Source: Octopus vulgaris
Lineage: Eukaryota
DNA: 64,000 nucleotides
Direction: 5' to 3'
Assembly: GCA_951406725.2 (NCBI GenBank)
Contig: OX597816.1
Coordinates: 20,026,001 to 20,090,000, forward strand
A program made the translations under genes and the position numbers. Under the pieces are notes generated by a model, which worked only from the letters and a program-made list of their open reading frames with translations, did no database searches and had not been told where the DNA came from. How positions within the stretch are numbered: the first letter of the stretch is position 1; the number at the start of each line of letters is the position of its first letter. Shown here piece after piece: positions 1 through 64,000 of this stretch.

Positions 1-3000
1 ACGTGGATTACTGGTTAGTGTGGCATTCAGGACCGTACAGTCAAGATTTCGAATCTAAGTGTTACACTGTTTTTTGGGTTTTTTTACAAAGAACTTCATT
101 TCACGTTGCTACAGTTAACTTATCTCCAAAAGAGTACAAGCTTTCAGGAGGAAATGTTATGTTCTCGATCACTTATATGTCATAGAATCTAGATAACTGA
201 CTCTGTAAGTCTAGGACACGAGAATGTAATGTCTAGGGAGCTTATTACCAGTAGTCATTACGTGTGTCAAGACGTATAAACAAACCTAATGCACTCGTAA
301 TTCAAGACGTTTAAACAAATATTATCGAGTTAATTTTGTAATACAAGAGTATTTGTAATAGGTTTGAAACAACTTAAGCTTGGTGGGCATTTCAAAACCG
401 GAAAATTCCAACATGTCAATGTATAAATATGGTTCCTGGTTTTATATCAAAACATGTTGATTGCTGAAAATTAGGCACATGACTGTATTCGACAAGGTAC
501 ATTATGCAGCTAAAGGTATACATTAAGGCCTAGGAAAGTGTTTGGTCACTTCAGGTAATCTCTTGGTTAGTCTTCAATACAAGTTTCTGATAAGATATCT
601 ACTTCCTACTGTTTAAGATATTTCTGTGAATCCTGTTCTAACAACGCATATGTTTGTTCCCAATCACCAAGGGAAGATAAAATATAACTTGAATACATTT
701 GAAATGATAAATATTTAAGAAAAATGTTGCCAAATGTTTCTACAACAGATATTTATTTACGAAACCTTCCTTCTCTCTTTCCATGTTTTTTCCCTTTGGT
801 TTTATATATTTATTTATGTTAGTTTATAAAGAAAAGCAAATAATATTGAAGAATCCTTACAATAAAATGTCTGATTTGTGTGTTAGTACAGTTGAAAAAG
901 CTGTGCGCTTTAAAAAAAATGGAGCCTGAAAAATAGAACAATTCAATACATTACCATTATCATCATAATTCGTTTTTCCGCATCCGCACATTTATCATCC
1001 TCACATTTATCGTCATCAACATCATCACAATTATTATTATGGCTTTCCTAAGGAGCCACTTTTTTTTTAACCCCGTTTACTTTTTTCTGTTTTCAAATGT
1101 TGGCAAGCGTTACTCAGATAAAGTATTCTATTCATCAATATTTGAATATGCTCTACGCTTTACGATATTATAAAACAAAATAATGCAGCATGGAGGAGCA
1201 AATTACGAATAACAGCAACGACTGTTGGTGATCTGCTATGAGAAAAAAAGCGAAACGCAAACGATGTTAATGAAAAAAGAAAATGGCTGCATATTCCAGC
1301 AGTTTAGTCGCTCGCTAAAACTAATTAGGTGAATTTGAAAATAGCCAGTTTGTTACATATCCCTTCGTATACCAGTAAATATATCTATAGTAAATTCAGT
1401 CGGTCATTGCCAAACTTGCCGGAAGCAAAAAGAATGTTTTTTATAAAAACAAAATAAAATAATTCATGAATATTCATTGCCTGGTCAGGCTAAAAGTATA
1501 ACTACGTCCATTTTATTGGAAAAGGTGTTCTAGGAATTTTTTGACTCTTTCGCTATTTGTATAAGGTTGCCAAATCTGTAGTGACTGCCAGCAAATTTAT
1601 CGACAAGTTAATTGCTTTTGTATAAAAAGAATACAAAGCGTATATGCGTTCCTCTTTTGTATGTTGTGTGTTGCAGAAATAACAGTTTTGATTATATATT
1701 TAGGTGAACAATGATTTCATCGGAGAACCTGATACTACTTTGCTAATTGTCATTTCTGCAGTTATTGCAATTGATTTTTGTTTCGAGGTTAGAGTACGTA
1801 TTCCTTATTTTAAACTGTGTTTATATATTTTAATATGTTGATGGTACCTGACTATGACCACGGGTACGTTGTCAACATACATTCATATTTTTTTCTGTAT
1901 ATACGCTATTGGCAAAACGTTTCCTGTGCATTACCTTAATGCATTTTTTGTACGGTTGGTAATTAGAACCAAGACATTTGGGATGTTACACAAAATTAAC
2001 TGGAACCTCATGAAACCAAGAGCCATACAATAATATGCTCATAGATGATGATAAACGTATAGCACAGACATTGACTACATTCTCTGGGATCCTGTTCAAA
2101 CTCGGTACATCGAGGTGAAACTCGGTACATCGAGGTCCTTCTCTTCTCTCCCTTTCTGCATTGAAAAAGCAATTTCTGTCCTGTCTTTATATTCGCATCT
2201 ACTGGCATGTTGCTAGAGTTCTTCATTTCCATTATCTACATTAGCTTTTCTAATTTCATTTCAAACACATACCGACACAAATTAATTCCTAAGTTGCTTT
2301 CACCTAAACACACTCAACTCACATCAAACCTACAATGACCTACCCAAAATCCGTCTAGTTCCTTATGTCTTTGTGGCTTAGATACTAACGTTTTGGCTAT
2401 GACTAACCACCTGTTCTAATGACATCATTAGCACCGTCCTGTCTGTTATACTATCTGATATACTCTCCGGCTGTCAATATTGACTGTACATCCGACCTTT
2501 TGCTCAATAACAACAGATCAAACCCTCTTTCTTCTCTCATTTTCAAATCGAACGCTTGTGACCCACCATCCTATATATTTTTGCTTTTCCAAATTCAACC
2601 ATCAGCCTTCTATAACTTTTCACAATACCACCTCCCTTGCTTCTATTGAAGCTTGTAGATCAGTTCCAGCATATATTTCTTTCATCCCTTGTCATGCTCA
2701 TTGAACCCGCAGTTAATATAATTGTTATTCATCGGATTGAATACAGCTGTACTCACCGACATGAATGAATGGCTTACTTTCCTCCAACGTGTATTTCCTA
2801 ACACACACCAACTTAAATTCTCATAGAGGTTTTTAAATCATATTTTCTCCATAACAAAATCACATAAACTCTGCAGGTATATATTTTATGTCTTGTTTAC
2901 ACCGTCAATACAATATATGTTATATACACATAAACTTCACTAGCATATGTTAATCCTCCTCTCTTTGAGAGATAACAATATATATACATATTCATATACA

Positions 3001-3280
3001 TTTTACTCTTGATCAAATAAAAATACTACGCAATAAATTCCTGGTCCACAACATTCGCATATTATAAATCCTAATTGCACGCTCAATCTCTATACGTGCG
3101 AATACACTTATTCACTTACAATCTCTTTCTTTCTCCCTCAAACACTACTGATGACTTGAATTCTCGTAGTCACATATAAAAGCGTGAACGTACGCACACA
3201 CACACACTTGCACGCACCCCCCCATATATATACATACATACGTACATACATACATATATATATAGAGAGAGAGATATAGA

Positions 3281-3444
3281 TAGGCGCAGGAGAGGCTGTG
3301 TGGTAAGTAGCTTGTTTACCAACCACATGGTTCTGGGTTCAGTTCCACTGCGTGGCACCTTGGGCAAGTGTGTTCTACTATAGCCCCGGGCTGACAAATG
3401 CCTTGTGAGTGGATTTGGTAGACGGAAACTGAAAGAAGCCTGTC

Positions 3445-3500
<56 letters not shown>

Positions 3501-3684
3501 ATGTATATGTTTGTGTGTCTGCTGGTGTGTTTATGTCCCCGTTACTTAGCGGTTCGGCAAAAGAAACCGATAGAATAAGTATTGGGCTTACAAAGAATAA
3601 GTCCCGGGGTCGATTTGCTCGACTAAAAGCCGGGCTCCAGCATGGCCGCAGTCAAATGACTGAAACAAGTAAAAGAGTAAAAGA

Positions 3685-3686
<2 letters not shown>
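3281..3686 (+). mobile_element. tRNA-derived SINE, family 1, with internal (TA)n and CR1-like 3' tail
   Basis: Head ggcgcaggag..tgtggtaagtagc..ggttcagttccactgc with A/B-box-like motifs; tail ccagcatggccgcagtcaaatgactgaaacaa(gtaaaaga)2; homologous copies at 23.4, 33.4 and 44.5 kb. Confidence 0.85.
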
Positions 3687-3721
<35 letters not shown>

Positions 3722-3727
<6 letters not shown>

Positions 3728-3940
3728 ATCCAAACAAGAAACCACAGAAAAATAGAGAAAAAAAACACAGCAACGCGAGGACGTGGAACAATTAAAGTAT
3801 AATTGACGCTCAGGAAAGAAGGGAAGGAGGGTTTAACGTTTCGAGCGGAGCTCTTCGTCGGAAACAAGGAGAAGGAAAGATCCCAAGAAGGGAAGACAGA
3901 GGAAAAAATATTTTTGCTGGTAGTGCTCAAGAGATCACAT
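3722..3940 (-). mobile_element. Penelope-like terminal-repeat fragment with degenerate hammerhead-like core
   Basis: Minus strand reads ccgacga-a-gagc-tcc-gctc-gaaacg...gagcgtc; homologous copy at about 30740-30915. Confidence 0.5.
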
Positions 3941-4337
3941 GTATATATATATGCGAGTACACACATATATATATATGCGAGTACACACACACATAGACAT
4001 AGGCAAACACTATTCATTACGTCATCGTCGCGCATATTTCATTTTCCCCACGTACGCGCATTATACTGAAAACCAATCTTCCTACTTACAACTGTCTGCC
4101 AATCCAGCACAATTTATCTTTAAGGATCCAGCATTGTTTATTTCCCTTTCAAAATATTTCATTCTTTTATCTCTTTCTACTGATATTAAGAAAGGAAAAC
4201 TGTCCGAAACATCGATATCTATTCCTATCATTCACACTGCATTGTATATACATTACATTATTTTCTTTTCTCTTTTTACGTAATTTTCTGACATATTTCT
4301 TCTCGCCATTTAACCTCGATATACATACATATACACT

Positions 4338-4386
<49 letters not shown>

Positions 4387-4831
4387 ATATCGTTAACTGA
4401 GACGAAATTCAATACTTACTGATATGGGGGATTACTCTATTTGCATTGCATTTATATAACATCGATATCTATTGCAACTACACAGCCTTACAATCACTAA
4501 CGTCTGAATCAAATATGTTTCTGTGCTATCTTTACAGTCGCTCAGCATTATTTATAAGAATATAAAGTAGATAAGAGACCAATATCACAAAACAATATAG
4601 TATAAGGATACACGTGACTGAAGGGAATCGCATATAAGATAATTCCTTCAATGTTCGGCACAAGGCCAAGAATGTAAAGAGCAGCTTTAATCGATAGCAA
4701 TGGCTGGTACTTCATTTCGCCTTCGATTCAATTGTTAAGTAACACTGATACAAGGGGCATATTTTTAGAAATATATTTGTGATTAATTGACTCAAAAACT
4801 TAACTCGTCCTCAATTATTTTACTCAATATA

Positions 4832-5359
4832 TTGCGTTGTCCGGAAAGTTCGTGCCGATTTATAGTAGCTAACCTTGCGACTTATTTTAGAACATTGTTG
4901 AGTCCAGAAAATAGGATTTGACTACACCTCCATTAATAGTATAGTTTAAGCTATCTTTTCGTGGAAGGAGATTTATGTTCCTATAACCTGTGTTCATTCT
5001 GTAACCCTTTAAAATGGAAGATGAGGAAGATTCTTTTCGGCACTTGATGCTTTGGGAACCCCACCCTCCATATTCACTAGATATTGCTCCTTCGGATTTC
5101 AATTTATTCAGGTCTCTGCAGAATAGTCTTAATGGTAAAAATTTCAATTCTTTGGATGACGTAAAAAGATACCTTGATGATTTCTTTGCAATGAAACAGC
5201 ATCAATTCTGGGAAAAGGGTATTTTCAACTTAAAGGAAAGCTAGAGATGCATTGTGCGACAAAATGGTTCATATTTGGTTGATTAAAAATATAACGGCAA
5301 GTATTTATTGACCTTATCCTTTCCTTTAAAAATCGACATGAACTTTTCGGACAACCCAA
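4832..5359 (+). mobile_element. Internally deleted mariner (Tc1/mariner) transposon
   Basis: 30-bp TIRs (ttgcgttgtccggaaagttcgtgccgattt and its complement at 5330-5359, 4 mismatches) flanked by TA; ORF 5014-5244 fuses an N-terminus-like segment to the mariner C-terminal motif HPPYSLDIAPSDFNLF. Confidence 0.9.
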
Positions 5360-5959
5360 TATTTTCGCATTTTTATTATGACATCCAATGTTTCAATTTT
5401 AGTTTATACTGGAGCCGCTGCGGTTATATAGACTGTCTCCCAATAGAAACAGAACTAAGCACTGTATGCCCTTTTTCTATCGGCAAACCATTTTATATAG
5501 GCAGTTCCACACATCATCATACTCTATGATGAAGAAATAAATTTACTCGTTTACAAATATTAAAATATAATTGTAGTCGATTATTTCGACAACTATCCAT
5601 CGGACGACTTATTTCATCAGAACTTCAATGATGATATTCAATTCGAACATTCTGTGATTTTTATCGCAGAACATAAAGTTCTAAACATTGCATGGTATCG
5701 TATGTTTCTATCAAATTTTTCCCACATAGTATATCTATAATATTTATCGATTGTTATGTTAGGTTGAAGGTGTCTCTGTGTTCAAATCTCGCCGGTAACG
5801 AATTACCATTTAATTTGTTCAGTATCTGTAAATTATATATCGAAGCACTAGTTAAATGAAATTGCGTCTTCCCAGCTTTAAAATGTTACACTGTGTAATA
5901 TTCGTGTAATATGTCAGTAATATGTACCATTAAAAATACTGTAGAATAACGTCCTTTAA

Positions 5960-6305
5960 TTTTTAATTTTAATTTAATTTAACATTTATTAGCTCAAAAA
6001 GCAAAACCAAGGCCATGTAGGGGGACAGGGAGTTATGTACAGGAAGGAAGGTCATACAAAGACAGACTTTGAACCGAGCGGTCGTCGGCATCTTCACTAT
6101 CTCGTCCGGCAGCTTATTCCACGGATCTGCAACCCGGACGGAGACAGCCCCTCTCCTTCGATTGAGATGAAATCGTCGTAGATAGAGCTTTTCGGAGTGA
6201 CCCCCACAGCCCTCGCTCTGGAGCAGGAGTGACGAACAGCTCTTTCGAGAGGTTACACTTTCCGCTTATGATGTTGTGAGCGAGAATGAGATCACCGCGG
6301 CGTCC
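5960..6305 (-). mobile_element. CR1-group LINE 3' fragment
   Basis: Minus-strand translation across a frameshift gives RRGDLILAHNIISG...GHSEKL...FHLNRR...RVADPWNKLP, typical of a CR1 ORF2 C-terminus. Confidence 0.7.
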
Positions 6306-6935
6306 TATAACACCTGAGGGTCTCATGCTGTTTTTTGCAGGTATTGAAGCTGCTTATTCTATTCAAGAACATATTTTCTAGAAATAGCAGAAAAACCTCC
6401 CTGAAATTATACTGTATCGTTTTGAAAAAAGGAAGACTTATTGGATTATTATTCTCTGATATGCTGTGACTGAAAGAGCGACAGGGGTTTTATGGCTAAA
6501 AGGTTTTCATCATACGTCAACTGAATCAATGACTTGCTGTCGGTTATCTTGCATTGTAAGTTAACCTAAAGCAACAATCCGTAGTCGATTACGTATTTAA
6601 CAAATGTGCATTAAAGATATTGGACCCCATGTAAGTGTACTATACAAATATGTGCTTATAAGACAACTTTTTAGTGAAGTTAATTGCTATATCGCATAAT
6701 ACTGAACTTTATCAACAGGAAGATTTTGTTAAAAAATGAATAAAATTATTTTTACTATTGACTCGCATAGCTAGCCAAGCTGAGTTTCATCAAGTGATCA
6801 CACGAAACTGAATGCAATTTAATTAAATAGATCCTCCATTCAAATTGCTGATCCCGTTTCAAAATTAGAAGGAGATATTTGGCGTGCTTCTGCTACCATA
6901 ACAATTTAATTTTATGAATATTATACAAAATAATG

Positions 6936-7183
6936 TGGAGGTGCGTAGCTTAGTAGTTAGGGTGTTGAACTCATGATCGTAAGGTTGTGGCTTCGATTCC
7001 TGGACCGGGTGATGCGTTGTGTTCTTGAACAAAACACTTCATTTTCACGTTGCTCCAGTCCACTCGGCTGGCAAGAATGAGTAATCCTGCGACGGACCGG
7101 CGTCCTGTTCAGATGGGGAATTTCTACGCCACTCAAACCGGGAAACTGGCCATTATGAGCCTGGCATGGCTCGAGAAGGAACA
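6936..7183 (+). mobile_element. tRNA-derived SINE, family 2
   Basis: tggaggtgcgtagcttagtagttagg...ggcttcgattcctgg (A/B boxes); homologous to 18917-19162; ttatacaaaata on both sides is a possible TSD. Confidence 0.8.
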
Positions 7184-7664
7184 TTAATTTTATTTATACA
7201 AAATACTAATGTGTATTAATAATAAATAAATACGTCCACTATTTATCGCTTAATAAACTAATCAATATACTTCAAATAACTTTGTATGGACTAACATCTG
7301 CATTCTATTGTAGCTTCAGACCACTCAAAAGTAGCTTGTATGATATTGCTATATCATATTGCCATACGACCGAGTGGTTTATGGCACATGGTATAAGCAT
7401 TTCAAGTCATGCAGTACGAATACATGCCGATTTAATAGCACAATGTATTATTTGAAACGTGTTTAATTATTTTCCTGCCAGAGCGTGTTAGTCAGCGACA
7501 CAAATTTCAAATATTCCGACAGTGACTGTCGCATGATTTGCAGAGGTTACTACAATATACATGCATGTGCTGACGTCATTAGTACATACAAATACGCATG
7601 CGTATGCACTTGTGCATATGAATATTACGGGATATATATAACATTTATAAAATGCATATGCGAT

Positions 7665-7830
7665 GTGTAGACGCTATAGCCCAGTGGTTAGGAGAGCAGA
7701 TTGACGGTGGTATGATTGCGGTTTCGATTCGTAGACCAGGTGTTGTGAGGTTTATTGAGGAAAAACACCTAAATGTCCACGAGGCCCCTACAGGTGGGGG
7801 TGGCGAACCATGCTGTACGATTTCACTACA
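7665..7830 (+). mobile_element. Degenerate tRNA-derived SINE, family 4
   Basis: tagcccagtggttagg..ggtttcgattc..aaacacctaa resembles the element at 31450-31750. Confidence 0.55.
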
Positions 7831-8006
7831 ACATTCTTTGTGTGACTTGCTCTGTTTTCTATTTTTCTGTCATTGTTTGCGTATTTAACTCATTTGTTTT
7901 CGTACTTCATGTTGTTTGCTGTTAGTGACGTCCTGTAACCATATATTCAGCAACATTTCCTTAAAGTAAAGTAAAATCGATGTCCTTGGAGGGGCGATTG
8001 TTACTG

Positions 8007-8490
8007 CTGTTTAGCCCCAGGAGACATAGTTTCCAGCTGGCTATACAACACAGTATCTGTGCCTTTATATTTTCGAACAGGGATTTCAGCATTCCCATCC
8101 AGCACAAAACAACACCTGTGGACCGGTTTTTAGACTATTGCCCTTTATCAACACAGAGTAGCTTCTTGGCTATGTGGCGTTACTGAATTCACCGTTCGAA
8201 AATATGTATACTGCTGACTTCACCGTTCGAAAAGTGTGCGTTGATAAAGCGCAAGAACCCAGAAACCGGTCCACAGGTGTTGTTTTGTGATGTATGGGAG
8301 TGCAGAATACGCTGTTCGAAAATATAAGGACACATATAAGGACATATAAGGCCACCAAGAGAAAACGTAGTCTATGAGTATTACGTAAGGTTGGAAATTG
8401 GAGCGATGATCTCCCTTGCAAACATTATATGGACATAGGCTGTGTGTCGATAGCCAGCTGGAAAAGATGTTTTCCAGGGGCTTAAACAAG
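8007..8490. mobile_element. Foldback/MITE-like long inverted repeat
   Basis: Arms at about 8007-8155 and 8234-8490 are imperfectly complementary (ttccagctggctat/atagccagctggaa; acaaaacaacacctgtggaccggttt/aaaccggtccacaggtgttgttttgt; atattttcgaacag/ctgttcgaaaatat). Confidence 0.75.
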
Positions 8491-8638
8491 AGAAACATTG
8501 TTCTTTATACCCCTGCCACATTCTGTTTGCAAATAGACATCACTATGTGTATATATGTATGAGTGTGTGTATGTATTTATGTGTATATATATATATATAC
8601 ACATAAATACATACACACAAACACACACACATACACAT

Positions 8639-8681
<43 letters not shown>

Positions 8682-8999
8682 TACATATATACTCACGCAC
8701 ACATACACAAAGATACAAACTCAAAACCCGCGTTTATTCCATGTATATATATTATATGGGAGTAAGAACAGAAATCATGTTGTAGCAATGAAACTATTGG
8801 CACAACATGAGACACAAAATGTGGAACTCTTTTAATTCAGTGAATCAGTGATATATGTTACAGCCATCAACATCCATGGCATCTTGAAGTGTGTATCTTA
8901 ACATTTTTGTAAAGCATGTGGAATGGAAAAAAAAAATATCTGTCTTAGCCGTTATACTGGCGTATTCATCTATGATGATGTTTGTCACATTTGGTTTTG

Positions 9000-9500
9000 T
9001 GTTAAGCGAGTATAAATTAAATTTTATGGAATTTTTATTATACTAACAATATATATTCTTATTAAAACTCCCTAAAATCGTGATACATATTGATTTTTCT
9101 TTCCTGGCATGACATAAGTTTGTGAAAGGAATTTCTAACTTTTTCTGTTATTTAATTCCTGTCGGGAATTTTTTGTATTGCATTTCAGAGCTTCCTATTG
9201 CGAACTCTGCATATATGCATGGTGTAAACTATGGGGTTTAGATATGTAATAGGATCGTGTTAATTTGAATTTCTTGAGTTTTTTAGTTTGGTTTGTTTTT
9301 TATTATATGAGTGCATCATTTTAGAGTTTCTTTATTCATGCTGACAATATTCATTGAATAAGGAGGTAAAAACCTGGAATATATACAGGGAGTGTTGTTA
9401 TTAAATACAATACATACCCAGGTTAGTCTTTAGTAATTATTGTAAAATCAAGACCAGCAGATTATATTCGTGCGTTTGCTCAGGTTTTATAAATTAAAGA
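9000..9500 (-). mobile_element. Probable decayed Penelope-like element, 3' fragment
   Basis: Degenerate minus-strand residues resembling a GIY-YIG C-terminus; no intact ORF. Confidence 0.3.
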
Positions 9501-9673
9501 CACATATTTTACATACTTTGGAAAATTTACATGCGTGTATAAATATATATGCATGAAATATATATACACATACATACAAACATGCTAATATACATATATT
9601 ATTTATGCATGCACATATGAATATGTATGTATAAGTGTATATGTATGTATGTATATATATAGGCATGTATATA

Positions 9674-10055
9674 TCTATTATATAAAATCTGTTCTGTCTG
9701 TGTATGTGTGTCTTCTAGGATCTCGGGCATCCTCCACCCGATAGCGCTCAAATTTGATATGTAGATACCGACGGTATCAGGGCGTGTACAAGTGTTGAAA
9801 AAATTACAAAAATCGATACAAGTGAGAATGCGATCGATAAAGCCGTGGGAACGTGCATTTGTACGCGCAAGTACATCAGCTGTTGCGATAGATACTACAA
9901 GTACACAAGAAAATGCACGTGGAGTTTGCGCAAAAAAAGCCGGCTGGCTTGAAATAATGCCACAGAATGCGACGGTCGGACAGGTTGTTTTGACAAAATT
10001 TGGTTTAAATGTTTGATAACTCAGCACCGTCCATTGGACGGGGGACGTTTTGCTC

Positions 10056-10056
<1 letters not shown>
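9674..10056 (+). mobile_element. Non-autonomous Helitron-like element
   Basis: 5' A|TCtattatataaaa; subterminal palindrome ccgtccattggacgg (10027-10041); 3' end CTCG|T, a variant of CTAG|T; no TSD. Confidence 0.65.
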
Positions 10057-10146
<90 letters not shown>

Positions 10147-11139
10147 AGTAACATACCTGTTTTCCGTTGTGGAAGTGCGTTAACAATATGAAATTACATA
10201 TATGTTGACCGTTATATATGTTGTTATCTTTGGCCCGTTGGCAAAATTTTTAACAAACTGGGAAAATGCGAGGCGACATTTCCTGCATCTTCGCGCTCTA
10301 AGTTCAAAATCTACGGACGTCCACCTGGCCTTACATAACTTCTGGATCGATAGAATGAGTACCAGTTGAACAGTGGGATTAATGTTATCAACTTACCCAC
10401 TATTCCAAGTTTGCTCAACTTGTGCCAAAATATTAATTTGCTAATTTACTATTTTAATGAGTGACATTTATGCTAAACACCATAGCACACACCATGGACT
10501 TCTGTTGCAATCTGAATCCACGATTTTTGAACCACACTTACACCTCGTATTATTATCCTTTCTGTATTGTCTTGTAAGATAACAGCTAAGATAAGGATTT
10601 TTTTTTTTTTGGAGATCATGTTTTGTTTATTTCTTGTCCTGCGTTGATTTTTATGTTTTGTTAATCTCAATAATTCCTTATATAGATTGTTTCCTTGGTG
10701 TAATTAACTTTTAGAGTCTTTATTTCCTTCATGAATACAGCCAAAAGTTTGTTTCATATGCTTCCTGTCAGCTTGATTATTTCTCCTGCTATATGACATT
10801 CATTTGTGTTTGATTTGTTAGATTCACTACGTTTACTTTTGGAATGGGTTTCTTTTTGCAGTTTTCTGGTTTCTCCATGTTCATACGATAAATGTATCTA
10901 TTATACATACATAATAAAATTTGTGGAATATTTTTACAGCGTGTTGATTATTTTTCAGATATTCATATCAAAGATTGCAATTCCAATGAACATGTATATG
11001 ATTCTAACAAAATCGTATCTTATTTCGTCGTTGCTAGTGTATTTATATATAATTTCCTTTATTTTTATACTGATTATTGATTGAGGATTTATATAGAAAT
11101 GTATGCAATTTAACATAAGACCAACAGTTTAAGGAGACA

Positions 11140-11300
11140 AAGGTTAGCCGATTTCGTCGATCCCTGTAATTGACAGGTATTTTATTTCAACAATCCAGGA
11201 AGGATGAAAGACGAAATTAACTTTGGCCGAATTTGAGCCGGAAGACATGCAGCTAAGCCTTTTCTCGATGCGGTAACGATTCTGGCAGCTCACGGCTTTT
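11140..11300 (-). mobile_element. Degenerate SINE, family 3
   Basis: ggaaggatgaaag..gaatttgagc..taacgattctggcagctc matches the family at 22.3, 25.3 and 27.2 kb. Confidence 0.55.
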
Positions 11301-12299
11301 CGATTTCAAATAATTTTTCATTATCCTTCAATGGCGTTTTTTTTTTCAGCTTCATCCGTAGCCATATATTTGTAGTTGAGATCGTATTCGCAAAACTCAT
11401 TCAGTGTCTAAGTCAAATGCCACAAGTAGGTTTTGAGAACATTTCTCTGTCTTTTCGGGGCAGATTGTCCATTTGTTGATATATCTATTTTAATATCGTT
11501 CTAAAAGCATTTTGTTTCTTGACATCAGTTTTAAAATTTCACTTACACAAATAATACGTAATTAATCGTGAGTTGTTTTAAGCATATGTAATTTAATTTA
11601 GCGCAGTTTCTGATGGTGCATATTTACATTCAAATGAAAAAAAAAATGATTACAAAATATCAGGATTTTTGTAATGCTATCGACGTTAGTTTTCGATGCC
11701 ATTATTAGTGAGAAAAAGCCCCTCTTCTACTATCCATAAAACAAATTTATAGTATTAGACCATTTAGTAAGTATCCGAGTGTTTTAGATATTTTCTCGGT
11801 TGTAATCGATTGAATACCATAGCTACAGCTCGACATATACAGGCCATGCATATGAACATGATTTTGCCGTGATTTCAATTCTAGAACCATCTTACCAACT
11901 GACTTCATTTTATTGAAAATCGTCCTGCTGGTTACGTTGAGCTATATCTGTAGCGGTATTGTATTTTATTCAGTTACATAACGATTGAAATCTATGTATT
12001 TTGATATATGTTCCCATAGAAAATTTCAATTTTCTTGTCAGTTATGTGATTTCCGTTATAGACGAGTTCTTGTTTTTCAAATGACTTTTTATCGCACAAG
12101 CAATCGCTTCAATCCCTGATATATTCTTCTCTCTTACTTTCTTTATATATTTGCATAATATATTTTCCTCTATTTTCGAAGGCACATATTTGACACATTA
12201 ATAACTGTATTCTGTTGGGCAGTGATCTGTCATCTATTTTTTTTTTTTTTTTTTACATCTTGTCACTTATTGTCTGACATTTTGTGTCATTCTTTTTTT

Positions 12300-13400
12300 T
12301 ATATTTGTGTGACAGATGATATACTGTATTAAAATGTGTAATCTTCTTTTGGATAGTACCCTGACTACTCAGAAAGTTAGGACATTTAGTTTATCTATAT
12401 ATACATTAACTGTTTACTCCAGCCGAACATATTTCTACTCATATATAAATATTGGTGCTTCATTGTTTAATAGTATAACTAGGTTTAAAGATATCCTTAT
12501 GGTCCTTTAAAATTCTTTCTTCACCCTGATAATTTTCCTACTTCGATGTTTTCCTTTATGATAACTATAAAGCAGACTTTGTGGGCATGCAGCTGTTTCG
12601 TCGTTTTCTAACGTTCTTCATCGGATCATATATTGAACTCTGTATGCTTTCATCTTTAAGACTGTGTGCGAGGTTTGAAGTATATAAATGATAATTCTGG
12701 TGGATTTACTGGATATGTAGACCACACATCTGTGACCCGGTTTGTATACAATACGGAGAATAATTTCCTGACTACCAAATCATTGTTTCCGGAGAACTTT
12801 TTTCTTTATGTTCTACACCGCAAATTGAATCCATTGTTTTTTCTGCTGCCATTTTGGTTGTTTTTAATGTGGTAATTAAATATTGCATCTATATTCGTAT
12901 TTGCGATTTGTTATTTATTTCTTGCCTAGATTCAATATATGATCGTCTCATCTGGAATATTTGGTTATTCGGTTTAGTGTATGCATAACAAATTAAGTGT
13001 CGCTACCTACTAAAAGAATAGAGAAAATCTAAGAATTAACACGACACCTGTCGTTTAAGTTCCGTTTCTTTTTGTTATGTTTCCTATATTCATGAATATA
13101 CTAATAATGTTTCTTCGATTATTTTTACCGCAGTAGGGTACGTTTTGAGAATATTTTCCTAAGTTGTTGCGCTTTCATCCAATCACTGAAGGTTGAGGAA
13201 GACCAGTATTATCATTTCTGAAAGATTTCACAATTGCCTAACAGCAAATGTGAATTATAGAAATATTAGCAAGTTATACAATCTCGTAAAAGCTTCCTTT
13301 TTCATTTCGAGCGTCTGTTGTGTTTTGCAAGGTTGTGTAATATGTGAAAAATTACAAGGTGTTATTTGCTCTTTGATCCAGCGTTTCTGTGATGTTGTCC
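12300..13400 (-). mobile_element. Probable decayed Penelope-like RT/GIY-YIG fragment
   Basis: Minus-strand remnants YTKPNN and SCMP resemble Penelope ORF motifs; many stops. Confidence 0.35.
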
Positions 13401-16199
13401 TTTTATTTTGATATACAACCATTTTTGAGATTTATTATTAGGAGTTAACATACGTATAGGAAACATACGCATAGGACACACCTCCTATCGCTTGTCTTAC
13501 ACGTATTTCGTAGCGTGATCACATTAAATTCACTCTGCAGCATTTCCTCATAAATTCTACTGGATATTGCTTTTACTATCGAATGCATTGTCGGTCATTG
13601 ATATATCTTATTTATCGTTCGTTCGTCAATTTTTTTACCCTTTCCTTTTTTTTTATTATTTTCCAGCCTTTTTCAGTATGATCGGTCGATATATATATAT
13701 ATTTTTTTTTATAGTAAACAATATATTTGTTGCATGATCAATACAACGACCTCGTAAAATATGTATTCGTTGTATTTTCTGTCAAACAAATACAAAGCAC
13801 ATTACTACCTACATCATTTGCTAATTTTGTTCTTTGATTCGGAGATGTTATTGAATCGCACTTTTTTGTATTTTTTCTTATTGAGCGTCATAATGCATAA
13901 TCTTGTTTTCATTAATATTTATATTCTCAGGGAGGAGAACCATAGCCAGAATTGGTAACATATAGGATAAAATGATTTACTGTATTTAGTTGTGGCTTTT
14001 TATATTTCGAGTTTAAATACCACCAAAGTCGAACATTCTTTATGTCATCCCAGGGTCAATAACATAAGGTACCATTTAAGTGCTGGGTCGAAATAATTAA
14101 ATATAACCTACTGGAAAAGTGAAACCTTTTGTCTATGCGAAACATGTATATTTGCTTTTATCGGAGGGAAATAGTTTGACAGAGTTTATAGGAAAGTGGA
14201 CAAAAGCGCATTTAGTATTCTATTATATCGTGTTTGATTCTGAGTTCAAATCTCTCCAATCCCGTCGTCTGTCATCCTTCATGGATCTTTGAAAATAATT
14301 AGTAGTCAAATAGAAAAATCGTATAAGCGATTATATTCATGTTTCAGAATATGGCGCATTGGGAAAATTTTTTAATTAGATAATGCTATTTATCAACCTG
14401 AACAGGGAGAACGATATAAAGTGCCACTTGATCGGCTACTATATAGTGGGGCTGGAAGCTACGTTTCTTCAGGCCTCTGCAAACATTTAGGAGGTTTCCA
14501 GTTGAATAGTGTCAGTCCGTCAGTCCATCAATAGGATGAATGCTGATATTCAAATAGCTAGTGTTAAAATGGACATTCATAATCGATTTTGATGTTCTAC
14601 ATTTCTGCTTCCTTTTTCCTGAATTTCCCAGATGACCAAGTCCAAAAGCAATAGATCCTATCAGTGCAACCACTCTGTAATTAGACAGTGATGTCAGATT
14701 AATAAATGGTAACCTTGTAGGATATCTATCGCATAGGTTGCTAATTAGTCAGACTATTAGTATGTGATATGTATAAACCATTCAATGATCTGGCCTCGGA
14801 GAAGAGAAACATAATAAAAAAAAGAACAAGAAATCAAATCCATTTTTAACCACAGACTACATGTGTGCAAGCAGATATGTATGGGTTTTCAGACTATTCG
14901 AACGAATAATGCATTGGTGTCAGACACTTTATATGTTTACTTTCGTCGACCATCACGTCGTTATTAATGAGAAATGATGTTCTGCCTGGAACACTAGGTA
15001 TATATTTGAGCGAATATTGTACATGGGAAGGGAGCAATAAATATGTGTAAGCAAATATTACAAGGTCTGTCCAAATCTTTTGTACCTTTCCACTCGTGCA
15101 TGCTATTGCCAGAAAATATTCCTTTGCAATGGAGGGACGACTTGGGACCGCGCTGGTTTTGTAAGTTCAGGAATGAAAGTAACACTGAAAGCAATTGCGG
15201 ACAACAAGAAAATGTTGCTAATTTCAGTTTCACAACATTGCTAAATGTAATAGAGAAATGGCATAGTATTTGCACAATTTTAGATCCTAACTCCTGACAC
15301 TTTCTTAGCAGTATCATCTTTAATGATATCTATTCTGGATAAATTTATTCTGCGAAACATCATTGCAAATCTGGATGAGTTAGGGCTTTAGTAACCTTCG
15401 ATTGCTAAACGCTTGATGACTGAAAATGCTTGATAAATGCAAGAATTGTAAACGATTTTCTCGAGTGTTACGCTAAATTTCGATGGCAAAATCATGGTAT
15501 AGAAGATTTATTTGTGCATAGAGTCAAATTCCGTTATCAGATTATATACGCCTTTGTCGGAATTCTTTCATTTCACATGTTCTGCTCCATAAGTGGGAGC
15601 TTTTTATACATTACTCAGCCCTTTTGCACTTCTGGAGCAGGTTCCATGTTTCAGTGTGCATTCCTTTTCAATGCAACAGATCAAAGCATTGTATATACGG
15701 GTGAAACCAATTTCATGAGCTTCCTTACCTGAGAGTGACCTACAAATAGTTAAGACGTCTTTTGACACTGTACTGAAAAAACCGACTTAATAACAGGACA
15801 CCCTATATAAAACAAAGCATTTGTCTTCCAGCTCTCTCTTTTGATATATATGTAAATGCCGGCCAAAATTTAGAGATGATTATCATTGGAAATTTAAGAT
15901 CAATGTCATGATTCCTTTCAGATCTATAATTGTGTAGAAATTGCCAGTCTTTCATATAAATAGCTGTGCGGAAGCGTTTACTAAGAGTCGATTATGATTG
16001 TGTGATTTTCCTTCATGCCATTTATAAACAAGTTCGAATAGCTAAGAACAAAAGTATCCACAATACTATAGAATATAGTCACTTTAAGACAGAGTTTTAT
16101 TCCACGTTGTTTGGGGCACATTACCACCTTCAATTTTCATTTTCTGTTGATTGTTTTATTTTCAGTAAATTTCACTTGTGTGCCATATTGACTGGAAAT

Positions 16200-17750
16200 A
16201 CTGTCATCTCAAGGATTTACGTAGAATCTTGATATTTAGTTCGTGCTGTGAGAGTCCTAAACACGATTAACCCTTTTTCTCGCTCCTAATGTTCTTTCTC
16301 ATACCAAGTGCTACAATTACTCCACCACCATCTTCGTTTTCAGTCACTTAGTTATGACTAATCCCATTTGATGTAGACTGCGTCTCCATTTCGTTCCTTG
16401 TTATTTGTGGCCTCCTGCAATATTTTCTACTGTATGTCTCCTGCGATTGTATAGATTCTTGGTTAAATCAGGACAGTAAAAGAGAATGTGGTAAATAGAT
16501 TCTTCATCATCTCAATATATTCTGGAATTATTTAGTGTATTGTGCTTCACTACATTATCCTTTTTCTCTTTTCGGCGAGTTATATTCAGTTGTACTTCAA
16601 ATACATTCACTTCAGTCTCTTGTATATGCCGCACATCCCTCACAAAATTTCTGGTATTTCTCTATTCCGAAACTTTCAGCTTCATGAAGTACTTGCCATG
16701 CGGATGTTTACCTGCCTAACATTTATCATGGAAGCTGTAGTCGAAACTCTAGCTTAAAGTTGAACTGGAATACAAGTTTGGTTGTCAGACATTTTTTTTC
16801 AACGCTACTTGTTATTGTCGATTCTATTTGCATTAGTATTTCTTGAAGATCGAAAACAAAATTTTCTCGCTGTTATTATGTAGTCATTTGTTGGAATTAC
16901 AATTATACTGCGCAGAATATCTTTCTTGTCTTACAGGAGATATTTCGCAATAAATTTCTAGTTGTGCAACGTAACCTACTTCATTTATTCGTGTTTAAAC
17001 TACTAATTATCTATCAGAAATGTTATATTGTATATTCTAAATGCAGTCGTTAAAATCCTTGTTTACTTAACTCGTTTTGATAGTTCGTTTAGCACACGAT
17101 TCAGGATAATATAACTTATTATTGTACAAATTAGCCTATTGATACCTATCATCGCTGATTTTTTTTTATCTCTGCTCTGCTGAACATATTAATCTTATGC
17201 ATCTATAATTTCATACCTAATCGGTTTCTACGTTAATGTGTTTTGTGCATTGTCTAGTTCATTGATTTCCAAATATCTGTATGCTTGTGCTTAGCCTTGG
17301 TCTAATTCTCGTATCTAAGTATCTTTATCTAGCGTGATATAATGTTTTCCCTTCTTTCAAGGATGCTTAGGCACATTTCTCTAATAAACTCTCTTATCGA
17401 CTTGTTTGGGAAATCCGTGTAATGTTTTCGTGCTGTATCCAGTTGTTTATCATTTGCCGCACACAATTTGATATCATCAATCTTACCATAACATTTGTGT
17501 TTACATCCGGTTCCCTTTTATCATGTCCGTTAAAGGTGACAGTGCCAGACAGAAAATGTGTGTGAGACAAAGTACAATCTTGCAGCATTTATTTTCTATT
17601 GTAGACTGCTCTAGCTTTTATAATTCACACTTTTTGAAATCTATTTGTGTGAAAATATCCAGTTCGCTCAGTGTTACCATCTGTTAGGAATCTCAGACAT
17701 CGATATTTCTGGTTTTTGCACTCTTGTCAATGAAATATACCTAAGAGAGG
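16200..17750 (-). mobile_element. Probable decayed non-LTR RT (R4/Dong-like)
   Basis: Minus strand around 17260-17400 resembles the FGLDKCA..K.GK...YKYLG region; heavily degenerate. Confidence 0.3.
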
Positions 17751-18000
17751 CAACTCTGAACGAACTTCATAAAGCTGGAGCTTTATATTTGCTTCAGACA
17801 GCACGTTGATTGATGTGTTATAGTAGATCACCCGATGAAGGTAAATAACGAAGCATTGGCGCAAAGCAGTGTTTAGATTTGAGCAGAATTCCGGTTAATT
17901 CAAATATGATGTCACATATAACAACTGGGAAATGGCAAATACACTGTAATTACGTGGAGAAAAAATCTCTCTTATGGTAATGTGTTAAAAACTCCTGTCC

Positions 18001-18087
<87 letters not shown>

Positions 18088-18461
18088 TCTTATTCCCCGT
18101 CTGTCTTGATAGACAATGGGTTGACAATGTATGTATGTATGTATGTATGTATATATAGGTTAGTAATGTTAGCGGTTAGAATAAACATCTAAGGGATAAA
18201 CAAGAGTTTATCAGGGATCAAATTTAGATTACGCAGAAAAGTTAGAAAATTCTTGATCAACAAATTGACTACGATCGATTAATATTTTTTAATACAAGAT
18301 TTTATCCCATCTAACAGCCGTTTCTGCGTTCAATGGCCTTCAGCAGTCAAAGAAAACTCTGAAAATAATATTCGTCATATTCTATAGCACATCTGATCTG
18401 GCACATGGCGCTTCATCAGAGTGAAGAAAGATACATAAATGTATATGCATATATGTGTGGT

Positions 18462-18539
<78 letters not shown>

Positions 18540-18916
18540 GTATATATAATTTTTTCATAATTTTCATATACACGTATATATAGACGTATGCATGAACGTA
18601 TGTGTAACTAATTTATGGAATATAACCATATAACACGGAATGAAAATTAAAGTAGGATTTTTATACACTTGGTCCAATATGTGATGCTTATTGTCATGAC
18701 TTCCTAATTACTTATGTCAACGACTTTGTGTGAATTCACTTGGGAAAAACAAAAAGAAATAGTTCATAATGCATAATCTCTTGGATTAAAATATAGTCAC
18801 GCTATGGAAATGATGAACTTATATCTGATAAAGAACGACGTCTCTACATATGTTGATCCAGTAATGTAAATGAGAATGATTTTTATATATTTTCTTTCTT
18901 TATTAAATTTGTAATT

Positions 18917-19162
18917 GTGGAGGCGCGTGGCTTAGTGGTTAGGGTGTTAGCATCATGATCGTAAGATTGTGGTTTCGATTCCTGGACCGAGCGATGCGTT
19001 GTGTTCTTGAGCAAAACTCTTCATTTCATGTTGCTCCAGTTCACTCAGATGTCAAAAATGAGTAACGCTGCCGTGGACTGGCGTCCCGTCCAGCTCGGTT
19101 TCGAGCCATTGAAAATGGGAAAGCGGGCCCATGAGCCTGGCTAGGCTTTAAAAGGGCGCATT
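18917..19162 (+). mobile_element. tRNA-derived SINE, family 2
   Basis: tggaggcgcgtggcttagtggttagg..ggtttcgattcctgg; homologous to 6936-7183. Confidence 0.8.
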
Positions 19163-19863
19163 TATATATTTCTATTTTTTTCAGTCTCCGAATTAGGGCT
19201 AGACTTCTTAGGAGCATCGCATTCATAATGTATGTAAAATTTATTCTATTTCAGAACCGCGGATGTTTATCCTAAACGAACTTGAATGTTGTATATTATT
19301 TATGAATAAAAATAAAATGCTATGATCTGATTATCTGTATCTTCTATTACACGATTTTTAAAAAATCAGAAACGAACTGTGTGTTCTTTTCTATTATATC
19401 CTACTCTAGTGCGACTCTGACCGAACTGCAATCCACTGTTGTCGATTGCACACGTTGAAGACTGGTAAAATAGAAATAAAGGTAGGAGCGGCTGTGGCCG
19501 TATCGTTAAGGAGCTCCTTTTGCATGCTAATGTGTGTATTATCAGGGATGTACGAATGTGAGTTGCTTTTGTACCAGCATTAATCTGCCACACTCGCACA
19601 CATAGGCATGCATATATATATATACAACATACGATATATTTGCATATACGAACTTATACATACAAATATATGCACGTATACAGACAACCAGTTTAAATTT
19701 CCCGCTTAAACCTCCTCGTGCGATAAGGTCAGAATAGCACCGCAGTGAATATAATGACGAAAATAGATATATAAATTTATATAAGGAGAAGATCGATATT
19801 TAAATTAACGATCTTATCCCTATGTGCATATAAAAATATATATATACGTGTGTGTGTATACAC

Positions 19864-19911
<48 letters not shown>

Positions 19912-20113
19912 GTACTTGCACACACAGACACCAGACAAAAAATACATGCATGCATGCACATATGGTCTTCCGCACATAGGCTCACGCACTCGGATGTCTG
20001 CACAAAAATACAAGAATATATTTATTTACGCAAACACACCCATACGTTCATCCGAAACGTATTTGCCCACGCACGGATATTAAGCAGGCACTAAAGTATA
20101 CGTATTCACAGTT

Positions 20114-20145
<32 letters not shown>

Positions 20146-20223
20146 TCATACAACCAAAATCACACCCAGATTTGTTTGCATCCGTTTGGTATACGCACTC
20201 TTATACAGTCTCACACTCTTTGG

Positions 20224-20859
20224 TGTTAGTTATGTCGGTTTCCATATACCTGGGCGGTAGCAGTTGGCTGTTTGAGAAATGCCCTATTCTAACGAAACCG
20301 CAGCCGCTGATTTGCCGTTATTCATTATAAAGACACCATTTGACCCGACTTAACAAATAACCGCAGTCACCTTGGTCTTCCAGTAGCAATCTTGGACTCG
20401 CTGTATTTCTCCATTCATTAATATAAGACAGAATAGGTTGGGTTTCCGTCAGAAGCTAGTGAAAATGTGTTGGGTGGACGCCCCCAGACGAATAAGTAAG
20501 CTAGATATACGTAGATATAGAGGGAGAAGTGTAGACGTCAAAATAGTCAGAACAGAGCAGTTGTAGTAGAGTAGTGTCGAATACAGGTCATCCGAACGTG
20601 CGACATAAGAGTTGCGACCTGGATTTCGTAGCACACACAGCCACTGTGTAGTATTGCGATATAACAGTGGCGACAAGGTTTCGAATAGTACCAACATGGA
20701 AGAGTTACTGAAAGCAGTTTTAAAACAACAACAGCAGCAACTACAGAAGTTAACAAAATTGTTACTGCAGTCGAGAAATACGAGAGAATCATTTTCAGCA
20801 GATGCTATTCCAAATTACATCGAATAATTTCACTACAATCCGAACGTGCGACGTAACAA
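20224..20859 (+). mobile_element. Gypsy-type LTR, PBS and gag N-terminus, internally deleted
   Basis: LTR-like segment from tgtta/gttatgtcg to gcgatataaca (20666), then gTGGCGAC (PBS-like), then ATG at 20696 reading MEELLKAVLKQQQQQ..ADAIPNYIE*FHYNP, then a second LTR-end copy atccgaacgtgcgacgtaaca. Confidence 0.65.
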
Positions 20860-21918
20860 AATTCCATTCGCATTGAGCCGAATCAAATCATTTTAAACAT
20901 TATATGCAACTCTGACTAAATACCTAAGTACCTTATTCTTTGGTCACTCACTTGTATACATATATACATATTTATATAGACATATAAACACAAACACATA
21001 TATACAAACATATATAGTGGGAGAGAGTTAAACAGATAGATATACATATGCGTGGAAAAAAATACTCATGTGTACACGTATGTATATGTGTGTATATTTA
21101 CGCCGGTGTTACTTCCTGCGCGTGTGTGTATGTGTGTCATTCCGAGATAAAATATTACATTACAAATTCCCGAATATGGTCACAAAATATTTCTATTTAG
21201 CAAATTTCTTCCACCTCAGTTGCGTCATTATCTATATGCTACTTTAAATATTTTAATATTATTGATTCTTTACTTGTGTGATATAACTTTTCAAGACTGT
21301 TACAAAAAAAAGTGTAGCATACTTATTTTATTAGTCCCAACGGGATGAAAAAGTAAGCCAAACTCAAGCAATATTTAATATCAGAATGCAAATAAATGAG
21401 GTAGATAGGCCAATAAATTTCGTCGTTCTTTCTCTGACGTTACTGTCAGACCTCCAGCCTAAATAATCAGTTCTTAATAATTAAATAACATCGACACCAT
21501 CACATTTAAGTTTCTTTGTATGTATCAATTACTACGTATGCTTGTATATTGGTTTGAACATAATATAATACTACCAACTGGAAAACAAGAGTGAACAATG
21601 GATGGTTAGGGAAATTTTCCTACATAAATATTTATGCTGATGCAACATTTAATTGTAAATTGTCTCATGCGAAAATTTCCCTTACAAGACTAAACATATA
21701 TGCTTGCTGATAATTTACTGGTTAGTTCTATTTCCGCATTGATATAAGCACCAACAATATACTTTACTCCAACATTTCATTCTCTTCCCTTTTCTTCTTT
21801 TTATCAGTATATCGCATTGCTCTGTATAATACATTTTTCGTCTTCAGAAATCCAAGCGTTTTCATATAGAAAGTTCTAACACGTGCCTGTATACATTACA
21901 TGATTATATGAATGCATG

Positions 21919-21982
<64 letters not shown>

Positions 21983-22123
21983 CTTCTGGGTTTGGTAATA
22001 GAAAATAATTATGATTTCATTAAAAACATTCCTCTCTATTTCACACGCCCATTGGAGCTGTCTTCCAGATTTTCTAATCTCTGTAAAAGTATTGCAAATG
22101 TACTACGAATGTTGGGCCTCCTT

Positions 22124-22192
<69 letters not shown>

Positions 22193-22289
22193 CAATTTAT
22201 ATATGTTAATATATATATATATGTACATATGAGTGTGTATGTGTATATATATATATGAGTGTGTGTATGTGTGTATGTATACATATACA

Positions 22290-22505
22290 TATTTGTTTTT
22301 TGCCCACAAGGGACAAAACATAGAGGAGACAAATAAGGACACACAAAGGGATTAAGTTGATTACATCGACCCCAGTGCGATTTTAAGAGGTATTTAATTT
22401 ATCGACCCCTAAAGGATGAAAGGCAAAGTCGACCTCGGCGGAATTTCAACTCAGAACGTAGCGGGAGAGGAAATACCGTTAAGCACTTCGCCAGCGTGCT
22501 AACAT
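22290..22505 (-). mobile_element. tRNA-derived SINE, family 3
   Basis: Minus strand gagttgaaattccgccgaggtcgactttgcctttcatcc; tail cccttgtgggcaaaa. Confidence 0.8.
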
Positions 22506-23421
22506 TTCCTTCTATGAAATCCACAGATAAAATTTGGTCTGCCCGAGGTTATACCAGAAGTAATAAGCACAGGAACCTAAACCCGAACCATATGGTTGGA
22601 AAACAATCTTCTTACCACACAGCCATGCCTGTGTCTATGTTTAAGATATTTTTGCTTTGATCTTTATTCTATTACCGCATTTCTTTGTATGTAAATCTCA
22701 TCAACTACTATAGCAGTCCTTGTCCCTTGTCTGAAATAAACGCGTTAATAAGCATGTTTCGGTATTTGCAGTCAAAGAAATATGTTCTGAATTGTTCGTG
22801 TTTAATCCCCTGTCATTCTTTCTTATCCTATTTTGCGACAGAATGAGACTATATATTTATGTGTCAGCGATTCATTACTTTTAAGAATAATTGTATTGTT
22901 GGTTTGTAATGATTCAAATGTACCTACACCGTTTATTTGCGTGGTGAGTGAGTGTGTGTGTGTCTGCTTGTGTGTGTGTGAAGACAACTGAAGGAGCAGT
23001 GATGAAATCTGACATTTAACATAAAATCTCTATCTAGTTAATTCAAATTTATGCTGGGGAAATTATCAATCTAATCCGACCAAATATGATTCATTTATTC
23101 TGGTTTGTGTAAGAACATTTCTCATTTTCTATTACGTTGCTCTCAACTACGTTGCTGAAAATATGTACCAACTTAATGTCAGCGCTGCCTTTATCTTCCC
23201 AGCTGCCACAGCCACGATGTTCTGTAACGTGAAATGATAGAAAGTCGGACGAAATATATTACTGGTACATAGTCACTTAAAACTGTTAAAGAATTCAGGG
23301 GACATATTAATCAAGGGTCGTACTCGCTTACCAATAACAGTATCTTATTTAAAATAATAATTATTTGATTTAATTTTCTTTCAAATTATATTTCCACCTC
23401 TTCTAAATTATTTCCATTTAC

Positions 23422-23587
23422 AGGCGCAGGAGTGGCTGTGTGGTAAGTAGCTTGCTAACCAACCACATGGTTCCGGGTTCAGTCCCACTGCGTGGTACCT
23501 TTGGCAAGTGTCTTCTGCTATAGCCTCGGGCCTACCAAAGCCTTGTGAGTGGATTTGGTAGACGGAAACTGAAAGAAGCCTGTCGTA

Positions 23588-23653
<66 letters not shown>

Positions 23654-23830
23654 GCGTGTGTATGTGTGTTTGTGTGTCTTTGTTGTCCCCTCCCCCTCCA
23701 ACATCGCTTGACAACCGATGCTGATGTGTTTACACCCCCGTAACAACTTAGCGGTTCGGCAACGTAGGCCGATAGAATAAGTACTAGGCTTACAAAGAAT
23801 AGGTCCTGCGGTCGATTTTTGCGCTACACA
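23422..23830 (+). mobile_element. tRNA-derived SINE, family 1
   Basis: Close match to 3281-3686. Confidence 0.85.
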
Positions 23831-25247
23831 GGCGCGACTCTCTCGCATCAATACTTTTTCTTTTTACTTTTTTCCATGACAACAATATCTTCAATATTAC
23901 TTTAGCTTTATCATACGTTTTTTTTTTTACATATATAAAGCTAAAGTATGGTTGAGTAGTTAAGAAGCTCGTTTTACAGCCTCATGGTTTGAGTTTCTTT
24001 TTCCGATGCGCAGCGTCTTCAACGAGTTTCTTCTACTATAGCGCCGATACGACCAATGCCATTTGAGCATCTGAGCTGCGTAGAAACCCGTCATATCTGT
24101 GTGGGGGCGGAGTGACTACGTGTTTGTGTATCGTTGTGACTCTGTTTGACACCATCATCCCTCTGCTTGATGATCGGTGAAAAGGACAGACACCTAAGTT
24201 TTCCCTTGTGTGCCAAATTGAAAGTAACTGGAAAGGAAATGCACTTGAGAAGCTGGAAATCTGCATTTTCTGCAACACAAATAGAACAAATAGTTTTCTC
24301 CTAGTTCAAAGTATTACCAGGCAGGGTATCTATGTAAACGTGGCCTCAATACATTCATTTTTTTTACATGAATGTAGAGGTATGAAGATATCAAAATTAG
24401 CTTTGTTTTAGTAGAGCAGTTTTCACACAAATTCCTTGCTGCTTAACCTCTATTCAATGAACTCGAATGGAATAACCTGTTGAAACCATTATAATGGAAA
24501 CAAAATATGTGTATAAAGTGATTTTTTTAATAGCAATATAATTTGTTGTAAGTACTTTTTTCATTCATTAACTCTCTTATTTGCAGCTTTCCCCGCATAA
24601 ACTTAAAGTTAGATATGAAAATCAGAATTGTTATAATTATGATGCTATAAATATATGAATATATAAAGACTAATCACTCATCGGCACACGTTTAATCACA
24701 CAAATACACTCAGACACAGACACATGATCGTACCTATGTTATGCTACTTTGAACTATCTATATTTTTTTATGATTCTATAAATTTATCAACACATGCTTT
24801 CGGTTGCTGGCGATATAATTGCAATTATTAGCAAGCTTTCCTGTTTTATTTACGAGTCATTCAGCTTATTTTGTAAGGTAATTTGTTGTCTGCATTTTAG
24901 CGTATATTTTTAATGATTCTCGTTTCTTTCGACATTTTTGCTTGTCTCGAATCTTTTCAGAGCTCCGTCATATTTATCAAGTGATACTGTTCTTTATCTA
25001 ACCTTGAATTGCTTAATAATTACTGGTTTATAGTTGGACTCTTATGCTTATACAAATCACAACATGCATTTAGGTACATTTATAAGATGCATATGCATGC
25101 AGACAGCGTTAATTGTATTTCTCGAATTTGGACTCTACATAGATAATACAATAATTCATAGTCTGAAATAATTCAACATAATGACTACTTGAACCAGTTG
25201 GCTTATTCACTATTGAAACAAAATGATCCTAGCTAACATATATATTA

Positions 25248-25540
25248 TGTTTTTATTGACCACAAGGGGCTAAACATAAAGGGGGCAAACAAGAACAGAC
25301 AAACGGATTAAGTTGATTACATCGATCCAGTGCATAACTGGTACTTATTTAATCGAACCCGAAAGGATGAAAGGCCAAGTTGACCTCGGCGGAATTTGAA
25401 CTTTGAACGTAGCGGCAGACGAAATACCTATTTCTTTATTACCCACAAGGGGCTAAACACAGAGGGAACAAACAAGGCAGACGAAATTCCGCTAAGCATT
25501 TCACCCGGCGTGCTAACGTTTCTGCCAAATCGCCGCCTTA
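25248..25540 (-). mobile_element. tRNA-derived SINE, family 3, with an internal extra copy of its tail
   Basis: Head taaggcggcgatttggcagaaacgttagc (minus); 47-bp tail copy at 25429-25475 flanked by a 15-bp direct repeat. Confidence 0.85.
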
Positions 25541-27184
25541 TATATTTAGTCAACATCTAGACAACATATATATTGATATAGAAGCAGGTTTCTGAACAGT
25601 CCAGCTTGAATTGAACAACTTTTAGTATTGGCGACATTGACATATCTGTTGGAGTGTCATAAATTCATAACCCAGATTGAACACCTGCACTGTTTGTCTA
25701 AATTGTATATTTTTATCAAATATATATCAGATCACCATCAACCGTCTTCTCAGAACTACTGCTATTTATTTAATTTTGTTATTTGATTTGCAAGATACTT
25801 GGTGTGAACTCTTTTGTCGAAACGGATGTTATTATATCTCGGGAGGGTCATTATGCCAATAATATTCTTATTATTCACTTCTTTTACATTAAGCCTATGT
25901 ACCAATCGATTTTGATTAATCGTCCGGCATGTCATTGATGAAACCATGAACGGCGATGAAAGAACTGTGACAAACCTACCTGACTGATTGATTGCTTGAA
26001 CAATTAATGAAACAAGCAATTAGTTAATTGGTTAAATGTCAATGTGTTGACAAATAATGAAAGAAATGAAGATGATCCAGTGCGTGTGCTTATTATTAGC
26101 ATAACGACCCTCTAAGGATACACGTGGAGGCTATAAATATGGCATTAATATGAGCAGTGTATAATCTACTGAAGATTTTCCCGTTTACCAGCACATTTCT
26201 GATAGATGATAAAGCTTAACGATAAATAACAACACAAGCGGGAAATGTAAACTTGGAAATTCATAAGTTTGTCATGTCACACGTGGACACTAATATTACA
26301 ATGTCTATCCAAATTAAAGTTTGGCTGTCAGTGACTTTGCAAATGAAATACATAAAAAAACTATATATAGAAACACCCAAAAATCAAGAACGGTACGGGG
26401 ACAAATTATTATTATTATAAAACAAAATATGAACGTATATGAAAAAGTACATTATTCATACAATTAATAACGAAAGGACGTAAATGAACAAGGTTTTAAG
26501 AGTGTCTATTATTGAAATTCGGAGAACGCCAAGATAAGAGATATTCGTGAATTACAAAAGACATTAATATATGTATGCATCACCGGTATTTTCAACAAAA
26601 GAATATTTCAACATTATCCCAAACGATTATTCCTCCCAAACTATGCAAAAATGAAATGGAAAGCAATGTATTTGCAACAAAATGGGAACCAAAATTATTA
26701 ACAGGACTATGGTCTGGGAAGACACATTCACAAAGAAAATATTCAAGATAAATTATGTAGCACACGCAGTCATAGGGAGCCACATGAACGCAAAAGATAA
26801 CAGAAGCGGGAAACAAAAGCTATGTTGAATATTTGATACAGTTATAAGAAACTAGATTTCTGGTCGCAATATGTAACAATGGCACATGCAGTGCTAGCAA
26901 TAATTATAAATAACTTAACATTGTAGGAAACATACTGGAACTGCTCATTAATTGCAAGCTCCAAGATTAAACGAAGAACAACCACTAAAACCACTACTAA
27001 ATATTTCTACCTGCTCCCATACTTCTTACACCCCAGAATAATGATAATGCTACACGATAAAATATCAAGTCTAGTACGCATAAACATAAATTAATCTCCA
27101 GAACAGAACACAAATTTTCAAAAACAAAACCCAAAAAGTCATAGTTTTATAAGATAAATGGAGACTTATACTTGAAAATATTAA

Positions 27185-27400
27185 TTTTTTTATTGCCCAC
27201 AGGTGGCTAACCATAGAGGGTCAAACAAGGACCAACAAAAGGATTAAGTCAATTACATCGACTCCAGTGCGTGACTGGTATTTATTTAATCGACCCCGGA
27301 ATGATGAAAGACAAAGTCGACCTCGGCAGAATATGAACTCAGAATGTAACACCGATCGAAATACCGCTAGGCATTTCGCTTGGCATGCTAACGATTCTGT
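27185..27400 (-). mobile_element. tRNA-derived SINE, family 3
   Basis: Homologous to 22290-22505 and 25248-25540. Confidence 0.8.
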
Positions 27401-28045
27401 CAGTATATTAGTCGTATTGAAAATATTAGCCGCAAGTGTAGCAGCACATTATAAATGTGTGCTTAGTATGTACCATTAGCATGCTATGGATAAAATTCAG
27501 ATAAGGATTCGGGTACAAACAAAACCAGATAAGAAGTAATTTTCTTTTCTTTGCGAAGAGCAACGCTGCAAGAGACTTTTCTATATCTTATGCATTTTAA
27601 AAAAAATCATGATAAACCCAACTGAATATATAAACGGTATAAAAACATTAATCAACTATCTTTTTTTTATAAACTGCAGATAATCAGAGAAGTAAAGTAA
27701 GCTACATGGATTTACTAAAGGAATTCATATGAGATTCAATTTAGAAGACTGTGACAATACAATGCTGAAGAAAAGAGAATTATTTTCGAAAAATCTCTGC
27801 TGTTTATGTTAGTGACAATTGAGCAAACGCAAACTAATAAATACTTAGGAATTAATCTGTAAGTCTATGTGAAGGACACATAAGTAAAATAAATAGAAAC
27901 TGGAAAAAATATCATTGACGTATTTGATTAATTCTTAAAGCACTTCTAATTGCAAAAATACGTGAGGTAATTGGTTTGAATATTCTAAGTATCCTACTAA
28001 TAACTTATAGATTAATTCTCCACTCATAGATATATTACCTGATCG

Positions 28046-28440
28046 ATAAACTTAGATAAACTTAGATATGTTTCGACCAAAGATTGGTCCAGGCCATGTC
28101 TAACTTAATAGCACCACCTGATAGGATTATTCGAATCCTGTTTAAGTCAGGTTTTGTTCAAGTAGTGAGTTCTTGTTGGGTGAGTTGTATCCAATTATGG
28201 GTGGCTTATCTGGTATTCTTTCAAGGAATCTATCCAGACTCCGTTTAAAGTTGATGGGATCCTTTTCCTCTTTGATCTCCCTCGAGACAATGTTAAATAT
28301 GGCAGGGCCTGTTGAGCAAAATAAATTATGTTGCAGTGTACATGTATGTTGTGATCTTGAATTGGGAAGGGGACGTATGGCCCGTGGTCCCAGTCTTGGA
28401 TGAACCTTGAAGCTAATGTTTAGGTCGTTTGGGGAAAGTT
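28046..28440 (-). mobile_element. CR1-group LINE 3' fragment related to the 35.1-37.2 kb element
   Basis: Minus translation [21 protein letters not shown]...SLDRFLERIPDKPP..NKNSLLE; 3' UTR aggccatgtctaacttaatagcaccacctg is identical to about 35080-35108. Confidence 0.85.
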
Positions 28441-29595
28441 GGCGGCGCTTCCTTCATTTGCAACTCTAGACAAGCGATAACGTTAGGAAGATGAGATGAT
28501 GGCGACAATAACGACAACGACGACGCGACGGTGAGGAAGATGATAAGGATATTTGTGAAATTTGAAAGCAGAATAACAAAAATGGCAACATGAGTGTGAT
28601 AACTATATGATATCGTTTGCAACGTTTGTGATTGATTTTTAAGTAGATTCAACTTTGAGTTTTGTTTTATAATATCGCAGAAACTATGGAAATCTTTTAC
28701 TTTATTTGTTATGCTTGCAAAATCCTCGTCTCTATATTTACATTGCTTCTGAGCTAATTTATAAACATTTATTATTTTTAGTATGTTTAGTTGCCTATTC
28801 TTAATATATGGAGTAGAATTATATACGACTTGTCTATAACTATATTTTTATTCTTCATAACTTTCTTGAATATGAAGAGAACTTACAATGCAATTTACTT
28901 TAGGCATTACATAAATTTACATTGTATTCTGAAGTCTGCCACTAACATAAATTTCTGTCGTTTGTCTTTACAAAATATTCCTAGACATGACGTTAGTATT
29001 GTGCAAAATTCGACTTTATTTTTCCCATGTAACTAAATAAATGTCATATAAAATTACACTGAATGTTAGATGAATTAAAACGTTTTTTTTTTTTAATATT
29101 CTAAATACTTGTTTTGAAAACAATGATCAGGTATTCTCAAATGTGCCTGTACATTTTCTAATCAAATATGACACTTCACAAACAACTCTAAAATATACAC
29201 TTCTATCAAACGTTTAGATCTTTCAGTTGTAGAAAATTTTTTTTAATATAGTTAGCTACATCAAAGATTAATTAGTCTGCTGCGTCCATTCCATTCTTGC
29301 AAGTTGTTATATTTGATCAGCCTTTGCTGGTTCCTTACTCTCTCATTCTAGGTTCTGATCGAGTGGATCTATGATGTAAAGTGATTTTTCCAACTGTGAC
29401 ACACAGACACACACTTGTCTTAATTTTATCGCAAGCATTATTGTCCACCATGTCTTTCCTTTCTTTAAAATCATAGAGTATGATTTGAAAAACATTTGAG
29501 AGAAGCATTCATTAAAGCCCCATGAAATCATAACTTATCAACGCAGGAAAAGTACAGAGAGGATAACGGAGTCCATAACAAAATAATATCATAGC

Positions 29596-30468
<873 letters not shown>

Positions 30469-30682
30469 GGTAAATGGGATACGAAGACGGACGATACGAG
30501 AATGAATTTTTGATAATCACTAAAATTGTTTCGATGCATCTAGGATCGATCCCTCACGGGTGGGATTACTTAACAACTGGTTCAGGTACATCCGACTGTG
30601 CATATGTTTTTTTTGATTATATATATATTTATAATGAATATTTATATATACATACATACTTATATATATATATACAGTCACA

Positions 30683-30739
<57 letters not shown>

Positions 30740-30740
<1 letters not shown>

Positions 30741-30915
30741 ATTCCCCAAAAGAACAAACGCAAAAATACAACAACGCGAGGACGTAGTACATGTAAAGTA
30801 TTAGTAGAGGCTCAGGAAAGGAAAGATGATTTAACGTTTCGAGCAAACGCTTTTCTTCGGAAACGGAGGCAATACCAAGAGGAGGGGAAATGGAAGAAGA
30901 AAATCGCCAACGATC
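30740..30915 (-). mobile_element. Penelope-like terminal-repeat fragment, second copy
   Basis: caacgcgaggacgt..gctcaggaaag..tttaacgtttcgagc is shared with 3722-3940. Confidence 0.5.
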
Positions 30916-31449
30916 TATTTCACATAGCTGTAGAAATGAGTTGCGATATCACTCATGCAAAGCTGTAATGTCTTTTGCATTACCCTTGAATAACATCGGC
31001 GTCATGGTGAAGGGGCTGGTACGCATGAGCGATTGCTGGCCTTCCATGAACACTTTCCCGGTCTTATACCTTGCAGGTGAACTCTCTCAGTGCAATCCCA
31101 TGGAGAATCCACTTGCTGTATATGTAAGTAAATCTTTGCCATTAGAAAAGGACAAAATTTCTATTTAATGATGACTTGAACGAGAATTCAGTAATATGGT
31201 AAGTGTGTAAAATTTTGGTCAATCTTTGGACATCTAATGTGATTTTAAAATAATTTTTTCCGTGCGCTCGCAGACACAGTTCTCACATGGTCGACAGGCA
31301 TGGAAAATGAGTATAAGTCTAACAAACTGCTTAGATTCTTTTTGCACTAACCTTCAGATGTACATAAATGTTGAGGAAAATACTTCCAAACTAAACGAAA
31401 TTTATCCGAATGTAACACACATATAATAAATCGAGTGAATGTAGAATGT

Positions 31450-31750
31450 TGTTTGTTCCTTCTCGAGCAATGCCTGGTTCACAAGGCCGGTTTTCTGGTT
31501 AATTGGCGTATTGGTTCCCCACCTGGACGGGACACCGGTCCGTCGCAGGTGAGTTGCAAGATGCAGGAGGAAAAAGTGAGAGAAAGTTCTGGTGAAAGAG
31601 TCAGCAGAAGTTCGGTATTACCTTCTGCCGGAGCCGCGTAGAGCTTAGGTGTTTCGCTCATAAACACACACATCGCCCGGTCTGAGATTGGAACTCACGA
31701 TCTCTCGACCACGAGTCCACTGCTCTAACCACTAGGCAATGTGCCTCCAC
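31450..31750 (-). mobile_element. tRNA-derived SINE, family 4, with 13-bp TSD
   Basis: Minus head gtggaggcacattgcctagtggttagagc..gagttccaatctc; TSD gaatgtagaatgt at 31437-31449 and 31751-31763. Confidence 0.9.
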
Positions 31751-32197
31751 GAATGTAGAATGTCCTTATATCAAATTCGATAAACCTTTGCAGGGTTTTA
31801 GAATTGCGTTCATGTTTCCCAGTTTCAAGTGGTTCGTTTAGTGGTTGTTTACGTATGATTTATTTTTATGGTATGTTAAGACGTTGTGGCATTCTAAGCT
31901 AGAAGTTTTCCTGTTGTTTGTGGGGGAAGATTGACAGGTAGAAAGGGTTATAGACTGAAGCTGCGCGTAATCACTAAAGTTTCGATCTTTGTCTTAATTG
32001 TTGTAGGAAATTATCAGGAAATGTTTGATAACGATTCCGTATTTTATTGTTGCACGGTGGATTATTTCAGGCTGTTCTCACTTCCGGTGTCACATAATGC
32101 TTTCAAATAGGGCGTTCATATTACATAGTTTTGTACATATTTTTCTATCTGGTTATTCATTGAATATTTGGCTAATTTCCCTGTCTATGTTTTATTC

Positions 32198-32385
32198 AAT
32201 TATTATTATTATTATTATCATTATTATTATTATTATCATTATTATCATTATTATTATCATTATTATTATTATTATCATTATTATCATTATTATCATTATT
32301 ATTATTATTATCATTGTTATTATCATTGTTGTTATCATTGTTGTTATTGCTGTTGTTGTTGATTTTGTTGTTGTTGTTGTTGCTT

Positions 32386-32438
<53 letters not shown>

Positions 32439-32443
32439 ATTAT
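32198..32443. repeat. (ATT/ATC)n grading into (GTT)n microsatellite
   Basis: Directly visible. Confidence 0.95.
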
Positions 32444-33261
32444 TTCCTCGTTAGTTTGTTTCATTAGGATGTAGCAGTAATACAGTGTCAACAGAACCAG
32501 ATATTACACGACGTAGCCGTAAACCTCGCCCAGCATTTAAATGTCTTCAAAGGAACCTGGAAATCCAAGCTCTCAGAATTTTTTAAATGACGTTCTTACT
32601 TACAGTAATTGAATCTGTGCTGTTTTCCAGCGATTCAGCCTGGCCCTTAAGCAAAAGGTAGGGCACTATGATGGACGGAACCTGTATGCACTGGCATTTG
32701 GCAAATGTTTGCATATGTCCTGGAAAGAACAGCCCACCTGCGAAAAATTGATACAAAATCTATGATGCCAGTGAAGAAGCTCTAACGTGGAAAGATCTGG
32801 TAAATGATATCTTACTTCGGACATATCGATAAAGTCCTTATTGCATTCTTTACATGTAAAGACACAGGTCAATAATTCTACTGCTAATAATCGATCTCAT
32901 CGACTGAAGATATCAAATCCTGTAGCAATAATACCTGGATGGAAGATCTCGAGTTCACGCCGAATCCGAAATCTCTAATTGAACACGACGAGATGCTGGT
33001 GGCTTCCAAATTTTTATTCTTACCGTATATAATGTTGTTGAGTTGTATTTAAGATTGTCGCAACAGGTTCATTCTCCCTGTCGTGCTATAAGTTTATATT
33101 GGTGTATGTTATATTGCGATGAGTCGGCAAAAATACTTATGATATATTTCGTTGTATATTTCTGAAATAAGCTTTCACTTATATATATATCCACTCATCA
33201 CGGACAGGCGTACAACGGCACACCTACCCACACACACATATATATATATGTGTGGGTATAT

Positions 33262-33311
<50 letters not shown>

Positions 33312-33344
33312 GGTATTAGTAAATATGTATATGTATATATATAT

Positions 33345-33388
<44 letters not shown>

Positions 33389-33389
33389 T

Positions 33390-33775
33390 CTTTTGTTCTT
33401 TTACTTGATTCAGTAATTTGACTGCGGCCATACTGGAGCACCGGCTTTAATCGAACAAATCGACAACAGGAGTTATTCTTTGTAAGCCTAATACTTTTTC
33501 TATCACACTTCTTTGTATAACTGTTAAGTTATGGGGACGTAAACACACCGACATTGGTTGTAATGGTGTGGTGGGGGAGATATAAAGACACACAAATACA
33601 TACTTGTATATATATATATGTGTGTGCGTGTTTCTGTGCGTGTATGTGTGAGTGCGCATACAACGGGCTTCTTTCCCGTCTTCCAAATACACTCACAAAG
33701 CGACGTAGTGGGACTGAACCTGAAGCCATGTGGTTGGGAATCAGGTTTCTTACCACACAGCCACATATGTGTTTG
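33390..33775 (-). mobile_element. Degenerate SINE, family 1
   Basis: gtgggactgaacc..cttaccacacagccac (head) and gactgcggccatactggagcacc (tail), inverted relative to 3281-3686. Confidence 0.7.
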
Positions 33776-33877
33776 GCTGTATGTGAAGTGCAGAATCAAT
33801 ATTCTTGGAAACGGTAGCATTGAATTAGGTGAGCTAAACAAATATTCTTGCGCACATAGGCATACATTCATGCAGTT

Positions 33878-35050
<1,173 letters not shown>

Positions 35051-37254
35051 CTTTGATAGGTTCGGCCATTATTGGCCCAGGCCATGTCTAACTTAATAGC
35101 ACCACCTGGTGAAGTCTTTCAAGTCAGAATTTGGGCACTATGGCCCACTCAAGTAGAGAGTTATTGTTTACAGAGACATATCCGGGTGTAGGGGGTTTAT
35201 CCGGGATTTCTTGAAGGAATCTGTCCAAAGACTTCTTGAACCCTATAGGGTCAGTTTCTGTTTTAATGTGTTTTGGTGTAATGTTAAAGAGAGCGGGGCC
35301 AATTGAGGTGAAATAATTGTGCCGTATTGTTGTTATGAGATGAGAGTGCGATTTTTGTTTTGGGCGGATGGCACGGGGCCCAAGCCTTGGATGTACCTTA
35401 AAGGTGATGCCAACATCATTTGGGCAATGCTGATGGAATATTTTCCACATCATGCAGATGATGTAGCGCTCACGACGACGTTGGAGAGAATAGAGTTTTA
35501 GCTTTTCTAGTCGACCCCAATAGTCGAGGCCTGTCATGCCATCTATCTTTTTTGTGATTGCCCTTTGAGGTGCTTCGACTTTTATGATACCTTGTATTGT
35601 GTGGGGAGACCACAGTGGACAACAGTATTCAAGGTGGGGTCGGGCAAAAGTGGAGAAGAGAAGGATAATGGTGTGGATATCTCTCGACTGGAAAGTTCTG
35701 AGAATCCAGGAACACATTCTGCGGGCCATGTCAACTTTGGTGTTTATATGAGTGGCCCAGCTTATGTTGTTGTCCACAATTACTCCCAAGTCTCTGATGT
35801 TGTTGGACGCCGCGAGAGTTTCACCTGAAGGAAGGGAGTATGGGAGTTTCAGGGCATCCTCTTTTCCAAAGTGGATTAGCTCAAATTTATCCTCGTTCAG
35901 CAGCATATTGTTTTTTTCTGCCCATTGGATAACAGCCAGTAGATCTGACTGAAGGCATGTCCGGTCACTCGCCTCATTTATGACCTTCTGTAGCTTGGAG
36001 TCATCTGCAAAGATTTTTATGTTGCTGTGCTTGATGATGTCATTAATGTCATTAATGTAAATGATGAAAAGAAGTGGGCCCAGCACAGTGCCTTGCGGAA
36101 CGCCACTACTGACTTTGGCTGGGCTTGATTTTACCCCTTCAACTACAACATGTTGAGATCTGTCTGTCAGGAAACACTTAATCCATTTCAGTAACTTTCC
36201 AGAGACACCAATGTTGGATAGTTTTTTCAATAGGATCTTGTGATCGACCCTGTCGAAGGCCTTACTGAAATCAAGGTAGATGACATCGGTGTTGGAGCCC
36301 TCTCCCAAAGCTCTCAAAATGTCCTCAAAGTGATGCAGGAGCTGCGTTAGGCAGTCCCTTCCATTACGGAACCCATGTTGGTTGGAGATCAGCCGTCTGT
36401 TGCTTTCCAGAAATTGGGTTATTTGAGATCTCACCACCCTCTCAAATACCTTGATGATATGAGAGGTGAGTGAGATCGGACGGTAATTCACTGCAAGGGA
36501 CTTGTTTCCCTTTTTGAAAACTGGGACAACAGACTGGGACAGAAGGTTTTTTGGAATATAGCCAGCATCCAGTGAGTTTCTCCACAGATTAGCAAGGGGA
36601 GATGCAAGTTGGTGTCGACACACCTTCAGGACACAAGCAGGGAACCTATCGGGGCCTACTGCTGAATTGTGTTTTATTTCGTTTATCGCCGCTAAGACAT
36701 CAGGGGCACTAAACGTTATGTCCGATATAGTGTGTTGGGGGTTGACATCACTGATACAGCCCAGATCGGCCATATCAGGATTGCTGAAAACAGAGCAGTA
36801 TTGTTTCTGCAGTATCTCGGCCATGGATTTGGCATTATCTTGGAGAGTGCCAGTTTCGTCAATTAGAGGGCCTACAGTGGAGACAGTGACCCTGCGTTTC
36901 CTCGCAAATGAAAAGAACACTTTGGGGTTGAGTTTGATTTTTTCAATGGCCCACTTCTCCTCAGCTGATCTTTGGTTATTGATGAGGGACTTCATGCATT
37001 GTTGGAGGTTATATTTTTTGGATTCAAGCAGTGCGATAGCCGTCGAATGTGTGTGTTGCTGTTGGCAGTACTTTAGTTTGTTAATTTTTTTGTTTGTTCT
37101 TTTTATTTTTCTGATAATGGTTTTTCTGTTTTGGGGGATTCTGCACTTTTTGTTCACAGGTCTTGGTGGGGAGTGTTTTGCACATATGTCTGTGACGGTG
37201 TCTACAAAGATCTGCCAAGATGTTTTATGGTTGGTGGAGATGTGTGTATGTGTG
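35051..37254 (-). mobile_element. 5'-truncated CR1-group LINE (family A)
   Basis: Open ORF2 fragment runs into the TA array at its 5' end; short 3' UTR ggtggtgct..catggcc; flanked by (TA)n. Confidence 0.9.
35124..37157 (-). CDS. LINE ORF2 reverse transcriptase, N-terminally truncated (no endonuclease)
   Basis: [42 protein letters not shown] motifs. Confidence 0.9.
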
Positions 37255-40642
<3,388 letters not shown>

Positions 40643-43546
40643 CAGAAATACACATGCCGCAATATGCAGTCATACGCACAGATAGAAAAGGGAGGAGCCA
40701 TGGTGGAGTTGCAATGTACATCCGAGATGACCTCACGCCCCAGGTCCTGCTGTCATATTCAAACTCAGTATGTGAAACTCAAATTGTACACATAAGACAA
40801 CTGAATATCGTCATATGCACTACATATCGCCCACCAGACGCCCCAAAACACTCAGGCATGTTTGAAGACTGCCTAACAAAAATAGGAGAAGTCCTCACCA
40901 ACCTTGAACAGCACAACAGTGTATTCTTCATGGGTGACTTTAACCTCCCCAATGTGGAATGGCCTGGGGGGCAGATGCTCCCAGGGATGACACACCATCA
41001 GCAGGCACAGGTGGAGTCCCTGCTCCATCTCACAAATACCTCTTTCATGGAGCAAATAGTTCTGCAACCAACAAGGGCAGATAATATACTGGATCTCTGC
41101 TTTACAAACAATATGGATATTATCCATAATGTTAATGTGATGCCGACAATGATCTCGGATCACAACATAATAGAGCTGTCTACGTATGGAACAAAAGCCC
41201 CCGCAGACACACAGCCTATACGAAGCACCCACCATCTCTCCAACTTAAACTTTCATAAAGCCAACTGGAAGTCGATTGAGAAAGAGATCCTCAAACAGGA
41301 TTGGCCTGAATGTCTCTCCACACCGGACATAAACATGAAACACAAACACTTCATGTCCATAATACAAGCCATATGTGACAAATATGTCCCAATGTGCAGG
41401 GCCAGCACACACAAGAATAAAAACAGGATCCCTAGAGAAAGGAGGATTCTTATGAGACGACGGACAAGGATTGCAAACCGCCTGAGCAAGCACACCAAAA
41501 GTGGTGAGAAGTCTCGGCTCGAAAGAATGCTAATGGAAACTGAGAAAAGTCTACATCAGTCCCATGAAAAGGAGAGAGCAGATAAAGAAGCTTGGGTAAT
41601 AGAAAATATAAAATCAAACCCTAAAGCTTTCTTTAAGTTTGCCAAAGAGACAGCCACAGTGCACCAGAGAATAGGACCTCTCTTCCAAAAAGATGGCTCT
41701 CTCACAGGAAATCCCACGAGGATAAGTGAAATACTGAACGAACAGTTCCAAAGTGTATTCACTACACCTCTAGGACACAGGCAAGTAAACAACCCAGAAG
41801 AATTCTTTGCCACTTTACCAGCGGCCAAAGAGACAAAAATTGAGTACATCAACATCGAAGAAGATGATATCACACTAGCCATTGATGAGATTGACACAAA
41901 CTCAGCTGCTGGACCTGATGGATTCCCAGCGATCCTTCTCAAATCGTGCAAACGAGCCCTTGCAAAACCGCTACAGCTTCTTTTTCAGAGCTTTCTTGCA
42001 AGTGGTAAGCTCCCAGTCAAACTGAAAGAGGGGGTAATATGCCCTATCCATAAGGGAGGTAGCAGAGCAGATGCTAAAAATTATAGGCCTATCTCTCTGA
42101 CCTCACACATCAGCAAAGTCATGGAACGAATAGTCCGTAAGAAACTAATCATGTTCCTTGAAGAAAATGACTTACTGTCTGACACCCAGCATGGATTTCG
42201 ACCAGGTAGAGGCTGCCTAACACAGCTCCTGCAACACTATGACTGGGTGTTGAAACAGCTACTAAATGGCTCAAATGTGGATGTAATATATCTTGACTTT
42301 GCAAAAGCCTTTGATAAAGTCGACCATGGTATGATCTGTCACAAACTGCGTGGTCTCGGCATAGGCGGGAAACTTGGAGAGTGGCTGCACAACTTCCTAA
42401 AAGACAGAAAACAGGCAGTTGTGAGCAATGGAGCCACCTCCAGGGAAACGCAAATAACAAGCGGTGTCCCACAGGGCACTGTCTTGGGGCCACTGATGTT
42501 CATAGTGGCCCTTTCAGACATGCCTTCAGTTGCTACGATGACCACCCTTGCTAGCTATGCAGATGACACAAAGGTCTCCCACGCAATACAGAACCCTGAA
42601 AATATTGCGCATCTGCAACATGAGCTGGACACAATATACAGGTGGGCTGAGGACAACAACATGCAGTTTAATGCAGGTAAGTTCCAGGCCCTGCGCTACT
42701 GGCACACAAAGGTAAATGACGTGAAGACTGGATACACTGGCCCAGGAAGAATTGCAATCCCTGAGTCAAAATCAGTGCGTGACCTGGGCATTGACATGAG
42801 CAATGATGCATCTTTCCAAATGCATATTGCTAATCTGGTGATAAAATGCAGACGGCTAGCTGGATGGATTCTCCGAACTTTCAGAACAAGAGAGAAGGAG
42901 ACACTGATGGTCCTATGGAAAACATTTGTCCTCAGCCGCTTGGACTACTGCTCCCAACTTTGGTCACCACACAATATAAAACAAACAGCAGAACTCGAAG
43001 CAACTCAGAGAAGCTACACAAAGAAAATCGTCTCAATGCAAAATGTCAGCTACTGGGAAAGACTGAAGGTATTAAACCTCTTCTCCCTGGAGCGGAGGCG
43101 GGAGAGATATGCAGTAATATACATCTGGAAAATCCTGGAGGGTCTTGTCCCAAACTTTGGCATTCAAAGTTACTCCAACCGCAGAACGGGCGCCGCTGCG
43201 TGGTGCCAAGGATTCCAACATCACCATCAAAATACAGGTCCAGATACTGCAACAGCTTGGGTTTCAGAGGACCACAGCTTTTCAACATCCTCCCTAAATG
43301 CCTGAGAGACTTACATGGTGTGGATGTGGGTTTCTTTAAAACTAAACTGGATCTCTTCTTGTTGGGAGTCCCAGATGAACCTACCTCACGACAGGAGACA
43401 CGGATGCGGGCAGCAGCATCGAACTCCCTTGTTGATCAAGTGCCACGTATCAGAGGTGGATTCACAAACTAGTGTGGCTCATTCAGCGGTGGTGCCCCAG
43501 CATGGCCGCGGCCTTCGGGCTAAAACATTTTTAAGGATTTAAGGAT
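40643..43546 (+). mobile_element. 5'-truncated CR1-group LINE (family B, copy 2)
   Basis: ORF2 with partial APE and RT; tail ggtggtgccccagcatggccgc..(tttaagga)2; flanked by (TA)n. Confidence 0.92.
40654..43472 (+). CDS. LINE ORF2 (partial APE endonuclease plus RT), frameshifted near the C-terminus
   Basis: DR..HGGV, YRPP, GDFN, LDL, SDH (APE); [18 protein letters not shown] (RT); the C-terminal [18 protein letters not shown] segment lies in ORF 42846-43472. Confidence 0.9.
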
Positions 43547-43591
43547 ATACGTATATATATATATATATATTTATATATATACGTATATATA

Positions 43592-43634
<43 letters not shown>

Positions 43635-43636
43635 CG

Positions 43637-43671
<35 letters not shown>

Positions 43672-43714
43672 ATTTATATATATATATACATATATACACA
43701 CATATATACATACG

Positions 43715-43756
<42 letters not shown>

Positions 43757-43822
43757 CGTATATATATATATATTTATTAATTTTATGAATAATGTACTTT
43801 TTCGTATACGTATATATATATG
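43547..43822. repeat. Degenerate (TA)n array
   Basis: Directly visible. Confidence 0.9.
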
Positions 43823-44197
43823 TATATCAAATGAACACACTGAAGACAGTATGTTTATTCCTTAAATTTGTTGCTTTTAAATAATTTTCTTTACAAAGCA
43901 TTCGCCATGCTAATCATATTTTATTGAACATCGTATTGATGCAGTACGAATGCGACTATTTAATGTGTGCCAGATGTGAACATCAACAGTAACATATGAA
44001 GTTATCTCTAAAAGTATAATTAAGTTCTAAGTTAAAATATAATTAAATGCATCTGTTAACTCAATCTTATAAATAAACAATACAAAATCGCTTCGTATAC
44101 TTTCTATTAGCTCTACTTGTAAAGAAATTAATTATATAGGATAAAATTAGCATATCTCTAGTTACATAAATTGGCACAAATAATGAGTTGTATTTTC

Positions 44198-44234
<37 letters not shown>

Positions 44235-44471
44235 TGCAATGAACAGTATTTGTGTCTATGCACTTTACCTGAGTGCATGCATACATACATATGCAAACGT
44301 GTCTTATGTAAGGTACATGTTAGTGAGTATCGTTATGCACACACATATGTATGCATATGAGTAAGAAAATGTGTATGTCCATATGTTTATCTAGACATTC
44401 ATACATAAATATATTTATACTATTTATTAGTGAGCACATGGCAATATACATTTACAAACATGATCACATAT

Positions 44472-44692
44472 ACTCCTTTACTCTTTTACTTGTTTCAGTC
44501 AGTTGACTGCGGCCATGCCTGAGCACCGCCTTTAGTTTACCAAATCGACTCCAGGACCTAATCGTTAAAAGCCTAGTACTTATTCTATCGGTCTATTTTG
44601 CCGAACCACTATATTACAGGGGACGCAAACAAACACACAAGCATCGGTTGTCAAGTGATGCTAGGGTGACAAATACAGACATACAAACACAC

Positions 44693-44762
<70 letters not shown>

Positions 44763-44925
44763 GACGGGCTTCTTTCAATTTCCGACTAGCAAATCCGCTC
44801 ACAAAGTTTTGGTGGGCCCGAGTATATAGTAGAAGACACTTGCCCAAGGTGCTACACAGTGGGGCTGAACCCAGGACCATGTGGCTGGTAAGCAAGCTAC
44901 TTACCACACAGGCAATCCTGTGCCA
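44472..44925 (-). mobile_element. tRNA-derived SINE, family 1
   Basis: Reverse-complement match to 3281-3686, including the tail gactgaaacaagtaaaagag. Confidence 0.85.
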
Positions 44926-45600
44926 TATATATGTAATTTTTCATTTTTATATTTATACTAGCATTAATGACCCGTCATTGCCGGGTTATAGTGCTAGTGC
45001 ATGTTTATACGTGTATATATATATGTGTACATATTACATGTACATCTATATATATACATCTACACATAAAATACAAAATACAAAGTTATATATTGATATC
45101 GCTAGTGATAACAATACTCAAAATATATAACAGACTGGAATTGTTAGCCCGTCTCTTTTAATTTTGATCAATTGTATCTTGTCCTCACACTTGTATAGAA
45201 GTGTAGCTACATTCCAGCCTACCTCTACTTCTGGGGCGGGGGCATTTTAAATTTTTTTCCGGGACGTCCTACGTCCCAGATATAAAGGTGAAAATAAAAT
45301 ATTTCCACTTTGCAAGTTCGAGTCGAGTACTCCCTTTCACGCTCCGTTGACTCGAACCTTGCTTCTATTGTGGCGAATTTATCGCCTCTGATTAGATACT
45401 TTTCATAGTCGCACCAAGACACTTTTCGAAGGTGCTTTCCTCCATGTGATTTCTTTATTACCCACTAAGGGGCTACGAAGAATGGCGGACATAACAAAAC
45501 ATGGGGACATAGAACATTATAATTAAACTTTATGAAAATGAATTGTTAAACGAAAAAAATGATAAAATGAAAGCGATACCAACGGCCCCGTCCGTCAGCA

Positions 45601-47014
45601 TCACTTACCTGTCCTTTGTTTTTCATAGTCACTTGAATGTTCTTTGTCAATACGAATAAATTCCATATCCATTCTTACTCCGAAATACTCATCCATATTT
45701 TCCACGAATTCATCGCTCATTCTTATATCTTTCACCTCCCAATTCTCCCTTTCACACCTCCCCATATACTCACCTATGTTCTTCTTTTCAATCACAGCAT
45801 ACCTAGTCTCTCCAACATCATACCATTTATACTCTTCCATTAGACTTTTAACTTCTTTCTGTTCAGTCATAGTACAAATGTACGGCCTGGGTTCGATTTC
45901 AATCTCTTGTGTGTGTGTATTCTTTTTTTCTTTTGTTTTCTTGTTGGGGGGAGCGGGTGGGTTCAATGTCTGCATGGATAGGGTGGGACTCAGAGGGTGT
46001 GGGTGGTTTTGGGGTAGATTGGAGTTCCATATTATTTTCTTTTTTTCCACGTATTCTTCTCTTCCTCTTACTTCCAGCTTCCTTCCATTTCTGTGTATTC
46101 TCTTCCTCTGTTTCCTTCTCCTCTGGTTTCTGCTTCTCTCTCTGGTTCGGAATCCATTTCTTTCCCTGGGGGAGGGCAGAAGGCTCTTATGTGACCCCTC
46201 AGGCCACACTTGTAACAACGTGGAGCCCTGCCCTCCACCCACACTCTCATGATCACGTCTCCCAGTCTGATGCTTTCCGTCAGGTCCACCAGTACCTCGG
46301 TCTCTGCCTGTACGTTCAGCTCCACCGTTACGCCTCTCCAGCCCTCGGACTTAACCGAGGCATGGAGAATATCCACTCGTCCTCGTGGCCGCTGATCACA
46401 GCCGCCACAATCCATTCTGCCTCCACGTTTGGTGGCACTCCCTCCACCCTTATTCGTGTAATCCTCCTGTTTAAATACGTAGGTAATAGGGTTACCTTTT
46501 CTGACTTCACCGCCTTCGCCGCCATCTTCCTCGCTGCAGTCTCAGTTTTGAAATGCACAACTACGGTACCGTACTTGGATCCTCGAGTCAGAAAATCTAT
46601 TTCCTCCTCAGTTCCTCGCAGGGCCTCCCGCATCCATTCCATGGTTACAACTTCCACCCTCCTCCCTTCGCCCGCGAACACCCTGCAAACAATGGTCCTC
46701 CCATCACACCATTCCCCTCTCCTGGGTGTCGGTGATAGTTCCACCTCACCGCCTTCCCCCTTCATGCATTTCTGGTAACTTGGCAACTTGGCCACGTCGA
46801 CCCCTCTCTCTTCCGCCTTCTTGGCCACACCGGCATAGGTATAACCCAGCCTCTTTTCCAAATTCCTTGCTGCCACTTCTAGCTCTTTCTCAGACGTAGG
46901 CAGGTCTGATAAAGACTCGAAAACTCCAGCCCTCTCTTCCATCAGCTTCATTGCAATTGCCTGTTCCAGTTCCTCATCTGTCGTGGACAAGTCTGTTAGA
47001 GACTCATAGTCCAC
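45601..47014 (-). pseudogene. Unit 1 Gag/ORF1-like zinc-knuckle protein (subfamily A), frameshifted, GTG start
   Basis: Fragments 46328-47014, 46068-46415 (CYKCGLRGHIRAFC) and 45601-46242. Confidence 0.8.
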
Positions 47015-47462
47015 TTCCCTCTGTCTGACAGACCGAGAACGGCCGCCAAAACAGAAAAAGTGTAACGCGCTGAACGAGCGAAACGCGAAACCGCGTCAAC
47101 GCCGTTCAGAATCTCCACAACAACAACAACGCTTTTTGTTCCCTCTTACCGAATTTCAGGAGCCGAAAAAAACACGGATTTTTTTATTACCCACAAGGGG
47201 CCACGAAGAGGGGGACATTACAAGACGGGACATGGGGTACATAAAATAAAATAAAATATGAAGTAAAGATGAATTATATGTAATGAGATGGAACGGCTTA
47301 CGAACCCCCAACTCGCAGTTCCGTTTAAAATACAATTGTACATTTCATATATTCCAATACAATTTTACAGTTACATATATTCCAGTACAATAATTTTTAC
47401 ATGTTAACATTCAAAATACAACTTTACATCATACAATTTTACAATTAACAATTCTAATTCTT

Positions 47463-48817
47463 TTACATTAGACGCTCGTCCGTCATATAATCCAATAGAT
47501 CCATTTGGTCTATTACATCTGGTAATTTATCATACCGTACATAATGCATTATATGCATAGCATTAAATATCTTTTTTAATTTTATGTATGTCTCTTTGTC
47601 TATAATGACGCCTTTTACATCTTCACCATACAGTTTTGGGTTCACCTTCACCCTGATCAACCCTTTCTTACCTACAAGTCTCTTTTCCACTTCTGTATTC
47701 TTGATATACATCACAACTGCCTTCAAGTTTTTCCCTGTAGGCCTTCTTCCATATTTACACGATTCCAATTGTTCGTTCACTCTTGTCTCCCATTCTTGTT
47801 CAAACTCTGTCCTTGGCCGCTCTCTCTCCTTCTCTTTTACTTCCTGTCCTTTGTATGTTTTCTCTTCTCTCTCTTCTGCTATCTTACTTTTGATTTTTTT
47901 CTTTTTTTGGAGATCTTTCGGTGGTGATTCCACCCTTGATCTCTTCCTATCTTCTGTTTTTTCCTCTTCTGTTTTTTCCTCTTCTGCACTTGCTCGTTCT
48001 TCCTCATTTAACTGCTCCTCCATTCGTGTTTCCTCCGCTTTCGCTTCCTCCACACACGCATCTTTACACTCCTCTATCACAACTTCTGGTGCTTTTGTTT
48101 TTTCCCGCGGGCACACATCCTTCATGTGGCCCCTCGATTTACAATTATAGCAGATTGGGGTCTTCCCTCTACCACAACTCGGAGCCGTGTTTCGTCAGGG
48201 TAGACCAACTCCTCCGGGATGTTGTACAGGTCTCGCACGGTTATGTGTGCCAGAACCTGCACCGTATATCCCCACCACTTAACCTCTGCTGACTTCTCCA
48301 CCTTCAGTACCTCCACATCATCCTTGCAGTTAAACAGCACCGCCGCCAGCAACCTTTCCATATTAAATTCGGGTGAGATTCTATTGATTCTCATCCTCAC
48401 TGCTCTCCTTCCGCAGTAACTTGGTAGCAAAGTCCACTTATCCGACTTCAAAATTCTTGTTGCATTCTTTTTTGCCTCCTCTTCTGTTTTAAAATACACC
48501 ACCACCGTGGCATACTTCCTTCCTCTTTTGAAAAATGCGGGTTCACCCTCAATTTCCTTCAGACACCTTTCTACTTCTTCCATTTCCGCTACTTCAATTT
48601 TTTTCGACTCCACGCACCACGTCCTGTACGTTATAGTACGCTTCTCTGCACTGCTTTCCTCCTCCTCGGACGGTGTGACTATCACACAGTCACCCTCCCT
48701 CTTTAAACTGTCGAAATACTTCTGTAAAGTCTTCTGTTCGACCATCACCTCCTCCATTTCCAGTTCACCGGCAACCAGGCCTCTGCCTGCCGCTCGCGCG
48801 TAAGTCTGCTCTTGCAT
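47463..48817 (-). CDS. Unit 2 Gag/ORF1-like protein (divergent subfamily C), one frameshift
   Basis: LLPSYCGRRAVRMRI..RVVVEGRP; across the frameshift at about 48155 it reads CYNCKSRGHMKDVC (CCHC). Confidence 0.8.
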
Positions 48818-49144
48818 TTTCAAGAAAAAAAATTATTCCACGTCCTCCAACGAACTCGAACTCACAACGTCTTTACTCGAAATAAACACACCAGAATAAA
48901 CACACCAGAATAACTCCAACTAACTAACTCAAAAAAAACGCGACCGAACTCAAAATTGCTGTTTCATTATATCGGGAGCCGAAAAAAACACGTATTTCTT
49001 TATTACCCACTAAGGGGCTACGAAGAGTGCCGGACATCACAAAACATGGGGACATAGAACATTATAATTAAACTTTATGAACATGAATTGTTAAACGAAA
49101 AAATGATAAAATGAAAGTGATACCAACGGCCCCGTCCGTCAGCA

Positions 49145-50564
49145 TCACTTACCTGTCCTTTGTTTTTCATAGTCACTTGAATGTTCTTTGTCAATACGAA
49201 TAAATTCCATATCCATTCTTACTCCGAAATACTCATCCATATTTTCCACGAATTCATCGCTCATTCTTATATCTTTCACCTCCCAATTCTCCCTTTCACA
49301 CCTCCCCATAAACTCACCTATGTTCTTTTTTTCAATCACAGCATACCTAGTCTCTCCAACATCATACCGTTTATACTCTTCCATTAGACTTTTAACTTCC
49401 CTCTGTTCAGTCATAGTACAAATGTACGGCCTGGGTTCGATTTCAATCTCTTGTGTGTGTGTATTCTTTTTTTTTCTTTTGTTTTCTTGTTGGGGGGGAG
49501 CGGGTGGGTTCAATGTCTGCATGGATAGGGTGGGACTCAGAGGGTGTGGGAGGTTTTGGGGTAGATTGGAGTTCCATATTATTTTCTTTTTTTCCACATA
49601 TTCTTCTCTTCCTCTTACTTCCAGCTTCCTTCCATTTCTGTGTATTCTCTTCCTCTGTTTCCTTCTCCTCTGGTTTCTGCTTCTCTCTCTCTGGTTCGGG
49701 ATCCATTTCTTTCCCTGGGGGAGGGCAGAAGGCTCTTATGTGACCCCTCAGGCCACACTTGTAACAACGTGGAGCCCTGCCCTCCACCCACACTCTCATG
49801 ATCACTTCTCCCAGTCTGATGCTTTCCGTCAGGTCCACCAGTACCTCGGTCTCTGCCTGTACGTTCAGCTCCACTGTTACGCCTCTCCAGCCCTCCGACT
49901 TAACCGAGGCATGGAGAATATCCACTTCGTCCTCGTGGCCGCTGATCACAGCCGCCACAATCCATTCTGCCTCCACGTTTGGTGGCACTCCCTCCACCCT
50001 TATTCGTGTAATCCTCCTGTTTAAATACGTAGGTAACAGTGTTACCTTTTCCGACTTCACCGCCTTCGCTGCCATCTTCCTCGCTGCAGATTCACTTTTA
50101 AAGTGCACAACTACGGTCCCGTACTTGGATCCTCGAGTCAGAAAATTTATTTCCTCCTCAGTTCTTCGCAGGGCTTCCTCTATCCATTCCATGGATACAA
50201 CTTCTACCCTCTTCCTTTCGTTTGCGCACACCCTGTAAACAATGGTCCTCTTGTCATACCATTCTTTTCTCCTGGGTGTCGGTGATAGTTCCACCTCACC
50301 GCTTTCCTTTTCCATGTATTTCTGGTAACTTGGCAACTTGGCCATGTCGACCCCTTTCTCTTCCGCCTTCTTGGTTACACCGGCATAGGTATAACCCAGC
50401 TTCTGATCCATTTTCCTCACTGCTATTTCTAGCTCCTCCTCAGATGTAGACAAGTCTGATAAAGACTCGAAAACTCCAGCCTTTTCCTCCATCAGCTTCA
50501 CTGCAATTGCCTGTTCCAGTTCCTCATCCGTCGTGGACAAGTCTGTTAGAGACTCATAGTCCAT
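49145..50564 (-). CDS. Unit 3 Gag/ORF1-like protein (subfamily A), one homopolymer frameshift
   Basis: 373-aa ORF with CCHC plus C-terminal segment in ORF 49145-49597. Confidence 0.85.
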
Positions 50565-50899
50565 TTCCTTCTGTCTGACAGACCGAAAACGGCCGCCAAA
50601 ACAGAAAAAGTGTAACGCGCTGAACGAGCGAAACGCGAAACCGCGTCAACGCCGTTCAGAATTTCCACAACAACAACAACGCTTTTTGTTCTTTTTTACC
50701 GAATTTTCAGGAGCCGAAAAAAAAACACGGAGCCGAAAAAAAGCCCGTATTTCTTTATTACCCACTAAGGGGCTACGAAGAGTGCCGGACATAACAAAAC
50801 ATGGGGACATAGAACATTATAATTAAACTGTATGAACATGAAGTGTTAAACGAAAAAATGATAAAATGAAAGCGATACCAACGGCCCCGTCCGTCAGCA

Positions 50900-52315
50900 T
50901 CACTTACCTGTCCTTTGTTTTTCATAGTCACTTGAATGTTCTTTGCCAATACGAATAAATTCCATATCCATTCTTACTCCGAAATACTCATTCATATTTT
51001 CCACGAATTCATCGCTCATTCTTATATCTTTCACCTCCCAATTCTCCCTTTCACACCTCCCCATAAACTCACCTATGTTCTTTTTTTCAATCACAGCATA
51101 CCTAGTCTCTCCAACATCATACCGTTTATACTCTTCCATTAGACTTTTAATTTCCTCTGTTCAGTCATAGTACAAATGTACGGCCTGGGTTCGATTTCAA
51201 TCTCTTGTGTGTGTGTATTCTTTTTTTTCTTTTGTTTTCTTGTTGGGGGGGAGCGGGTGGGTTCAATTTCTGCATGGATAGGGTGGGACTCAGAGGGTGT
51301 GGGAGGTTTTGGGGTAGATTGGAGTTCCATATTATTTTCTTTTTTTCCACATATTCTTCTCTTCCTCTTACTTCCAGCTTCCTTCCATTTCTGTGTATTC
51401 TCTTCCTCTGTTTCCTTCTCCTCTGGTTTCTGCTTCTCTCTCTCTGGTTCGGGATCCATTTCTTTCCCTGGGGGAGGGCAGAAGGCTCTTATGTGACCCC
51501 TCAGGCCACACTTGTAACAACGTGGAGCCCTGCCCTCCACCCACACTCTCATGATCACTTCTCCCAGTCTGATGCTTTCCGTCAGGTCCACCAGTACCTC
51601 GGTCTCTGCCTGTACGTTCAGCTCCACTGTTACGCCTCTCCAGCCCTCGGACTTAACCGAGGCATGGAGAATATCCACTTCGTCCTCGTGGCCGCTGATC
51701 ACAGCCGCCACAATCCATTCTGCCTCCACGTTTGGTGGCACTCCCTCCACCCTTATTCGTGTAATCCTCCTGTTTAAATACGTAGGTAACAGTGTTACCT
51801 TTTCCGACTTCACCGCCTTCGCTGCCGTCTTCCTCGCTACAGATTCACTTTTAAAGTGCACAACTACGGTCCCGTACTTGGATCCTCGAGTCAGAAAATT
51901 TATTTCCTCCTCAGTTCTTCGCAGGGCTTCCTCTATCCATTCCATGGTTACAACTTCTACCCTCTTCCTTTCGTTTGCGAACACCCTGTAAACAATGGTC
52001 CTCTTATCATACCATTCTTTCTCCTGGGTGTCGGTGATAGTTCCACCTCACCGCTTTCCTTTTTCATGTATTTCTGGTAACTTGGCAACTTGGCCATGTC
52101 GACCCCTTTTCTTCCGCCTTCTTGGTTACACCGGCATAGGTATAACCCAGCTTCTCTTCCAATTCCCTTGCTGCCGTTTCTAGCTCCTTCTCAGACGTAG
52201 GCAAGTCTGATAAAGACTCGAAAACTCCAGCCTTTTCTTCCATCAGCTTCATTGCAATTGCCTGTTCCAGTTCCTCATCTGTCGTGGACAAGTCTGTTAA
52301 AGACTCATAGTCCAT
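50900..52315 (-). CDS. Unit 4 Gag/ORF1-like protein (subfamily A), frameshifted
   Basis: Fragments 52064-52315, 51139-51984 and 50900-51139. Confidence 0.8.
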
Positions 52316-52643
52316 TTCCTTCTGTCTGACAGACCGAAAACGGCCGCCAAAACAGAAAAAGTGTAACGCGCTGAACGAGCGAAACGCGAAACCGCGTCAA
52401 CGCCGTTCAGAATTTCCACAACAACAACAACGCTTTCTGTTCTTTTTTACCGAATTTTACAGAGCGCAAAAAAACGTATGATTTTTTATTACCCACAAGG
52501 GGCCAACGAAGAGGGGGACATTACAAGACATGGGGACATGGAACATCACAATTACATATATATGAGCAAAATGGAATATGAAAAATGATATATGAGAGCG
52601 ATACCGACGGCCCCATCCGCCAGCATCACTTATCTGTCCTTCT

Positions 52644-53972
52644 TCACCCATTTTCAATTAGTATTCCTGTTTCAACTATCACAACATTCGTTTTTCTTTT
52701 AGCCCTCTCTATCCATTCATCTTTCATTTCCACTGACTTCCAACACACACCCTCTTCCTCAAACCTTGTCGCCAATATACCCGTATCCTCACTATCCACA
52801 GCCGTGTAGCTCCAATCTTCGTGTTCGTACCACTTGGTTAACACCAGTTTTTTAACGTTTTGTATGTCTTTCCCTTGTATAACACATAAAAAATGGGTCT
52901 TGGGACTTTCTTTGCTCTGTGTGTCTGTTTTTGTTTTTCTTGTAGGCGGGGAGTGGGTGGAATCACTGTTTGCAGGGGAAGGATGGGACTCCAAGGGTAT
53001 GGGTGGTGTCGGGGTGGGTTGGGGTTTCGCACAGTTTTTCTTTTTCTTTCTCTTTCTCTTTGTTCCCACTTCTTTCCACTCTTGTTGCATCTCCTCTTCT
53101 TCTGTCGTTTCCTTCTCTGTTTGTTTCTGTTTATTTTCTTCCTCTCCTGAGGCTTCCTCAACGCTTTCCTTTTCTTTTTCCTTTGGTGGGGGAGGGCAGT
53201 AGGCTCTTATGTGACCCCTTTGGCCACACTTGTAGCACCTGGGCGCCCTACCCTCCACCCACACTCTCATAATAATATTTCCAGTTTTTATGCTGTCCGT
53301 AATCCTCTCTATAACATCCGCCTCCGCTTGAACGTTCATAACTAGTGTGGCACCTCTCACGCCTTCATACTTCATAATGGCGTGGAGGATGTCCACTTTA
53401 TCTTCATTTCCTTTTATAACCGCAGCCGTTATTAATTCGCCCTCTAGGTGTGGAGGTATTCCCTCCACCCTAATTCTAGTTGTCCGCCTATTCAGATACG
53501 AGGGTAACAAGTAAATCTTTTCTGTACTCACCACCTTGGCTGCTACATTCCTGGCTGCTTTTTCGCTTTTAAATTGCACCGTTATCGTTCCGTATTGTAA
53601 TCCTTTTGTCATGTACACAATTTCCTCTCCTGTCTGCTTGAGAGCCTCTTCAATTGCTTCCATGTTGATTACTTCCATCTTTCTACCTCCATTCATAAAT
53701 ACTTTATATTTAATGGTTCTACGATGGAACCAGTCTCCGCGCCCTACTGGATGCAGCAGCTCGACTTCACCGTTCTCGTCCTCCTTCACAAACTCCTGGA
53801 GGCCCGCCAACTTAGCCAAGTCTATCTCTCTTTCCGTTGACTTCTTCGTTACACCTGCGTAGGTGCCTTCCATCTTTTTCACCGCCAACTCCTCCTCAGA
53901 TGTCGATACTTCCGTCGAAATTTCAGAGTAAATTCTCCCTTCCATCTCCTCCGCTTGATGGAGGCGGCTCAT
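52644..53972 (-). CDS. Unit 5 Gag/ORF1-like protein (subfamily B, ..IENG C-terminus), intact 442 aa
   Basis: Uninterrupted from MSRLHQ; CYKCGQRGHIRAYC; KRKRKKKK NLS-like motif. Confidence 0.88.
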   Translation of the reverse strand: MSRLHQAEEMEGRIYSEISTEVSTSEEELAVKKMEGTYAGVTKKSTEREIDLAKLAGLQEFVKEDENGEVELLHPVGRGDWFHRRTIKYKVFMNGGRKMEVINMEAIEEALKQTGEEIVYMTKGLQYGTITVQFKSEKAARNVAAKVVSTEKIYLLPSYLNRRTTRIRVEGIPPHLEGELITAAVIKGNEDKVDILHAIMKYEGVRGATLVMNVQAEADVIERITDSIKTGNIIMRVWVEGRAPRCYKCGQRGHIRAYCPPPPKEKEKESVEEASGEEENKQKQTEKETTEEEEMQQEWKEVGTKRKRKKKKNCAKPQPTPTPPIPLESHPSPANSDSTHSPPTRKTKTDTQSKESPKTHFLCVIQGKDIQNVKKLVLTKWYEHEDWSYTAVDSEDTGILATRFEEEGVCWKSVEMKDEWIERAKRKTNVVIVETGILIENG

Positions 53973-54317
53973 AGACGCCTCCAGCCGAAAAAACGGCCTC
54001 CCGAACCGAAAAAGTGTAACGCGCAGAACCAGTGAGACGCAAAACCGCATCAACTACGTTCAAAATTTTACAACAACAACCATTCACTTTTTGTTCTTTT
54101 TTCTTTTTACCGAATTCCACAGAGAGCAAAAAACACAGAGCCGAAAAAACCACATGATTCTTTATTACCCACAAGGGGCCAACGAAGAGGGGGACATTAC
54201 AAGACATGGGGACATGGAACATCACAATTACATATATATGAGCAAATGGAATATGAAAATGATATATGAGAGCGATACCGACGGCCCCATCCGCCAGCAT
54301 CACTTATCTGTCCTTCT

Positions 54318-55648
54318 TCACCCATTTTCAATTAGTATTCCTGTTTCACCTATCACAACATTCGTTTTTCTTTTAGCCCTCTCTATCCATTCATCTTTCA
54401 TTTCCACTGACTTCCAACACACACCCTCTTCCTCAAACCTTGTCGCCAATATACCCGTATCCTCACTATCCACAGCCGTGTAGCTCCAATCTTCGTGTTC
54501 GTACCACTTGGTTAACACCAGTTTTTTAACGTTTTGTATGTCTTTCCCTTGTATAACACATAAAAAATGGGTCTTGGGACTTTCTTTGCTCTGTGTGTCT
54601 GTTTTTGTTTTTCTTGTAGGCGGGGAGTGGGTGGAATCACTGTTTGCAGGGGAAGGATGGGACTCCAAGGGTATGGGTGGTGTCGGGGTGGGTTGGGGTT
54701 TCGCACAGTTTTTCTTTTTCTTTCTCTTTCTCTTTGTTCCCACTTCTTTCCACTCTTGTTGCATCTCCTCTTCTTCTGTCGTTTCCTTCTCTGTTTGTTT
54801 CTGTTTATTTTCTTCCTCTCCTGAGGCTTCCTCAACGCTTTCCTTTTCTTTTTCCTTTGGTGGGGGAGGGCAGTAGGCTCTTATGTGACCCCTTTGGCCA
54901 CACTTGTAGCACCTGGGCGCCCTACCCTCCACCCACACTCTCATAATAATATTTCCAGTTTTTATGCTGTCCGTAATCCTCTCTATAACATCCGCCTCCG
55001 CTTGAACGTTCATAACTAGTGTGGCACCTCTCACGCCTTCATACTTCATAATGGCGTGGAGGATGTCCACTTTATCTTCATTTCCTTTTATAACCGCAGC
55101 CGTTATTAATTCGCCCTCTAGGTGTGGAGGTATTCCCTCCACCCTAATTCCTAGTTGTCCGCCTATTCAGATACGAGGGTAACAAGTAAATCTTTTCTGT
55201 ACTCACCACCTTGGCTGCTACATTCCTGGCTGCTTTTTTCGCTTTTAAATTGCACCGTTATCGTTCCGTATTGTAATCCTTTTGTCATGTACACAATTTC
55301 CTCTCCTGTCTGCTTGAGAGCCTCTTCAATTGCTTCCATGTTGATTACTTCCATCTTTCTACCTCCATTCATAAATACTTTATATTTAATGGTTCTACGA
55401 TGGAACCAGTCTCCGCGCCCTACTGGATGCAGCAGCTCGACTTCACCGTTCTCGTCCTCCTTCACAAACTCCTGGAGGCCCGCCAACTTAGCCAAGTCTA
55501 TCTCTCTTTCCGTTGACTTCTTCGTTACACCTGCGTAGGTGCCTTCCATCTTTTTCACCGCCAACTCCTCCTCAGATGTCGATACTTCCGTCGAAATTTC
55601 AGAGTAAATTCTCCCTTCCATCTCCTCCGCTTGATGGAGGCGGCTCAT
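54318..55648 (-). CDS. Unit 6 Gag/ORF1-like protein (subfamily B, IENG), frameshifted
   Basis: Near-identical to unit 5, with 1-nt insertions at about 55150-55240. Confidence 0.8.
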
Positions 55649-55986
55649 AGACGCCTCCAGCCGAAAAACGGCCTCCCGAACCGAAAAAGTGTAACGCGCA
55701 GAACCAGTGAGACGCGAAACCGCATCAACGCCGTTCAGAATTTCCACAACAACAACAACGCTTTTTGTTCTTTTTTACCGAATTTCAGGAGCCGAAAAAA
55801 AACACGACCTTTTTCTCTACATACTTTATAGACAATTGATTCTTTATTACCCACAAGGGGCCAACGAAGAGGGGGACATTACAAGACATGGGGACATAGA
55901 ACATTATAATTAAATTTATGAAGGATGAATTGTTACATGAAAAAATGATAATATGAAAGCGATGCTAAAGGCCCCATCCGTTAGCA

Positions 55987-57356
55987 TCACTTACCTGTCC
56001 TTTGGTTTTCGCCGTCACTCCAATTTCCAATAATAAAACCGATTCTATTCTCCATTCTCACTTCAAAACGATTCTCCATATTTTTCACGGATTCATCACT
56101 CAGACTCATCTCTTCCACCTCCCAATTCTCCCTTTCGCACCTTCTCATAAACTCATCTATTCGCTCCTTTTCAATCACTGCACACCTGGTCACACCTGAA
56201 TCGCACCATGTATACCCTTCCATTACCCTTTTAACCTCTTCCTGTTCTGTCATAATACAAATGTTCGGCCTGGGTTCGCTTTCAGTCTCTTGTCTGTCTG
56301 TGTTAATTTTTTTTTGTTTTCTTGTTGGAGGGGAGTGGGTGGAATCACTGTTTGCAGGGGAAGGATGGGACTCCAAGGGTATGGGTGGTGTCGGGGTGGG
56401 TTGGGGCTTCGCACAGTTTTTCTTTTTCCTTCTTTTTTTCTCTTTGTTCCCCCTTCTTTCCACTCTTGTTGCATCTCCTCTTCTTCTGTCGTTTCCTTCT
56501 CTGTTTGTTTCTGTTTATTTTCTTCCTCTCTTGAGGCTTCCTCAACGCTTTCCTTTTCTTTTTCCTTTGGTGGGGGAGGGCAGTAGGCTCTTATGTGACC
56601 CCTCTGGCCACACTTGTAGCACCTGGGCGCCCTACCCTCCACCCACACTCTCATAATAATATTTCCAGTTTTTATGCTGTCCGTAATCCTCTCTATAACA
56701 TCCGCCTCCGTTTGAATGTTCATAACTAGTGTGGAACCTCTCACGCCTTCATACTTCATAATGGCGTGGAGGATGTCCACTTTATCTTCATTTCCTTTTA
56801 TAACCGCAGCCGTTATTAATTCGCCCTCTAGGTGTGGAGGTATTCCCTCCACCCTAATTCTGGTTGTCCGCCTATTCAGATACGAGGGTAACAAGTAAAT
56901 CTTTTCTGTACTCACCACCTTGGCTGCTACATTCCTGGCTGCTTTTTCACTTTTAAATTGCACCGTTATGGTTCCGTATTGTAATCCTTTTGTCATGTAC
57001 ACAATTTCCTCTCCTGTCTGCTTGAGAGCCTCTTCAATTGCTTCCATGTTAATTACTTCCATCTTTCTACCTCCATTCATAAATACTTTATATTTAATGG
57101 TTCTACGATGGAACCAGTCTCCGCGCCCTACTGGATTCAGCAGCTCGACTTCACCGTTCTCGTCCTCCTTCACAAACTCCTGGAGGCCCGCCAACTTAGC
57201 CAGGTCTATCTCTCTTTCCGTTGACTTCTTCGTTACACCTGCGTAGGTGCCTTCCATCTTTTTCACCGCCAACTCCTCCTCAGATGTCGATACTTCCGTC
57301 GAAATTTCAGAGTAATTTCTCCCTTCCATCTCCTCCGCTTGATGTAGGCGGCTCAT
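55987..57356 (-). CDS. Unit 7 Gag/ORF1-like protein (subfamily B, ..RTGK C-terminus), frameshifted in homopolymers
   Basis: ORFs 56250-57455 and 55987-56463. Confidence 0.82.
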
Positions 57357-57694
57357 AGTCGCCTCAGACCGAAAAACGGCCTCCCGAACCGAAAAAGTGT
57401 AACGCGCAGAACCAGTGAGACGCGAAACCGCATCAACGCCGTTCAGAATTTCCACAACAACAACAACGCTTTTTGTTCTTTTTTACCGAATTTCAGGAGC
57501 CGAAAAAAACACGACCTTTTTTCTCTACATACTTTATAGACAATTGATTCTTTATTACCCACAAGGGGCCAACGAAGAGGGGGACATTACAAGACATGGG
57601 GACATAGAACATTATAATTAAATTTATGAAGGATGAATTGTTACATGAAAAAATGATAATATGAAAGCGATGCTAAAGGCCCCATCCGTTAGCA

Positions 57695-59058
57695 TCACTT
57701 ACCTGTCCTTTGGTTTTCGCCGTCACTCCAATTTCCAATAATAAAACCGATATTCTCCATTCTCACTTCAAAACGATTCTCCATATTTTTCACGGATTCA
57801 TCACTCAGACTCATCTCTTCCACCTCCCAATTCTCCCTTTCGCACCTTCTCATAAACTCATCTATTCGCTCCTTTTCAATCACTGCACACCTGGTCACAC
57901 CTGAATCGCACCATGTATACCCTTCCATTACCCTTTTAACCTCTTCCTGTTCTGTCATAATACAAATGTTCGGCCTGGGTTCGCTTTCAGTCTCTTGTCT
58001 GTCTGTGTTAATTTTTTTTTGTTTTCTTGTTGGAGGGAGTGGGTGGAATCACTGTTTGCAGGGGAAGGATGGGACTCCAAGGGTATGGGTGGTGTCGGGG
58101 TGGGTTGGGGCTTCGCACAGTTTTTCTTTTTCCTTCTTTTTCTCTTTGTTCCCCCTTCTTTCCACTCTTGTTGCATCTCCTCTTCTTCTGTCGTTTCCTT
58201 CTCTGTTTGTTTCTGTTTATTTTCTTCCTCTCTTGAGGCTTCCTCAACGCTTTCCTTTTCTTTTTCCTTTGGTGGGGGAGGGCAGTAGGCTCTTATGTGA
58301 CCCCTCTGGCCACACTTGTAGCACCTGGGCGCCCTACCCTCCACCCACACTCTCATAATAATATTTCCAGTTTTTATGCTGTCCGTAATCCTCTCTATAA
58401 CATCCGCCTCCGTTTGAATGTTCATAACTAGTGTGGAACCTCTCACGCCTTCATACTTCATAATGGCGTGGAGGATGTCCACTTTATCTTCATTTCCTTT
58501 TATAACCGCAGCCGTTATTAATTCGCCCTCTAGGTGTGGAGGTATTCCCTCCACCCTAATTCTGGTTGTCCGCCTATTCAGATACGAGGGTAACAAGTAA
58601 ATCTTTTCTGTACTCACCACCTTGGCTGCTACATTCCTGGCTGCTTTTTCACTTTTAAATTGCACCGTTATGGTTCCGTATTGTAATCCTTTTGTCATGT
58701 ACACAATTTCCTCTCCTGTCTGCTTGAGAGCCTCTTCAATTGCTTCCATGTTAATTACTTCCATCTTTCTACCTCCATTCATAAATACTTTATATTTAAT
58801 GGTTCTACGATGGAACCAGTCTCCGCGCCCTACTGGATTCAGCAGCTCGACTTCACCGTTCTCGTCCTCCTTCACAAACTCCTGGAGGCCCGCCAACTTA
58901 GCCAGGTCTATCTCTCTTTCCGTTGACTTCTTCGTTACACCTGCGTAGGTGCCTTCCATCTTTTTCACCGCCAACTCCTCCTCAGATGTCGATACTTCCG
59001 TCGAAATTTCAGAGTAATTTCTCCCTTCCATCTCCTCCGCTTGATGTAGGCGGCTCAT
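57695..59058 (-). CDS. Unit 8 Gag/ORF1-like protein (subfamily B, RTGK), one frameshift
   Basis: ORFs 57955-59325 and 57695-57958. Confidence 0.82.
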
Positions 59059-59407
59059 AGTCGCCTCAGACCGAAAAACGGCCTCCCGAACCGAAAAAGT
59101 GTAACGCGCAGAACCAGTGAGACGCGAAACCGCATCAACTACGTTCAAAATTTTACAACAACAACCATTCACTTTTTGTTCTTTTTTCTTTTTACCGAAT
59201 TCCACAGAGAGCCGAAAAAAAACACGACCTTTTTTCTCTACATACTTTATAGACAATTGATTCTTTATTACCCACAAGGGGCCAACGAAGAGGGGGACAT
59301 TACAAGACATGGGGACATAGAACATTATAATTAAATTTATGAAGGATGAATTGTTACATGAAAAAATGATAATATGAAAGCGATGCTAAAGGCCCCATCC
59401 GTTAGCA

Positions 59408-60772
59408 TCACTTACCTGTCCTTTGGTTTTCGCCGTCACTCCAATTTCCAATAATAAAACCGATATTCTCCATTCTCACTTCAAAACGATCCTCCATATT
59501 TTTCACGGATTCATCACTCAGACTCATCTCTTCCACCTCCCAATTCTCCCTTTCGCACCTTCTCATAAACTCATCTATTCGCTCCTTTTCAATCACTGCA
59601 CACCTGGTCACACCTGAATCGCACCATGTATACCCTTCCATTACCCTTTTAACCTCTTCCTGTTCTGTCATAATACAAATGTTCGGCCTGGGTTCGCTTT
59701 CAGTCTCTTGTCTGTCTGTGTTAATTTTTTTTTGTTTTCTTGTTGGAGGGGAGTGGGTGGAATCACTGTTTGCAGGGGAAGGATGGGACTCCAAGGGTAT
59801 GGGTGGTGTCGGGGTGGGTTGGGGCTTCGCACAGTTTTTCTTTTTCCTTCTTTTTCTCTTTGTTCCCCCTTCTTTCCACTCTTGTTGCATCTCCTCTTCT
59901 TCTGTCGTTTCCTTCTCTGTTTGTTTCTGTTTATTTTCTTCCTCTCTTGAGGCTTCCTCAACGCTTTCCTTTTCTTTTTCCTTTGGTGGGGGAGGGCAGT
60001 AGGCTCTTATGTGACCCCTCTGGCCACACTTGTAGCACCTGGGCGCCCTACCCTCCACCCACACTCTCATAATAATATTTCCAGTTTTTATGCTGTCCGT
60101 AATCCTCTCTATAACATCCGCCTCCGTTTGAATGTTCATAACTAGTGTGGCACCTCTCACGCCTTCATACTTCATAATGGCGTGGAGGATGTCCACTTTA
60201 TCTTCATTTCCTTTTATAACCGCAGCCGTTATTAATTCGCCCTCTAGGTGTGGAGGTATTCCCTCCACCCTAATTCTGGTTGTCCGCCTATTCAGATACG
60301 AAGGTAACAAGTAAATCTTTTCTGTACTCACCACCTTGGCTGCTACATTCCTGGCTGCTTTTTCGCTTTTAAATTGCACCGTTATGGTTCCGTATTGTAA
60401 TCCTTTTGTCATGTACACAATTTCCTCTCCTGTCTGCTTGAGAGCCTCTTCAATTGCTTCCATGTTGATTACTTCCATCTTTCTACCTCCATTCATAAAT
60501 ACTTTATATTTAATGGTTCTACGATGGAACCAGTCTCCGCGCCCTACTGGATTCAGCAGCTCGACTTCACCGTTCTCGTCCTCCTTCACAAACTCCTGGA
60601 GGCCCGCCAACTTAGCCAGGTCTATCTCTCTTTCCGTTGACTTCTTCGTTACACCTGCGTAGGTGCCTTCCATCTTTTTCACCGCCAACTCCTCCTCAGA
60701 TGTCGATACTTCCGTCGAAATTTCAGAGTAATTTCTCCCTTCCATCTCCTCCGCTTGATGGAGGCGGCTCAT
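59408..60772 (-). CDS. Unit 9 Gag/ORF1-like protein (subfamily B, RTGK), intact 454 aa
   Basis: Uninterrupted ORF with RRM-like region, CCHC knuckle and basic patch. Confidence 0.88.
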   Translation of the reverse strand: MSRLHQAEEMEGRNYSEISTEVSTSEEELAVKKMEGTYAGVTKKSTEREIDLAKLAGLQEFVKEDENGEVELLNPVGRGDWFHRRTIKYKVFMNGGRKMEVINMEAIEEALKQTGEEIVYMTKGLQYGTITVQFKSEKAARNVAAKVVSTEKIYLLPSYLNRRTTRIRVEGIPPHLEGELITAAVIKGNEDKVDILHAIMKYEGVRGATLVMNIQTEADVIERITDSIKTGNIIMRVWVEGRAPRCYKCGQRGHIRAYCPPPPKEKEKESVEEASREEENKQKQTEKETTEEEEMQQEWKEGGTKRKRRKKKNCAKPQPTPTPPIPLESHPSPANSDSTHSPPTRKQKKINTDRQETESEPRPNICIMTEQEEVKRVMEGYTWCDSGVTRCAVIEKERIDEFMRRCERENWEVEEMSLSDESVKNMEDRFEVRMENIGFIIGNWSDGENQRTGK

Positions 60773-61110
60773 AGTCGCCTCAGACCGAAAACGGCCTCCC
60801 GAACCGAAAAAGTGTAACGCGCAGAACCAGTGAGACGCGAAACCGCATCAACGCCGTTCAGAATTTCCACAACAACAACAACGCTTTTTGTTCTTTTTTA
60901 CCGAATTTCAGGAGCCAAAAAAAAACACGACCTTTTTTCTCTACATACTTTATAGACAATTGATTCTTTATTACCCACAAGGGGCCAACGAAGAGGGGGA
61001 CATTACAAGACATGGGGACATAGAACATTATAATTAAATTTATGAAGGATGAATTGTTACATGAAAAAATGATAATATGAAAGCGATGCTAAAGGCCCCA
61101 TCCGTTAGCA

Positions 61111-62482
61111 TCACTTACCTGTCCTTTGGTTTTCGCCGTCACTCCAATTTCCAATAATAAAACCTGATATTCTCCATTCTCACTTCAAAACGATTCTCCA
61201 TATTTTTCACGGATTCATCTACTCAGACTCATCTCTTCCACCTCCCAATTCTCCCTTTCGCACCTTCTCATCAAAACTCATCTATTCGCTCCTTTTCAAT
61301 CACTGCACACCTGGTCACACCTGAATCGCACCATGTATACCCTTCCATTACCCTTTTAACCTCTTCCTGTTCTGTCATAATACATAAATGTTCGGCCTGG
61401 GTTCACTTTCAGTCTCTTGTCTGTCTGTGTTAATTTTTTTTTTTTTTCTTGCTAGGAGGGGAGTGGGTGGAATCACTGTTTGCAGGGGAAGGATGGGACC
61501 TCAAGGGTATGGGTGGTGTCGGGGTGGGTTGGGGCTTCGCACAGTTTTTCTTTTTCCTTCTTTTTCTCTTTGTTCCCCCTTCTTTCCACTCTTGTTGCAT
61601 CTCCTCTTCTTCTGTCGTTTCCTTCTCTGTTTGTTTCTGTTTATTTTTTCTTCCTCTCTTGAGGCTTCCTCAACGCTTTCCTTTTCTTTTTTCCTTTGGT
61701 GGGGGAGGGCAGTAGGCTCTTATGTGACCCCTCTGGCCACACTTGTAGCACCTGGGCGCCCTACCCTCCACCCACACTCTCATAATATTTCCAGTTTTTA
61801 TGCTGTCCGTAATCCTCTCTATAACATCCGCCTCCGCTTGAATGTTCATAACTAGTGTGGCACCTCTCACGCCTTCATACTTCATAATGGCGTGGAGGAT
61901 GTCCACTTTATCTTCATTTCCTTTTATAACCGCAGCCGTTATTAATTCGCCCTCTAGGTGTGGAGGTATTCCCTCCACCCTAATTCTGGTTGTCCGCCTA
62001 TTCAGATACGAGGGTAACAAGTAAATCTTTTCTGTACTCACCACCTTGGCTGCTACATTCCTGGCTGCTTTTTCACTTTTAAATTGCACCGTTATGGTTC
62101 CGTATTGTAATCCTTTTGTCATGTACACAATTTCCTCTCCTGTCTGCTTGAGAGCCTCTTCAATTGCTTCCATGTTAATTACTTCCATCTTTCTACCTCC
62201 ATTCATAAATACTTTATATTTAATGGTTCTACGATGGAACCAGTCTCCGCGCCCTACTGGATTCAGCAGCTCGACTTCACCGTTCTCGTCCTCCTTCACA
62301 AACTCCTGGAGGCCCGCCAACTTAGCCAGGTCTATCTCTCTTTCCGTTGACTTCTTCGTTACACCTGCGTAGGTGCCTTCCATCTTTTTCACCGCCAACT
62401 CCTCCTCAGATGTCGATACTTCCGTCGAAATTTCAGAGTAATTTCTCCCTTCCATCTCCTCCGCTTGATGTAGGCGGCTCAT
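61111..62482 (-). pseudogene. Unit 10 Gag/ORF1-like protein (subfamily B, RTGK), multiple frameshifts
   Basis: ORF 61670-62644 carries the CCHC; several indels downstream. Confidence 0.75.
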
Positions 62483-62829
62483 AGTCGCCTCAGACCGAAA
62501 AACGGCCTCCCGAACCGAAAAAGTGTAACGCGCAGAACCAGTGAGACGCGAAACCGCATCAACTATGTTCAAAATTTTACAACAACAACCATTCACTTTT
62601 TGTTCTTTTTTACCGAATTTCACAGAGAGCAAAAAACACAACAATCCTGCTTACCGACTCAAACTGATTTCTTTATTACCCACTAGGGGCCAACATAGAG
62701 GGGACGTTACAAGACATTGGGGACATGGAACATCACAATTACATATATATGAGCAAAATGGAATATGAAAATGATATATGAGAGTGATACCGACGGCCCC
62801 ATCCGCCAGCATCACTTATCTGTCCTTCT

Positions 62830-64000
62830 TCACCCATTTCCAATTAGTATTCCTGTTTTCACTATCACAACATTCGTTTTTCTTTTAGCCCTCTCTATCC
62901 ATTCATCTTTCATTTCCACTGACTTCCAACACACACCCTCTTCCTCAAACCTTGTCGCCAATATACCCGTATCATCACTATCCACAGCCGTGTAGCTCCA
63001 ATCTTCGTGTTCGTACCACTTGGTTAACACCAGTTTTTTAACCTCTTCCTGTTCTGTCATAATACAAACGTTCGGCCTGGGTTCGCTTTCAGTCTCTTTG
63101 TCTGTCTGTGTTAATTTTTTTTTGTTTTCTTGTTGGAGGGGAGCGGGTGGGTTCACTGTCTGCAGGGGAAGGATGGGATTCAGAGGGTGCGGGTGGTGTT
63201 GGGGCGGGGTTGGGGCTTCGCACATTTTTTTCTTTTTCTTTCTTTTTCTCTTTTTTCTGCCTTCTTCCCACTCTTGTTGCATCTCCTCTTCTTCTGTCGT
63301 TTCCTTCTCTGTTTGTTTCTGTTTATTTTCTTCCTCTCTTGAGGCTTCCTCAACGCTTTCCTTTTCTTTTTTCCTTTGGTGGGGGAGGGCAGTAGGCTCT
63401 TATGTGACCCCTCTGGCCACACTTGTAGCACCTGGGCGCCCTACCCTCCACCCACACTCTCATAATAATATTTCCAGTTTTTATGCTGTCCGTAATCCTC
63501 TCTATAACATCCGCCTCCGTTTGAATGTTCATAACTAGTGTGGCACCTCTCACGCCTTCATACTTCATAATGGCGTGGAGGATGTCCACTTTATCTTCAT
63601 TTCCTTTTATAACCGCAGCCGTTATTAATTCGCCCTCTAGGTGTGGAGGTATTCCCTCCACCCTAATTCTGGTTGTCCGCCTATTCAGATACGAGGGTAA
63701 CAAGTAAATCTTTTCTGTACTCACCACCTTGGCTGCTACATTCCTGGCTGCTTTTTCACTTTTAAATTGCACCGTTATCGTTCCGTATTGTAATCCTTTT
63801 GTCATGTACACAATTTCCTCTCCTGTCTGCTTGGAGAGCCTCTTCAATTGCTTCCATGTTAATTACTTCCATCTTTCTACCTCCATTCATAAATACTTTA
63901 TATTTAATGGTTCTACGATGGAACCAGTCTCCGCGCCCTACTGGATTCAGCAGCTCGACTTCACCGTTCTCGTCCTCCTTCACAAACTCCTGGAGGCCCG
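62830..64000 (-). CDS. Unit 11 Gag/ORF1-like protein (chimeric C-terminus), cut by the window edge
   Basis: Fragments 63762-63983, 63350-63847 and 62830-63282. Confidence 0.78.

Follow-up and report, generated by a model that had tools for sequence, protein, structure and literature searches.

The window analyzed here, a 64,000-nucleotide stretch of the Octopus vulgaris genome, contains two kinds of repeat that finish in the same 3' tail: copies of SINE family 3, and an array of ~1.7 kb units that each encode an ORF1-like (Gag) protein with a CCHC knuckle and neither RT nor ORF2 (Table 1). Every tail in the window marks a 3' end on the minus strand. The array mixes families A, B and C and extends from 45447 beyond the window end to ~65263; such arrays are interstitial, the window lying at 20 Mb of a 182-Mb contig. 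Another SINE family, which lacks the tail, is also present, at 23423-23830 (+) and 44500-44920 (-).

Table 1. Features of the tail-bearing repeats and of the array host (window coordinates).
Feature	Position	Strand
SINE family 3 monomer	22291..22503	-
Complete quasi-dimer of SINE family 3: head and deleted monomer with its tail, then second monomer and outer tail	25247..25539	-
Shared tail, end of the first (internally deleted) monomer of the quasi-dimeric SINE	25429..25477	-
SINE family 3 monomer	27178..27405	-
Helitron-like host, 3' part; starts at the insertion site, ends in hairpin and CTAG	44957..45446	-
Gag-only unit, family B; last in array, adjoins host 3' part	45447..47178	-
Gag-only unit, family C; divergent, with a frameshift splitting the ORF	47179..48995	-
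Two Gag-only units, family B	48996..52481	-
Two Gag-only units, family A; ORF 52644-54050, 468 aa, CCHC knuckle	52482..55839	-
29-nt copy of host sequence, including the TATA word, between two units	55808..55836	-
Four Gag-only units, family A with a different C-terminal part; ORF 59408-60772, 454 aa	55840..62668	-
Gag-only unit, family A; array continues past the window	62669..64000	-

The first-pass annotation had described the SINE tail at 25432 as identical over 22 nt to the 3' ends of array units. This identity was exact: the 22-mer occurs at 25432 and at five unit ends (54158, 55840, 57548, 59261 and 60964). With up to three mismatches allowed, we found 12 tail matches in the window and none in 100 shuffles. 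Related tails were present near the places already proposed (22297, 25253 and 27190), and the divergent unit has its own at 47180. The tail at 25432 is real, but it is not the end of the SINE as had been supposed; it closes the first, internally deleted monomer of a quasi-dimer whose true outer end lies near 25247 and whose second monomer begins ~46 nt into the head. Multimers are common in this family, with later monomers beginning ~46 nt into the head. We rejected the reading of the tail at 25432 as a separate insertion in a SINE head, since it is the deleted monomer of a common multimer. Elsewhere, SINE family 3 forms a satellite of 184-bp period across the entire 3.2-kb locus L175, and in L171 and L375 we observed cross-nesting, with a SINE dimer within Gag-like coding sequence and a B-type unit within a SINE head.

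SINE family 3 is short (~230 bp), non-coding and flanked by duplications, and has a LINE-like tail. Its target-site duplications, found in 22 of 50 full copies, measure 12-28 bp and frequently start with GTAT or TATT. Its earlier designation as a tRNA-SINE was not confirmed, as ARAGORN predicted no tRNA gene and Rfam gave no tRNA match for the head, in which A-box- and B-box-like words were read by eye. By description it may resemble the octopus OK/OR1/OR2 SINEs, which are likewise abundant in octopods and have A-/B-box-like words (Ohshima and Okada 1994, as cited in PMC4758252). The excerpted text of PMC4758252 and PMC3531059 names no partner for octopus SINEs.

The first-pass annotation had suggested looking upstream of the tail for ORF2-encoding elements. 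One such element, E, carries ORF1 and ORF2 and lies past arrays on contigs C2 and C10. Its intact ORF2 is 1131 aa long, with APE, RT and zf-RVT (C-terminal zinc finger) domains; the ORF1 upstream has a CCHC knuckle, although the zf-CCHC match is weak (E 0.04). The best solved match of the ORF2 was human L1 ORF2p (E 5e-65, compared with 5e-26 for R2), and its nearest named relative was from Argonauta (58%). By sequence, E classifies as a LINE of the L1 group. Element E ends in the shared tail, and has a target-site duplication, a 12-bp word on both sides, in the Helitron-like host. A zf-RVT search led to further families, with ORF2 identities to E of 72-75% (F), ~80% (J) and 93-95% (E2). E, E2, F and J share the terminal motif of the tail, and G, K and others carry variants of it. 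Hence, elements encoding an RT of the L1/Tx1 group do end in this tail, excluding the case in which no such element exists; the proposed single unseen LINE serving two passengers is instead a clan of at least four autonomous families, none of them seen with the exact tail of the SINE. No named Tx1 reference was among the ORF2 homologs found. The clan shows target preference for repeats; the Tx1 label, as opposed to L1 proper, is our assumption from target preference, an ORF1 with CCHC and the lack of poly(A), which we take to be features of Tx1.

The window itself contains two RT elements distant from the clan, at 35124-36995 (-) and 38447-43472 (+), between long TA runs; the second carries two copies of one segment (38447-39768 and 42151-43472), which have the same translations. 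We rejected the RT elements at 35124-36995 and 40654-43305 as the partner because they are only 26-29% identical to the E RT and lack the tail at their ends. Beyond the window, autonomous LINEs of family K (L218-L219) form a separate head-to-tail array with 17-bp duplications, and L034 contains, at ~5550-7200 (-), a decayed relative of the clan with ~70% DNA identity to the E ORF2, which ends in a tail variant and then a TATC microsatellite.

We compared the tails of these elements over 57 nt. Similarity of the SINE to the array units continues past the 22-mer, as claimed, but the Gag-only units resemble the SINE no more closely than the LINEs do (44 matches to unit A, 44 to LINE F, 44 to LINE G and 43 to LINE E). 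The tail nearest to that of unit A was that of LINE F (47/57). The SINE tail appears composite, its upstream 29 nt matching family G and its terminal part matching E/F. None of the 155 exact SINE tails found belonged to a LINE: 153 had a SINE body upstream, and the other two were one inverted and one truncated SINE. A search with a 40-nt pattern, aimed at any LINE carrying this tail, gave 122 matches. In the tails examined, AATAAA or AGTAAA directly follows a 3-4 bp stem, the letters of which differ in C2, G and M; hairpin stability was not above that of shuffles (z -0.07 to -1.6). Long A runs occur at 3 of 106 tails; we rejected these as terminal poly(A), the runs being internal to the tail. 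From sequence comparison, the tail is likely the signal by which the clan RT copies the SINE and three Gag-only lineages; counting against this are the lack of the exact SINE tail on any LINE found and the hairpin result.

Near-identical copies of the Gag-only units occur on many contigs. First-look searches gave 675 and 361 candidates, and 607 for a fourth family, D, so that the copy numbers of 361-675 per family are numbers of search candidates. The first-pass annotation had suggested comparing the LINE ORF1s with the array proteins. In a tree of 30 natural ORF1 copies, with near-identical rows merged and frameshifted copies omitted, A+B, C and D formed three supported clades distant from any partner ORF1, none of them falling within an autonomous family, with stem lengths of 0.6-0.95 changes per site. 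For the Gag-only clades, 11 comparisons of diverged ORF1 copies gave pN/pS values of 0.17-0.34, four partners in these comparisons being assigned to their clade by the tree only; two comparisons of near-identical A copies carried no information. The values were similar to those of the autonomous ORF1s (0.09-0.27; 4 comparisons). We conclude that these are three old Gag-only lineages under purifying selection. A homolog search with ORF1 returned nothing at E 0.001, the Atlas matches were zf-CCHC and ZCCHC3-like clusters, and the fold predicted from one sequence had a pLDDT of 40 and was set aside.

The array lies inside the same 1.2-kb repeat in 13 of the 14 regions fetched. This repeat matches a non-autonomous Helitron in its 3' hairpin followed by CTAG and in its insertion before T; its 5' end lies within a TA run. 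We take it to be Helitron-like, a label that rests partly on features taken as typical of such elements. The 3' part in the window contains a captured ORF1 fragment (74% to the family G ORF1), and the 5' part, with the TATA word, lies just beyond the window end at ~65264-65900. An Rfam scan of the empty host gave repeat-driven noise only. Among the best 30 host copies, 22 were empty and 8 were filled, and the filled ones have one 3' junction in common. Families E and D duplicate one 12-bp word in the host, and arrays whose leading unit is A, B, C or F join it ~11 bp earlier than those of the D/E type; a tally of junctions gave 18 of the A/B/C/F-led type, 12 of the D/E type, 20 empty and 3 other. 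Different LINE families, E and F, enter the same host site. In 8 of 13 arrays the final unit observed was an E-type LINE, shown in 6 cases to adjoin the host 3' part, and 5 of 13 had no LINE. The order is not invariable: in L318 an E tail lies ahead of a D unit, and the L211 array begins with an F element.

Divergence indicates how the arrays were filled. The host 5' flanks differ by 4.1% among filled arrays and by 4.3% among empty copies, compared with 0-3% among the passengers; E copies are 1.2% apart, and for 16 of 23 B units the nearest copy is in another array. The divergence of hosts relative to passengers, together with the B copies, indicates that the hosts were already dispersed when the elements inserted into them. 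By contrast, A units differ by 0.9% within arrays and by 2.4% between them, indicating that local copying or tandem duplication also acts. The tail forms the terminus of two truncated B units, one truncated at its 5' end and the other lying in antisense orientation. L087-L088 (C1:74680142-74682816) has an antisense, 5'-truncated B copy inside a B unit, its 5' end meeting the homologous position of the host unit. Based on the target-site duplications, the 5' truncation, the dispersed copies and the greater divergence of hosts than of passengers, we conclude that the Gag-only units are retrotransposed passengers and not ordinary genes, as had been proposed.

We also considered the units as Helitron cargo, a tandem gene family grown by unequal exchange with a piece of SINE serving as poly(A) signal. 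The location of all window units inside the Helitron-like host, the homogenization of A units within arrays and the AATAAA within the tail are consistent with such cargo; however, hosts are more diverged than their contents, most hosts are empty, units with duplications occur in many other hosts, and the same tail ends RT-encoding elements. We regard this explanation as highly improbable. Our preferred explanation, which we consider probable as a whole, is that the tail is the common 3' end of an L1/Tx1-group clan whose RT copies the SINE and the Gag-only passengers, with stacking at one Helitron-like site. It draws on direct observation for the autonomous elements with their tail, for the common site and its empty hosts, for the target-site duplications and for the selection on the Gag frame. 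Mobilization would occur in trans through recognition of the tail, and repeated insertion at one site of the Helitron-like repeat would thereby yield mixed head-to-tail arrays, which would grow mainly on the 5' side with some local duplication. Against this explanation stand the arrays in which the LINE is not last (L318, L211) and the tandem duplication of A units.

The ends of the units suggest how they may be transcribed. Unit 5' ends carry short pieces that match the insertion sites of other loci: the tag of the C unit in the window (47179..48995) matches L371, that of L384 matches L376, and that of L369 matches the host of L367. The 29-nt host tag with the TATA word is repeated after the tails at 57548, 59261 and 60964, giving four junctions in the window. 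The genome has exactly two copies of a 31-mer belonging to a histone H3 promoter, one in front of the H3 gene and the other at the 5' end of a family F LINE. The simplest reading of these tags would be that transcripts begin in the flank near the insertion point; an RNA starting in the host TATA flank would therefore begin with a copy of the old insertion site. Clan elements end 5-6 nt past AATAAA, without terminal poly(A). Poly(A) cleavage usually falls 10-30 nt past AATAAA. Because the element ends 5-6 nt past this signal, the 3' end of the RNA would lie in host target DNA. We give about even odds to the reading that the units' own promoters are weak and that transcription is driven by the host TATA box ~30 bp upstream, the RNAs carrying the old insertion site as a 5' tag.

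Clan elements outside the Helitron-like host occupy many unrelated sequences. Of the 73 sites tried, 41 yielded a duplication call, a proportion that counts against our preferred explanation, and some of these calls are internal tags or wrong (L228, L275); removal of one array-internal site left 40, representing 21 hosts. With one count per host, a TATA word (TATAWAWR with at most one mismatch, starting at -35..-25 before the duplication) was present in 13 of the 21 unrelated hosts, compared with 8.2% of random positions and with 0-4 of 21 when the interval was shifted upstream in the same hosts. When an exact word was required, the count fell to 3 of 21. For the 14 hosts outside the set from which the idea was formed, by our own split, the count was 7 of 14 (p 5e-5). 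SINE sites had a TATA word in 4 of 22 cases (Fisher p 0.005 versus the clan); the Gag-free SINE, with its 12-28 bp duplications, has no TATA link. With motif and interval fixed in advance, we then scored the B-variant subfamily (18 loci, minus four array-internal and three truncated, with same-host repeats merged into 8 hosts) and observed the spacing in 2 of 8 hosts (p 0.14), for a pooled count of 15/27. Thus, TATA spacing is strong in some families and weak in one; this last result makes promoter targeting a lead rather than an established property and, together with the 3 of 21 exact words, weakens that part of our explanation.

Several target repeats have further features. Hammerhead-like motifs lie 30-60 nt beyond the insertion site in the 3' flanks of L276, L278, L256, L154, L152 and L275; no such word reached the Rfam gathering score in the four loci scanned. 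The host of L256/L272 has apparent terminal inverted repeats. A promoter-like repeated host (L289, L312, L314, L371), entered by families F, J and B, has an octamer-like word and TATTTAAA, with a CCAAT box in L312 and L314. In the related loci L140, L145, L159 and L283, a mariner piece is present downstream. At ~5270 (-) the window has an empty copy of the mariner-type site that is the target in L376.

A fixed distance from TATA could arise if an ORF1 or ORF2 protein bound TBP or the Pol II pre-initiation complex and nicked ~30 bp past any TATA box, much as TRE5-A behaves at tRNA genes, with Gag-only proteins as targeting adaptors in the role played by HeT-A Gag. Such guidance would account for the spacing in unrelated hosts, including the single sites L053, L075, L079, L214, L294 and L229, for its lack in the SINE, which has no Gag, and for the captured histone H3 promoter piece, and it has an analog in the TRE5-A ORF1, which binds TBP in vitro (PMC5391098). 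However, besides the count of 2 of 8 in the B-variant subfamily, each subfamily goes back to its own host (the C2 subfamily has 11 called sites in one repeat), and the E lineage cuts near +40, not +30. We consider this guidance unlikely. Plain Tx1-type specificity, in which the endonuclease of each family reads its own DNA word and TATA-like words are chance AT-rich neighbors in a few dominant hosts, strikes us as somewhat unlikely: it has precedents in Tx1L, Keno and Tx1-Mar (PMC4494074), and the single 12-bp duplication word used by E and D in the Helitron-like host and the non-significant B-variant result are consistent with it, but the same Gag-only family, which lacks an endonuclease, uses unrelated words across hosts, LINE families E and F enter the same host site, and the upstream-shifted intervals did not reproduce the TATA excess.

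A bolder reading is a form of promoter piracy, to which we give a little less than an even chance. The clan would enter Pol II start sites ~30 bp behind TATA, in repeats and histone promoters, and be transcribed by the host from its first base, so that tags log earlier sites; Gag-only hyperparasites would insert in front of an autonomous element, take its promoter and terminate at their own AATAAA, and the Gag-free SINE would not be targeted in this way. Under our preferred explanation, flanking target sequence on the RNA could pair with a like site and would help it home to the same kind of promoter. R1Bm is said to require downstream target sequence (PMC7265360), and R2 targeting is said to gain from co-transcription with the target (PMC4494074). 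Homing by flanking RNA and tethering by TBP both fit the data; their predictions diverge at single-copy sites.

Parts of this system have precedents. Tx1 elements target other transposons and in crocodilians move a SINE (PMC4494074; PMC6719617). As here, Tx1L/Tx2L in Tx1D, and Tx1-Mar with SINEU, are Tx1-type LINEs in a non-autonomous DNA transposon, with tandem insertions around a duplicated target, a SINE on the same machinery and proposed transcription from the flank (PMC4494074). By contrast, the octopus host is Helitron-like, the main passengers code for ORF1, the arrays reach ~20-25 units, several LINE families use common sites, and the SINE has the same tail but not the same target. In Dictyostelium, TRE5-A.1 and TRE5-A.2 pair an APE-RT element with an ORF1-only derivative moved in trans, as proposed here; their tandems lie at a fixed promoter distance, a possible parallel to the TATA spacing, and the TRE5-A ORF1 binds TBP in vitro (PMC5391098). 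However, TRE5-A lies ~50 bp upstream of Pol III genes, its 5' end toward the gene, and has its own promoter, whereas the octopus clan often inserts in sense orientation behind a TATA word; TRE5-A.2 arose by deletion from its partner (PMC5391098), whereas the octopus Gag-only ORF1s are lineages distant from any partner ORF1. HeT-A, TART and TAHRE also mix Gag-only and autonomous elements head-to-tail, and take their promoter from upstream of the unit, as the octopus units may do, but are Jockey-clade, telomeric and poly(A)-ended (PMC5537684), whereas the octopus arrays are interstitial, of the L1 group and without terminal poly(A). HeT-A, HAL1 and Ag-Sponge are ORF1-only (PMC5786205; PMC5537684). 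The latter two are, like the octopus units, ORF1-only non-autonomous LINEs, HAL1 being from the L1 clade, but the excerpted text gives no targeted arrays or same-tail SINE for them (PMC5786205). The excerpts of a 2026 octopus repeat annotation list 13 recently active L1-Tx1 families and mention no targets, arrays or ORF1-only forms (PMC13282606). Our search of the open-access literature returned no report of this combination, nor of any LINE that targets TATA promoters or start sites of Pol II. We conclude that the parts have precedents (Tx1L in Tx1D, HeT-A, HAL1, TRE5-A.2) and that the combination is one for which we found no report; the clan families may already be catalogued in Repbase.

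Overall, these data connect an L1/Tx1-type engine with several hundred protein-coding repeats as well as with a major SINE of octopods, and mark the Gag arrays as transposons and not gene families. One tail has three users, LINE, Gag-only element and SINE, which differ in site choice, providing a natural experiment on whether the site is picked by ORF1, by the endonuclease or by flanking RNA. If the TATA spacing holds, this would be a non-LTR element that targets Pol II start sites, with a bearing on cephalopod promoter evolution and on RNA-based gene insertion tools.

Follow-up and report, generated by a model that had tools for sequence, protein, structure and literature searches.

A likely self-targeting, HAL1-like array of ORF1-only elements in Octopus vulgaris, later amplified by recombination

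A short T-rich motif constitutes the 5' terminus of all 10 minus-strand units that start inside the window, that is, the whole 64,000-nucleotide stretch of Octopus vulgaris DNA analysed here (contig OX597816.1). With somewhat better than even confidence, it is proposed that new copies likely favour this same motif as their place of insertion, about 18 bp being duplicated in the process, and that unequal exchange likely multiplied the resulting junctions. The locus would then likely be a self-targeting HAL1-like array that was later amplified by recombination.

The array comprises at least 11 minus-strand units of about 1.7 kb, arranged head to tail from 45447 to past the window end at 64000; the units that an earlier note had placed at 47155..54160 are real, but the array is larger than that range. 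Each unit contains a single ORF of about 440-455 amino acids (ORF1), and neither an endonuclease nor a reverse transcriptase. The tails, of which about 60 nt are common to a dispersed SINE, end in AATAAA-GAAAT(C/A) without poly(A) and close a 3' UTR of about 150-290 nt. Complete or nearly complete 5' ends occur in 10/10 units, and the CpG observed/expected ratio is 1.6-2.2 in the 5' UTRs versus 0.6-0.8 in the ORFs. Three ORF1 families, A, B and C, are interleaved, the units are mosaics, and units 7-10 form a mosaic subfamily of 98-100% identity. The features of the array and its left flank are as follows.

45100..45446, minus strand: unit 0, a decayed older ORF1 relative (left limit approximate), joining the unit 1 tail at an internal point
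45447..47158, minus strand: body of unit 1 (family A), with tail, 3' UTR, frameshifted ORF1 and 5' UTR
47160..47176, minus strand: single motif of unit 1 (repeat copy 47159-47176)
47177..48974, minus strand: unit 2 (family B)
48928..48945, minus strand: degenerate terminal motif belonging to unit 2 itself (GGTCGCG-T8-GAG), 13/14 nt like the unit 7 terminus
48946..48974, minus strand: 29-nt 5' extension of unit 2, with no second copy in the window
48976..48992, minus strand: motif of unit 2
48993..50729, minus strand: unit 3 (family A)
50711..50747, minus strand: first doubled motif, inner copy 50711-50729 (unit 3) and outer copy 50730-50747
50748..52479, minus strand: unit 4 (family A), variant motif 52460-52476
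52480..54137, minus strand: unit 5, of family C, with an intact ORF1 at 52644-53972
54124..54154, minus strand: second doubled motif, inner variant 54124-54137 (unit 5) and outer copy 54138-54154, the latter also present in contigs from three other runs
54155..55806, minus strand: unit 6, a family C body with a standard 5' end
55807..55837, minus strand: 31-nt spacer, which recurs with a length of 32 nt (57514-57545, 59227-59258 and 60930-60961)
55838..62640, minus strand: units 7-10 with their spacers, intact ORF1 of unit 9 at 59408-60772
62641..62665, minus strand: separate 25-nt spacer before unit 10
62666..64000, minus strand: unit 11, cut off by the window end

As the earlier note had described, the motif starts the units, unit 2 included, and is doubled in tandem at 50710-50747 and about 54124-54154. 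It is not uniform, however: at least three forms exist, with units 4, 5 and 10 departing from the standard one, and five junctions beyond the range of that note carry spacers. On the minus strand of the array the loose pattern YGYG-T6-10-S matched 10 times against 0.065 expected (maximum of 1 in 200 Markov resamples), and the strict pattern T6-10-CGGCTC 8 times against 0 expected. Elsewhere in the whole window the loose pattern had one extra match, at 3769, outside the array, and no match to the motif was found on the plus strand. The units being homologous, these counts are not independent, and the informative case is unit 2.

Unit 2 is flanked by an exact 18-bp direct repeat (downstream 47159-47176, upstream 48975-48992, minus strand), which begins at the first base past its tail. 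The unit itself has only 28-30% amino acid identity with the other units, and 45-51% nucleotide identity by global alignment. When compared with units 3 and 5 by blastn, the last ~60 nt aligned at 82-93% and one 60-nt ORF piece at 73%, the remaining matches being short pieces with E above 0.01; outside the motif, the 5' UTR of unit 2 does not align with that of family A. Deleting unit 2 together with one repeat gives a standard family A/family A junction, as seen in the junction list. Moreover, the degenerate motif of unit 2 lies 29 nt inside the outer copy, and the two form a third, concealed doubling that the earlier note had missed. The terminal motif of unit 2 is likely best read as a target-site duplication and not as a conserved promoter. 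Its conservation in unit 2 is no promoter evidence, since duplication is the best explanation of that copy. A promoter role of the motif is nevertheless plausible, given its terminal position, the degenerate motif of unit 2 and the CpG-rich 5' UTR.

A quite improbable explanation takes the motif for no more than a conserved core promoter, common to 5' UTRs that are otherwise unrelated, and lets a chance dimer grow as a satellite by unequal exchange and conversion, which would also make the doublings. That a related motif starts all families, that the 5' UTRs are CpG-rich, that the units are mosaic and that the second doubling appears inherited would all fit, and common 5' extremities with promoter activity are described for ingi/L1Tc in the accessible part of PMC4758252. 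Nonetheless, an identity of 18/18 between families that otherwise barely align is too exact to be old conservation when family A's own variants differ, and recombination does not make the many distinct spacers of other runs.

The motif duplication is perfect in 1/10 units (unit 2), imperfect in units 3 and 5 and missing in units 1, 4, 6 and 10, while units 7-9 have a common spacer in its place. At unit 3 the outer copy presents 2 differences from the downstream copy, within the first 5 nt, and at unit 5 the outer copy and the downstream flank differ at 5/21 positions. The second doubling is also present in contigs of runs X1, X2 and X7, which reach 25-37 nt across the seam, and appears to be an inherited junction. 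The proposal that the doublings are target-site duplications likely fits the exact repeat of unit 2 but does not hold site by site, at the mismatched units 3 and 5 and at the inherited second doubling. That the doublings are assembly errors is the least probable explanation of all: there are homopolymer indels in the window, and the first doubling found no confirmation among the contig rows listed, but the two copies differ at both sites and contigs of three runs cross the second seam. Homopolymer lengths in the assembly are unreliable, as contigs of other runs have an extra T at 52017, carried by most of the contig depth in three runs and by all but a trace of it in a fourth; an argument from T-run length (7 versus 9) was dropped on account of these errors. 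The uneven depth in run X7, guessed to be RNA, was not taken as a sign of transcription.

Spacers of 25 or 31/32 nt lie between tail and motif at 5/10 window junctions, and at four junctions (units 2, 3, 5 and 8) the sequence switches just after CGGCTC(C). Further distinct junctions are found in the contigs of other runs. Those of run X13 show tail-to-5'-end junctions whose spacers, 3 and 8 nt long, end in GGT, and one join that falls some 13 nt into the motif; those of run X2 show a shorter version of the 32-nt spacer and another join that falls some 100 nt into the UTR; and runs X1 and X7 show a junction with a spacer of about 30 nt. This diversity indicates that junctions arose many times near the 5' end. 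In three X1 contigs the tail is followed by unrelated T-rich sequence. The sequence after the tails is varied, and no strict cleavage sequence is visible in it. Within the window, the three spacers tested match their own junctions only and none is copied from a neighbour's tail. The 25-nt spacer matches the unit 2 extension over 7 nt, which was not significant (E 5.4), a spliced-leader or piRNA origin of the spacers found no support, and neither Rfam nor ARAGORN placed an RNA gene on the junctions or close to them. Folding of five tails was not significant either (z -0.1 to -1.7), with a similar terminal hairpin in three.

These spacers bear on an unlikely explanation, still the least unlikely of the alternatives, in which end-to-end template jumping builds concatemers: having copied one RNA up to its 5' end, the reverse transcriptase continues at the 3' end of another, with no targeting. 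The motif would be the transcription start, and the spacers and outer motifs would be upstream starts or captured short RNAs. Complete or nearly complete 5' ends joined to precise tails at 10/10 junctions, spacers of 0-32 nt and interleaved families are all in its favour. According to the portion of PMC6895275 available, LINE reverse transcriptases need no homology to jump from one template end to another, and SINEU copies mobilised by Tx1 have 31- and 42-nt 5' extensions (PMC4494074). Left unexplained are the exact first 18 nt of family A ahead of unit 2's own motif, the four breaks after CGGCTC(C) and the adjoining of the array to an old kin copy. Template jumping may nevertheless be the source of the spacer junctions.

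The array sits on its own kin. Its left flank, which was considered as an RNA-gene target because of strong folding (z -4.3), turned out to be a decayed ORF1 relative on the same strand. An HMM of the ORF1 alignment matched this unit 0 at 45151-45333 (E 3.7e-12) and 45303-45404 (E 1.2e-6), with one stop and a frameshift, and found no other ORF1 remnant in 1-45446. The earlier idea that the motif is the insertion target gains from the exact repeat of unit 2 and from the older kin copy beside the array, but is weakened by the single perfect duplication among 10 units. It is highly improbable that the motif is instead host sequence, foreign to the element and trapped between copies that inserted twice at one host target in the manner of R1 arrays and SINEU-3. 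Tandem copies that sandwich a target-site duplication are known (10.1101/158386, PMC4494074). Such insertion predicts a motif after the last tail, but the leftmost tail, that of unit 1, has none and adjoins the ORF1 remnant; furthermore, units 3 and 5 have an inner motif of their own.

The 5' tag of HeT-A is a copy of its upstream neighbour's 3' end. A HeT-A-like telomeric array, with gag-only elements added at a chromosome end and sacrificial 5' tags, is very improbable here. It would fit the presence of a gag-like ORF only, in head-to-tail units of one orientation, and the fact that the 3' ends face single-copy-looking DNA with the oldest copy innermost. However, there is no poly(A), the 3' UTR is not unusually long, and there is a TSD-like repeat; none of the extra 5' pieces is copied from a neighbour's tail, which leaves the HeT-A-like 5' tag that the earlier note had suggested unsupported. 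In addition, an octopod telomere is reported as TTAGGG in the sections available of PMC6160780 and PMC13218726, and the window contains no tandem TTAGGG.

The tail of the units also ends SINEs inside the window, two of which are placed as follows.

25414..25490, minus strand: 5'-truncated SINE tail piece with the tail of the units, nested in another SINE copy and flanked by 15-bp direct repeats that differ at one position (25414-25428, 25476-25490)
27172..27428, minus strand: dispersed SINE copy, its tail a related one, flanked by direct repeats of exactly matching 12 bp (27172-27183, 27417-27428)

Clear duplications accompany 2/4 SINE tail insertions examined, and none is clear at the other two. 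As SINEs with the same tail carry duplications of 12 and 15 bp, the mobilising enzyme would make repeats of about the size seen at unit 2, although the junction positions vary; APE LINEs yield duplications of 10-20 bp, as stated in the text consulted of PMC6895275. The SINE is dispersed, with no motif after its tail. Loose ends at 52516 in 8 X1 and 27 X13 contigs point to a further family with the tail; neither of the two LINEs in the window has it.

ORF1 combines a CCHC knuckle with two predicted RRMs. Its sole Pfam match was a sub-threshold zf-CCHC, with no match to Transposase_22; mammalian L1-type ORF1, with Transposase_22, is made of a coiled coil, a single RRM and a CTD. The AlphaFold model (pLDDT 93.7) consists of two RRM-like domains and the knuckle, and its best Foldseek matches are tandem-RRM proteins (E 5e-6, TM 0.3-0.4). 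In an exhaustive protein profile search the named homologues were octopod, with ORF1 fragments fused into unrelated gene models, which suggests that dispersed old copies exist too. Word-index protein searches gave no relatives, none among longer ORF2-fused forms, a weak negative; the exhaustive profile search did find the family. JGI metagenome scans gave no related locus, the pattern matches L001 and L002 being unrelated microbial DNA, and neither these scans nor the word-index search yielded an ORF2 partner. A type I ORF1 (RRM plus CCHC) is compatible with Jockey- and I-type clades. It is likewise compatible with Tx1 (PMC5203782). The array ORF1 has the RRM and CCHC of a type I ORF1, and L1/Tx1 would be a candidate clade.

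In the self-targeting model an autonomous LINE, probably of L1/Tx1 type, would supply endonuclease and reverse transcriptase in trans and recognise the tail. The first nick would fall at the 5' end of a resident copy or a little upstream of it, and the second just past CGGCTC(C). Pairing of the new copy's motif with the duplicated one would leave a single motif, end-to-end joining would leave a doubled one, and the 25-32-nt spacers would be 5' extensions like that of unit 2. Doubled or spaced, the junctions would then be copied by recombination or in RNA, which is the proposed reason why most of them now lack a flanking duplication of their own. The chain would keep renewing its landing site, new copies duplicating the motif of older ones. 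The mosaic units, and the common spacer of units 7-10, are as unequal exchange would give. Against the model, the tail-spacer-motif junctions (5/10) are unlike the prediction of a nick at the first base of the motif, the complete or nearly complete 5' ends are also predicted by end-to-end template jumping, the same-tail SINE is dispersed and has no motif after it, and a T-rich, unrelated sequence follows the tail in the three X1 contigs. A bolder version, which must be considered rather unlikely, gives one 18-bp word three tasks in an octopus ORF1-only guild: transcript start, endonuclease target and finisher of the upstream neighbour's RNA, with read-through RNA pairing with the target. The last task is proposed because a YGTGTTYY-type GU-rich element opens the word just behind the neighbour's AATAAA. 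If so, families about 30% alike in protein would use one self-renewing landing pad, and long-lived polar arrays, perhaps heterochromatic or centromeric as with Zepp in algae, would be expected.

If self-targeting is correct, an animal element that prefers its own 5' terminus would show a simple way in which a transposon can become a satellite with kilobase-sized units, and a safe-haven strategy in which a host repeat is dispensable. This would at the same time explain an octopod repeat that is unannotated and apparently abundant, and of which ORF1 pieces turn up as contaminants in gene models. No description of this element was found in the literature searched, but Repbase or the repeat library of PMC13282606 may hold the family.

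The ingredients, namely ORF1-only derivatives, nesting and tandems that sandwich a target-site duplication, are known already. HAL1 (half-L1) is, like the array units, a non-autonomous LINE derivative coding for ORF1p only, with repeated independent origin, as covered in the part of PMC5753468 at hand. HAL1 is mammalian and L1-derived, whereas the array units have two predicted RRMs plus CCHC, no Transposase_22 and no poly(A), and are arrayed; they work like HAL1 yet are not a HAL1. Zepp and ZeppL, of the L1 clade in green algae, form tandem clusters by nested insertion into existing copies (PMC8226300, in its available portion). The same trait is seen here, with unit 2 between family A units and unit 1 on old kin, but Zepp is an autonomous element whose clusters, one per chromosome, lie at centromeres and consist mostly of 5'-truncated 3' ends, while the octopus units are ORF1-only, complete and linked through their extreme 5' ends. 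The Tx1 elements and SINEU of crocodilians resemble the array, as it is proposed to behave, in repeat targeting, sandwiched tandems, 31-42-nt 5' extensions and trans-mobilised partners (PMC4494074), although their targets are other transposons, snRNA genes and microsatellites and the proposed octopus target is the element's own 5' end. The R1 array of Drosophila, as far as the text available of 10.1101/158386 goes, follows the model in forming a dimer at the regenerated target and then undergoing unequal exchange; its junction is 33 nt of host rDNA, whereas the octopus junction is the element's own terminus, absent from the outer flank. HeT-A shares the gag-only, head-to-tail, single-orientation organisation (PMC5537684, as partly accessible), but has poly(A), a long 3' UTR containing the promoter and a telomeric position, none of which is shown for the octopus array.

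The array consists of at least 11 minus-strand units of an ORF1-only retroelement (units 1-11), running head to tail from 45447 to the window end. Each unit, 1.68-1.82 kb long, comprises a 5' UTR of about 160-180 nt, a single ORF and a short 3' UTR ending in AATAAA-GAAAT(C/A) without poly(A). By sequence, units 1, 3 and 4 form family A, unit 2 is family B, and the mosaic units 5-11 are family C. The ORF core, whose predicted structure has a pLDDT of 93.7, contains two RRM-like domains and a knuckle, the layout of type I ORF1 (PMC5203782, excerpt). A profile search with this core yielded 521 proteins at E <= 0.001, and the 8 that were named among 10 homologues checked all belong to Octopus or Argonauta, which makes an octopus the probable host. 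Public gene predictions in which ORF1 fragments are fused into WD40, LDL-receptor, astacin and zinc-finger proteins (P0062, P0075, P0107, P0144) are probably annotation artefacts of dispersed old copies.

A short T-rich motif, with CGGCTC(C) in its standard form, marks the 5' ends of units. It occurs far above chance, and it is found twice in tandem at 50711-50729 and 50730-50747 (first doubling) and at 54124-54137 and 54138-54154 (second doubling), as the earlier note had placed it. The range considered there covers 5 of the 11 junctions. Among the remaining 6, the leftmost tail (the tail being the common 3' end of about 60 nt) has no motif after it, four carry a common spacer of 31/32 nt between tail and motif, and one a different spacer of 25 nt. 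The common spacer at 55807-55837 can fold as a 6-bp hairpin, in which a G-U pair becomes G-C in the version of sequencing run X2; folding of the common spacer was not significant (z -1.25).

Unit 2 is the most informative copy. It shares about 50% nucleotide identity with the other units in global alignment and 28-30% in protein, and significant blastn similarity is limited to one piece of the ORF and the final ~60 nt. Nevertheless it is flanked by two identical 18-mers (47159-47176 and 48975-48992), the downstream one beginning at the first base after the tail. Inward of the upstream 18-mer follow 29 unique nt and a degenerate motif, with 13 of 14 nt as in the start of unit 7. Most simply, we infer from these sequences that a family A copy received unit 2 at its 5' end and had its first 18 bp duplicated. 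Site by site, the sequence after each tail was compared with that before the 5' end of the same unit. The match is exact over 18 nt in unit 2; in units 7-9 it spans 28-44 nt of common spacer, and in the remaining six it measures 0-2 nt. At the first doubling, the outer copy and the copy downstream of unit 3 disagree at two of the first five bases; at the second, the outer copy and the flank downstream of unit 5 disagree at 5 of 21 positions. Neither doubling is therefore a clean duplication of its present site. The proposal that the motif is an insertion target finds support in unit 2; that the doublings are TSDs is not borne out at the individual sites. In units 2, 3, 5 and 8 the departure from the standard 5' end comes immediately behind CGGCTC(C), the pattern expected from a recurrent second-strand break.

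The most likely mechanism, which we hold with modest confidence, would be 5'-end-biased self-insertion followed by unequal exchange. New copies, mobilised in trans, would insert into kin, preferentially at the 5' end, duplicating about 18 bp. The new copy's own motif would either pair with the duplicated one, leaving a single motif, or be joined to it end to end, leaving a doubled motif; the pairing step may be compared with R2, whose RNA retains upstream target sequence (PMC6895275, excerpt). Spacers would be 5' extensions like those of SINEU, which measure 31-42 nt (PMC4494074, excerpt), and the mosaic units and four common spacers would be signs of the exchange. That the array arose instead as template-jump concatemers seems rather improbable: template jumping accounts well for the spacer junctions but leaves unit 2 unexplained. 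Self-insertion and template jumping may both be at work.

Assembled contigs, not reads, of 4 of 24 other runs (X1, X2, X7, X13) were compared over 50680-54220, and the figures that follow are among the matches listed. Contigs with variant letters at 54150-54154 end 25-37 nt away in X1, X2 and X7, crossing the seam of the second doubling, and in X7 its outer copy is the standard motif; the second doubling therefore appears to be inherited. A 31-letter bridge across it was found in X1 only, on condition that a pair of rows with equal depth belongs to a single contig. The first doubling found no confirmation among the matches listed for the four runs. Junction forms varied: in X13, besides spacers of 3 and 8 nt that both end in GGT, one tail meets the motif about 13 nt in and another meets an ORF near 51564; in X2 the 32-nt spacer of the window occurs in a 25-nt form, and another junction lies about 100 nt into the UTR; X1 and X7 have a spacer of ~30 nt; and at least 3 X1 contigs continue from the tail into unrelated T-rich sequence. 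Such variety implies that new junctions arose many times, in most cases at the 5' end or close to it but not at one base. In two of these other-run junctions the tail is joined straight to GCTC, inside the motif (52465) and ~100 nt into the UTR (52380); the high depth of the latter in X2 suggests an amplified variant without the motif. Loose ends at 52516, where at least 8 X1 and at least 27 X13 contigs agree with the tail over its final ~37 nt only and differ beyond, are another family with a common tail end, possibly the autonomous partner. X2 contigs also carry, at high depth, a 35-nt insertion at the family A ORF1 start (52307-52310). In X1, long family A contigs reach a depth of about 1350 against 40-55 for family C, so that family A looks far more abundant, contig depth not being copy number.

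The surroundings of the array, with long (TA)n tracts and the other repeats listed below, mark the window as eukaryotic.

Features of the window to the left of the array
29597, 33877, 37255, 39844: TA tracts, 0.5-1.2 kb
35124-36995, minus strand: RT-bearing LINE copy
40654-43305, plus strand: RT-bearing LINE copy
10294-10395, 11150-11236, 22281-22508, 25236-25545, 27172-27428: dispersed SINE-like repeat, 3' end matching the units' tail
45100-45446, minus strand: decayed ORF1 relative in array orientation (E 3.7e-12 and 1.2e-6)

The 3' half of a LINE is duplicated at 97% over 1.7 kb (38405-40129 and 42109-43827), possibly by assembly, with TA tracts bounding both copies. The dispersed tRNA-headed repeat, which we take to be a SINE, is flanked by duplications of 12 and 15 bp in 2 of 4 insertions examined, a size within the usual 10-20 bp of APE LINEs (PMC6895275, excerpt). 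In one copy, the head holds an inserted, truncated tail piece flanked by the 15-bp duplication, another instance of nesting in kin.

The decayed relative is the sole ORF1 remnant within 45 kb left of the array; it lies directly under the array, is older, and lacks the 3' part and tail. The probability that a randomly chosen site would lie in this remnant, in array orientation, is about 0.4%, taking 350 bp out of 45 kb and one strand of two; the estimate comes from one window. The left flank shows that the motif is the element's own and not a host target, and suggests that the preference for kin extends beyond the motif.

Units 7-10 (within 55838-62640) share their first ~1.1 kb with units 5-6 (52480-55806) at 99%, and differ in the last ~500 nt, which resemble family A at ~80%; unit 11 is mosaic in yet another way. 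The ORF1 C-terminus has been swapped together with the 3' UTR, as one module.

A putative promoter role of the motif is plausible from its terminal position and from the CpG observed/expected ratio, 1.6-2.2 in UTRs versus 0.6-0.8 in ORFs. The standard motif starts with CGTGTTTT, compatible with YGTGTTYY, an element usually farther from AATAAA than the 6-8 nt that separate CGTGTTTT from the hexamer at direct junctions. YGTGTTYY lies downstream of AATAAA (PMC1539018, excerpt), and CGTGTTTT as a candidate element of this type is a lead only.

Several known systems resemble the array in part. HAL1 is alike in coding content (PMC5753468, excerpt) and Zepp in nesting (PMC8226300, excerpt), while R1 (10.1101/158386, excerpt) and SINEU tandems (PMC4494074, excerpt) follow a similar junction logic; the array nevertheless departs from each in a defining feature. 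For O. vulgaris, 13 recently active L1-Tx1 families are listed (PMC13282606, excerpt), and the repeat library of that work may contain the array family.
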